From Euglena gracilis (taxonomy: Eukaryota): a DNA stretch of 64,000 bases. Positions 1 to 64,000 of this stretch are shown piece after piece. The first letter of the stretch is position 1, and each line of letters starts with the position of its first letter. The notes beneath the pieces are model-generated. The model saw only the letters and a list, made by a program, of their open reading frames with translations. It searched no databases and was not told the DNA's origin. A program made the translations under genes and the position numbers. The stretch is taken from NCBI GenBank assembly GCA_039621445.1, contig CP154954.1:13868387-13932386 (forward strand), written 5' to 3'.

Positions 1-178
1 ACCCACCTCCCGTGACCTGCCCCCCCCCCCCCACCTCCCGGGTGGGCGGGTCGACCCCTCCCCCCACCAGGCCTTCCCGTTCTGCCCTGCCCCCCCGGGG
101 TGGGTGGGTGGGTGGGTCCGGACCCCCTTCCCCCGCCTTGGGTCCTAAAAATACCCCTGAGGGTCGGCCCCTAAGCCC

Positions 179-279
179 AGTTCGCAGCCCAGAACGGGAC
201 GTGGATGCTGCTGACGATCAACATCGCGGCGGCGACCCTCAGCGACCAGCTGCAGAGCGAGCTGGCCGGGTTCCCGGAT
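179..279 (+). CDS. Cyclase gene exon 1 in window ([33 protein letters not shown])
   Basis: GC3-rich codons. An in-frame TAA at 172-174 limits the 5' edge. The following intron pairs caagtg (283-288) with cacttg (3052-3057). Confidence 0.75.
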
Positions 280-1771
280 GGCCAAGTGCCCCCTTCTTTG
301 GAGGAGTGCGAGGAGAGGAGATACCCGCCCCCAGGGCAGAACGGGAATCGGGCAAACAGCCAGGGTGGTGGGTGGGGGGTTCGACCACCCCTCCCCACCA
401 CCTCTTCCCGTATTTCCGGGAGGACCAATTTTCTTTTTTTTTCTTTTTTCGACCGAAATTTTTTTTCCCAAAATGTTTTTTTTTGACCCATTTTGGGACC
501 TTTCAAAAACCCCCCAAAACCCCATTTTTTCACACCTTCCAAAAATTCAACGTTTTCTCAAAATTTTGATTTTGAGAGGTTTTTGAAGCAAAAAAATGCC
601 ATTGAAAATCCAAAAAAATCGAAGAGAAAAAATGTCAGTAATGTCAGTTTTGACTGTGCCAAAATTTGGTGCACTTTTTTTTTGACCTTCATTTTTTTTT
701 TCACCCCCCTCCTAAAAACTACGAATTTTTAACCCTGAAATTGTTGAGATTTTTTTGTGAAAAATGTGGTTTTCCATCAAAAAACCATGTACAGTATGTA
801 GTCATTTTTCAAAAAAAATTAAAAATTTTCCCCAGCCAAAATCCCCGTTAACCCGAAATTTGCGAAAATGCTGTGGTGGGGGGGTTGTATGCATGCATGC
901 ATGTACGTACGTACGTACGTACGTACGTACGTACGTACGTACGTACATACGTATGTATGTATGTATGTATGTACGTATGTATGTATGTATGTATGTATGT
1001 ATGTATGTATGTATGTATGTATGTATGTATGTATGTATGTATGTATGTATGTATGTATGTATGTATGTGTGTGTGTGTATGTATGTATGTATGTATGTAT
1101 GTACGTATGTATGTATGTATGTATGTATGTATGTATGTATGTATGTATGTATGCATGCATGCATGTACGTACGTACGTACGTACGTACGTACGTACGTAC
1201 GTACATACGTATGTATGTATGTATGTATGTACGTATGTATGTATGTATGTATGTATGTATGTATGTATGTATGTATGTATGTATGTATGTGTGTATGTAT
1301 GTATGTATGTATGTATGTATGTATGTGTGTGTGTGTATGTATGTATGTATGTATGTATGTACGTATGTATGTATGTATGTATGTATGTATGTATGTATGT
1401 ATGTATGTATGTATGTATGTATGTATGTATGTATGTATGTACGTATGTATGTATGCATGTGTGTGTGTGCGTATGTATGTATGTATGTATGTATGTATGT
1501 ATGTATGTATGTATGTATGTATGTATGTATGTATGTATGTATGTATGTATGTATGTATGTATGTATGTATGTATGTATGTATGTATGTATGTATGTATGT
1601 ATGTATGTATGTATGTATGTATGTATGTATGTATGTATGTATGTATGTATGTATGTATGTATGTATGTATGTATGTATCCATGTGTGTGTGTGTATGTAT
1701 GTATGTATGTATGTATGTATGTATGTATGTATGTATGTATGTATGTATGTATGTATGTATGTATGTATCCA

Positions 1772-1802
<31 letters not shown>

Positions 1803-4800
1803 TTGTATGTATGTATGCATGCATGCATGTATGTATGTATGTATGTATGTATGTGTATGTAATGTATGTATGTATGTATGTATGTATGTATGTATGTATG
1901 TATGTATGTATGTATGTATGTATGTATGTATGTATGTATGTATGTATGTATGTATGTATGTATGTATGTATGTATGTATGTATGTATGTATGTATGTATG
2001 TATGTATGTATGTATGTATGTATGTACACCCTTGCACAATGAACAGTGGTGTTCGGACCGTCTAGATTTTCACCAGATGCTTTTTTTTGCGTCGCCAAGG
2101 AAATATTCCTTTGTTGCTTGTCCTCTCCTTGCAGATGAGTTCCTCCCAGTTTTTTCTTCTTCAAAAATGGCCAAAAATGGCCTAAAATCGCGAAAAATGC
2201 CAAAGAACATAGCAACTCTTTCAAAAAAAATTGGCGCTTTCGTATAGTATATCCCCCCCCCTGGGAGGACTCACCGGCGGGGGGGGGGGGCACTGAGACC
2301 CCAGCGGTGCCCAGCCTCCTCGCGGCGGGAGGGGGGGCAACGTGTCGAAAGGCACGGCAAACCGGGCGAGAAATTATTTTGGTGGTAATATTTGACCGTC
2401 TGAAAACAAACGGATATGCATATGCCGTTCATTGTTGAGCGATTACACGTGCACTGTTTATGCACGTTTCAAGGCTACATTGAGAAGGTGACAGAATTAG
2501 TGAACACCCATTTCCAATGAACGCCCCCCGTTCGGACCGTCTAGATTGTCACCTTAGTGTTCATTGGGCTGGGTGGGGGGGAGGTATGTGTGTATGTATG
2601 TATGTATGCATGCATCCATGTATGCAGGCATGTATGTACGTATGTATGTATGTATGTATGTATGTATGTATGCATGCATGCATGTATGTATGTATGTATG
2701 TCTGTATGTATGTATGTATGTATGTATGTATGTATGTATGTATGTATGTTTGTATGTATGTATGTATGTATGTATGTATGTATGTCTGTATGTATGTACG
2801 TATGTATGTATGTATGTATGTATGTATGTATGTATGTATGTATGTATGTATGTATGTATGTATGTATGTATGTATGTATGTATGTATGTACGTATGTATG
2901 TATGTATGTATGTATGTATGTATGTATGTATGTATGTATGTATGTATGTATGTATGTATGTATGTATGTGTGCATATTTATGCCTATAAATATTATATGT
3001 ACATAAATAATAACACCAGAAGGTAAGTTTAATACCTGCTTTTTCTGGGGTCACTTGCAGGAGACCGGCTTGTGCTTTTTTTCCGCCAGCCCAATGGCTA
3101 CATGATAGCACCCAGCGCTGGCTTTATATTTTTCTGAGTGTGTGATGATGATATGGGGGTTAGACAGCAAGGATTTGTAATCTGTGCTTTCCTCTAATGC
3201 CATCCGAATTATGCCATTGCTTGTTGGTGGTCTGAAATGACTCCCCTCGACAGTATTCGACATTCAAGCGTTCAAGGGGGTTTGTGCCTTGAGTACTTCT
3301 GTTGCTACTTCGCAAATGCGTCAATTCACCGATGACACATTTTTATCATCCTGAGGGATACTATGATACTAGCAGGGTTTTCTTAAGCCCGAGGGACCCT
3401 ACCTGCGGGGGTTTCAGCCATCCAGCACTTTTTTTTCCAGCCAGCTCCTCCCTTCCGGGCTGCGGACCCCCCCCCCCATCGGGGTCCGCTGAAATAAAGT
3501 TGTGTCCAGCCTGGCGAAGCCGGACTGGACCAAAAATTTTTTGGCGCAAAGTGCCGAAAATTTTTTGAAATGGAGTCAAGGATGGCCCAAAAATGGCCAT
3601 TTTGGGTGGTTTTTGGGTTTTTGTCTCCTATTTTTGGCTGAAAAATGCCAACCCAGCTGGGCATTTTTGGCATTTTTCGGGTGCCCACCGGGTCCAGCTC
3701 CCATACGGGTTCGAACCACCCCACCGGACCCCCCCCCCCGGGGGGGGTCCAGCCAGCACCTTTTTCAACCCAGCACTTTTTTCCAGTCCGCCCGCCCCCC
3801 CCCCCCCCGGGGTCTTTAAGAAAACCCCGGGAAACCAGAATCTGGACAATACCATTGCTCGCCGACTGGTGGGAGCGCTTCTGTTCATTTGAAAACTACA
3901 TTTGTACCTTCCTTCCCCGCTGTCCTCTACCCCCTCACCTCCTGTCCTGTCCTGACCTGTCTCCTCCTTTTGTACCCACTGAACTGCCTGTTAAGGATTT
4001 TTTTGAATTATTCTGTTTAAAAAACGACAATTTCCATGGTTAGAAAGAAATTCTTTCCAGACATTTCTCCTCGCGTCTGGGTACAAATTTCAAGAAAAAA
4101 ACCTTTTTTTCTCCAAGGTCAAAATAGTCAACTTTTTTTCCCCCGACCGGACCCACTGGGAAACTGTCCTCCAACCTCTGTACTCGTTGGCCTGTCCTTA
4201 CAGGGACCTGTCTCCTACCTCTGTACTCGCTGACTTGAGCGAAGCTTACCCCTGAGCAAAAGGGGGGGTCGAACCCCCCTCCCCCACCCCCGGGGTTCGG
4301 GCCCCTTCGGGAACTGGCAAATTATCACCATGATCCTGGATCCGTTCCCGGAATTTCTTTCAGTCGCCTGCAACTGGATTTTTAGTTTCCGAATCACCTC
4401 CGTTTGACCCCCAACTCCCTGCCAGGCCCGAGTTATTCAGCCGTGAAGGGGTCCAAACTGGGTAGGATTGACCCCCCTCTTCCGACTCTGTCGTTTCGCC
4501 GGGTCCAAAAATGGGTCAAAAATTCAATTTTCGAAAATATCTCGAGAAAATGTCCATTATCTCCGGTAGTGTCCCGCTGACAAAGTGTATCCCCAGAGGC
4601 CCTCTATCGCCCCCCATTCGCCGACATGCCTGGCCCGTGTTCCGGTGCGCTCTTGTGGCCCAAAACGGCCATTGTGGGGTGTGTTTTGGACCGTTTTTTT
4701 TTTTGCTCAAAAAATCGATTTTTCCAAGATATCTCGAAATGTCCAGAGAGCAAAAAGGAAGCCCTTGGAATGCCCAATCCAACCATGCTTTACTTTTTCC

Positions 4801-7800
4801 CAAACTCTTTGTGTAGCCCGAGTTGTGGCCATTTTTTCGGCCAATTTTGGCCCGTTTCTGGGACCATTTTGGGTCGTTTTCGAGGTCAAAAATTGATGTT
4901 TTAAAAATATCGCGGGGATGAAGCAAAATCAAAGGAAATGTGCGGAGACCTAAATTGCAGCCCAGACAATGCCCTATCTAACAGTATTTCGATTTCCCCG
5001 CAACTCCGCGCCTAGATCGGAATATGGCCGATTTACAGCCCAACACAGCGCGGCAGCCTTGCGACTTAGCTGGTTTTGGCCGTCATTTGGCTCAAAAATC
5101 GATTTTTCTAAAATTCTTCAAAAATGGTGGGGAATCGAACGAAATTTTCCGAAGACCTCAATTGAAGCGCTTAAAATGCCCAATCTAACAGTATTTTGAT
5201 TTCCCCGAAACTCCCCGCCTAACCCGAGCTACGGCCATTTTCCGGCCAATTTTGGCCGTTTTGTTCAGTTTTGGCTCGTTTTGACCGTTTTCGGCCATTT
5301 TTGGTCAAAAAAGTAAAAAAAAATCGAAAAAGAACTCTTTTTTTTCAAGCCTGAAACTCTGTTTTTTGACCTCCTGGACCCGGAAAAAAATTTTGAGCCT
5401 AAAATCAAAAGAAAATGAGCGTTTTACGATCCCTCCCCCGGCGCCCCCTTTTTGTCCCAAACCCATGGATTATGGGCCATTTCTGGGTCCAAAAAATCCA
5501 AGGAATGGGGTATGGGGGGTATGGGGGAGGGGTTGCTGAGCATTTAACATTTCATAAATTACTGTAAAATCACTGAGAGTTATCATAAATTGTGTTTGTA
5601 TAATTTGTATATCATAAATTACACGAAATTTGTAACGCTAGCCTTTTCGGATTTCCATTACGTGCAAGTCCCATTAAGAGCTCAGCACTGTTCAAAACCT
5701 TGTTTAGTTGATCGGCCTGAGGGTGGGTTATAAGTGGGGGGGTCGCTGAGCTCTTGTCCCTTTATGGGTAAGAGCGAAGCTTACCCCTGGGGAAAAGGGG
5801 GGGGGTCCAACCCACCCTCCCCCCCCCTGGTCAGGGTCCCCTCGGGAACCGGCGGATTATCACCATGATCCCGGTTCTGTTCCTGGATTTTTTTTTCAGT
5901 TGCCTGCGACTGGATTTTTAGTTCCCGAATCACCTTCGTTTGACCCCCAACTCCCTGCGAGGCCTGAGTTATTCACACGCGAAGGGGTCCAAACTGGGTA
6001 GGATTGGCCCGCCCCCCCCCTCTTTCGACTCTGCCATTTCGCCGGGGTCCAAAAATCGGTCAAAAATCGAAAATATCTCAAGAAAACGTACATTATTTTC
6101 GGAAATGTCTGACGAAATGTACCCCTGGATACCCTCTACCGTCCCCCGTTCGCCGTTTTGGCCGCCGAAATGCCTTGGCCTGTGTTCCGGTGTGCTTTTG
6201 CGGCCCAAAACGGCCACTTTGCGGTGCTTTTTTTTGGCCATTTTTGGGCAAAAATTGATTTTTCTAAAATATCTCAACAATGAAGCAAAATCAAAGAAAA
6301 TGTTCGAGTGCAAAAATGAAGCCCTTGGAATGCTCAATCCAACCATGGTTTATTTTTCCCTCAACTCCTCGTGTAGCCTGAGTTACGGCCATTTTTCGGC
6401 CAATTTTGCCCCGTTTTAGGGGCCATTTGGGGCTGTTTTTGGGGTCAAAAAAATCAATGTTTTCAAAATATCTCGGAAATGAAGCAAAATCAAAGGAAAC
6501 ATCTGAGACCTGCTTTGAAGCCCTTGGAACGCCCTATCTAACACTATTTTGATTTCCCCGCAACTCCCCATCTAGCTCGAGTTACGGCCATTCTTCGGCC
6601 AAGTTTGGCCATTTTGTACAGTTTTTGGCTTGTTTTGACTTAGCCGTTTTTTTTTTTGCCTGAAACAATGTTTTTTTTTTGCCTCCCGGACCCGGAAAAC
6701 CTGTCTTTCAGCCGAAAATGAGCATTTTTCGACCCGCCAGCGCCCCGTTTTGGGCCCGAAACCCATTGACTTTGGGTCAAAACCGGGTCAAAAAAGTCGA
6801 AAAAAATCGAAAACAACATTTGCCCGAAACGATGTTCTTTGGCCTCCCGGACCCGGAAAACCTGTTTTCGAGCCGAAAATGAGCGTTTACGACCCCCCCC
6901 CCCCGGCGCCCCGTTTTGGGCCTGAAACCCATGGACTTCGAGTCAAAACGAGGTCAAAAAGTTTGAAAAAGATCCAATAAACCGGGTGTATGGGGTATGG
7001 GGGGGTTAAACTTTCATTAACATTTCAGAAATTTTTCGTAAAATTACTGTAAGTCACCGTAAATTGCAAGGGTGTCATTTGCAAGTTTTAAATTACACGA
7101 AACTTGCAACGCTAGTCTTTTCTGGCTTTTATTACATGCATGTCCCATTAAGAGCTCAGCACTATTCAAAACCTGGTGATTAAGTGGGGGGGTTTATTTT
7201 GTTATAATTGTTGAAGTTCGGCAATGATCACCCACATGTAGAATTACAAAAAATTAAAAATATTGCGCCAAAGCGCAATGTGTTTTTATTTTTGCAATGG
7301 AAAAAATAGGTGTGCCATGGCACAACTGAGCAATGGAGTCCCCTCGTTTCATTACTGGGCGCTTTGTGTTCATGCACACTGGGCCCCAGGAGCGCTGTGC
7401 CCTTGGACTGTAGAATTCCAAGTAGTTGTTATCGTCCTCTTGCCTGATTTTGAGGGGCGCCGATTTCAGGTCAAAATTTTCCCTCAGCACCTTTGGCATC
7501 AAAGGAAATTTTTCTTGCGAGGTGCTGTGGTGGGGCGGGTCGACCCTCCCCCCACCACCCAGAGTTGGGGTTGACCCCCCACCAGACTTTCCCAAACAGC
7601 CCTGGCACTTTCAACCCCCACCCCCTGGAGTTTTGGGTAGTGCTCCAGCACACCCCCACCACAGCCCTGATAGTGCCTCTTTTCAGGGAACCCAAAACCA
7701 ACCCTGGGGATGGAGTTGTTATGGAGAACCCATGGCCGAAGTCGAACCTTTTCCTCACCCCCAGATTGCCAAAAAGTCGCCCGAAGTCGTGGTATGCCGT

Positions 7801-10800
7801 AGTCCTGCTTTCGTGGCCATCGGGCTGGCCCGTCCATTCGCGCAAAAAAATGGGACTCCGGGCCGTTGGCGTCGAGCCGCCGCTGCCCGCAGCCTCCCAC
7901 GGGAAGTACTTCAGCGACAGCGACGTGGACCTGCGTTACATCAACCCGCTGGTGAACCCGCCCAACGTCTCCGCCTACCGTCTGTGGACCTGCCTGCAGA
8001 GCGACGACACGCTCATCGCACAGGCCTGCCAGCTACTCTACGGTAGGTACCGGCCAGGGGAAGGGTCTGGAAGGGTTTTGCAGGCCTTTGAACACACAGC
8101 AACGTCATTAAGAAGGTATCTTTTTGTGGATAAATCACCATCACCTTTTAGCAGCCCTGAGTCTAAAAAATGTCAACTCTCCTGAATGAACACCATTTTG
8201 TCACTCCAGCACCTCGTGCCAGTAATTTCCCATATTTTTTTTCAAGTTGTGTCAAAAATACATATATTAAATATATATTTAATATTAATACATAATATAA
8301 ATAGTAAATAATATGTAACAATAAATGAGAGATAATAAATGCGTATGAAATACTGGATATTTTCGGCTAAAATATTTTAAGCAGCACAAAAATCATTTTT
8401 TTTCTCCCCCCTCTCCACCCGAGAAGAACTCGTTTTTGTCGTTACTAGTGTTTTATGTGTCTTTTTGTGTGGATCCACGTTGTTGTTCTGCCAAGGTCTC
8501 AGGCTTGCAGACACCCTTCTCTCCTGACCTCCCCTGTCCCCAGTCCTGGACGGCCATTCCTGAAATGAAGCCAGGGGCTGTTCTTATCCAGAACCATTTG
8601 CACCACCTTTCTCCCTCTCATTCCTCCCGTTGTATATGAGCGATGTATGGAAAGCCCTACCACGTATTTGAGGTTGTTGTTTTCTTCCGGTGCATAGCGC
8701 CGGAAAATGAGCAAAGCAGCGGCTTTTTTGAGTCAACCCAAGTTTTCCACCCTATTGGTTTCCTCTGAAGGGTTCGAACCCCTAAAATCCAGGACGGCCC
8801 ATAAGGAAGGGGAAGGACCGCCCCATTAAGGACCGCCCTGGGCCCCAGTTCTGGACGGCTGAACTGGGGCTTGAACGGGGTCAAAAATGAAAATCTGAAA
8901 AACACATTTTTTTGACAGTTTGGGTGGATGGGCGATGATCCAAGGGTGCCAAAAATGACTTTATTTCCCTGAAGTCGGCCCGTTTTTGCCAAAATATGGC
9001 CGTTTTTTCAGTCGTTTTTCCCATGCATTTTCCATTGAATGTGCTGGGACGGGAGGTTTCATTCTCGGTTCAGGACCAGGCTGTATTATAGCCGGGTGCC
9101 GACCCCACCCCGGGGGGGTGCCTGCCTGGGCAGGCACTCCAAGGCACTTCAAATCCGACCCTCCCCCCCCCCAGGGGGGGGGTAGGGCACTCGGCCAAAC
9201 GTGCCTAGCAGGCACTCTGGCACCAAAGGCTCCGGAAGGCTCAAAAAGGCCTATTTTCAAGGAAAATGGCCTATTTTCTAAGGAAATTTCCTGGGCACAG
9301 GCCGGAATCCGACCCCCCTGGTGGGGGGTAGTGCCCGGGCAGGCACTCAAGGGCACTCCGGACCCCCTCCCCCCCGGAGTTTGTAAAAAAACAGCCCCCC
9401 GCCCCTCGAGATCCATAAGAACACCCCTGGCTGGGACAAGAGGTTCTGTTGACTGGTCAGCGATATTGGGTGGCCACTGGCTACAGCTCTGGTGACTGGG
9501 CCGGCGATGGTTGACCTGGGTGTCGTCGAACACAGAGGAGGGAACTGAATTGGGAAGCGGGCGTCCCGTCAGGTATCACCTGTTTGGGAATACCCGTCAG
9601 ACAGGTGGTAGTATTTCATTAGGTGGAATTGTATTGGGTTTTATCGTATTAGGCGTGATTGAATGAGGGAGTATTGTATTGGGTATTTTTGTTTCAGGTA
9701 TTCCCGTATTGTGTACCATTGTATTAGGCATCACCGTCTTCGGGAAAATTAAAAAAGCAGGTTGTGCTCCGGCAAGAAGTGTTGGTTTGCGGGCAGCTGC
9801 TCCCATTTGGCTTGGCACTGCATGGACAGGCACACCAAGACAGTGAGTTGGATTGTAAAAGGTTGATGCACGTCCAGCCAGCCAACCAGCCAACCAGCCA
9901 GCCAGCCAGCCTGCCTGCCTGCCTGCCTGCCCGTACATTGGGCTGGCAACAATTTTTCAAGCCCCCCCCCCCAAAGATGCGCGCTAAAAAAGTGGCTTAG
10001 GGGCCGCTAAGTTCTGGCCCCTGATGAGGTTTCTTCAGGATGAACAAGCCAACAAATTGCTCTCCTGGCCAACCAATAGTGACCAGCGATATTTATTGGT
10101 GGACAATGGTGCGGGGGTGTGGGGTGTGGAGGCAGTGGTTCGTCTCCAGCCCAGCAGCACCCTGCAGTGCACGGTGCTGATGCTGAAGAACCGGGCGTCG
10201 GTAATGGGAAGCATTGATGCCACTAACGCTCAAGTGGACCAGTCCGTGTCGGACAAGAAGGGCGTCACAGCCGGGGAACTGAACGATTGTCTCTGGAATT
10301 GCATTTAGTTCAGGTTTGACCTCTTCCCCAAAAGGCGCCGGAAGTGCTTTCCCTTTACCCCGTGAAAACTCCACGGCAGAACAACGCTTCAATATTTTTC
10401 AGGTGTGAGATCCTGACCTGCTGAACGAGTCAAAGGAACAGCCGAACTTCACTTGAATGTCATCCTCATCCATGCGAAGTACCATCAATGTCCAATGACA
10501 CTGTCTTTCTTCGAACAAAGCGGGTGTTCCTGGACGGGAGGGGGGGACCAGACTAAGAGGGACCCAGAGGGACTAGAAAAGCTTGAAAAAGCACTCCAAA
10601 AATACCGTTGTGTGGTTTTAGCATCACACCGGTCATGTTTTTTTTTTTGCCAGCTGGCATTTACGTAGTTACGCTGCCCAGCGGCCATGGCAAACGCCTG
10701 ACGGCAACTGCTTGGTTTGTTTGGGTGGTTTTCTTTTCTGTTCTTTTTTTTATCTTTGTGTCGAAAGCGGAACCCCCATGGACGGTGGCCACCCCGCCGC

Positions 10801-13800
10801 ACACCCCCGGCCCACCATGGCTCGGCGGATGCGTGGGCTCCCCCCCCCCCCGCAGCCCCCCGCCCCAGGTGGCCATCCTGGGGGCGGTCAGCGCTGTGGC
10901 GGTCCTCCTGCCCCTCGGCGTGGGGCTGTGGCTGGGGACGCGGCTCCATGCGCTGGCGCGGGGGCCCAGGGGTCCGCCCACGCCTACGAGGGTGTGGCCC
11001 ACCAGGCTTCTTTTTAACTCAGTAGACCCTCCCGGGGGGGGGGAGTCCAGGGCTGGACACCCCCGGGGGCCAGGGGGGGGGTCCCAGGCCAGAGTCCCAG
11101 TTATGGGTAACAGCACAAAGCGCATTTTTTTTGGATATGCCCTCAGACGGCCTGATTTTGGGGGGGGGTCCCCTCCCCCTCCCTCGCTGGGGTCTTTAAA
11201 AGAAGCCTGCCCACCCCGGGAGGCTGGCGCCGTGGGGAGGGAGGGGTGTCTGACCGGCTGACTTGTCCTGTGGGAAGGTTCACTACAGGGCCCCCTGTTA
11301 TCACTCAGGTTTGAGCTTACGGGTTTGTCAGGCGGCAATTTTCAGCAATGGGAGGGGAGAGTGTTGTCTGCAAACCTGTGAGCTCCAGGGAAATATCTTC
11401 CACCCGCTGTGCCCACCGACCACGATGGTATTTGATAATATTGATAGCATTTGCCATTGAAACTGCATTTTTTCTCAGCTTCTGTGCAACAAAAATGGCA
11501 TTATCTCTTGGCCATTAATCACATATTTCCAAGGAATGGGAATTGGGAATTATTATTTTGATCTGTAACCTATTTGGCCTCTGACCTAGTAAAAAGTATG
11601 CTTTCACATCTGTCACAAGCAACCTCTGTCTTGGGGAACGTTTCCAGTTTTTTTTTAATTTATGTCATGGCCCCCTAGTTTAGGGGTGGGGTGTCTCAGG
11701 TTGAGGTGGTGCCCCCCCCCAAATCAGAGTTCCTGACCCTTGACACCGGGAAGTCCATCGCACCCAATCTCTGCCTTCCCCTTGAGGACCCTTGGGCCTG
11801 AGGACTGGCCAAGGGCTGGGCTTGAATGGGGTCAAAATGAAAAAAAAATGAAAAGAAAACACATTTTTGAATTTTTGGCTGGATTGTTGATGGCCCAAGG
11901 AATGCAGAATTTTTTTTTACCCCCCCGAAAGTGGTTTTGCCAAAGTATGGCCGGTTCTCCCGGCCATTTTTTCCCCTGTGGATTTTGCATTGGATGCACA
12001 GGGACCGGTTTTTTTTTTTTGCTGAAGGACCGCCCCGCATAAAGCTGGTGCTGACTGTTTTTTTTGCCACCCGCCATCGAGTATTTGCCTCCAAGTCCAT
12101 CCCATCTGTGGCCTCAGGGTTAGTGGCCCCGGCACGCCAGGAACGCCCCACCCCCCCACCCCCATACTAACTCTCCCGCTGTGGCCGGGGCCCTGTCCTC
12201 TGATGGACCGCATCGCCCAGCTGCAGTTCACGGCCACCGCCGCGAAACCCACCGTGTTCCAGCCATAGATTCACTCAACACCTGTGACCCCACCCTTGGG
12301 GGGGGGGGGAGGGTGTGGGGGTGATATTGGCCTGGCCGAGCCTGGCCTAGGGCCAGGCTGGATTTTTTCCCCAGCGTTTTCGGCCGATTTCTGCTGCGTT
12401 TTGTGTGTATGTGGGTGGGTGTCGGGGAAGGGGGGGTGGTTTTTCGAAAAAAAAGTGGGTGGGTGGGTTTTGGCCCGGGAAGGAATGCCGCCACCCCTGT
12501 GGTTACTGAGTGAGTCCCTGATTCCGGGAGTTACACCGCTTCCAGGCCTCCTTCACCCAGATGGAGCGCGGCCTGCGGGCGTTTGGGAACAGGGACTTTT
12601 TCACACCAAGGTGCCCCAGCCCCTCCTTGGCCAGGGTGCGGCAGCCCCCCCCCCCCCGGGAAACTGTCACCCATGGGAACCTGTCACCAAAACCCCGCAC
12701 TCGCTGACCTGTCACAAAAGGGACCTGTCACCTAGCTCTGTACTTGTTCACTTGTCAGGTGACAGTTTCCCGGGGGTGGTAGCCCGCGCAATTTCAGACC
12801 GGGCAGCCGAGCTTGGCGGCTGTCCACCCCCCCCCCCCAGCGCCGGCCAAGCAAGCTGAAACTCCACGGTGCAAAGCACCAAAAAACCTTGGGGGAAACG
12901 GCCCGAATCGGTCGAAAATGGCGTTGTTGAGGGATTTGGAGCATAGGTTCATTTAGCATCTGGCTGACCCCACCCACCCCGGGGAGGGGATTTTCGAGAG
13001 TGGGTGGGTGGATTCGAACCACCCCCTCCCGAGTCTTGGGTCAGATTTTGGCCCAGACGAAGGCCGGAAAACGCTTTTCGGCGTTTTCCGCCGAATTTGC
13101 TTGTGTGGGAGGTTAGGTAGATGGGTGGTTGATCCCGGGGGGGGGGAGTTCGTGGGTGGGTGGGTTTTCCAAAAAAATGGGCGGGTGCGTGGGTTTGGGT
13201 CCGGGGAGAAGTGCCCCCCCCATTTTAAAAAGGTCCGGGACAAAACTGTGGCAAATACCATATGGAACAGATGTGGGCAATTTCTTGGTTCCAGCCCAGG
13301 TCCACCCAGCTGTCGGCTCCCCCCCAATCCACCCAAGGCTGTGGGGAATCTCCAAACCCCATGGGTGATTGGGTGGGGGGGGTCGCCCCCCCCCCCTGCA
13401 GGCCTTCCCCTATTTCTGGGGTGCCGTTTTTTAGGCCGCATCATTTTTTTCTCGGCACCTTCTCTCTCCGAAGGAATTTTGAATTTTTATTTTCGCAGTG
13501 CTGTGGTGTGTCAGGTAGGGGTCGCCCCCCCCCCCCCCCTCACCAGCCCCTCAGACCTGTCCCAAAAATCCCTGCATGGGAAGTTCGTGCCGCAGGCGGT
13601 GGTGAAAGTGCTGGGCAGCCTCCCGGCTGAACTGTGGGTTGGTTGAGTAGTTCTTTTTGTCTGGGCATTGCCACACCTTGCGACGTGACTGGGATGGAAC
13701 TCCTTTCGAAGCAGCCAGCAAATAGACCCGTTTGTCTTTGCATTTTTTTCTCCGCAGGAAAGAAGGGCTTCGTGTCCCCATCCCCCTCTCCAACGTTGTC

Positions 13801-16800
13801 GCATGCTGTCATGCCCCTTGCTTGATTGTCTGTGATTTAAATGAAGGGAAGGAATCAGAAGCATCTGCATTATGATCCGGTGAGGTCAGTGTTGGCTGGA
13901 AGCGTGGTGGGGCAGACATGTATGCAATGTGGTTCACAAGATACTTTTGAGCCACAACAGTTTTTTTGGGTGTCCACAGTTGAACCACGAAATCTGAAAA
14001 GAAAATAAATACTTGTCCACAGGTGTACAGCACTAAAGGTGAGATGTATGTTTAACAATGCAGTGATTGCGTGGTTTCAGCATGCAGTGATGTTTTGCAA
14101 ATTTCATTTGCTGTCACCCTTGCTTTTCCTCCATGATTTGGCGTGTTGTTTGGTTCTTTTGAGACGTTTGCATCCACCCGGGGACTGGTTTTGATTGCTG
14201 GCAAAATGCAGGCAAACGATCAAATGTACCCCAACCAGGCCAGCATTTGTCTGGAAAGGAACAGGACGATTGGTGGTGAGAATCTTTGCTGCTTGTTGCT
14301 TGGTGCTTTTTTTCCTTGAATGAAAGCGATGTTCAGCACCACAAACCTTTGAAGCTCTATGAAATGTTGGCTGCGGAACGACAGCAATGGAAGCTACCAT
14401 TTCACAATTTTACAACGAACACTCGTACAAAATGACCGTTGCAGTTTATCTTGATCGTTTTTTTTCCCCCACCGTTTTGTTTTATGTTATTTTTTCCTTT
14501 CTTAGTTTCTATTTGGTGTATCGGGTCAGCGGGAAATGGCCAATACAGTGGGATAGCACCAAAGCGGTGCCTGCTGCTGAGAAACTGACCATTATGTTCA
14601 CGGACATCGAGGGCTTCTCCACCATCTGTGAGAAGGAGACCCCCGCCACGCTGGTCTCCGTGTGCACGGAGTACTTCGAGGCCATGTGCAGCGCCTTGGG
14701 TCCCTTCTTGGCAGTGAGCCTCACTTCTTGGCGCCCAAGTCCCATTCCCAGCGGAGGGAGAGGCATGTGCGAACAAACACGTCTTGTTTTTTTTTGCATT
14801 TTTTGTGTTTTTTTTATTTTGGAAATCTGTGTGTTTCGCATTTTTTGTGTCCCCCGCTTTTTTCCCTGGCAACAAATGTTCTGAATTCTTAATCACCTAC
14901 CCGCCCCCCCCCCCCTGTCGTACGACCACCCCTCATTTACCACCCCCCCCCCCCCCCCGGTCACAGGCTGCAGGTCATGGGGGTGTTATGACCACCCCCC
15001 CGGTCACAGGTTGCAGGTTGCGAAAATTTTAACACCACCTTACCTACGACCGCCCCCGCATTTACGACCACCCCCAGTCACAAATTGCAGGTTATGGGGG
15101 TGTTACGACCCCCCCCCCCCCGGTCACAGGTTGCAGGAACCCGTCGTACGACAAGGGGGGGGTGGGTACATATCAAGACCAATTTCTTTAAATGCACATT
15201 TTTCTACATAATTTGGATTTTTTTTGCTGTTTTTGATCATCCTTTTAGATTTTTTGAGAGGAAAATTGGCACAGTTGTCCAAAACATGCACCTTACTGCA
15301 GAACATATAACCTCTCCAGCAGACATCATGCATCCCAGGCAGTTTCTTTAGAAGAAATTTTCATGTAATTGTCGTTTTGTGTGTGAGTGTTTATGTGTTT
15401 TTGTGTGTGTTTTTCTTTCCCCCATTTCTTTGTCCTTCGAGAATCCTTGTTCCGTCCCCCTGTTATTCCCCCTCCCACCCGCCAGGATGGGGGGGGGCAG
15501 TCGACCCCCCCCCACCACCCACAGGGTTTCGGGGATTTCTGTAGTCCCTTGTAGGGTGAGCGGGCACAGAGGGTGGAGGACATTTTCCCGGGGGGAACAG
15601 TTTCCCAGGGGGGATCTGTTGGCAGCTCCTCCCGGAAAGCCGTGTGAAAATGCCTTCCCTGTCAACCTTTAAAAGAACCGTGACACCATGGTGTGGAACC
15701 ACAAAGAGCCCACCCTCCAGAGCTTTCCGTATTTCCGGAGGCACCGATTCTTAGGTCAAAAAGTTCCTTCGGCGCCGAAGGATTTTTCTTTGCACGGGTG
15801 CGTAATGGGTGCATTATTATCTTTAAGACTAAAATTTTCAATTTTTTTTAGGGTTATTTAAGGCTTTTTTAAGGGTTTAAAATTTTTAAAGGCATCTTGG
15901 AATTTTAAAAAATTTTCAGGTGTCTATTTTCCAAGGGCAGTCAAAGAGCAGAGCAAAGAGTTTGGGCGTCGAACCAACGTTTGTTCAGGCTGAAAATCAC
16001 AAAAGTTTTAAAAAGCAATCTTTTTAGGTTTTTGAGTGGATGGACTATGTTCCACCAATGCGAGAGAGCATTTTTTTCAAAGAGTTGGCTTATGTTTGCC
16101 AAGATTTAGCAACTTTTTTTTGCTCAAAACTTGACAAATTTTCCAATACTAACTGTTTAAGGTTTTTCAAGGGGTTTAAAGGTTTTTTAAGGCATTTTGG
16201 CCAAAAAAGTGGTTTTTTAATTTTTTTTTAGATTTTTAGGCGCCTCAAAGAATTATACCTGGGGGTTCGACCTCCCCCCCTCCCCCAGGTGAGGGGGTGG
16301 ACCCCAGGCCTTCCTGTGCAGCCCTGCTCCTACCCTTGTACACGCTGAACTGTCATGTATTAATTTTGAGAGTTCTTTGTTGAAAACAGCAATTTCCCAA
16401 AATAATTGCTTTCATTTTTATCCGGCTTCTGATCACAAATTTGTGAACCCCCCGCAGTTTCGCTTTTTTTTGTGTCGACCGGAGGGACAAAAATTGTCAA
16501 TGTCTTCTAAGGTAGGCCCCCGGGAAACTGTCCTCTGGTCCAGTACTTGCAGACCTGTCCTTATCATACCATTGCTTAATACCTGTCCCACCCCACCCCC
16601 GGGGGGTGACTGACTGGTTTTTTTCAGAGTGACTAGCTGGTTTTCAGGCCAAGAGACCCCCCCCTGGGGTGGGGTAGGCCTGAAAATGAAAAGTAGCTGG
16701 CCTGGCGCCGAAGGCGCCGGAAATTTTTTGAACCTTTTTGGCAATATTGCCTTGCCAACATGAGCGACATGAGCGCATTCAAGAGTGGCCGATCCCCCCA

Positions 16801-19800
16801 GGGGGGGGGGTAGAGGTAAAGCGACTGACTGGTTTTTTTTGGGAAAAGGTTCCTTACTAGTTTTTTCAGGGTGGAAAGCCTTATACCTCCCAAAAAGACA
16901 CGCTTGGAGGGAGCTCACCCAAAATTGGAGGAAATTCAGCCCCTCCCCTCCCTTGCATTCACGGAGAGAGTGAGGCTTCCCCATCGCAGCATCCACCAAT
17001 GACTCCGAATCCAAAAAAATCATCAAAATTCCATACATTTTGGGCCGCTCTCCTGACCTGTCACCCTGCTGACTCGTCAGGTACAGTTTCCTGGAGCAGG
17101 GGAGGGGTCAGAACAAGTCAAGGGCATCAGCAGGAAAGGGAGGTGGGGTATTAGGGAGGTCTTCACCATTCGCCATCATCTGACAAAGCGGACAGTGACT
17201 TTTCCTACCCACGCCACGTTGTCACCCACTCGGAGAATGCTCGTCTTTCAAAGCTGATCCTTAGCACAGCCACCAACAATGGTCAATAATTGTGATGACA
17301 GGCCAAAGACCCACATAATCATCAGATAATGGCGTATATCCCAACCTGGGGGGCCCACTTCTCCACCAGTTTTTCTGGTACAGCCGTGCGGGGCCCAGCA
17401 ACCCAACATCGTGCAGCACAACGGCACCATTGACAAGTTCATCGGCGACTGCATCAACAGCTCCGTAGTTCGCACTTTGGAAGCTTAGGCTGCTTGATTG
17501 TTGGGGGGCATTTCCCTGCTGCATTATCGCCATTTTGTCCCGCTCTCCAGTCACGTGCAACCCATTTAACGTTGTTCTCCCCCCCAGATGGCCCCTCACA
17601 TGGCCAAACCAGCGAACAGAGTTCACTTCACCCGGCGTTTTTTGGGACCGATTTTGCCCAAAAAAACGCAGATATTTTGGCAGGGGCCAACTCCCTGTGA
17701 GGCCAATCTTGCGAGTCCGGACCTGGGGGGGGGGTCAGGATATGGTAATTGGACGGCGGTGACCTGCCTTGCTGTGGGGTCGGAGCAAACCAGCATGATG
17801 GGGATTTGGCAGGGTCCCCGGCACCGGCCAACCTGTCAGGTGACAGTTTCCCTGTGGGGGGGGGGGGGGCTAGGTACAAACCCAGAGGACAGCTTCCCAG
17901 GGTGGATAGCCAGTTCTAAGAACTGGCTATCCCCCAAATCTCAATATACTATTCAACGAAAACCCAGCCGAAAGCCTGGAAAGATCAGCAACTCTCTAAA
18001 ATATAAAAAAACAGTGCAACCAGATACAATGGAGTGAGGGGTCATCCAACACAGTGGGGGTTGGCAGTCATTGCGGTTACCTTCTGTGATTCTGACCGCT
18101 GGAAAAGCCGGCTGGAAGCATGGCATCCGGGTTCAGGGTTAGCGGTCGGAATAGATCTGCGTGAGGATTGGGCAGGTCCCAATGGGTCAGTTGGGGCAAA
18201 GGTTGGGCCTCATTTCAGCCTCAACTACCCTCCCCCCCCCGCTGACCAGAGCGGGACATTCAAACTCTGTGCTTCCAGAAGGGGAAGAAGTGCCCTCCCC
18301 CCACTGTTGCCCCACCGCGGGGCTGCGCCATGGCGATGTGGAACGCGCCGGAGAGGCTGCCCGGCCACGAGAGGGACGCCGTGGCCGCCTCGCTGGCGAT
18401 GCAGGCCCCCCAGGGCGACGCCACACATATTCCCCCCCACCCAGGAAGTTGGCACCTTGGGGCCCATACCGGCTGGTGTGTCACGTTGGAAAGTCCTTCC
18501 CCCCCTCCCCAGGCGTACAGGTTTCTCGGTTCCCGGGGGGGGGGGTGATTCTTTTAGGGCATGTGTTTCTGCTTACAATTGAAAGGTGGTAGCACATACT
18601 TCATAATGTAAACAATTTTCAAGAAAAATTCCAAAACAACAACAAATGAACACATGAACGTTGTTTAAAAAGCCCATCAAGTTTATGCCAACTTTCGCAC
18701 GCAAACGCTTCCCTAACATGATGGCAACGTGCTGACACGCAACAGGCAGCAGGGATGCACCGCTCAAGGTTCAGGGCAATGTGTGGGCGGCCACTCAACC
18801 CCCATATTTCATCCTACCCAAGGACCCTCTCCCTCTTTGGGGACCCTGCCCACCCAAAATTGACTGAAAACCCTTGAAAACAGGTCAGTTCGACCTGGCC
18901 AAACTGACTCATGGCACACCCCACCTCAGAGCGGGTGGATGGATTGTGGGCCACTGGACCCCCCCCCCCCCCAGTGACCCACAACCCATCCACCCGTTCA
19001 AACCGCAGTGTTTGGTGAAAAGCGTCATACCAGTGTCCAGTGAAAATATGTCTCCGGTGCTTTTCACCTTGTTTTCAATGTCTTTTCAAAAACTAAACGC
19101 CAACATTTAATGACCTCCACCCAGTGGCTCTGAGATGAATAAACCCCTTTGCTGCATGCAGTGAAGTTACAAGACACATGTAATCCACTGAATGGTAACC
19201 AAGACATCAGTGAAATAGAGTCTGTGCCAAAAAAAGGCATTTGGGCTTTTGGCTGACCCTGCTGCTAGCGTCATGGACCTGCATATGTCGTGGCGGGCGG
19301 GCGGCCTGCCACTGCTGAAGTTCCGTGCAGGGATCCACACTGGTGAGTGTCTCGTCGGCAACTTCGGCCAGGGCTGAGCGATCGCTGTTTCTGTTGGACT
19401 CCCAGCTACCAGCAGCCACCATCGCGTTTATGAGGATGTGCAGATGGATGGATAGATAAATGACAGATGCATACATACATTACATACCTTCAGAGATAGA
19501 TAGATGGATAGATGGATGGATGGATGTGTATACACATACACGCATGCACACATACACATGTATGTATGTACACATGCATGCATGCAGACGTGAATATCCT
19601 CCCCGTGCAGCCCCTGGCCTGAGTAGTCGCCTTGCTGCACGGCTCCTGCGCGCCGAGACCACGGGGAGAGCAGGCCCCTCTCCGTGCAGACGCCTGCGCT
19701 GACCGTGGGGCATGAGTCGTCGCCCCTCTCAGCGTGGAAGGGGACCTGGAATGGACAGGGATAAGGAATGGGAGGCTCCTCCCCTGTGCTGTTCCAAGTC

Positions 19801-22800
19801 TCGGGTGCCTGGGACTAGAGTAACCGCTGTTAGCGTGCCAAGGCGATGCTGTGACCTGGCGGTGTGGGGTTCCGCCTGGCCTCGTGGTGAGTAAGGGCCC
19901 GTGGAGGGAGGCACCCTGAAAGCCTACTGAACTTGATTCAGTGCCAGGCGGAGTGACCCAAAGACACGGGGTCGCTGGGCTGAACCTTCGGTGTGCCCAG
20001 GGATTTGCCGTCCCTGAGTCAGTGGTGAAGGAGGCACCCACCTGCCGGTTATGTGCCCCCCGACCCTGCCGTCCGGTTACATTAAACAGGACAGGGGGGC
20101 TCCGGACGGACCGGGGCCATCCCGGTGGTGCGGGGAGGCCACCGGGAATGGTTGACTCTCTGATACAGTAGGTAGGTAGGTAGGTAGGTAGGTAGGTAGG
20201 TAGGTAGGTAGGTAGGTAGGTAGGTAGGTAGGTAGGTAGGTAGGTAGGTAGGTAGGTAGGTAGGTAGGTAGGTAGGTAGGTAGGTAGGTAGGTAGGTAGG
20301 TAGGTAGGTAGGTAGGTAGGTAGGTAGGTAGGTAGGTAGGCAGGCATGCATGTATGTATGTATGTATGTATGTATGTATGTATGTATGTATGTATGTATG
20401 TATGTATGTATGTATGTATGTATGTATGTATGTATGTATGTATGTATGTATGTATGTATGTATGTATGTATGTATGTATGTATGTATGTATGCATGTACG
20501 TACGTATGTAGGTAGGTAGGTAGGTAGGTAGGTAGGCAGGCATGCATGTATGTATGTATGTATGTATGTATGTATGTATGTATGTATGTATGTATGTATG
20601 TATGTATGTATGTATGTATGTATGTATGTATGTATGTATGTATGTATGTATGTATGTATGTATGTATGTATGTATGTATGTATGTATGTATGTATGTATG
20701 TGTGTATGTATGTATGTATGCATGTAGGTACGTACGTACGTACGTACGTACATGCATACATACATACATGCATACATACATACATACATACATACATACA
20801 TACATACATACATACATACATACATACATACATACATACATACATACATACATACATACATACATACATACATACATACATACATACATACATACATACA
20901 TACATACATACATACATACATACATACATGCATGCCTGCCTACCTACCTACCTACCTACCTACCTACCTGCCTACCTACCTACCTACCTACCTACCTACC
21001 TACCTACCTACCTACCTACCTACCTACCTACCTGGGTGGGTGGGTGGATGGATGGTTAGATGGGTGGATGGGTGGATGGATGGGTGGATAGATGGATGTA
21101 TCGATGGATGGATGGATGGATGGATGCATGCATGCATGCATGCATGCTGCATGAATGCTTGTATGCCTGTGTGTTGTATGAAACGGAGGGGCCTGCTCGA
21201 GCCGTAGGTCCGTTCCTCCATGGAATATACCGTAAGGTGGCCACACAATCAGGGGCCGGGCCTTAGGTAACATACTGTATCAGAGAGTCAACCATACCCG
21301 GTGGCCTCCCCGCACCACCGGGATGGCGCCGGTCCGTCCGGAGCCCCCCTGTCCTGTTTAATGTAACCGGACGGCAGGGTCGGGGGGCACATAACCGGCA
21401 CCTACCTACCTACCTACCTACCTACCTACCTACCTACCTACCTACCTACCTACCTACCTACCTACCTACCTACCTACCTACCTACCTACCTACCTACCTA
21501 CCTACCTACCTACCTACCTACCTACCTGGGTGGGTGGGTGGATGGATGGTTGGATGGGTGGATGGGTGGATGGATGGGTGGATAGATGGATGTATCGATG
21601 GATGGATCGATGGATGGATGGATGGATGGATGGAGGCCACCGGGAATGGTTGACTCTCTGATACAGTAGGTAGGTAGGTAGGTAGGTAGGTAGGTAGGTA
21701 GGTAGGTAGGTAGGTAGGTAGGTAGGTAGGTAGGTAGGTAGGTAGGTAGGGAGGTAGGTAGGTAGGTAGGTAGGTAGGTAGGTAGGTAGGTAGGCAGGCA
21801 GGCAGGCAGGCAGGCAGGAAGGCAGGTAGGTGAGTATGTAGGAGGTAGTAGGTAGGAGGTAGGGAGGGAATGTAGGGAGGGAGGGAGGGAGGGTATGATG
21901 TATGTATGTATGTATGTATGTATGTATGTATGTATGTATGTATGTATGTATGTATGTATGTATGTATGTATGTATGTATGTATGCATGTGTGTATGTATG
22001 TATGTATGCATGTACGTACGTACGACGGACGTATATACGACAGACGTAGAAAGACACATACAGACAGACAGACATACATACATACATACAGACATACAGA
22101 ACATACTACATACAGACATACATACATACATACATACATACATACATACATACATACACACATACATACACACATACAGATACATACATACATACTACAT
22201 ACATACATACATACATACATACATACATACAGAACATACATACACACAGACATACATACACACATACATACATACATACACAGAACATACACAGACATAC
22301 ACAGATACACATACAGATACAGACAGACATACATACAACAGACATACATACATACAGACAGACAGACAGACAGACACATACATACAGACAGACATACAGA
22401 CATACATACATACATACATACAGAAAGACAGACATACATACATACACATACAGACATACATACACAGACATACATACATACATACATACATACATACAGA
22501 TACATACATACATACATACATACATACATACATACATACATACATACATACATACATACATACATACATACATACATACATACATACATACATACATACA
22601 GACATACATACATACATACATACATACACAGACACACACATACATACACACACACATACATACATACATACATACATACATACGTACATATGCACATACA
22701 TACATACATACATACATACATACATACATACATACATACATACATACATACATACATACATACCTACATACGTACAGACAGACATACATACATACATACA

Positions 22801-25800
22801 TACATACATACATAAATACATACATACATACATACATAAATACATACAGACATACATATATACACATACAGACAGACGACATACATACATACAGACATAC
22901 ATACATACATACACATACATACATACATACATACAGACAGAAATACATACATACATACATACATACATACATACATACATACATACATACATACATACAT
23001 ACATACATACACACATACACACATACATACGTACATACATACATACATACATACATACATACATACATACATACATACATACATACATACATACATACAT
23101 ACATACATACATACATACATACATACTTTTTTTTTTTTTTTTTGCCAGGCCAGGGAGGTCACGCAGCATGCACTGAGTGGCCCCTCCCCGTCCACCATGG
23201 CAGTGAGGCGACCAAGCCCCGCCTGCAGGGACATGGATGCCATCAACCCCTGCCAAGTGGGGCCCCAAGGATGGGTCCCCGCCGAGGCGGGCCCCGCGCC
23301 GGGGCCAGGGTTCCCCCCCCATACATGCCATGCGTGCTGGGTGGACTGCTCGGAGCAAGGCTGCCGCGGTGGGGCGAGCCGTTGGCCGAGGGTCCCCCAG
23401 CGCCGCGGATGGGATTGCCCCTCAGCCCCCCGGGGAACCATGATGAGCAGGGGGCAAAGTGGTGACTGGACAGAGGGTAACCAAGCCGCTCAAGAGAGCC
23501 GTCTTTGGAAGGGAATGAACAAGCAATGCCCACCATACCCAGGCTCACGGGGGCGTTGGTACCATGAGGGTTGTCGGCAACGAGAGTCATCGGACACCAA
23601 ACGCCCTCGCAAAAAATAGAGGGCTCCCATCAGCACATCATTATGCCAAGGCCAGACAACATCAAAGCGATATGAGAAGGAACAGAACAAGGTGACAGAC
23701 CGGACAGAGCTAGAAAAATGTGTATGGCTTTAATGTGAGTACAAATTAAAGTGCATGCCTTATCTCAGGAGAATTTTGATTACGGCATGATGTAGATCGC
23801 CGGGCCTCACGCGGGAAACCGTGGGGGGGGTGGAGGCGGAATCCTGGATGGATGATGTGTGCTCTTGCCATGGTTACGCTATCAGAATACCCCAGGCCTG
23901 GCGGTGTGCTGAGCATCGGAAAATATTGGTGGGGGGGTCCCCCATGATTGGCTCTGATGAACTCGATAGAGAGAACCTGACAAACATGTCTGTTTTCCCC
24001 AGGTGCTTGTTGCTCACTACAGGCGCACACAGGACCACGGTCCTGCAGGGCTACACGACCCCTGGCAAAAAATAAGGCCTAGGGGTGCAGGCTCCCCCCA
24101 TGGGACTGGTCACCCCCGATGTCAACCTGTGATCTCGCAGTGGCCCCCCTCATAGACGGTATTCGGACTGAAGGGCCATGCGGGGAGGGAAAGCTGGGTG
24201 GCTTCACAAGAGGGTGGGGGGGGGGGGGGGGAGAAAATGAAGAGGGGGGGGGAGGACACTGGAGGGAGGGGGGACAGTGCGGCCAGTATGATTGTCTGAT
24301 ATTACAGAGAGATGTGGTGGTAAAAGATTCCGAGCTGTGTGTACAAAATGATTGGTCAGACGTTTGAAGGGATAAAAATTAACGGCCTCCAGCCCCCAAG
24401 ACGGTTGTTGTATGCATCTTGTGTCATGGGTCATACAAACAAAATTTGATGTCACTATAAGATAACCTTTTAGGCAGGGTTTGGTCGCGCTTATGGATTG
24501 CCAAAAGGCAGGGGCATTTCTCAAATACAATCTGTGATACTGTGGCCAATAAATGTCCTAGATTTTTTATGGGAAAATAATGGAAAGAGATTTGCTGGTT
24601 ATCTCGCTAATTTTTGGCAGCCACAGCCTAAGACATAATGGGTTTTTGGGTGATGGGGAAATGCGAAGGTTGGAGGACATTGCCAGCATGCTGTCCAGTA
24701 GAACGCATAAATTGCCACTTGGAATATGACTTACCTCTGAACCTTTTCTTGTTGTAAAAGCACAGGAGGCAGGAGCTTGAACCCACAACGTAGCATGTGT
24801 ATCCCAGGCAGCCACCAGTATCTCCATTGATGTGGGTCGGCACCATTACCCCGTTAGCCCGGAGACAGGAAGCCCCTGCTGGCTCATGGGTGACGACACT
24901 GGATAATGATTTGACAACCAAAGAGAGTAGGGAAAACAACAATTAGCGAACTTGGAACTCGGTTGATGCCTGCAACAAAACCTCCAGAGAGTTGGGGATA
25001 GGCTCCACCTCTGCCATTCGCTCCAAATCCAACCCCCCCCAACGACACCCATTGGAGACATTGAGCCTGCCGTCAAAATGCAGCACCTTGACACAACTGT
25101 TGACACAACAGGCGAAACAGCTATGGGTTTCTGAATGATGGACCCTGAATGTCATTTGTCTTTGTTCTTGTGACTGGGGGTGTCTTAACATTGGCAGGAA
25201 ATATCACCTTTACACAGCTGGCTAGGCCATGGGCTATCAATTGATAGGCTAAAAGGGGCATACCCTTTGTGGGACGGCAAAGGCACCCAAATAAACTACT
25301 GAGACATTTTTTCTGTTCAAGATTTTTTGTGTCTTTGGATGAACTGAGAGCAGAGAGCACTAACCGCTGAAAATATTTGCTGGACTTTCGCGGTACAAAG
25401 AAAACACAGGAGATGTTTCCCCCGTCGACCTCGTGATCCTACCCAACACCTTGGATGCCTGAAAGTGGAAATTAGCTCCGCTCAGACATGCTCACTTTGG
25501 ACTCCCATTGAGAGGGTCTTGGCTTTGAAGAAAAAAAACCACTGTCTTTTGGAATGGTACAAAATGTGTGTAGCAATGACAACGAAAAGATATTGTTTGA
25601 TGTGTCATAAAAAAAAATGCTCATCGATTGACCATAGAGACCACTCATTGGCGAGCATCATAGCATGCAGTCAAACCGTTGGGTGCTGCAGACACAGAAA
25701 GCAACAAATAACCCACCTATTGATACTTTGGGGCACATCTGGGGCATCGGCCAGTGCGAACTTTATTGGCCAGCGTTTCCAAATACGAACTTGGATGGAA

Positions 25801-28800
25801 TTAATATGCATGACTCCATGGAGGAGAGTAGAACGTTCCCCACAGCCCCTTGGCATCCATGGACCCTCACAGTTGCTTCTCCTTAATATGATGAGGCACA
25901 CACGAGGAGTGAAAATCAGCCAAAGCGAGCCTACATAACCTTTCCCGTATCTATATGCTGGACTGTGTGCAGATTGCGATTGGGCAAACGAAATCCAGGC
26001 GGCAGGGCAAACAATGAATGCCTGAACCGTGAGACGTAATCTGATGCCAGCACCTTGTCTTGAGATTGGGGGAGAAGGGTTTGTTCCTCTGCTCTTGGAA
26101 ATGTCCACCAACAACAACAACAACAATAAAATGAAACCAGAGAAGTTTTCTAGGGACAGTTCTGGGTTTTGCCAGGCTTCTGTCATGCACCGAACCACTC
26201 TAATGTTGACTCAAGGTGACCACAGCAGCAAAATACATCACTAGAGCACCCCTCTAAGGCATCGCTTTGTTGACAATCCTGGCAGTTTGCACTAACTGTC
26301 GTTCTGGCACTCACAACCACCAGATCATGTCAACGTGGGCAATCGGGGAAAATGCAATTAGGAAAGGAATGGTCTGAAAACGGGGGTGATACTCTGTTGT
26401 GAGCTAATGGTGTAAGGCCAACTAAACTGAGACTGAGATTGATACTGACAAATTTCTATCGATGACCAAAAGGTTTGCCGGTAGGCTGGTCCAGTGGGAA
26501 AAGCAGTGAAGGGGGCAAAAGCATTTGCTGCCGTATGTGAATACAGAGGAGGAAAAAATAGCGGATTATTTTTCCCTCATACAATGTGTATCTTCCAGAG
26601 TGACATATACCAATGGGCTATTTGCCTAGACAAAAATTCGGGGTTTCACCCTATTAGTCACTGGGTGATGCAAAAATGCTGGGTATTGCAAAAAAGATGA
26701 AATAAAATAGAGCACTTGAAACGTCATATTATGGAAATGGATGAGGCATTGATCCAAGTCAACTGCCAGCCACATGAGAATTCCTGAAGCATTGGGGTGA
26801 ACAGAGGACACCATAGAAAATGGTAGCACTGTGCAGTGGCTCGCCTGCATTGGGTCGCGTGCCAATAACACAACTCTTGATTTTGAGGTTGAATCAGAGT
26901 ATGTCAAATCCAAGAACCAAAATGTGGCACTGTGTGTGCCCAAATTTCAATCGTCATAAACTCCTGGAGATGACTCCCATTTTTCAACGGGAACGTCACG
27001 GTGATGCCCAGCAAATTGTTAGCTCAGACCGAGCCAAAAAAAAAAGGGAAATCAAAGGTCAGGTCACCCATCATCTTCAAAAGATAATGCCGTGGAGGGT
27101 GGGTGAGGGGGGCAAACCCTGACCATATGGGCCAGTTGGATGATTTTTTTTTGTTGATCTCAGGGGTCTGGGTATCTTGGCGAAAATTGAACTCAGTTTT
27201 TGCTCTCAGAAAACCTGGTGTCAGGGCAAAATCAGAAGTATGGGCAGGTTTCCCATTGGGAAAATGTTCCCCCACGTTGGGATAATAATCTCCGAACTTC
27301 GGCCACACTCTCACATAACAGGACAATGTACAGATTTTGGGGCACAGAACCCCTAGGTTGAGCTCCTGTGTTTTGCTGGAGCACAGAATTTCGGCGCAAC
27401 CACCCATTGGACTTTTAACGCCACGTGTGCAATAATAAAACCAGCCAATATGGCTACGAGGGGAATGACACGGCTGTTTGAATCAAACAGAAAAAAAATC
27501 CAACACAAAAGCCAACAAAGATTTGGGGAAATCTGTGGGCGCCCAGTTGACAATCCAATTCACCAACACTGAGCTGGCGGGGCTCTTTCCTGAGCGAAAG
27601 CCAGGGCTGAAGAACCCCCCTTAGACCTGAGGAGATGGCCAGGGTTCACAACACAGCTGGACAATGAGCGCTCGCAACACCTTAAAATAGAGGGGTACAC
27701 TAGGGCAGGCATGTTCCCTCTCCCACAATGGGGTGAACGGGGACTAAAGCCGACCCTCCAACTTTTGGGAGGAGAAGCACAGGAAAAGGTGCACCAGAAT
27801 CCAGCTCCTAAAAAAATTTGCATAAGCTTCTCAACTGCCTGTGGTTATGCTGCAGAGGTAGCCTTTGCCAAACTGCCAAAAAATAGGGACCTTTGGCACT
27901 TGGTTATAGAGGAAACTTCATCACCCGCTCACTCTATAATCACGGTACGATGGGGGATGCCCACCTTGGGGTTGGCGGTAGATGACGGCCAAGCATGGGC
28001 AGGGCAAATCGACGGTGGATCCGGAGGATGTGGGGAATGTTGTTGTCTTCTGCTGCAGAGCAGAGATGGTCTGGCCCTGCCGCCCGCAGGTGCGCCTAAA
28101 ACCACACACCGGTAGCAAAAAAAAAATTAAAAAAAATATTGGGGGGTGCAGCCAATGATGGCACCAGGGTGTCCCGATGCACTCCACCTCCCCGCGCCTG
28201 GTCCGCCGTCGGATGGCGATCTGAAGGGAGGTGGCAGGGGGTGGGTGTATAAGATGAGGCGGAGGAAAAAGGCCCTTGGATGGAGCCTCAGCACCGCAGG
28301 CACCCGCCAAACGAAGGGCTTGCCAGAAGCGCCCACGTCCGCTTGTGGCAGGGGTTAAGGGGACAGGGGGAGTGCGATTCATAGCTCGAGGGAGCAGCGG
28401 AGGTGATCCATATCTCTGGCAAGATGGATCTATGCTTTTCAGGCAGGCCAATAAAGCACGTGATGAAAGAACCATGTCCGAGGATCCGTTGGGGTGGTTC
28501 CTGCGCGGACCTCTTCCAGAGCAACCACCTGAGCACCACTGCAGGTCCTGGCATAGCAGGGGAAGAAAAAGGAACTCTCTGGGAGACACATATGCTGAAT
28601 CAACAACCGAAGAACACACAGCCTGGAGTGCGGAATTGTGGGGAAACCATTTTGCCATGCCCTGGGAAAAGCTCATTTTGAGAGCCAAACAGTGCTATGT
28701 TGGTCAGCCAAAAATATTTGTCTCTTGAAAACTGCTGCTGATGGCAGTGGCCACTGAAAAACAAAAGTGGGTGGGGAAACCCTTCTGTGGATGCCTCGGA

Positions 28801-31800
28801 TTTAGCACTGCTAAAAAAAAATATCGAACTCTGATGTGCCGGATAAAAATATGAACACTGAATCACCAGACGGCATTGCATCCCAGACTGCCTCCGCCTT
28901 GACGGGTTCCGGCGGTGTGGGAAGGGAACCTGACAGGTAGGGGGAATTGGATGGGAAGCAGCGGGTGCTGAGAGGCACGCCACAAGCGTGGGGGGACACG
29001 GCCAGGGACGGGACCTGGACCTAAGACCTGGACCTGGGATCCGGGACCCCTGGAACTGGGTCCTGGGACCTGGACCTGGACCTCGACCTGGGATAGCCTG
29101 GGACACGGCCAGGGACGGGACCTGGACCTAGGACCTGGACCTGGGACCAGGGACCCCTGGAACTGGGTCCTGGGACCTGGACCTGGACCTGGGATCTGAG
29201 GCCCCTGGAACTGGGTCCTGGGACCTGCACCTCGACCTGGGACAGCCTGGGACACGGCCAGGGACGGGACCTGGACCTAGGGCCTGGACCTGGGATCCGG
29301 GACCCCTGGAACTGGGTCCTGGGACCTGGACCTGGACCTCGACCTGGGACAGCCAGGGACTTGGACCCGGCCAGGGAGAGGATCTAGAGATTTACTGGTG
29401 GGAGGGGTGGCGTCTGCCGAGCCAAAGACTGACTGAGTGGAACCGGAGGCGGGTGGCAGCTGATGCTGAGACAGGTACGGATGGATTGGAACTGGAGGAG
29501 AAGGGAGGCAGCGGATGCTGAGACAGGTACGGATGGATTGGAGCTGGAGGGGAGGGGAGGCAGCTGATGCTGAGACAGGTACAGATGGATTGGATTTGGA
29601 GGGGAGGCAACTGATGCTGAGACAGGTTCAGGAGGAGAGAGGGAAATGGATGCGTCAGGGTTGGACGAAGGGGCAGGGTCGGAAGAAAACGGATGCTGGA
29701 ACGAACACCGCAAAGGAAACAGACAGGGGAAACAAGTAAGGCTAAGGGATTGGGCTGGGGCAGGAGTGTGGGGAAATAAATATGAAGTGAGAGCGAAGGC
29801 GATAGAGGGTGCACCAGCGGCACTGACCAAACCATTCAGCTTGTTTGCAAACCATTTGGCTGACTGAAAAAATTCGCGAGCTATTTGGGGACGTTAATGT
29901 AGGGTTTAGTATTCTGTGGTACGAAAAGCTGGGATTGGAGGCATTGCACCCACAAATTTAACAATAAAAAATACCAGGCTGCTGCGGCTCAAACATTTTA
30001 GTTTGTCTGGGATAGAAGAAGGTTGGAGTGGGAAAAAAAACAGGCCATCTGCGAGGCAGGCCATGGGAGATGCAGTGCTGAAACGGCTGGAAACCAGTGT
30101 ACACTGACGTATGCATGGGATATATTCACCTCGGGTGAAATGGCCATCCCGTTTGTTGTCATTTTCCACGAAGAAAAGAACTTTCGCCAGGTAGAGGTTT
30201 TGGGAGCATGGCCCCGCCAGGTGCCGAGGTTAAAACAGAATGCCACACCAACTTCGAACTCGTGGACTGGTGGGCTCGTGGACTGGCTGTGGTAGACTGG
30301 CATTTTTTTGTTATAAAAAAATGGAGCTCAATCTTGCAGAGCATCATAATCACATACGAAATGAAAAAGCATCCAACCGAACGCCGGTAATTGGTTGGGC
30401 TTGAAAATGCCGCCATAGGAAAGGAATTAGGTCAGACTATGACTGCCCGTTAGCGACGGCCAGTGTTTGCTGAAAAGTTGACAACAAGCAAACTGGGTAG
30501 GCACAAATTCAATTGAGCGCACTGAAAAACGGGCAACAACCAACTTCCATAGGGCAGTTTCGAAGGGACAAAGCGTGAATACAAACATTGGTTGTGAGAA
30601 ATAGAAACTAAAAAAGGACAATAAGTGAGAAGGCATTGCGTTCCGATGGCATCCATCATTGTGGAGCGGGAAAAAATGTATACGAAGGGAAGAAAAAAAA
30701 ATGCGGGGGTTGTCGTACTCTTGGCCATCTTTCCTGACAGTTGGTAGGAAAGATGTTCACCACCCCGCTGACGGTGAAGCGGTACGACGTCGGGGTGGTC
30801 ATACATACATACATACATACATACATACATACATACATACATACATACATACATACATACATACATACATACATACATACATACATACATACATACATAC
30901 ATACATACATACATACATACATACATACATACATACATACATACATACATACATACATACATACATACATACATACATACATACATACATACATACATAC
31001 ATACATACATACATACATACACACATACATGCATGCATGCATGCATGCATGCATGCGTGCGTGCGTGCCTGCGTGCATGCCTGCGTGCGTGCATGCATGC
31101 ATGCATGCATGCATGCATGCGTATATACATATATACATATAAACATACAGACATACATACGTATGGGTATGTTTCTATGTTTACAAGGAATATACAAAAT
31201 TTTGGGTATTATGTCGTCATCATTGTATCGGCGGTGTCATATGAATTCAGTATTCTGATAGCGTTGATCACAGAACATGAATTATAATACAGTGCCATCA
31301 TATTGTATTCAGAATACACGATACATCGCTCAAAAAAATGCATATTTGCTTATATTTTTCTCGATGTTTTTTTTTGTTTTTGAAAACACTGCTTTCCGCC
31401 AGGCAATCCATTACCTGTAGCCAAGGGGATAAAAATGAGCCTAATTCCTCATTCTCACTGAAAAATTGGCATCAAATAGTTATCAAAGTTGCGCGGTTGG
31501 CTGCGGTCGGCTGCAGTCGGCTGCGGTCGGCAACCCACCCATGACAGTCCTGAAACCCGCGGTCGGCCGCGGTCGGCCGCGGTCGGCTGCGGTCGGCTGC
31601 GGTCAGATTTTGAGATTTTTCTGGCTCATCTGGCTCATGTTGTCACTTTTGGCCACTTTTGGCCATTTTAGGTCGCTTTTGTCACATTTTGGCCCATTAG
31701 TCACCATAATTCCCCCATTTTGACCTATTTTGACCTTTTTGGGCCACTTTTTGCCACTTTTTGTAATTTTGGGCCATTTTGTCGCTCTTGGGCCATTTTG

Positions 31801-34800
31801 GGCCATTTTTGACGATTCAAGCCATTTTCGACCTTTTTTGTTATTTTTGCCCATTTTTTGGTCTCTTTTTGGTCCAATTTGACCATTTTTGAGCATTTTG
31901 TGCCAGTTTGTTGCCAAAAGTGAACAAAAGCTGCTAAAGTGACCAAAATTGGCCAAAAGCAGGGCCATTTTGGGCCATTTTTGGCTTTTTTGGACCACTT
32001 TTGGCATTTTTTTTTGTTTTTGTCTGTTTTTGGTAACTTTTTGGTCCATTTTAATCATTTTTAACCATTTTTCGCCAGGTGCGGCTTCTGGAGTCGCAAA
32101 AACAGTGGCCAAAGCAGCCTTTCTTTGGCCTCTTTTGCCCACTTTTGGCCATTTTAACCATTTTTGGCCACTTTTAGGCCATATTTTAAGTCACGTTTGG
32201 CTGCTCTTGATGTGAAAAGCAACAAAAAGACGTTTAAAGTGGCCTGAAAGTGGCCAGAAGTGGGTAAAAATGGTCAACAGCAGAGAAAAGTGGGCAAAAG
32301 AGGCCAAAAGTGGTCAACAGAGGTCAAAGAAAAGCAAAAGCTGGCCAAAAGCAGCCAAAACACAGCAAAAAGTGGGCAAAAACAACAAAAGTGACCAAAA
32401 GAAAGTGATATATGCTCATTTATTGTTGGCCTGCCCCCCACCTACGGCCGACTATTTTGCCGACCGCAGCCGACCGCAGCCGACCGCAGCCGACCGCAGC
32501 CGACCGCAGCCGACCGCGACCGACCGCAGCCAACCGCGGGCTAAAATTTGGAATCTGTCATACGTGCTTGCCTGTAGCCCCCACCTACAAACCCCTGGAT
32601 TCAAAAGACATCTGGTCAGCGGAAAGCCGTATTTTATAAGTCAAGGGTTTGTCAAACCCCCAAAGCAATCCCAACCCCCCTCCAGATTTTGTCAGAATTG
32701 TGTTTTTTGATCATGTTCAGTCATGTAAAAATTGCCAGAACAATCAGTTTTTAGTGGGTTTCGGCAAAATGGCGTCCCCGGGATTTTCATTTTCTTCATG
32801 GTTCACGTCTTTTGGTTGGGGGGTTATGAGTGTGAGGGTTCCATTATCGTGCATGCATTCATGCAGTTTCACATGTGCAACATTCCGGGTATGTGGAATA
32901 TTCTGAACTTCAACCCCCCCCCCCTCTACCGGCCATCTGCCGGCAGAATCCTCTCTCGGGCCCTGGGGCCGGCTGCAGCTACCGCGTCAGCTACACCTGC
33001 CTGGGCGACGGGGTGGGCCAGCCCCCTCCTTGCACATCCTTGGCAGATTTTTGGAACGTTTTTGAATGGGTGACTGCGCTGTTAGTTTCAACGAAGGATG
33101 CATTTTTGATTTTATATATTTTTGTGGTCAAAGACCTTTTTCTGGATATTCTTTTCCAAAAATTGGAACTGGATCTTGGCCAGGGTTCGATATAAGGAGG
33201 GCGTACATGGTTTAGGTGGGGGGGTGTCCCCCCCACCCTCCTGGCCTGCAGGGGGGGTCCGGACCACCCCCCCCCCACCTGCAAGGGGGGTCCGGACCGA
33301 CCCTCGGGGGGTACCAGGGACCCCCCCCAAAAAAGGGTCAAATTTTTCCTCCGGCGCTTTGCGCCGAAAATTTTTTGCATTTTTGGCCATTTTTTGCCCA
33401 AAAAGTGCCCAAAATGGCACTTTTGGTCGTTTTGGGGGGTCAGAATTTTTCGGCCCGGCGCTTCGCGCCGGGCCGAAAATCGGTCGACCGCGCCACTGTT
33501 TAGGTGGGGGGGTGTCCCCCCCCCCACCCCCCCCCCCCCCCCCCCGCGGGGGGGGGGGTCCGGCCCCCCCCCCCCCCTCCTCTCCTTATATCGAACCCTG
33601 ATCTTGGCTCGGTGGCTTGCTTACAGAATTGTCGAAGGGATTGTTCCCCTCCCCTAAGGCCGGTTGTACGTCGTCCAACTAGCAGGTTTTTTTCAACCCT
33701 GTACCCATGCCCACCGATGAATTTCAATGCCTAGTCACCAAAGGGTGACTGGACGAAAGCAGCCTTGCTGAAGCTGCGTTTTTTTCCTTTATAATTTTCC
33801 ATTTTCCCATAAAAATGTAGTACATTTTGGTTTAGAATTTAGGGGGTCCACCTGCCTCATCCGGAAAAGGCGAATGGCAGCAAGGAAATTTGCACACACA
33901 AAATTTTTATTTTCAAATTCAATTCAAATTTTTACCAATTGGCCCAGTTTCGACCCATTTTGTCCTGAGTGCGAAAAATTTGACTTATCCTCTGCCCCAA
34001 TAGAGGAAACAGAAATACTGCACATTTTTCAAACCAAAAGAAATATTTTGAGAAGTAACAAATTCCCCCCCAAAAAAGAAGTGCGAGAAAGTTTCACTCC
34101 CGGTCAATTTCCCCCCCAATTTGATCAAATTTGACCAATTTGAGCCCGAAGTGAGGCATGATGTGCCCCCCTTGTCCAATGACTGGGATTGTCCAACAAC
34201 CTCCCCAGTCAGATGCGATCGTTTTGTGTGTGATGTCGGTTCGATCAGTGTAGGACAAATTGTTGATATAATTTGTTTCACAGAAGCTTGTTTTGTAAAT
34301 TTTTGGGGTGACAACCACTGAAAACACAAAAAGGGCACGGAAAAGGGCTGAATGCCCCCCCCCCCCCCAACCCCCCCAATGGACATGGGTAAAATGACTA
34401 AAATTGATGTAAGTGTGCAAGATTGCGACAAACGACCGAGATTTTGCTTAAAGTTGGCCAAAAATATGGGCAAAAGCTTGCTTAAAGATGCCAAAATTGG
34501 GCAAAAACCGCCCAAAATGGCCGTCTCTGGTCAATTCTCTTTGCTGATTTAGCCCCCCCCCCCCCTGTCTAACGGCCACCCCCCTGGTGGGAGACGAACA
34601 TTGGCTGTTTTTGCCACCACCCAAGAAAAACCTTCACCTTTCAGGTGGCAAATTGCCCAATAAAACGGCATCAAAATATTTGTGATGAAGTTTGTTATCG
34701 CCTCATTCACAGGAAGTTTCTGTTCTGGACATGGTCAAACATAGTGCCATAGTCGCCATGTGAATTTTAAAGATATTTCCTCCTGGCACATTCACCCATG

Positions 34801-37800
34801 TTGGTGTTGCCCAAGAAGGGCGCTGGCCGGCAACCTTTCCTCCCGTCTGGAAGGGCTGAACAAGAAGTTCGGGCTCAGGCTGCCCCATACCCCAACTCAA
34901 AAAAAGCTGGGTTGAGCAATTCCAAGCAGCCAGCAGGTCTAAAAACCAAGAGCTTGCATGCACCCCCCCGGTCGGAGGACACCTTTTCGGAGACTTTTCC
35001 AGATTTTTTTTGGCCTGGCGCCGAAAAATTTTGAACCCAAAATAGGCCAAAAATTGACCAGAATGTTATTTTTTGGCACTTTTTGGGCAGAAATTGGCCA
35101 AAATCGCCCAAAAAATTTCGGCGCAAAGCTCCGAAAGGAAAATTTGGCCATTTTGGGGGGCGTGGGGTACCATGCACCCCCCCCCCCCCGGTTGGAGGAC
35201 ACCCTTTTGGTCCCAGTCCCATGTCCAACGACCACCCACCGGTCGTTGAACAAAGGGGGGGGGGTAGTTTCTTCATCGGAAGCCAAGCTTGATGTTTACA
35301 AGTTGAGGTGTTCGGGATAGTATCCGATGATGCGGGGTGAAATGCACTGGTGGTTTCTGGCCTTCTGTTTCTCTCCCCACTCTGCTGTGCATCGCTCATC
35401 TATTTCCCTTGTCTAAGGTTATGATATTTTTGTATTTTTCAGGGTGAAGAACATTTTTCCAGGCATGGGGGAAGGGGGTAAATACGTGGCTCATTTCTCT
35501 GATTTCTGCAATTCCACACGCGGCAAGAAAAAGCCCATTGAAGGTAAAACAGAAAAAACCAGGAAAAAGTTTCAAGGACAAAGTGCATTTTCCATGCAGT
35601 CAGTTTTGATGCGGTTGAAGATGATAATTTAGCTTTTTTGCTCTTTGTAGGTTGACTTGCTGTTTTGGGAAGTTGGGAACACATATTCTACAGCTTTTCC
35701 GAAAATTTGGCATCGACAACCAAGTGCAAATCCATATGTGTTTTTATCATCCAAAAAATTGTTTGAAAACACGAGGGCAAAACACCCAGGAAAGGTTGTC
35801 GTTTTCCAGCCTGTGACGTTGTCATCTCGCCCGAGCGTTTTTGCCTGATCCAGCCCTCACATTCTCGAGGTTTTTACCTCGGTTTGTGCCCACTTGTCAG
35901 GAACCACCTTCTGTGGGGGGGGGTACGCATTGCCAATGCTCAATTCTCAGGGTTTTCCTTTTTTTTTTATCCCAGAATATCCGCTTCAGGGCGTCGCTCA
36001 AGCTGAAGTGAACCTCATCCTCCCCAAGCCGATTTTTTTCCGGTCCCGGACCCCCTCTCCTCCCCATCAACGAGGTTTTTAAATTATTTTCCAGCCATCC
36101 TTTGGGCGGCTGGACGGTAATGGATTTTTTGTTTTTTCTGGTGCAGAAATGGGCCAAAAATGGGCCAAAATCGGGCAGGGCAACATTTGGATGAAAAAAA
36201 TCAATCAACCTTTTTTTTTTTTGCATAATTGGCAGCTTTTTGGGGCGTTTTTGGAGTTTCGATTTTGGCACCCGGTTCGACACTCAGACTGGCCCAATTC
36301 GAGCCCCGGGACTCCTATGGGGGGGTCCTCTGAGCTCCCCCTCCCTGGGGTCACTCAGTGAGACCTGATTCCGCTCGAGGTCAGGTGCAGCGTCCGGAAA
36401 TGGGGTCAGGAGGCGGGGTCTTTGTTTGGAACTGGGTTGTCACTTGGACACCCTGTTCTTCATGTCAGTGCTGGGGGGGGGTCGGGGATGGTGGAGGTGG
36501 CGGGGGGGGGGGGGCGACACTCTCCCACGTGAATGTGGAGGGGCAGCCTGCCAGTAACCTACATTTGTGTCTCCCAGTCCACATTTGAGGCGTGTCCAGA
36601 GGATTTCCATTTCAGGCAGCTGGCAAAGGTGACGGTGCCCGGCAAGGCTGCCCAGGCGCCGAGACTCCGACAGAGTTCTCCCCACCCAATTTACCTCGGT
36701 ACAGCTATCAGGTCCGCTGGGCCATCGCCCCCACAAGGCCTTAACCTTCCAGTGGCAGTCATATAAGGTCAGGCTAACTCCAGTTTCTGATGATTTTGAA
36801 GGGCTCGAATTTGTATGCCTTTTTCAAGCGGCCAAGCCATTTTTTTGTACCTTCGAATCATCTTCATTCTTTCTGACGCAGAGGGCTTTGGCATTCCATT
36901 TGCTGCTTCTCAATTTGGTATTGTTGACGTGCTGTACAGTTGGAAGCCAACCCTTTCCCGGGGACTTCATGCAAGGTTTTGTTGTGCAGTGGCCTCTCAT
37001 ATTTAATGCCAACCTTCGGGGAGGAACCCCTGGAGAGTTTTTTAGAAATTTTGACCCAAAATTGAAACCTAAACTGGTTGCCCCTTCCGAGACCCAGGGG
37101 CACCCCGTATGGGGTGGGTGGTGAGTACCAACCCCTCCCTCCCCTTTGGGTCCTTATTATTAAAATATTAATTATATTAAACACATAATAGTGCATGTAT
37201 TAATTGGATAGGAATACACATAATGTGTTAATTATGAATTGATATATTAAATACACTAAACCTGGGGCAGTTTAAGATTTTATTTTCCATTTTGTTTGGC
37301 CCCTGCCAGGGAGGTTCTTTCCGTGTACGAGGTGCTATGCACGTACATGGGGTACGCCGCGGCACAAAGCCCAACGGCGTCCGAGCTTCCCGGGGCGGTC
37401 AGCATGGACGTGGAGGAAATGGAGCACCCAAGGGAGATTTACAAGCCTGTCAAGTCACCATCCAGGGATTTCAATGCTCGCTTTGCCATCCCCCGATCAC
37501 ATTCTTTTTAGCTTCAGCCTTCTCAGCCATTCACACATTTGTTCAAATTTGGGATATGTCACCTTAAAAAAACAATTTCAATATTGCTTCATGATGACCT
37601 CGGTTCACGTTCTTCTGTGGTCAAGCAGCTTTGGACAGTGTGCAAACGTTTTCACCGCCTTGAGAAATTGGCGCATTAAATGAAGACAACAGTGTTGAAA
37701 GTCATCGAAGGATTCAAAAGAGTAGGGAGGTGATACCATTTGGATGCGTACACCCAGCTAACAGATCGACCAACATCCAGATGAGCTTCTGATCCTCCCC

Positions 37801-40762
37801 GCCTTTTCAGACATTATGCTCACGTGGCAGGCGATGTGATTTATTCTGATGTTGGAGTAAAACACGATTCCTCCCTCCCTGGGCAGCTGGGCAGGAGGGA
37901 AACTGTCTTTCCCAACCACATGCAATCATGCACCATGCACCTTCGCAGGCATTTTTCAAGGAGCGACCACAATGCCTGGCCTCAAGTGCCATGCCAGGCA
38001 GGAGCCTGGAAGTCTACACTCCTGTCCACGGCCAGAGATAACCCCCACACAGTTTCCCTCCCCACCCTCTTGGACTTTGGGTTTCCAGGTCTTTGGGTAT
38101 GGGGCCAGGAAGCAGTTCTCAGGTGCGGCCTGAGATTTGTTCTTCTGGGTCCTGTCTGGACACCACCCCATCATTGGCCCACTGGTCATCCCCCCTGGGG
38201 GGTAAGGTGGTAGGGGGGGGGGTCCCTCTTGAGGCTCAATATGAATTTTTGGAGAGAAAAAATGGCCGTAACTCCGGCCAGGCGGGGAGTTGCGGGGAAA
38301 TCAAAATACTGTTAGATAGGGCATTTTAAGGTTTTCAATTTAGGTCTTTGACATTTCCTTTGATTTCCCACCATTTTTGAGAAATTTCAAAAACTTTACT
38401 CTTTGACCCCCCCCAAAAAAACGGCCGAAATCTTTGGCGACCGAAAACTGGAGGTAGGACGGGGTCCCCCACCCCCCCCCTCCTCCGAGATTCCCATACA
38501 AGCTGTCGTCACCCCTCCCTGCCCACCTTTGCGCAGCAGGGGGGTGCCTCCGGCCTGCCCCCAGGCAGGTGCCGTACCACTGGAGACGGGTGGACCGCAG
38601 TGCACTGCTGCGGTCCGCCGTCCGGTACGAGGAGGCGTACACCGCTGTGGCGGCTGGCGAACAGCCCGCTGTGCTGACTCCCCCGCTACTCACAGCCAGC
38701 TTTCCCAATGCTCAGTGGCAGTGGTGCTTCTGCCGGAAATTTTGGACCTCAGGGTCGGAAGACCAGGGACGCCTCATGTTGTATTTCCCGTTGCGCGTTG
38801 ATATTGGACACGCCGAAACAGGCAAACAAAACAATTAAAAATCATTTGTGTACCTGCCCCTTCTTTCCCCTGGGCAATTCCCTCCCTCTTGCATGAGGCC
38901 ACATCCTTTGTCTTTTTTTTATTATCTTTTTGCAATGGATGAGGGGCAAAAATGCCAGAAGAAAAGAATACACAAATGAAGCATGTTCTGTGTTTCTGTG
39001 TGTTTTGTGGAATCTGCATCCCGTCAATTTTCCTGAATTCGTGGAATTCTTGAAATTGGCCATGGATAAGTTTATATCTAATTTGAGGGGCTCTGTAAAG
39101 GGGGGAGGCAGTTGGATGTGATTCTTCCAGGGTATTTTAAACTCTTTCCTTCAACCAGATCTCCATCTCTCATATCCGACAATAGAGATTTGTCGTATGT
39201 CGGCGGGGAGGCAAAAAAATGTTTTTGTCAGACCCTGCTTGCAGAACTATGGGTAGCTTCGGAAAGACAGAGAATATTACTCCCCCCCCGCAAAAAACTG
39301 ACAGGGTGGGTCCCGAGCATCTCTTTAAGGTTTTGCAGACCCCCCTTCCCAAGGGGGTCTGCAGCAGCCAGCTCCAATTTTGGCCCAGCCCAGGTGCAAC
39401 AGCACCTCCCGGGGGGGGGGGGGTGCTGCTTGCCCTGCTATGTGAAGTGCCGAAATTTTTTTGGCAAAAAGTGTTCAAAATATGGCCCAGAATGGTGTTT
39501 TTGGGGGTGTTTTGGGCGTTTTAGGGGGGTTAGCCAGATGCTCATTTTTTCTCAAAACTGTGTTTCACAGGTCATTTTTGGGCAATTGTCCTATTTCGGC
39601 CCAGCCCGGCCCAGCTCAGGTCCAGCCGGGGTCCAGCCCATACCATTGCTTAACACCTCCCCCCCCCCCCCGGGGGGGGTTGGTGACCGACTGGTTTTTT
39701 TCAGAATGACTGACGGGTTTTCTGGCCAAGAGCCCCCCCGGGGGGTAGGCCCAAAATGAAAAAGTGGCTGACCTGGCGCCAGAAATTTTTTGGAGTTTTT
39801 TGAGACTTTTTGGCAATATTGCTTTGCCAACACGAGTGCATTCAAAAGTGGCTGATCCCCCCGGGGGGGGGGGGTAAAGTGACTGACTGGTTTTTTTTGG
39901 GGGGAAAAGTTACTGACTGGTTCTTTCAGAGTGGAAAGTGACCTCCCCTCACCCCTGGGGGGGGGTCGCTAAGCAATGGTATGGTCCAGCCCCCCAGCCC
40001 AAATTTCTAGCCCTAGCCCAGCAACCCCCCCCCCCCCCCCGGGGTCCTTAAGGAGATGCATGCTCCCGAGCAGCGGCCGGCGATAGTTCAAAATGGGCCG
40101 AGGTTGGCACAGTCCTCTGTACCGGTGTCCAGAATGCAGGGGAAATTGTTTGGGCGGAAATAGCCAATCTGGGAAATGCCCAAGGGCTTCCCCCCACCCC
40201 ATCCTTGGGTGGATAGCCTCCCGCCCCAACTCTCCTTCCCATTTTTCCCGGGGCAGTTTGTAAAAACGATCCTTTGATGCCGAAGGTGTGGGCACCATTG
40301 GGCACCACCACAGCACACCAGAGAAGTGCCATGGTGGGCGGGTCGTATACATATGGGCCCCACCCACTACGGGGAGGGGGACCAGAAGAAATTCTCTGCC
40401 CCCCCCCCCGAAGACAGGTTGTCCAAACCAACCTAGACCTGAACCAGGCAGAAAATATCCCGTTAGATTACGAAAAATCTGGTTCAGGATTTAGGGACCC
40501 AACACCTTATTCCTGGTTTCTGATCTCAAAACCAGGGGGGGGGGCAGACAAAATGGAGGTTCACAAGCGACTGCAGGGAAATACGGTGCAAGCGTAATTA
40601 GCACAGCACGCTGCCGGGGACCACCAACGGGCGCGGCAGCTGCTGGCAGCCAACCCACTGTTGGACCCGTCGGACAAGTCATGGGCCGCTCTGGCTGCCC
40701 AGCTGGTGCGCACGGAGGCTGGCCAGCCATGGGACGGCGTGTTCTACTTCACGGAGAAGTAA
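179..40762 (+). CDS. Membrane-bound class III adenylate cyclase (Cache-like extracellular region, TM, HAMP-like linker, cyclase, C-terminal helical tail); 5'-partial, 22 exons
   Basis: Exons 179-279, 3063-3109, 7891-8051, 8542-8568, 9435-9485, 10154-10268, 10868-10963, 12202-12260, 12526-12586, 13580-13612, 14193-14232, 14579-14692, 17405-17455, 18330-18407, 19267-19365, 32971-33015, 34832-34872, 36556-36649, 37311-37459, 37853-37880, 38563-38658 and 40619-40762 join into one open frame of about 575 aa. Cyclase motifs appear in order: [57 protein letters not shown]. The frame ends [10 protein letters not shown]. Some junctions are uncertain by 1-3 nt. Confidence 0.92.
887..2025. repeat. (TATG)n microsatellite with TACG/CATG variants
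   Basis: Direct reading; a second tract lies at about 2584-2970. Confidence 0.98.
3063..3109 (+). CDS. Exon 2 ([16 protein letters not shown])
   Basis: In frame with exon 3 (ASHG), giving a Cache-like G-x-x-IA-x-S-H segment. Both flanking introns have paired ends. Confidence 0.75.
3400..3830. repeat. Dispersed ccagcac(c/t)ttttt element family
   Basis: Related copy at about 63210-63590, with fragments at about 59440-59535 and 60715-60790. Confidence 0.65.
4237..7190. mobile_element. Two head-to-tail diverged copies of an approximately 1.5-kb non-coding element (Helentron/HINE-like by structure)
   Basis: gagcgaagcttaccc at 4237 and 5772; cccattaagagctcagcac at about 5670 and 7144; collinear interiors. 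An inverted fragment lies at about 38255-38400. Confidence 0.65.
7891..8051 (+). CDS. Exon 3 ([53 protein letters not shown])
   Basis: Strong GC3 bias. The upstream intron pairs CAGCG with CGCTG; the downstream intron pairs CAGGGGA with TCCCCTG. Confidence 0.85.
8542..8568 (+). CDS. Exon 4, 27 nt (QSWTAIPEM)
   Basis: Frame-compatible on both sides. The downstream intron pairs agccagggg-c-tgttctta with taagaaca-cccctggct. Confidence 0.75.
   Translation, partial: SPGRPFLK
9077..9397. mobile_element. Degenerate copy of the caggctgt MITE family inside intron 4
   Basis: Shares cgggtgccgaccccaccc...cctgcctgggcaggcactc...aaaaaacagcc with the 45098 and 47462 copies. No TSD is recognisable. Confidence 0.75.
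9435..9485 (+). CDS. Exon 5 ([18 protein letters not shown])
   Basis: Frame-compatible, with a beta-strand-like GQRYWV. The 3' edge is ambiguous because cagc is repeated at both junctions. Confidence 0.75.
10154..10268 (+). CDS. Exon 6 ([38 protein letters not shown])
   Basis: Coding-like codons; leads directly into the TM exon. Confidence 0.8.
10868..10963 (+). CDS. Exon 7, transmembrane helix and HAMP start ([32 protein letters not shown])
   Basis: About 22 hydrophobic residues followed by an amphipathic L-x-x-L helix. Confidence 0.85.
11003..11209. mobile_element. CAG...CTG MITE inside intron 7
   Basis: TIR caggcttctttt / aaaagaagcctg, flanked by cccac on both sides. Confidence 0.7.
12202..12260 (+). 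CDS. Exon 8, HAMP-like ([19 protein letters not shown])
   Basis: M-x-x-IA-x-L-x-F pattern typical of HAMP helix 1 and connector. Confidence 0.85.
12526..12586 (+). CDS. Exon 9, HAMP helix 2 ([21 protein letters not shown])
   Basis: E-L-x-x-x-x-x-SF-x-x-M-x-x-GL-x-x-F pattern, as seen before class III cyclase domains. Confidence 0.88.
13580..13612 (+). CDS. Exon 10 ([11 protein letters not shown]), cyclase transducer-like element
   Basis: K-F/Y-V-P-x-x-V-V motif found upstream of class III cyclase domains. Confidence 0.88.
14193..14232 (+). CDS. Exon 11 ([13 protein letters not shown])
   Basis: Frame-compatible linker. Both flanking introns fit NNN-CAG...CTG-N5. Confidence 0.75.
14579..14692 (+). 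CDS. Exon 12, cyclase catalytic start ([38 protein letters not shown])
   Basis: First metal-binding Asp in FTDIEGF. Confidence 0.95.
14898..15168. mobile_element. TA-terminated MITE
   Basis: TIR taccc-(C)n-tgtcgtacgac / gtcgtacgaca-(G)n-gggta, with internal cggtcacaggttgcagg repeats. Confidence 0.75.
16560..16870. repeat. Dispersed gtgactgactggttttt element family
   Basis: Related copies at about 39640-39960, 46530-46815 and 54000-54260. Confidence 0.7.
17405..17455 (+). CDS. Exon 13 ([17 protein letters not shown])
   Basis: ATP-specifying Lys and second metal-binding Asp (DKFIGD). Confidence 0.95.
18330..18407 (+). CDS. Exon 14 ([26 protein letters not shown])
   Basis: MA-x-WNAP...H...A..A.L.MQ cyclase segment. 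Confidence 0.93.
19267..19365 (+). CDS. Exon 15 ([33 protein letters not shown])
   Basis: R-x-GIHTG-x-x-x-VGN motif. Confidence 0.95.
20168..23126. repeat. Compound microsatellite complex (GGTA/TATG/CATA/CCTA/GGAT/CAGA)
   Basis: Direct reading; strand polarity switches several times. Confidence 0.97.
24287..26470 (+). pseudogene. Possible heavily decayed non-LTR retrotransposon (APE endonuclease plus RT) inside intron 15
   Basis: Motif-like fragments in the expected order, interrupted by stops and frameshifts: YDCLILQ/EMWW (24287), LTQGDH (about 26206) and IDD (26458). Confidence 0.35.
28993..29375. repeat. Minisatellite of approximately 110-130-bp units built from GGACCT hexamers
   Basis: gggacacggccagggacgggacctggaccta occurs three times. 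Confidence 0.9.
29455..29630. repeat. Tandem approximately 50-60-bp repeat (gatgctgagacaggt core, 4 copies)
   Basis: Direct reading. Confidence 0.85.
30800..31160. repeat. (CATA)n and (GCAT)n microsatellite
   Basis: Direct reading. Confidence 0.97.
31492..32538. mobile_element. Foldback-like element with decamer-repeat termini
   Basis: Left end cgcggttggctgcggtcgg and right end ccgaccgcagccaaccgcg, built from (cggctgcggt)n. The interior switches from ttttggcc-type to ggccaaaa-type degenerate repeats. Confidence 0.75.
32971..33015 (+). CDS. Exon 16 ([15 protein letters not shown])
   Basis: R-x-x-YT-x-x-GD-x-V motif with the substrate-specifying Thr. Follows a 13.6-kb intron. Confidence 0.93.
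33181..33600. mobile_element. hAT-like MITE, 420 bp
   Basis: 19-bp TIR cagggttcgatataaggag / ctccttatatcgaaccctg. Perfect 8-bp TSD atcttggc at 33173-33180 and 33601-33608. Confidence 0.92.
34832..34872 (+). CDS. Exon 17 ([14 protein letters not shown])
   Basis: Transition-state Asn and Arg (N-x-x-x-R). Confidence 0.95.
36556..36649 (+). CDS. Exon 18 ([31 protein letters not shown])
   Basis: I-x-VS-x-x-T and V-x-V-x-GK motifs. The upstream intron has a perfect 11-bp stem, caggctgcccc/ggggcagcctg. Confidence 0.93.
37311..37459 (+). CDS. Exon 19 ([50 protein letters not shown])
   Basis: VYEVL closes the cyclase domain. The 3' edge is uncertain. Confidence 0.8.
37853..37880 (+). CDS. Exon 20, tentative (GVKHDSSLP)
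   Basis: Inferred only from paired flanks (gggcag/ctgccc downstream, cagggat/attctg upstream) and frame continuity. Confidence 0.5.
38563..38658 (+). CDS. Exon 21 ([32 protein letters not shown])
   Basis: Coding-like, with a Y-x-x-A-x-x-x-x-x-x-G helical tail motif. The downstream intron pairs gctgtgctga with ttagcacagc. Confidence 0.85.
40619..40762 (+). CDS. Terminal exon 22 ([47 protein letters not shown])
   Basis: WDGV...EK* C-terminus resembling bacterial-type class IIIb cyclases. TAA at 40760-40762. Confidence 0.92.
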   Translation, partial: DHQRARQLLAANPLLDPSDKSWAALAAQLVRTEAGQPWDGVFYFTEK

Positions 40763-40854
40763 CGGAGCAGGCTTTATCTTGTCCCTGTCTGACAGCTTGA
40801 AGCTGTCACACCCGAGAACCTGCCAGGTGTCGTCTGGGAAATTGTCAGTGTCCC

Positions 40855-41082
40855 TAACCCCCCCCCCCAAATACCCTGGCGGGGTGCCAGGTTATTGGAA
40901 TCAACTTTTGGCCCTGTCCCCCCGCCAGGTTATTTGGGCCACCTTTTCAGCGCCGTAAAGGGATTTTGCCTAAAAAGGACCCCGCCAAGTTACTGGAACT
41001 ATCTTTTTTGCCCCTCCCCCCGCCAAGTTATTCGGCCCCCCGCCAGGAGTTGGGACCCCGCCAGGTTATTTGGGGGGTTTTA
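40855..41082. mobile_element. MITE just downstream of the cyclase stop codon
   Basis: TIR ccccccaaataccctggcggg / cccgccaggttatttgggggg, with internal cccgcca(g/a)gtta repeats. Confidence 0.65.
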
Positions 41083-44000
41083 GTTCCGACCGACTCATCA
41101 GGTAAAAGCAGACCTCTCGTTCGTGTGCATCAAGAAAAAATGATGAACCGTGTATATTTTTTGTATTTGGTGTGCATTGGTCCCTCCTCAACCTTTTCTC
41201 ACAGGAATGAAGCAAGTCCCTTTTTCTCCCATTTTGACCTTTTTGTTTTGCCTTTTTTTATTATTTTATTTTTGATGATTTCGGTCATTCTTGTCCACTG
41301 CTGTGCAGAATTTCAATTTCCCCCATTTCCATAACATTAAACTCTGTATCTGAGCGTCCACAGTGCGCCGATGCAGACTATGTAGCCCATTCGCCAATGT
41401 GCACGGCTATTCCCGCGACGCCGGGATACTCCGGGGAGTCAATAAGTGGCCGCAAAAGAAGCAGCTTGGGCGAAAGCACCCTTCGGTTCCCCCCCCACCC
41501 CGACTTCCCGGGCCATTTTTCTTTCCTACGGCCTGCACGAAGCATCCCCCCGCCCACACCATGCGTGCCTCACATGCGGGCCTCACAATGTCTTTGTGCT
41601 TCGCCCTCGGTGTCCCTTCCTCCCTTTTCCTTTCCTCGAGGGAGTGCGAACTTCCTGAGCACCCTACTTGATGCCGGAAAGGCCGGCCGAGCAATTTTCT
41701 CGTCCAATTTTCAAAAAAAATCCGACAATTTCCAGAGGAGTCCTTTTCAAAAAATAAGCGTTGTTGCGGGAAACTTCTCGCCCAGGTTTTTCCGAACTGC
41801 TGTCCGCGCCCGATTTTGTTCAGCCCAGCTGCTTTGACAGCGGCAAAAAATGATTTTGGGCTTTTTTTGCTCGCCCGAAAGATGGGGGAATGGGCCAGCT
41901 TGCTCTTCCCCCCGTTCTGAGTTGGAAATGAGGCTTTTAATGCGGTTTTGGCTGATCTTGGTCAAAAAAAAATCCCAACAGCCCAAAAATGGGCTTTGGG
42001 CCAAAAAAATCACTGGACAAAGTTTTCCACTCGCCAGCTGCTAGGATTTCCGCTTGACAAATTTGGACTGGGTTCATCGAGCCCCCCAGGGGGCTACTGC
42101 GGACCGTTGAATGAACAATGCATGTGAGTCAAAATCTGACCCATACCAGGGTGGTGCAACAGGCCCCCCTTGGCCATGGGGAGGAGTCGGTCCCAGGAGT
42201 TGGGGGGGGGGGAGGCGATCCCCCACCCACCACGGCACCCGCACAAAGAAATCCCCACGGCGCCCAAAGAAAATTTTGGCTGAAAAATCGGGGCCCCCGG
42301 AAACACAAGAAAGCCGATGGTTGGCACGCAGTCCACCACTCCACTGAAGCATGGAAGCGATCTGAGGCCTGGTTTCAGACCCCGAGGGTGCGACACTGAT
42401 GGCCTTCTCTGACGTTGTCGCCCTTTGGTGCGTGCATTCGCGTGTGTTTGTCTGTGTGTGTCGCGTGTTTCATTTTGGTGCGAAGGGGATTGAGTGCTGC
42501 TGTTGGACGCCTGATTGATATGACTGATAAAATGTGTGGGTTCCCTCATTTTGCAGTTCACGATGTGCTGGTGTATTGGTAAAAGGGCTGCGGGTGAATG
42601 CGACCCACATGGGAGATCTTTCGGTCTCCGTTGTGCACACCGAATAAACCCCGCCTGCGTAAATAACAGCATGTCGTTCTCACGCATGTTTTAGCTGGGT
42701 CTGACGACTCCCGAGATTGCTTGGGGTTTCCCTTTCGCTTCGGCCAACCACATCATGTTCCCAACACCGACTGTGCAAGGTTTCGCTTCTTTGGCAGCAG
42801 CTTTAGGTTGATGTGCCGCTCGGCAGGTCATCCCCCAGCATGTATTTTTCTCAGTGTAATGAATACGTACCGCATTTGTATGTTTTGGTTCCAATAAATT
42901 CAATTTTGCACACCCATCTCCCTTCCAGCATTCTCAGAGCACGAGGGAGGCCAATACCTCTCCTTTAGTGCCCCCACCGCACCCCGCCTCCAAATCACCC
43001 AGGCTGCCTCCTGTTGCTCCCCAACAGTACCTTTTGCCCAATTCAATTTCATCGTCCATCATTGCGAAAATCTCTTGGCTAGACAGATGTTGGTGTGCCA
43101 TCTTTTGGGCATTTATTGTCACGGTGCCCATCACACAATCATTTATTTATGCAGCATACGTTGCCCAATTTTTTTTTAGATGGTTTGAAGTGGGCAGGAA
43201 GCGGAAAACCGCTTCGTCCGACCCCCCAAATTTTTTAGCCTTTTTTTGGAAGAACCCCTTTTTGGGTAGTTTCTGACGATCGTTTGGGTTAGAATAATGG
43301 ATTTCTATAAGAGGCCGAAATGAGCGAAAGGCGGCATAAATTTTTAAGCCAAAGTAGAAATCGGCGGAAAGCACCCGAAATTTTCAGATGAAGCGAAAAA
43401 CACGCTTTGTCACTGCCTAGTTCTACTGCACTCCAAACTGAAGAAAAGCAAAACGATGCGAAATGGGGGTCTCCCGAGACCCGAACTGGTGGTCTCCCGA
43501 GACCCGAACTGGTGGTCTCCCGAGAACCGAAAGAGGAGGGAAGCCAAGATTGCCAAAAATTGCTTCCCTATTGAACGTCAACAAGCGGAAATGAGAAGCT
43601 GGAAGAGGATTGGAGAAGATTGACAGCAAACACCCCCAAATTTTGTAAAATGACCAGGAGGAAGCGGAAACACATTTTCCTAACGATTTAATTTTTATGA
43701 CCATGACTTAAACTCAACGGGAGAGGGAGGGCCATTGGGGACGGTTTCTGGCCTCACCGTGATGGGATTGAAGTACTTTTGTGGGTGTAATAATGAGCTG
43801 AGATGCAGCATCATGGATGAGGCGGGTCCAAGTGGTTCAGAGAGTGCTCCCCCTTCCCCTGAGACGAACATGTGGTGCAGTACCCAGCCTCAGATGCCAA
43901 GGTTTGATCCCAGGAAGCGGAAAGCCGCCTCTTCGCATTGCAGGGTATAGGTTGCAGGGTATAGGCCACATAGGGTATAGGGTACAGGCCACAGGTTGGA

Positions 44001-45097
44001 GAAGTTGCCTCGTCGTCCATAATGAAGCGGAAACCTGCTACCTCGGTGTTTTTTCAACATTACCTGAAACGTCCCGGAATCAATGTGATTCCTGTGGAGG
44101 TTGCAGAGCAGTTCCTGTAGCAGCAGACAGGGACGGAAGTGGCTTGGTGTGTACTGCAGAGGGGTGTGGTGATGGTAGGTTTTGAACAAGATTGTGTTAG
44201 GGGAGCAGCACAGAGGAAATCAAGCATCTGGAAAAAAGATTCAGAGGAGAGTAGTCCACACATCTCGGAGGTGGCGTTGGGCATCACCTGTGGCAATCCA
44301 TCCAGAGGACATCTTTGGTGTTCGCAGGCATATGCCACACCAAAAGGGGTCACGGGGAGAGAAAACCGTTGGATGGGGACCCAGGAGGGGAAGGAAGATG
44401 GTGGTTTCAAGCGAGAGAAGGCAGGTGTTATCCCTTCTGGTACCAGAAACAGAAAACAAGGCCAAGTGAAGGCTGCAATTGGGCCTGGACACTTTGTCGC
44501 AATCAAAAAAAACTGGACCATAAAGCCTTTAAAAGCCCCCTCTCCAAACCTGTGAAATCCATCGAAACCTGCCAAAATATCCAGCTGTGGAAAATTCTGT
44601 TTCAAAACCTGCCCTCAAGTTCCTGCTTCCACGGCCAAAGCGCACGCAGGTGGGCCTTTCCTGTGTGGTTTCGTCCACTTGCTCTTCCCGGGCCGTGTTT
44701 CAAGCCCACCTCCACCTGTTACGTAACAGAAGGTGGACCCTGGAGGGCTGTCTTCGTCCTCCAAGGCCCGCCGATGGCTCTCGGCAGGACATATCCTGGT
44801 GAACTGAACACCTACCATGCTCCCAGGAGGCTCACAATGACACATAGGCAGCTTCATCAGGCACCCACAACCCCGTCCTGCAGTCTCCACCGCCTCAAGA
44901 AAGGAAGGAACAACTTCCTAAAGTGGAAGCACTAACCCGATTCCTCCTCCACAGGTGGGAAGTGTGATTCCACTTCCTCTCTGACGAAAAACTGGTTTCC
45001 TCTTCATCCCAGCTTTTGTGTGAAGTTCTTATCAGCTTCCATTTGCGCCATAATCCCTGGTCAATTTGGTTCTGTCGCACCACTCCCCCCCCTGCAC

Positions 45098-45346
45098 CAG
45101 GCTGTTTTTTAGTCGGGTGCCGACCCCACCCTGGGGGGGGGCCTGCCTGGGCAGGCACTCCAAGGCACTCCCGATCCGACCCCCCCCCCCCGGGGGGGTT
45201 GGGCACACGGCCAAAAGTGCCCCAGCATAGACCCAGCGCCGAAGGCGCTGGGGAGCCAAAAAAATGGCCTATTTTCAGTGCCTGGGCAGGCACCCCAAGG
45301 CACTCCGGACCCCCCCCCCCCAGGGGGTTGGTAAAAAACAGCCTTG
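45098..45346. mobile_element. hAT-like MITE (same family), longer copy
   Basis: Same 5' end as the 47462 copy (caggctgttttttagtcgggtgccgacccc). TSD ccctgcac / ccccgcac (7 of 8 match). Confidence 0.82.
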
Positions 45347-47461
45347 CCCCGCACACACCAGGTATACGGGGCACATTCACATCCCAGGGACAGAACCCAT
45401 TCCAGGATGCTGGATGGACCTGGAAAATGGCTTTGCTGGGTGTGAGGAGATTGGTTCTATTTTTCCTTAATCCTTCAGCCCCTTCAACTAGGCCTGCCCC
45501 ACAGCCCAGCTTTATACCACCCAGCACACACCACCTCCCTTTTTTGAACCAGACAAGTCCACCGACCAGTCGGCATCCCGCCTGGTGGACACGCATTCCT
45601 GTTGGACATCCAGTGTCTGCCTCTTGCAAACTAACTCGAGGCTGGGGGATTTTCTCCCTCAAAAATAGCCTTAAAACACACTGTCCATAACTCACACCAA
45701 AATGGCCCCCTCAAAGTTAAAACCAAAAACCTTGTTTTCAGGCTTTTTTTGCTTCCGTTTCCCTATCAGTTCAGAACACACAGCATTTAAGCCACGCAAA
45801 CACAAGGTCCAACCATTCCCACAACCATCCACGATGTCACCATTTACAATCAGCATCTGGGCACATTTCAAGCACAGTTTGGGCAGCTAACGTCCAGCAA
45901 CTGGATATTTCTCCTTAACTGACACCGGGGCAGACGGCGGTGGACGGGCGCTGACGTCGTGGCCAACGGTAGTGCTTCCACTGGTGTGGGGCAAGAACGT
46001 CCAGTGCCGAATCCCCTCCCCTCATGCCAACAAATCATCTGGCCCAACAATAGGAAGCGGAATCCCATTTCCCTCGTCCAGGGGTCTACATTAGATGATT
46101 GTCACGATTGCTCTCCTTTCCGAGACATTTGCTTTTGTTGGGTAAAGAGGTCAGATGATGTCCTCTGTTGACGAGGTTGATACCAGGCCTGAAGCTGACT
46201 AACTTTTGTGACATGAGGTGGAGGAAGTGGAGAACTGTTTCCCCCAAAAAGTTTCAGAGGAAGCGAAACCCCGCTTCACCGATGCCAAAAATTGGAAAAT
46301 ACTGGCAGGTTTTGCTAATTCCTTCAGTCCAGGGGGAAGTGTTTCTTCGCTTCCCCCCAAAAGAAAGTGGATTGCTTCTACAAAAACGCCGCCAAAAATC
46401 TCCAAAAATTTAAGTCAAGTCTGACACCCAAAATTTTTGCAGGTTTTCTGGTGCCGATTTCGGGGTCAAAATCCAATCCACCCAGTCAAATTTTAGGTGG
46501 CAACTAACGCCGCCTAAGACTTAATCATTGGCCCCCCCCCCCCCCGGGGTGAATGGTTTTTCAGAGTGACTGACTGGTTTTTGCCTGGACCGACACCCTC
46601 CCCCCCCTGAGTGGGTTGTAAAAAAACCACTGAATTGACCCGTCGCCGAAGGCACCGGAAAATTTTTTTGGCCTTCTTTGCACGTTTTTTTTGGTCAAAT
46701 TTCCTTTGGATTCCAGAGTGGCCGACCCCCTCGGGGGGGGGGGGGTAGTGACTGGCTGGTTTTCCAAAAAAAAATTGAGTGACTCGTTTTTGGAAGAGTG
46801 GAAGTGACCCCCCGGGTACAAAAAATTGTATGGCGCCACAGGTCTACAGGGTGGACCACCTTTTTCCCCATCTTGGCGGCTCCTCCCCTGATGAGACAGT
46901 ATCGTCCCTGATTCTCTTTGCGGACAACCTTCAGGGCAAGAAATCCCCCCCCCCCCGGTTCCTTCTTGATTTGGAGGAGCCAGCCAAGCCAGGGTTCAAG
47001 AAAGGCAGGTCGTCTGAACTCCTCGCCACACCAGACCACAGACCACAGGGGGATAAGGATTTGGGTTTCACCGCTTTGCCAGGCTTAGGACGCACCCTCT
47101 CCTCGCCTTCTCTCTCTTCTTTCCTCCCCTCCCATATTCAATACCCTGCTGACTATAGAACAGGGCCTACTGCTACCCAAACAGTTGCTTTCTAGCACTG
47201 CGGCAGGAAATGAGGAAGCCATCGTCGCCGTTTTGTCTCTGGTCCTTTTCCAGTATTTTTTTTAAGCTGGTGGGACGCACATTATTGTTACCGCAATTTT
47301 TTTCTTGCCCACGACCACTGCAGAATATTTTTTTTTGCATTTTGGCTTTTCTTGTTGTGTTCGCCGGTGTCACCACAGAAATTATGCCCTCGGCGGCACC
47401 ACCAGAAAACCTGTTTATTGTTGTGATGTGGCTGACAGTTTCCGTGCTATGGGCCATAAAC

Positions 47462-47574
47462 CAGGCTGTTTTTTAGTCGGGTGCCGACCCCACCCCGGGG
47501 GGGGGGGGTGCCTGCCTGGGCAGGCACTCACAGGCACTCCGGACCCCCCCGGGGTTGGTAAAAAAAACAGCCTG
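47462..47574. mobile_element. hAT-like MITE (caggctgtttttt family), short copy
   Basis: TIR caggctgtttttt / aaaaaacagcctg. TSD ccataaac / ccacaaac (7 of 8 match). Confidence 0.85.
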
Positions 47575-48410
47575 CCACAAACGCCGCGGCAAAAAAGATC
47601 TGTTCAACCGCCGCAGAAATGAAATCTCGGTCCCGCAGCGTGAGCGCCGTGGCACACTAACTTCAAGTCCAGCATCGTCGTTATCGGAGGAGGGGACAAC
47701 CAAGCCACACCCGGAGCGGATGAGGAGTGCGCAGAAACAGAAGCCAGATTTCAACTGCAATTGTGGTGCGTATTGGCTCCTTCACATCTGTAGTGCTGGT
47801 GCGCCTGCTGGCATTGTACCTTTCACCACACTGCATCATTTGATGACAGGATACACCAACACATGCATCCATGTTCACGCACACAAACACGCACGGACGC
47901 ACCAACACCCAGACACGAACGTCGTTCTTGTTCTGTCCTTGGTTGACTGCCGTCACTAGGGGCCTACAGGCTCTGCAATGGATTGAAAGGCACCGCGTTC
48001 CCCAGAACCGCAGCGTATTATTTCGTGTCTGCATCCGCACCCTGCAGGGATCTTTTTTTCTTCTTTTTTTTTCATTTCCCCCTTTTTTGGACATAAGTAA
48101 ATGCATACATTCGCATGCATGCATACATGCAAACATATACATGCATGCATTCATAGATGCATACATGCATGTATGCACACATACATGTATAAACACGTGC
48201 AGGGAATACTGGTGTTCATATGTGTCTTCTGCCAAATTTATGGTCCATGAGTGTGTGATCAATGTTTTCACATTGTAAACTGTGTGCGGCCCCTTTTTAC
48301 AATGACTGGTCTAGTTCTGCCACGTCCGTTCCTCGGAGTTCTCCCAAACTCCGATTTCTTTCCTCCCCATTGCACAGTCCTCTTTTGCTCGACTTTCTTG
48401 TTCGCCACGT

Positions 48411-48837
48411 TAAACCCCCCCCCCAAATAATACCCCCCCCCCAAATAATCCCCCCCCCCCCAAATAATACCCCCTCCCCCTCGGGGTCCGACTTCGGCCG
48501 CAGAAATAATACCCCCCCCCCCTGTTCCGGGCCGAAGGCCCGGATTTTTGACCTGAAAATGTCGGTAAAAACCACAATCTCTGACAACAAATTACGAAAA
48601 AAATCAAATTTTCTGGCTCATCTGACCTCCATAAAATGGTAAATTTCACAAGAAAGTGCAAAAAATGACCCCAAAGGAGATTTTGGGTGCTATTTTGGGT
48701 TTTACGGGACTTCGAAAAATTTCGAAAATTTTGGAAAAATAATACCCCCCCCCCCAAATAATACCCCCCCCCCCTCGGGCCGGGACTTCGGGCGAAAAAA
48801 TAATACCCCGGGGGGGTATTATTTGGGGGGGGTTTAC
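48411..48837. mobile_element. MITE (aaataataccccc family), copy 1
   Basis: TIR taaaccccccc-aaataataccccc / ggggtattatttggggggggttta. An inverted copy lies at 54548-54957. Confidence 0.8.
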
Positions 48838-49269
48838 CAAAATCCTTTAGGAGGAACCTAATCTTCCTAAGCCAATGAATGCTCAGTGGGCACAATGGTG
48901 TCAATGCCTGCCAATGCCAACCAATGTTTACAGTGGAATGTCGAATTTTGGCAGAAGGTTCACGTTTGAAGCGCCAAAAAGGAACACCAATGCGGATGTG
49001 ATTGCTCATTTGGGTTACCTCTGTTTTGTTTTGTTTTTCCTCCACCCCAGACACAATAAAATGAACCGAAAAAGTGGGCTGCCTTTTTGAATTTTTTGTT
49101 CCCCCCTCCACACACAACCGTTCGCCAGAATAACTGCAACCAGCTGCGGCGTGGCTGGTGAATGTGGCCCCTCCCCCCGAGCTTTCTCTGTGGCTTTTCT
49201 CCACCTGGCAGATGCTCTGCAAATGACATTTTTTGTTGTCCCCTTGTGTAAGTGTTTACATAAGAATAC

Positions 49270-49789
49270 ATTTATTGTATTTTATTGTATTTTGAGTTAA
49301 TTGAATTGGCATATGGTCACATTAAAAGGTTATTATAAAAATCATATTTGACGTACAGTACACTATTGTATTTCAATTATATATTATATTTGAATAATGT
49401 TTATTGTATCACATTTTATATATTTATGATTTTATATTCACACGTTACGCTTTGTATTTTGCATTTTATTTTTGATTTTTGTATTTGTATTATATTGATG
49501 TTCATATTTACATTTATAGTATATTATTTGTTTTATTTTTTTATTCATATTTACATTTACATTTACATTTACGTTTTTACATGTACGTTTATGTTTACAT
49601 AATGTGTATATGCATATGTATATTTATTTGCATTTATATTCATTGTATTTTATATATAAATTGTATATTGTATATTTATAACATATTGTTATATTATATA
49701 TTTGAAAATGCAATATATATTTATGTTTGTATTTATATTCGGTATTTTTATGTATTACATATTATTTATTTATTTATTTGTTTGGTTGT

Positions 49790-49868
<79 letters not shown>

Positions 49869-50223
49869 TTTGTTTATTTGTATATTCATTCATGCATTCA
49901 TTCATTCATTCAGTCATTCATTCATTCATTCATTCATTCATTCATTCATTTATACATTGATTGATTGATTCATTCATTCATTCATTCATGCATTCATGCA
50001 TTCATTCATTCATTCATGCATTCATTCATTCATTCATTCAGCCAGTCAGTCATTCATTCATTCATTCATTCATTCGTTCATTCATTCATTCATTCATTCA
50101 TTCATGCATGCATGCATTGATTCATTCGTTCATTCATTTATTTACACATTCATTCATTCATTCATTCATTCATTCATGCATTATTTATTTATTTATTTTT
50201 TATTTATTTATCTATTTATCTAT

Positions 50224-50270
<47 letters not shown>

Positions 50271-50610
50271 TTATTTATTTATTCACCATTGTTATGTTAT
50301 ATTTTTCATCATTATTATATTATATTTTTTATTTGTTTTTATAGGTTTTTATTTGTATATTTATATTTACTCTGTTATTTAACATAACTGCACATTGTAT
50401 ATTTTTAACTATCCATCTGTATTTGTATTTGTATTTGTATTTTGTATTTATGGTTGTATTTATAATTCATTGTTATACTATTATTATTTTATAATATATC
50501 CTGCTGTTTTATACTGCAATATTATTACAAAAATATTGTTATATTTTTGATTTGTATTTGTATTTGTATTTGTATTTGTATTTGTATTTGTATCTGTATT
50601 TGTATATTAT
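49270..50610. repeat. AT-rich low-complexity block with (TTTA)n, (TTCA)n and (TTTGTA)n
   Basis: Direct reading. Confidence 0.95.
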
Positions 50611-52799
50611 GAATGGCTTTGGAATGCTCCATCTCGTTGTCCCCATGGTTTACGAATGTCCCACTTGCTTCTTCATTTTCTTTTTTCAATTATCATTTTT
50701 GGAAAGGCAATATCATTCTGTTTTCCTTTACTCACCCCTCCCACTTTCAGATCATGGCCTGCTTCTGTATCATGCTTGGAAAATGCTGCTTTCTTTTCTC
50801 TGCTCCCTTCCCTATCCTCGGATCTGCCTTCAATTCACTTGGATTTGGCCTGCCCCCACATTGTTACCTTTATGCCCCCCCCTATCGAACCCTCCTGCTT
50901 CTTGACTGCCCTTTTAAAAGCTATTTTCCAGGGAGATTTTTTTTTTAGTTTTGTGGTGTATTAACCCCTTGTCCAACGACCATTAATGTTCGTCTCTGAC
51001 TGGGGGTCGTTAGACAAAGGGAATGGACCCCAGGACGACAAAAAAAATTGGATACAGCTGGGGTATGTGACGATTTTGGGCGGTATTGGGCACCTTTGGC
51101 ACCACATTTTTTTGAATGTCATTTTTGACCGTTTTTTTTTTGCCATTTTGGCCGATTCTTAGCAACTTTCAGCCATTTGTCACAATCTTGCCAAAAAAGT
51201 GGTGTGAAACAGGCCAATAGCTACCAAAGTGGCCACAAATTATCCAAAGTGGCTGAAATTAGTTTAGGTGGGCAAGGCATTTTTCAGCCATTTTATGTTT
51301 ATCATCCCAGATTGCAAAAAAAAAACCGCTTCTCTGAAACATGCAAAAAGTGAGTTAAATTACACAAATCTTCCCGCAACCACTGAACCAACATCACATA
51401 CCAAAACATTACACTTGATCAGGGGACAGGCGATTTGCTGTTTCTTCTGGCCTGGCCAACACACTGTCAATTCACACGTCTTTGTGCTTGTGCATTTGGT
51501 AAACCCCCAAAATAAGTCCCGGACCGATCAACAAAAATCCAGAAATAAGACTTCTCCCCTGACGCCGCAAAGCGACAGAGACGGCTTCCCTGAAGAATTA
51601 TCAAAAACCAACTTTTAGACACAAGGATAAAGATCCAAGAAATTTGGTTTTTGAAGGCCAAAAACTTGCCAAATTATGTATTTAGCACTAAACATATGAC
51701 GTGAAGCGCAGAGAGAAGGAAGAGTTTGAAACTTGAAAAATGATGATTTTTGGGCCGAGTCAAGAAAAGCGCAAGAATAAGGTCTGGAGGTTTCCAGCAA
51801 CAGACCCAAAATACAAGGCCCAGGTCGCATTTAGGGGGGAGGTCAAGACTACCAAAGTGAAACCCTGGGTCCACGTATTTTTGGTATGTTGCTAAAAATC
51901 TCAAGGGTCTTTTATCTTTGGGGTCCACTGTTTTGGAATTTTTTGAAAGAACCTTCTGCAAAAAGCATTCCTGCAAAAGCAGGATTTTTGACAATGATTT
52001 GGGATGAGCAAATATTATCCCAAAAATTGGACAGTTTCAGCAAATGAAAATGGGTTGAAGGAAGACACAGACATTTGAAAAATCATCCATTCCGGGGCAT
52101 TTTCACAAGTTTGGGGTGAGTTACATTTTATTTAGCCAAGGGATGTTGTTATTGCTTTGTGAACAACTATTTTTACATTAATTTTGGGGGGGCATCCTTT
52201 GGGGGGTTATTCAACAGCTTTGGACCTGATTTGCTTTGCTTTCCTCCGCCAGCCTTCTCACCTTGCTGTGGTGGCTTCTTGTCAAGGTTGCACCCTACCG
52301 AGGGGGCGTTGGGGGCAACCGGGGGAGGCTGCTGTTGGGGGGTGGCCCACGCCAGGGAGCCTTGTCATCAGTCGAGCCGAAGCTTTCCGTCACGAAATGC
52401 TGGGAATTTTTTTTAAAAGAAATGCCAAAAGATGATGGAAGGGTGGTTTTTAAGGTTTTTTTCTTCAAAAGTACCCCTTTTTGGCCAAAACCCCCATGTT
52501 GAAACTGGCAACAGGCACAGAAAAGGTCAAGAAAGATGATAATTGGGGGTTTGTGGCATTTTCACACAAACACAAACAGACCAAGCAAACACAAACAGCC
52601 CAAGGGTTTTTCTTGTGACCCCCCAGGTCCAGGGTCCAGGGGATCCTGGGTTGTTTAACCTGCTGCCCCTGCCCTCGCTGGAGCTGGGCCGGGCCAATGG
52701 TTAGTCCGGACCAGCCAAAACAGCTGAAATTGCCGTTTTTGTTTTTGCCAATTTGGGTGGTTTGGGGTGGGGCGGGTTGACCCACAACCTAGTGTACAA

Positions 52800-52980
<181 letters not shown>

Positions 52981-53022
52981 TGCATGTGTGAAAAGGGGTT
53001 TTATGGACAAGATTGAAGAGGA

Positions 53023-53394
53023 CTACCGAACTGAATTTATGCTCTGCTTGCTCGACACCTCCTTGGCGATGCCAACTTTGGCACTGCGAGCAAGGGTCGT
53101 GCTCTGTGGAGTGTTCATGGTCAGCTGGCAACGGGTGGCGTCACGTCTGACGCCAATCGCTCAGCCCGTTTTTGGAGGTGGAAACGGCGGAGGAGGGGGG
53201 GGGGCTCACCTTGTCGAGGCCTGAATTTCAAGGGGAGGTGCGGGCCGAAGGAACTTCTATTCTTAACCCTCCCCGTCCCCACCCCCCCAGGGCTGGGTGG
53301 GAAGACCCCCCAGGGCCTTACGCAGGTGTCTGATTGCACCAACCAACGTTTGATGTCTATATAACTGTCTGTCTGTCTGTCTGCCTGTCTGTCC

Positions 53395-53449
<55 letters not shown>

Positions 53450-56400
53450 CTGAAAATACTAAATGAAATGAAGATGATTGTTTGCATCATCCAACGACCT
53501 GGTTGTTTCGCCTCCCCCGTACCCCGATTAGAGGGGAAGCACCTTTTGCTCTGTCTGGACACTGATTTTTTGGTTGGTTTTGGTTGTGTTGCAAGGGAAC
53601 AGGTAAAATGAATGTTGAACACATACAACAGATATTGTGCGATAAATTTTGTTTCAAGAGGAGGTAAAATCGTTCTGAAGAGGGCACCTCTTGACTCCCG
53701 CCTTTGGTTAGTTTAGTTGGAGCCCCTTGCTTCGGAAGGGGAAAACAGATCACTGCCGTCCTAAGCCGGAGGAGATCCTAACCTGGGGGGCGGGGGCTTC
53801 CAGCAGCCAGCAGTTTTTTTCCCTGTCAGCAATTCCCAACTGGGCTGCATACTTTCAACGAGGGCCGGCAGAAACAAGGTTGCGGCCACCCCAGCCCAGT
53901 TGAGTGCTAAACTTTAGGACCGAGAGATCGCAAAATGGCCAAAGGGAGCCCATCCTGGACCACACAATCACTTAGTCACAGGCCTACCCCCCCCCCCCCG
54001 GGCAACTCACTGGTTTTTTTTTTTCAGAGTGACTGACTGGTTTTTGGCCCGGACCCCCCCCCCCTCCAGGAGGGGGAGTCGGCCAGGGGTGGGCAAAAGT
54101 GGCTTGAGTGACCCGGACGGCAGCCGGGTAAACTTATTTGGCCTAAAATGGCCTAAAGTGACTGGAAAGTGGCCAGCTTTCCTGAGTGGCTCCGGGGGGG
54201 GGGGGATGGTGACTGACTGGTTTCCCAAAAAAAGTGACTGACTTTTTTCGAAGATTGGAGTGGCCTCCCCTCCGGGGGTCGGTCAAAAATTGTGAGTCCT
54301 GGACCCCCACCTCCCCCTCCCCCCGTTGGGGCTCCAGTGCCCTTTTTCCCCAACCAACATTTTTTTCCTGCCGCTCAACCCCCGAGCCGCTCCATTCGCT
54401 TTTCCAAATGCGGCCCACCGGAGAGAAGGCGGCGGGCCCCGGGCGCCGGGCGCCGCGGCCGGCACTACCCCGCAGTGAACCACCGCCGGCGTAAACCAGG
54501 CCAGGCAGTCATGTGGGATGGCTTCAAGAAAATCGCGAAAGGCAACTAACCCCCCCCAAATAATACCCCCCCCCCGGGATAATTATTTTTTCTTTATTTT
54601 TTTGCCCCAAGTCCCGACCCGAGGGGGGGGTATTATTTGGGGGGGTATTATTTCCCCAAAATTCTCGAAATTTATTTGAAGTCCTGTAGGAGCCAAAATA
54701 TCACCAAAACCCCCTTTAGGGTCATTTTTTGTACTTTCTTCTGAAATTTACCATTTTTTAGAGGTCAGATGATCCAGAAAAATTGATTTTCATCGTAATT
54801 TTTTGTCCGAAATTGTAATTTTTACCTACGTTTTCAGGTCAAGGTCAAATCCGGGCCTTCGGCCCGAAACCGGGGGGGGGGGTATTATTTCGGTCACCGA
54901 AGTCACACCCCGAGGGGGGTATTATTTGGGGGGGGGTATTATTTGGGGGGAGGGTTCACTCAAAAAAAATCAAAGGTCAAGTTTAGTACCCCCCCCTAGG
55001 GGGGGTGTTAAACTTGACACCGGGTTGGGCACAGGGTATACACCTGGGTTAGTGGAGGGTGGGTTGGGGGTTAGGGTTAGGGTTAGGACCGGCCGGCCTG
55101 AGGTCGTCGGCCGCGCGCATGCGACGCCGCACAACCTACCCTGCGCATGTGGGCCCAACTGCCTTGACTGCCCACACCGCAAATCGCGGCACCGGTCCCT
55201 TTTGGAGTCACTCACTCCCAAGGCAAAGGGAGGGCGAAGTCCCTTATGGGGGCCGACCGTTCGGCGGGCTTTATCTTTCTTTCCTGCCTGCCGCCTTTGG
55301 GGTTCGCGCAGCCCGGACCAGCAGGGAGGATGCGCTGTGTCGCGCGCGTCGGCCGACGACCTCAGGCCGGCCGGTCCTAACCCTAACCCTAACCACTAAC
55401 CCCAGGTGTGTCAAGTTTAGTACCCACTAGGGGGGGGGACTAAACTTAACACTTGCCATATGTATGTATTTATACACACACATATGTGTGTGTGTGTTAT
55501 TACGGTATTAATCATGATATATATCATTCATAATAAAGTAATAAACAATGCACCCATTATCACATATGTGCTGTATATTATATGGTAAATAAATGTAATA
55601 ATATAATTACTTGTATCATTACATATCAATGAAAAATGTAATATATGATATATTATTATTATTATAATTATTTGTACTATGATTATACAATGCAATTACT
55701 TATATTTAAAATTATATATTGAATTAATTGTTTTAAGATAATAAATTTACATAACCAAATATATAACTTATAATAGTGAGTAATTATAATGTTAATTAAT
55801 ATATAAATAAGATACATTCTATAATTATGTACCTCCCCCCATCCCCTTGTCTAAGCACCGGAAAAGATGGGTAAGAACTGGGGGGGGGGGTGCTTATTTT
55901 GCCAAAATATGGGTCCGAACCAGGGGGGTGGTGCTTAGACAAGGGGGAAAAATTTGACTGCAAAAAAAATCCGGCGCTTCGCGCCGAAAAGGAAAAACTC
56001 CCCTTATTTTGGAGGTCCACTGTTGAACTTACACACATTTGGATGCAGAAATCAGCAATACCTCACCAAATCAGGTCTCAGAAGTTGCAAAAATTTTGAA
56101 ATTTTTGAGAAATTTCTCTTAAAAATGCACAAAAAATAAACCTCCCCGGGGGGGGGGTGCTTAGACAAGGGTGGTGCTTAGACAAGGGGGGGAGGTATAT
56201 TATAAAATATGGCCAATATGTATAAACTTGTGCCCTCCCAAGGGCAAGGGGTTGATAGGGATATTGAAGTTTTCCCCCTAAATCCATATGCATTTGAAAT
56301 CGAAGATGCAATGAGATGATTTTGATTCCGCACACCGGCAATCCACATTTTTTGGAATAAGTATTTCCCAAAGTTGCAAATTGCAACTTTTCAATCCCTC

Positions 56401-57433
56401 GAAGGTCTCCAATATCAATTTTCCCCCCTTTCCCTGTCTCCTTTTATTGAACTTATATTGAGGATTATTCAGCCGTCCGAGGGCCGTGGTGGTGGAGATG
56501 GAATTTCCTGTTGGTGCACAAAAACGCCACAATTTGGGTTGTCCAGCCAGAGTTTCGCATCTCAAAATCAGAATTTTGCAGAATTGGTGCGCATCTCGTT
56601 TGTTTTAACATTTTTTTCCACTTTGGTGTTCATTTTATCTGGACACCAGTTGAAAATTGCCTTTTTTGAAACCAAAAAAGTGGGACTCCATATGAACGAT
56701 TTAGGGGGGTTATAACACAACTTATTATACTTAATTATAATTAAGACATATAACTCATGTGCCAAAAAATAATTACTTCCAATTTAAATATCAATCTAAA
56801 TATAAAATTTTTAAAAGAAATCACCACCAAATATTGTCAAATATTAACACTTAATTTGCTGTTTTTTTTGTATTTTGTATTTTTGATGTCACAAATTCTA
56901 TGGACCATTAACAATATTGTTTGATATAACAAATTTTAGGGACCATAAAAATTTTTGGTGTCCTGAAGCTCACCTAAAATTTTTTTTGGGCTATGGGTGT
57001 ACCACCTTGGGGTCCGAAAAAATGACCGTCTGAACCGTCCCTGCGACGTCAAGCCAGGCCCTGGAGAGGGGCTCTGTCTTGGGGTGGCAAGCCCCCGGAA
57101 ACCCCTGGCAGGGGGTGGGGCGCTGCCAATGGAAAGGGGGTCAGCGGACCGACAGCAAATGGGCCGTCGGAGGTCAAAGCTCACGTGGCAATGGGTGGGG
57201 CGTTGCCGATCCGCCCGCAACGGCGGCCGCGGCGCCGGGGCCTCGGCCGCCGCGCCGCCCCGCGACCGCTCTGGCGCTGCCGGCGGACTTGGCCTTCGGG
57301 CTTGAGGTGTGGGAACTGGACGGCGTTGAAGTCGGTTTGGACAGCCCGGTTCCGAAGCGGTAAAGATGTGCTGGAGGCGGTCCGACTTGAAAAGTCGCCG
57401 GGAAACGGGGTGATTTGATTCTCACTTGTAAGC
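53023..57433 (-). CDS. 3' end of a hypothetical-protein gene; exons 57426-57433, 57277-57370, 57185-57212, 53210-53220, 53023-53124
   Basis: Joined frame: AYNTSLPLRNRAVQTDFNAVQFPHLKPEGQVRRQ-GSATPHPLP-RLDK-LTMNTPQSTTLARSAKVGIAKEVSSKQSINSVR*. Three GTGAG...CAG introns and one 64-nt stem intron, with all phases consistent. No recognisable domain. Confidence 0.55.
54548..54957. mobile_element. MITE (aaataataccccc family), copy 2, opposite orientation
   Basis: Internal sequence is the diverged reverse complement of 48411-48837 (e.g. gaggtcagatga vs tcatctgacctc). Confidence 0.8.
54971..55455. mobile_element. Inverted-repeat element with TTAGGG repeats and palindromic termini
   Basis: 44-bp perfect IR at 55069-55112 / 55351-55394 containing (ggttag)3. 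CTAG-centred hairpins at 54976-55018 and about 55410-55447. Confidence 0.75.
55830..56197. mobile_element. TA-terminated MITE (cttagacaagg family), copy 1
   Basis: TIR tacctccccc..cttgtctaagcacc / ggtgcttagacaag..gggaggta. Confidence 0.82.
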
Positions 57434-60400
57434 CTGTGGAGGCATAAATACCTCCCCATCCCCAAATGGAAGCGTGGGGCCGATTTTGTTTTGCGCCGGT
57501 GTTGTTTGTTCATTAATTGTTTTTTTATTCATTAAACTTTCAAAATGGATCAAAAACAAAATCTTGGTCTGCAGCCCAAGGATTGCGCTATTTGGAACTC
57601 CCCAGTGAGCTGTTGGGTATTCTCTTCCCAAGTTCAAACAACAGTAGAAATGCTGATGTCGTGGAAGTGTTTGTTGGTACGACCATATTTTTTTGGTGCC
57701 TCTGCACTTTTCTTGCAAGAAAGTGTGTGTTTTTCATCAGTCTTACGAGAGGAGAGTGATGAAGACACATTTCTCAATCTTTGAGTTTTGCAAATGAAAT
57801 CAATGAATGTTGTGAATCATGATTTTCAGTCAACGAACCTTAAATTCTAATGTTGGCTGAGGTGTCACGTTCCCATCCAGTCGTTTTGTGATTTGTGGTT
57901 TTTTTTTCAACTTTTTTGAAGTCCTTTGAATACCAAACAAGTTTTTGATTGTCAAGGGAAAAAAAAACAGAACCTCAAACGAAGTCCTTCGGATGCTCCA
58001 CTTCTGTATACACATTTACATTGGCTTCACAGCCCATCCGCAATGACTGCACCTCACACCGCTCTGATCAACGGCTGGTCTGGTGTTGTGTGGGGGGGGG
58101 TTCACCCCTGGGAATGGGGCTGGTGTTTGACTGCAAAAATAACAGGCACCTTCAGAAACTGAGGAACTCCGCGAAAATGATTTAAAAAGGTTTAGAATGG
58201 TTTAAAGTGGAGACAGTACGAGTCAGAGGCGAGGGTTCAGGGTGGGGTATATTGGGTTAGGGTTGGGAATGAGTTCTGGGAGGGGGTGTTTGGGTAGGTG
58301 GAGGGTAGGGGTCCCAGATTTGCACCATGTCTGGGTTTCCCCTCTTTCTTTGGTGTTCAAGGGGTCGTTGTTTGCCATGGCGTACAGGCCACAATGCTCA
58401 GAAAGGTAAGGTAGCCTCAACTTCTTGGCCTGGGTTTCTGCCATACAAACCAGCCCTGTGCGGACGGGGAAGGTGCGAAATGAAGCAACTTGGGGAGGAT
58501 CCGAGAGCCGATCGGAGGTGCAGCGGCGTGATCATCGCTGACCAGGCTGCCGTCCTTGTCTCTTGTCCTTGTCCTTGTCCCGCCAACGTGACAACGCCAA
58601 TGACTCGCCAACACGAACAAGCCCCCTCCGTTGGCAGTGTCCCCGAGGGTCCCCCCCCCCCCCTCTGAGTTGAACTTTCCAAACACAAGGCAAGGAGTTT
58701 CCGTGCTTATGTGATCACTTGAGGAAATCCTGTTGTCCTCCTTCAAGCTGGTGCCAATCTTCGTGCGCCGTAACTTCAAGATGCCTAAAACTTCTGTTAC
58801 AAACATAAAACTTAAACACAAAGCATTGTTACAAGGTCCTATGTCATGTGTTTCGTTCGAAGGTCCACCAAACAGACGTCTTAGTGACAGTCCTGTCTCC
58901 ACTGTCCCTCACTCACTCACTCGGGAGACAGTTTACAGGCAGAGGCAGGGAAAATTTTCTGGATATTTACAAAAATTAATTGCAATTGAATTCAAAAGTG
59001 TCCTTTTGTTGTGTGTTGTTTCCGTGAGATGGATTTTTTTTCCGTTTTTGAATTTGATGTCTTTTTCGCTAGTCGTTTCCATGTATGCAAACAAACACAA
59101 ATATGCAATCAGGTTTTTTTTTTAAATGGGAGATGACCTAACCCCCAGGGCTGGCAACTTTTTTCCAACCAGCTGGCAATTTTTTCCCGGCCAGCAGCTC
59201 CCAACCAGGCTGTGACCCCCCCCCCCCAGATGTCCACCGAATCAAAGTTGCAAAGTTGGGGCCAGCCTAGCGAAGCCGGGCTGGGCCAAAATAAAATAAG
59301 GCCGAAAAAGAGACTTCAAAAAATGTCTCAAAGAGGAACTTTGAAAGTCAAAAGAAAGGTCAAAAGGGGCTCCAAATGGCATTTTTGTGTGTTTTTGGGG
59401 TTTTCGCCTCAAAATTTTGGGCTTTTTGCCTGTTTTCAGGTTTAGTTGCCAGTCAGCTGGACCCCCCTCCCTCTGAACCACCCCTGGGGGAGGGTACAGC
59501 TAGCACCTTTTTTCAGGCCAGCACCTTTTCCAGTCTGCCCACAGAGCCGGGGGAGCAAACGTTTCCCTTTGCAAACAACAGTTAGTCACTCCCCGCCCCT
59601 GCCTGGGGGAAAGGCAATTTTTGGGATTAATAAACAGGTGAACCTAATCCTGCATCGATTTTTTTCAGGCACTTCTTACCGGAAACATGCATTTCACCCG
59701 AGGATTGAACGGGGATCAGCAAATCCCATCTTTTCCTATACCTTTCTGCAGCAGTTGTCAAGCTTCAGATGCAGAAGGAAAGAGTAATGAAGTGCGATCA
59801 TTTTTTTTTGGGTTTAATTTGGTTCGGCACAGACGAGAAGTTGATGATGTCGGCAGAAGCCCATACCGGGGCTTTTTTGTGTAACTCTTTGCGCTTTCTG
59901 GTAAGACAGTCAGCCGGATAAAAACTGACGGGGTGTGCAGAACGTGTGTTTGCTTGCTCTTGTGTTGTTGTTGTTGTTGTTTTTTTTTCCTTCAGAATCA
60001 CGCCTTTTTTTTCCAGCCCAGGCACCTCTGAAACAGTTGTATTTTTGATAGTCAGTGACAGGATTCTGCTGAAGGGTTCATTGTTCCTGGTCAGTGAAGA
60101 AGAAAAACCTCGAAAACAGGAAATTCACGGAAAATTCATGGAAAATCATGTGAAATCATGGAAAATCGCGAAAAGTCATGGATACAATTTGGTCTCAGCC
60201 AGCACGGAAATGGGAGAAATCCTGCATGTGTGTGCGCGTATACAAATGTGTGCGTACATGGATGGATGGATGGGGGGCTCCAGTATGACGATGAGAAGAT
60301 TTTTACCCAGGACTTTGGACCATCATTTGTCTCTCATTGTGTTCCTGCTGGACGCAGAATATCCCGTATTTGCAGGCAGAAAATGTCTAGTTGTCGCAAA

Positions 60401-61005
60401 AGTCAAAGTTTTTGACACTTCTAAAAGCTTAAAAGAGCTTAAGCTATTTGCACAAGAAGAACATTGGAATCTCATGCATACGAAAAAAGATTAGTTAAAA
60501 AATTAGCAGAACAGAAGAATAGAACAAAGGATTTGTGGATGTGAGAGCCGTTTGGGCCAGAAAAAAAAAAGACAGGCCGAAAACCTACCTGGGCAGGCCA
60601 CGCATCGCAACGGCGGTCAAGATGGGGACGAGGCGCACATGTAGACCATCAACGTGGGCACCCCTGCCTGAGCGGTCAGCCGGACCAGGGAGTGGGGGGG
60701 GGGGGCAGGGAGGTGGTTCCAAACCTGCTTCCAGGCTGTACCCGACTGCAGGCAAGGCCGAAATCCAGCTGGGGTGCATTTTTCAGCTGGTCTTCCCCTC
60801 ATGGTTTAACCCACAAACGTGGGAGGTTTCCACCTTTCATGCAACCACCCCAAATGGCACATGCCCCTCAAGACACAATGTTGAGAACAAAAGTCAAAGG
60901 CCATTGCCTTTTGAATGTATGATATCAAAACACACACATGCACGCACGCACGCACGGACGGACGCACGCACGCACGCACGCAGGCACGCACGCACGCACA
61001 CACAG

Positions 61006-61036
<31 letters not shown>

Positions 61037-61825
61037 CACACACAGACACACACACACACACACAGACACACGTGCACACATTGAAAAATTTGATTAGGGC
61101 TTTCAACAGTAAAAATAACAAGCGGCTCAGAGAACAGTGGATAATTATGTCCCCTGTATTCCAAGTCTTCCACCCTGTGCAGGCTTTTTTTCAGAATGGA
61201 GTTTCGCATCTCTTTCACATTTGCACTGACACTTGTACCTTGGTGAGGCTCCAAAATTTTTCTCCGTCGCATCTTGGCCTAATCTGAGGATTTTCCATCC
61301 CTCCCTGGATCGCCCAGTTTGGATCTGGCAGAGGGAAAAGGGACCCTGTCCGTCACCCCCTGTCCAAAGCTTGTCTGGGACGTTGCGACCCTAAACAACA
61401 GGAAAAGCTTTTCGAGAGCCGTGTTTTCAGATGCTGTGTTGCTGATGCCAAATCACCCAGCAGTATGAAGCAGCTCTCGCCCCCATTTTTTAAAAAATAT
61501 ACTTGTAGTAGCCCCAAGTGAGTGGCACGTGTGGTTTTCAGGCTATCCTCGTCCGCCAGTGAGAGTCTTATTTGGGGGGCAGCAAAGGTGGTGATCAAAA
61601 AAACAACAAAAATAAAGAAGGCTTTGGGTTTTTTCTTCTTCAAAAAAGCGCTTATGACGGTTTGAAAATTTTTTTTGAATAGAATCCCATCGACCATCAC
61701 GTTTTAGGGGACACACTTTGGGCCATTATTTAGTGCAAAAGTGCACCCAAAATTTTTTGAAATTTTTTGTGGAAGAAGATTTTGGGCATTTTTGGTTGTG
61801 AAGGTGCGTTGGGTTGGATGCGAGG

Positions 61826-62210
61826 TACCTCCCCCCCCCCTTGTCTAAGCACCACCCCCCCGGTTCTTACCCATCTTTTTACAGGTCATTGTCACGGGGA
61901 GTTTTATTTTGTGTGCATTTTTAAGGGAAATTTCTCAAAAATTTCGAAATTTCTGCAACTTCTGAGACCTGATTTGGTGAGGTATTGTTGATTTCTGCAT
62001 CCAAATGTGTGTAAGTTCAACAGTGGACCTCCAAATTAAGGGTAATTTTTCCTTTTCGGCGCGAAGCGCCGGATTTTTTTTGCAGTCAAATTTTCCCCCT
62101 TGTCTAAGCACCACCCCCCTGGTTCTTACCCATATTTTGGCAAAATAAGCACCACCCCCCCGGTTCTTACCCATCTTTTCCGGTTCTTAGACAAGGGGGG
62201 GGGGGAGGTA
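61826..62210. mobile_element. TA-terminated MITE (cttagacaagg family), copy 2, opposite orientation
   Basis: Near reverse complement of 55830-56197. Confidence 0.82.
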
Positions 62211-62562
62211 ATGTCTCGAAAAGGTTCATTTTCAAAAAAAAATGGTGTTTTCAAAAAAATTCCCTCCGTTTTTTTTAAAAAATAACACGAGCTCTAGGGG
62301 GCATTACATTCGAATTATGCTACTTCTTGTCTGCTTCCGAAATGGAAGGCCGATATCACTGATCATCACTCATTATTTTTTGATTTAAAAACCACCATTT
62401 GGCAGTCAAATGATGTTAGAACATAATATTTATGGAAAAGTATTTTCGAGCCCCAATGAATTTTTTTTGTAATGGTGCTGCATGTAAAAATCTGTATTAA
62501 AAATCTGTTTTTGTTTCTGAAAATTTGGATATTTGGGTTTCGGGTCGGTGAAGTGATTCAAA

Positions 62563-62803
62563 TAACCCCCCCCCCCTAATAGAAGCACGGGGCCGCTACA
62601 AGCGCACGTCCAAATAAAAGCGCACCCCCCCGCCGCCGAAGGCGGCGGTCCGCTATAAGCGCACCCCCCCCCCATTTTGATAGGATTTCTAAAGGAAATC
62701 AACAAAAATCACTTAGGTAGGGTCCAAATAGAAGCGCACCCCCCGCCGCCGGAGGCGGCGGTCCCCTATAAGCGCACCCATGCTTCTATTGGGGGGGGGG
62801 TTA
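62563..62803. mobile_element. TA-terminated MITE
   Basis: TIR taa-(C)n-aatagaagca / tgcttctatt-(G)n-tta, with internal aagcgcacc repeats. Confidence 0.72.
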
Positions 62804-64000
62804 GAAGTCCAGCAAGTGGAACCCCACCTGTTATCAACACTTGCATTGTCGCTTGCCCCGGCCATAATCATCTGGGTGGTGTTCATGGACCTGATGACGT
62901 CCTCCGTGGACCTGCTGCGGGGTACCACGCGGGATTCAATGGACGTCATCGTACAAAATATCCAACAGTTGCTCATGTGCAGGTTGAGGCAGTCAAGAAG
63001 ATCCAACATTCAAATTTGGATACCGGTTTTCCTTGCATCGATTGTGAAAAAGCAACCAAATTGTCACACTGAACCAGCAAAATGGTCGAAATCGCCCAAG
63101 TTGGTAAGAAATGGCAGAGAAATGTGTCAGATTGTAAATAAAATTGTCCATTATTGCATTCTTTGAATCAAAGATGAAAAATGTCTTTGATTTGTTGGCA
63201 GGTAATTCTTACGCCGGACCCCTCCCTACCCCGGTGGGGTGGGTCCAGCCAGCCAGCACTTTTTTTCCTGCTCCCAGCTGATCTGTGGACCCTCCGGGGG
63301 GGGGGGGGATTGAGAATAATTTTTTTGCAGCCTGAATTTTTTTTCGGACCGAAGTGCCGAAACTTTTTGAAAGGTGTCAAAAGTACCAGAAGGGGCCATT
63401 TTGGTACGCTTGTTTTTCCCCCCACCTGAAGAGCTCATTGCCTGAAAAATGCATCCCAGCTGGATTCGGGCTTTTTTGCTTGTTTTCGGGTTCCAGCCAG
63501 GTCCAGCCCGGCAGCCGGGTTCAAACCATCTGGACCCCCCACCCCATAGGGGGGGGGGTCCAGCCAGCACCTTTTTCCAGCTGGACGGCTGGACCTTCCC
63601 CCTGAGAAATTCCCTTGCGAATGTGGGTCCTTGGATTGACTGATTTGTCAATCCAAGTCATGGAGAGGGAGGCAAATGCCCTTGCCTGCTTGTGCCTTGG
63701 ACACCCGTCTCATACATGGACCTGAACTCACACACTTACCCCTGAAATTGTAAACCGGAACAGATATTTACTGTGTTGAATTTTTTGTGTGTTATTTATC
63801 ATTGGCTTTTTCAAAAGTAAAATTCAGATTCTCAAACAGGCCTAAAACCATTGATTTTGATACGTTTTGGTCCAAATGGCCAAAACTACAGAAATTACAA
63901 AAGCAGCTGAAACGTTTTTAAAAATGGAAAACCCTTCTCAAGAATTTCAGTTTTCAACGTCAGGTCCAGCCCTTCCTTTTCCTGTTTTTTTTTTCTGACC

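Follow-up and report, generated by a model that had tools for sequence, protein, structure and literature searches.

A probable hAT-like MITE within a nonconventional intron of Euglena gracilis has ends and an 8-bp TSD that fit the nonconventional splicing rule

Since the 1990s it has been an open question where the nonconventional introns of euglenids come from and why their geometry is so odd. The locus described here lies in a window of 64,000 nucleotides, the whole stretch of Euglena gracilis DNA that was analysed, and it raises the question whether a transposable element can arrive with ends that the nonconventional splicing rule would accept as they stand. We consider it probable (about 0.8) that the element in question, M1, is a recent hAT-like MITE insertion in a nonconventional intron and that its ends, taken together with its 8-bp TSD, fit that rule. 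The general idea is an older one. The original prediction had mentioned that a transposon origin of such introns had been suggested in general terms, and a MITE origin has indeed been in print since 2014 (PMC3935182, PMC4770533, PMC6221363, PMC11282704, PMC12501133). The 2014 paper stated that no transposable elements had yet been identified in euglenid genomes (PMC3935182), and the later papers name only ‘MITE-like’ sources. A literature search of main texts found no explicit link of nonconventional introns to hAT or to the sum 3 + 5 = 8-bp TSD; the words ‘hAT’ and ‘TSD’ had 0 occurrences in PMC12501133, and ‘hAT’ had 0 in PMC11282704. M1 makes the old idea of a transposon origin concretely testable without proving it, and concrete candidate families whose TIRs and TSDs are intact are present in the window.

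M1 is a 420-bp element at 33181-33600 that reads CAG at its beginning and CTG at its end. It was delimited by sequence, repeat search and RNA folding, and no strand was assigned to it. The inverted-repeat search gave a left TIR, CAGGGTTCGATATAAGGAG, at 33181-33199 on the + strand and a right TIR, CTCCTTATATCGAACCCTG, at 33582-33600 on the − strand, the two 19-nt arms being perfect reverse complements of each other (19/19, 100%). The element is bordered on both sides by ATCTTGGC, at 33173-33180 and at 33601-33608, the two copies being identical at 8/8 positions. The CAG...CTG element with a 19-bp terminal stem and an 8-bp TSD that had been predicted for this locus was confirmed. Between the arms, M1 consists of palindromic modules of G/C runs and an A/T-rich core; it has no coding capacity and no transposase ORF, and the sole ORFs across it traverse poly-C/G tracts. 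In the RNA fold (−262 kcal/mol, z = −8.4), the terminal stem closes the whole element, and the 19-bp stem closes both the MFE and the centroid folds. TIRs directly flanked by the TSD, small size and the lack of a transposase ORF assign M1 to the MITEs. No match to Rfam families or tRNAs was obtained in the window, and M1 is neither an RNA gene of a known kind nor a SINE derived from a tRNA.

The combination of TIR and TSD in M1 is far beyond chance, its expectation being near zero. The expected count of the 19-mer, with up to 3 mismatches, is 0.03, and two copies were reached in 0 of 100 shuffles. The TSD comparison took in 1051 registers of inverted repeats 10 bp or longer in the window; the 8-bp flanks agreed at 7/8 or better in four of them, two of which were at 8/8. 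Control flanks taken at five shifts gave 1, 0, 2, 0 and 0 registers with at least 7/8 agreement, and 40 Markov-3 simulated windows gave nine matches of at least 7/8 in all and none at 8/8. The TIR 19-mer occurs twice in the 64-kb window, both times as one of M1's own arms, and the M1 family has one copy there. No M1 copy was found in the metagenome contigs scanned with the 19-nt TIR. The two loci in these contigs that matched it were rejected as chance, each being a single match before an ATG in prokaryote-like sequence. In the DNA run, the summed contig depth was very high over parts of M1, a value which does not represent copy number, and the core of the element is common to other repeats.

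M1 is located on the sense strand of a transcribed gene, inside an RNA-verified nonconventional intron (33016-34831, + strand, 1816 nt), which reads GGC-CAG...CTG-GCCGGC followed by A and has spacers of 3/6. The RNA evidence consists of runs guessed to be RNA and of raw-read RNA runs, and it includes an unambiguous joint 33015>34832 (one X15 contig, three X21 reads and three X22 reads). The upstream exon (32971-33015, + strand) has an open frame; loose ends at 32970, together with a CTG-N5 acceptor, suggest the position of its 5′ edge. The downstream exon (34832-34873, + strand), which is bounded by the joints 33015>34832 and 34873>36557, also has an open frame, and a single open frame is kept across the exons to a stop at 40760-40762. 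Four exons of the host gene were compared with Pfam and gave nothing above threshold. Exons farther upstream were looked for and not located, so that the number 16 given to the host intron in the original prediction is provisional.

The euglenid nonconventional code has been formulated as 5′-N3CDG-/-CH′GN5-6 followed by R (PMC12501133). As laid out in that paper, the 5′ spacer is strictly 3 nt and the 3′ spacer is 5 nt with one additional nucleotide tolerated; further demands are CAG/CTG, base pairing behind this motif and an exon that starts with a purine. Fully synthetic introns which follow these rules are spliced (PMC12501133). Judged by its sequence, M1 with its TSD conforms to every sequence requirement of the code as given there (PMC12501133). 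The predicted nested intron (33178-33605, + strand, 428 nt) reads GGC-CAG...CTG-ATCTT followed by G, the pairing is provided by the 19-bp perfect stem seen in both sequence and fold, and transcription in pre-mRNA follows from the position of M1 within an intron seen spliced in RNA. Cuts at 33177/33178 and 33605/33606 take out 428 nt, i.e. 420 + 8, leave one ATCTTGGC and have t/g (pyrimidine/purine) at both junctions, which bears out the claim that a cut of 33178-33605 removes the element plus one TSD. The predicted borders are GG..TT (33178-79 / 33604-05) and not the spliceosomal GT/GC-AG sites. Like the euglenid nonconventional introns, M1 with its TSD has a 5′ spacer of 3 nt followed by CAG, a long paired stem, CTG with a 3′ spacer of 5 nt and then a purine, Y/R at both junctions and a sense transcript. 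Unlike them, it is nested in another intron instead of separating two exons, its removal from RNA is a prediction, and it has a perfect 8-bp direct repeat, whereas the verified introns of the gene are without one. TIR/TSD-like features have been drawn for nonconventional introns according to the legend of Fig. 3D in PMC11282704.

These properties are best accounted for if M1 is a non-autonomous cut-and-paste DNA transposon which recently entered the sequence ...GGATCTTGGCTCGG... through a staggered 8-bp cut, the target being a nonconventional intron of an expressed euglenid gene on the + strand. The rule of 3 nt before CAG and 5 nt after CTG, then a purine, would remove M1 with exactly one TSD, and such removal would restore the pre-insertion RNA. 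The geometry of removal should be valid in either orientation because the direct repeat is symmetric around the inverted repeat. We infer that M1 may be excised from RNA in this manner; as M1 sits in an intron, there would be no selection for its removal. The joint 33177>33606 is absent among the 15 of 597 joints listed, an absence that is uninformative rather than negative, since unique coverage of the host intron of about 0.1x (0.04-0.1x in raw RNA runs) leaves the joint test without power. Similarly, there was no DNA joint of the empty site among the 15 of 597 joints listed, and this is not readable as a negative either.

The offsets of 3 and 5 nt had been put forward as the rule which the introns of this gene follow. 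This holds for five of the eight RNA-verified introns, which have spacers of 3/5 directly or after sliding (one of the five with CAC for CAG), and it does not hold for the remaining ones: the host intron has 3/6, one intron has 2/6, and one carries AAG/CTT with 3/3. The sum of the two spacers is 8 in six of the eight. When the flanks of the seven verified introns having a CAG/CTG anchor (CAC/CTG in one) were compared, 2, 1, 1, 3, 3, 5 and 0 of 8 positions matched, which is the chance level, and no TSD remnants were found in them. No sequence common to the eight verified introns and the elements M1-M5 was found within the window.

The window has further TIR elements with 8-bp TSDs. A second family, M2, has three copies in the window with differing flanks. 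The copy M2b (47462-47574, 113 bp) has CAG...CTG ends, the TIR CAGGCTGTTTTTT and the flanks CCATAAAC and CCACAAAC, which agree at 7/8 positions. In the copy M2a (45098-45346, 249 bp), the flanks CCCTGCAC and CCCCGCAC also agree at 7/8 (by eye), and the right end is CCTTG with one additional T. The alignment of the M2 copies showed that their homology starts at CAG and not 3 nt earlier. A third family is represented by M3 (39639-39983, 345 bp) with the TIR CATACCATTGCTTA and the exact 8-bp TSD GTCCAGCC, which sits within the RNA-verified intron 38659-40618. The termini of M3 are CAT...ATG and the published code would reject such ends, in spite of the 8/8 TSD, so that intron readiness does not extend to every 8-bp-TSD element here.

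It is plausible, if unproven, that M1-like elements seed new nonconventional introns. The broader proposal that CAG...CTG hAT-like MITE families with 8-bp TSDs (M1, M2) are living progenitors of euglenid nonconventional introns is a tentative one, and we put the odds somewhat against it. According to this proposal, the 3-nt/5-nt spacer rule would owe its existence to the fact that 3 + 5 is the length of the TSD, the non-spliceosomal machinery would carry out an RNA-level ‘precise excision’ restoring the target for either orientation of insertion, and M1 would leave the host intron as a nested intron. The splicing code itself might then be an RNA-level transposon-excision system, a view to which the other CAG...CTG elements with 8-bp TSDs in the window and a published intron with 8-nt repeats lend circumstantial support. 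MITE progenitors would explain the explosive spread of the introns (71.8% of introns in E. agilis), the high frequency of direct repeats at intron junctions, and the 8-nt repeats seen in the most recent intron known. The quantitative prediction is that the direct repeats are exactly 8 nt long, abut CAG/CTG and are split 3+5. If it is true, nonconventional introns would belong to an introner-type system with a non-spliceosomal excision machinery, and the numbers 3 and 5 in the code would be explained.

The published intron just mentioned is that of the gapC gene of E. agilis, a strain-specific nonconventional intron of recent gain whose junctions carry direct repeats of eight nucleotides (PMC4770533, 2016). 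Like M1, this intron 4, reported for the strain ACOI 323 only, is a nonconventional-type element bordered by eight-nucleotide direct repeats; unlike M1, it lies in an exon and is spliced (PMC4770533). The same paper interprets the 8-nt repeats as a scar of double-strand-break repair (PMC4770533), which is in agreement with the possibility that M1 is an ordinary intronic MITE, that CAG...CTG and the 8-bp TSD are generic hAT features without any causal link to the 3/5 geometry, and that nonconventional introns arise otherwise, e.g. by double-strand-break repair. We regard such a coincidence as rather unlikely, although several of the results fit it. The verified introns of the gene have neither TSD remnants nor similarity to the MITE families, their spacer sum differs from 8 in two cases out of eight (the host intron, with its 3/6, included), M3 combines an 8-bp TSD with ends other than CAG/CTG, and no spliced M1 copy appeared among the listed joints at the low host-intron depth given above. 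On the other hand, three independent matches would be needed jointly, namely the CAG/CTG motif, spacers that add up to the length of the TSD, and the paired stem, and there are three CAG...CTG elements of two families with 8-bp TSDs (7/8 in the M2 copies) in a single 64-kb window. Moreover, the direct repeats of the only new nonconventional intron on record measure exactly 8 nt (PMC4770533), and direct repeats were reported at the junctions of 69.1% of nonconventional and 84.4% of all introns in E. agilis (PMC12501133).

The proposed origin of nonconventional introns from MITEs has a parallel in the introner elements of Micromonas, Aureococcus, dinoflagellates and Fritillaria, which are MITE-like DNA transposons turned introns via TSD-derived splice sites. 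Introners resemble M1 in that they combine TIR and TSD, the TSD supplies a part of the splice signal, and excision restores the coding sequence, as described in PMC11282704. They differ from M1 in having spliceosomal GT/GC-AG or variant sites and 3-5-nt TSDs, whereas a non-spliceosomal CAG/CTG stem rule and an 8-bp TSD split 3+5 are proposed for M1.

The classical hAT pattern consists of short CAG-initial TIRs and 8-bp TSDs. The short hAT TIRs start with YARNG, and the hAT target consensus is nTnnnnAn (T at position 2, A at position 7). The beginning of M1, CAGGG (33181-33185), fits the YARNG motif. The target ATCTTGGC has T at position 2 and G at position 7, so that the hAT target preference is only half matched; A is found at position 7 in the left flanks of all three M2 copies. 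M1 shares with the Ac/Ds-type non-autonomous hAT MITEs the 8-bp TSD, short perfect TIRs starting with CAGGG, small size and the lack of an ORF, and it differs from them in the half-matched target preference and in that there was no hAT transposase among the six window ORFs tested. Both the 8-bp TSD and the terminal CAGGG agree with the hAT-like label proposed originally, and we infer the superfamily from these features since no transposase was seen.

It is unlikely that M1, while a genuine MITE with an 8-bp TSD, belongs to a superfamily other than hAT (Merlin, P or Mutator), the classical hAT pattern of CAG-initial short TIRs and 8-bp TSDs arguing against it. Merlin is the only DNA transposon superfamily which the literature search found reported for Euglena gracilis, no description of hAT in Euglena was found in the same search, and the six long window ORFs tested against Pfam gave no transposase match. 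Two Merlin families, each having 8-bp TSDs, were described in E. gracilis, and they resemble M1 in being TIR elements of the same organism group (PMC8101967). Merlin TIRs, however, have a conserved terminal 5′-GG-3′ (PMC8101967), whereas M1 begins with CA, both M1 and M2 starting with CAGG and M3 with CATA.

It is highly improbable that M1 is a mobile nonconventional intron spread via RNA (excised circle, reverse splicing and reverse transcription): although nonconventional introns were reported to be released as full-length circles (PMC11282704, PMC12621601) and M1 bears the full intron signature, reverse splicing would insert the spacers without target duplication, an exact 8-bp direct repeat abutting perfect TIRs is what a staggered cut of DNA leaves behind, and the point at which the M2 homology starts, at CAG and not 3 nt before it, also speaks against such a route.

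A minor observation concerns the exon upstream of the host intron of M1. The reads running off at 32970 have a 30-nt consensus which is absent from the window, whole or in parts, and these reads may come from a paralogue.

The 420-bp element M1, a candidate MITE at 33181–33600 found both in the sequence and by a repeat finder, has ends of 19 nt each that are perfectly complementary (CAGGGTTCGATATAAGGAG ... CTCCTTATATCGAACCCTG), and it is flanked on both sides (33173–33180 and 33601–33608) by the same 8 bases, ATCTTGGC. The terminal stem of 19 bp, the CAG...CTG ends and the 8-bp TSD of the original prediction were therefore confirmed. The 19-mer occurs at just two sites in the window, the two ends of M1; with up to 3 mismatches, 0.03 occurrences are expected, and 2 matches were reached in none of 100 shuffles. 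A scan for TSDs covered all registers of the window's inverted repeats that are 10 bp or longer (n = 1051); the 8-bp flanks agreed in at least 7 of 8 positions in 4 registers, compared with 1, 0, 2, 0 and 0 in controls with a shifted right flank. Forty Markov-3 simulated windows yielded 9 matches of at least 7/8 in sum and none at 8/8, while the real window has 2 at 8/8. The proposed excision arithmetic is also correct, as the removal of 33178–33605 (428 nt) leaves one ATCTTGGC with t|g at both junctions. We conclude that M1, which lies inside a nonconventional intron, is a genuine hAT-like MITE of recent insertion. Two metagenome matches to the M1 TIR were rejected as M1 copies and classified as chance matches.

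Four sequencing runs were mapped on 31130–48400: a set of contigs guessed to derive from RNA, two RNA runs of raw reads and a DNA run. Eight introns on the + strand were defined by a few raw reads together with a spliced contig, which had a depth of 144.7 and differed by one letter in the piece shown. Counting the spacers as nt before CAG and nt after CTG, these are the host intron of M1 at 33016–34831 (3/6) and the introns 34874–36556 (2/6), 36650–37310 (3/5), 37459–37982 (4/4, slidable to 3/5), 38024–38562 (3/5, with CAC replacing CAG), 38659–40618 (3/5), 40765–42376 (3/5) and 42480–42927 (3/3, with AAG/CTT instead of CAG/CTG). The −3/+5 rule which had been ascribed to the introns of this gene thus holds, directly or by sliding, for 5/8 of them, and the 3/6, 2/6 and 3/3 introns depart from it. 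The spacer sum is 8 in 6/8, and all eight have a purine as first base of the following exon if the slidable intron is set to 3/5. The spliced exons form a single open frame to the stop at 40760–40762, which indicates that an expressed gene is represented here by its 3′ part and that the last two introns lie in its 3′ UTR. Of the raw RNA reads, 41 and 44 leave the window sequence at 32970 and continue into upstream sequence that is absent from the 64-kb window, and no more than 3 reads in each run cross the junction 33015>34832. It is likely that a paralogue with higher expression shares the exon in which the reads end at 32970.

The nonconventional splicing code 5′-N3CDG-/-CH′GN5-6|R was derived from knock-in mutagenesis: the 3-nt 5′ spacer is obligatory, the 3′ spacer may exceed its 5 nt by one, the sequence behind the motif has to pair and wholly synthetic introns obeying the code are spliced (PMC12501133). 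The spacer counts of the host gene and the purine at its exon starts agree with this code. M1 with its TSD reads GGC-CAG...(19-bp stem)...CTG-ATCTT|G, which agrees with every item of the code, and the terminal stem closes the entire element in the predicted RNA fold. The reverse strand of the locus reads GAT-CAG...CTG-GCCAA|G; since a direct repeat surrounds an inverted repeat, the code should also be matched in the opposite orientation of transcription. The fit of M1 to the code is exact and no coordinate artefact. The host intron itself reads GGC-CAG...CTG-GCCGGC|A, and M1 is located 162 nt inside it. The predicted joint 33172–33177 > 33601–33606 is absent among the 15 of 597 joints listed, a search rendered powerless by the raw-read depth of 0.04–0.1 over the unique intron part (33434–34009) and by the 3 reads per run at the exon junction.

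The classical hAT pattern combines an 8-bp TSD with short TIRs that start with CAGGG; the hAT TIR motif is YARNG and the target preference nTnnnnAn. The hAT label proposed for M1 is supported by its TSD and its CAGGG start, whereas the target preference is half matched by ATCTTGGC (T present, A absent) and no transposase was found by Pfam among six long ORFs of the window; Pfam gave no match for these ORFs or for the exons of the host gene. Merlin families were the only DNA transposons reported for Euglena gracilis in the literature search, and they are described with 8-bp TSDs and TIRs terminating in GG (PMC8101967). M1 shares the TSD length with Merlin, but the GG ends are missing from M1 and from the two further TIR families, M2 and M3. 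Owing to the hAT-type TSD and TIR ends and the missing GG ends, we designate M1 as hAT-like, with no proven hAT membership.

The M2 family (CAG...CTG ends, TIR CAGGCTGTTTTTT) has three copies in the window, at 47462–47574 (M2b; flanks CCATAAAC/CCACAAAC, 7/8), at 45098–45346 (M2a; flanks CCCTGCAC/CCCCGCAC, 7/8 by eye allowing one extra T in the right end) and, degenerate, at 9077 to about 9398. Homology among the copies starts at CAG, and AC directly precedes CAG in all three left flanks, which have the A of the hAT target preference at position 7 (3/3). The DNA run at 47559–47560 in M2b gave a summed contig depth of ~91,000 compared with ~20–80 in single-copy bins, summed depth not being equal to copy number. 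The data suggest that M2 is very abundant. M3 (39639–39983, 345 bp, TIR CATACCATTGCTTA, exact 8-bp TSD GTCCAGCC) lies inside the verified intron 38659–40618 and has a truncated relative at 16565 to about 16878; with its CAT...ATG ends, it would not fit the published code. TIR elements duplicating 8 bp are common in the window, and two families have CAG...CTG ends. Nested insertions of the M1 and M3 sort show a route by which nonconventional introns lengthen.

That nonconventional introns stem from MITEs was proposed in 2014 (PMC3935182) and restated later (PMC4770533; PMC6221363; PMC11282704; PMC12621601; PMC12501133), and the intron-generator idea is an extension of this published hypothesis. 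The Fig. 3D legend of a 2024 review assigns CAG/CTG at +4 to +6 and −8 to −6 to the TIR and the junction repeats to TSDs (PMC11282704), so that the 3+5 geometry is implicit there. No mention of hAT, or of a spacer sum equal to the TSD length, was found in the main texts searched ('hAT' has 0 occurrences in those of PMC12501133 and PMC11282704). What this analysis adds to the hypothesis is a set of specific candidate families and a precise numerical prediction. For a new nonconventional intron confined to one strain, direct repeats of eight nucleotides were reported and ascribed to double-strand-break repair (PMC4770533); junction direct repeats were reported in 84.4% of introns, and such introns were set aside (PMC12501133). 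Several results count against the intron-generator idea. In the seven CAG/CTG-anchored introns (one CAC/CTG) of the host gene, the left and right 8-nt flanks agree in 2, 1, 1, 3, 3, 5 and 0 of 8 positions, which is the chance level, and the ends of the verified introns show no similarity to M1–M5. The Pfam result for transposases and the two chance matches in the metagenome weigh in the same direction. The full strong form, in which CAG...CTG MITEs with 8-bp TSDs are the progenitors of euglenid nonconventional introns, is plausible and unproven, with a probability of roughly 0.35.

The A/T-rich core of M1 (33306–33454; motifs TTTTGGCC / GCGCCGAAAA) is 74% identical to 35020–35182 on the other strand, 1.5 kb downstream, and resembles repeats elsewhere in the window (also 31640–32180 and 34440–34520); many contigs of the DNA run link it to other contexts. 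The core is a pervasive genomic repeat, either captured by M1 or the material from which M1 was built. A slightly diverged haplotype (SNPs at 33091, 33134 and 33642) is represented in the 2018 DNA run by single-copy contigs (depth 21.3 both) that end within ~5 nt of the M1 borders (about 33175 and about 33603), not ~30 nt inside M1. This could reflect a presence/absence polymorphism or mere assembly breakage at a repeat.

At 11003–11209, a 207-bp CAG...CTG element (TIR CAGGCTTCTTTT) is bordered by the 5-bp direct repeat CCCAC; it may represent either a MITE whose TSD has decayed or a nonconventional intron. CAGGCT is common to the termini at 11003, 34876, 40768, 45098 and 47462. A 45-bp perfect inverted repeat with telomere-like GGTTAG units (GGTTAGGGTTAGGGTTAGGACCGGC...) spans 326 bp end to end at 55069–55394. 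Tetranucleotide arrays of (TGTA)n, (GTAT)n, (ACAT)n, (CATA)n and (TTAT)n, up to ~1.1 kb long, occupy 886–2969, 20043–23126, 30800–31120 and 49762–50285, and a large inverted repeat (20043–21400) whose arms measure 72 bp or more is built around such arrays.
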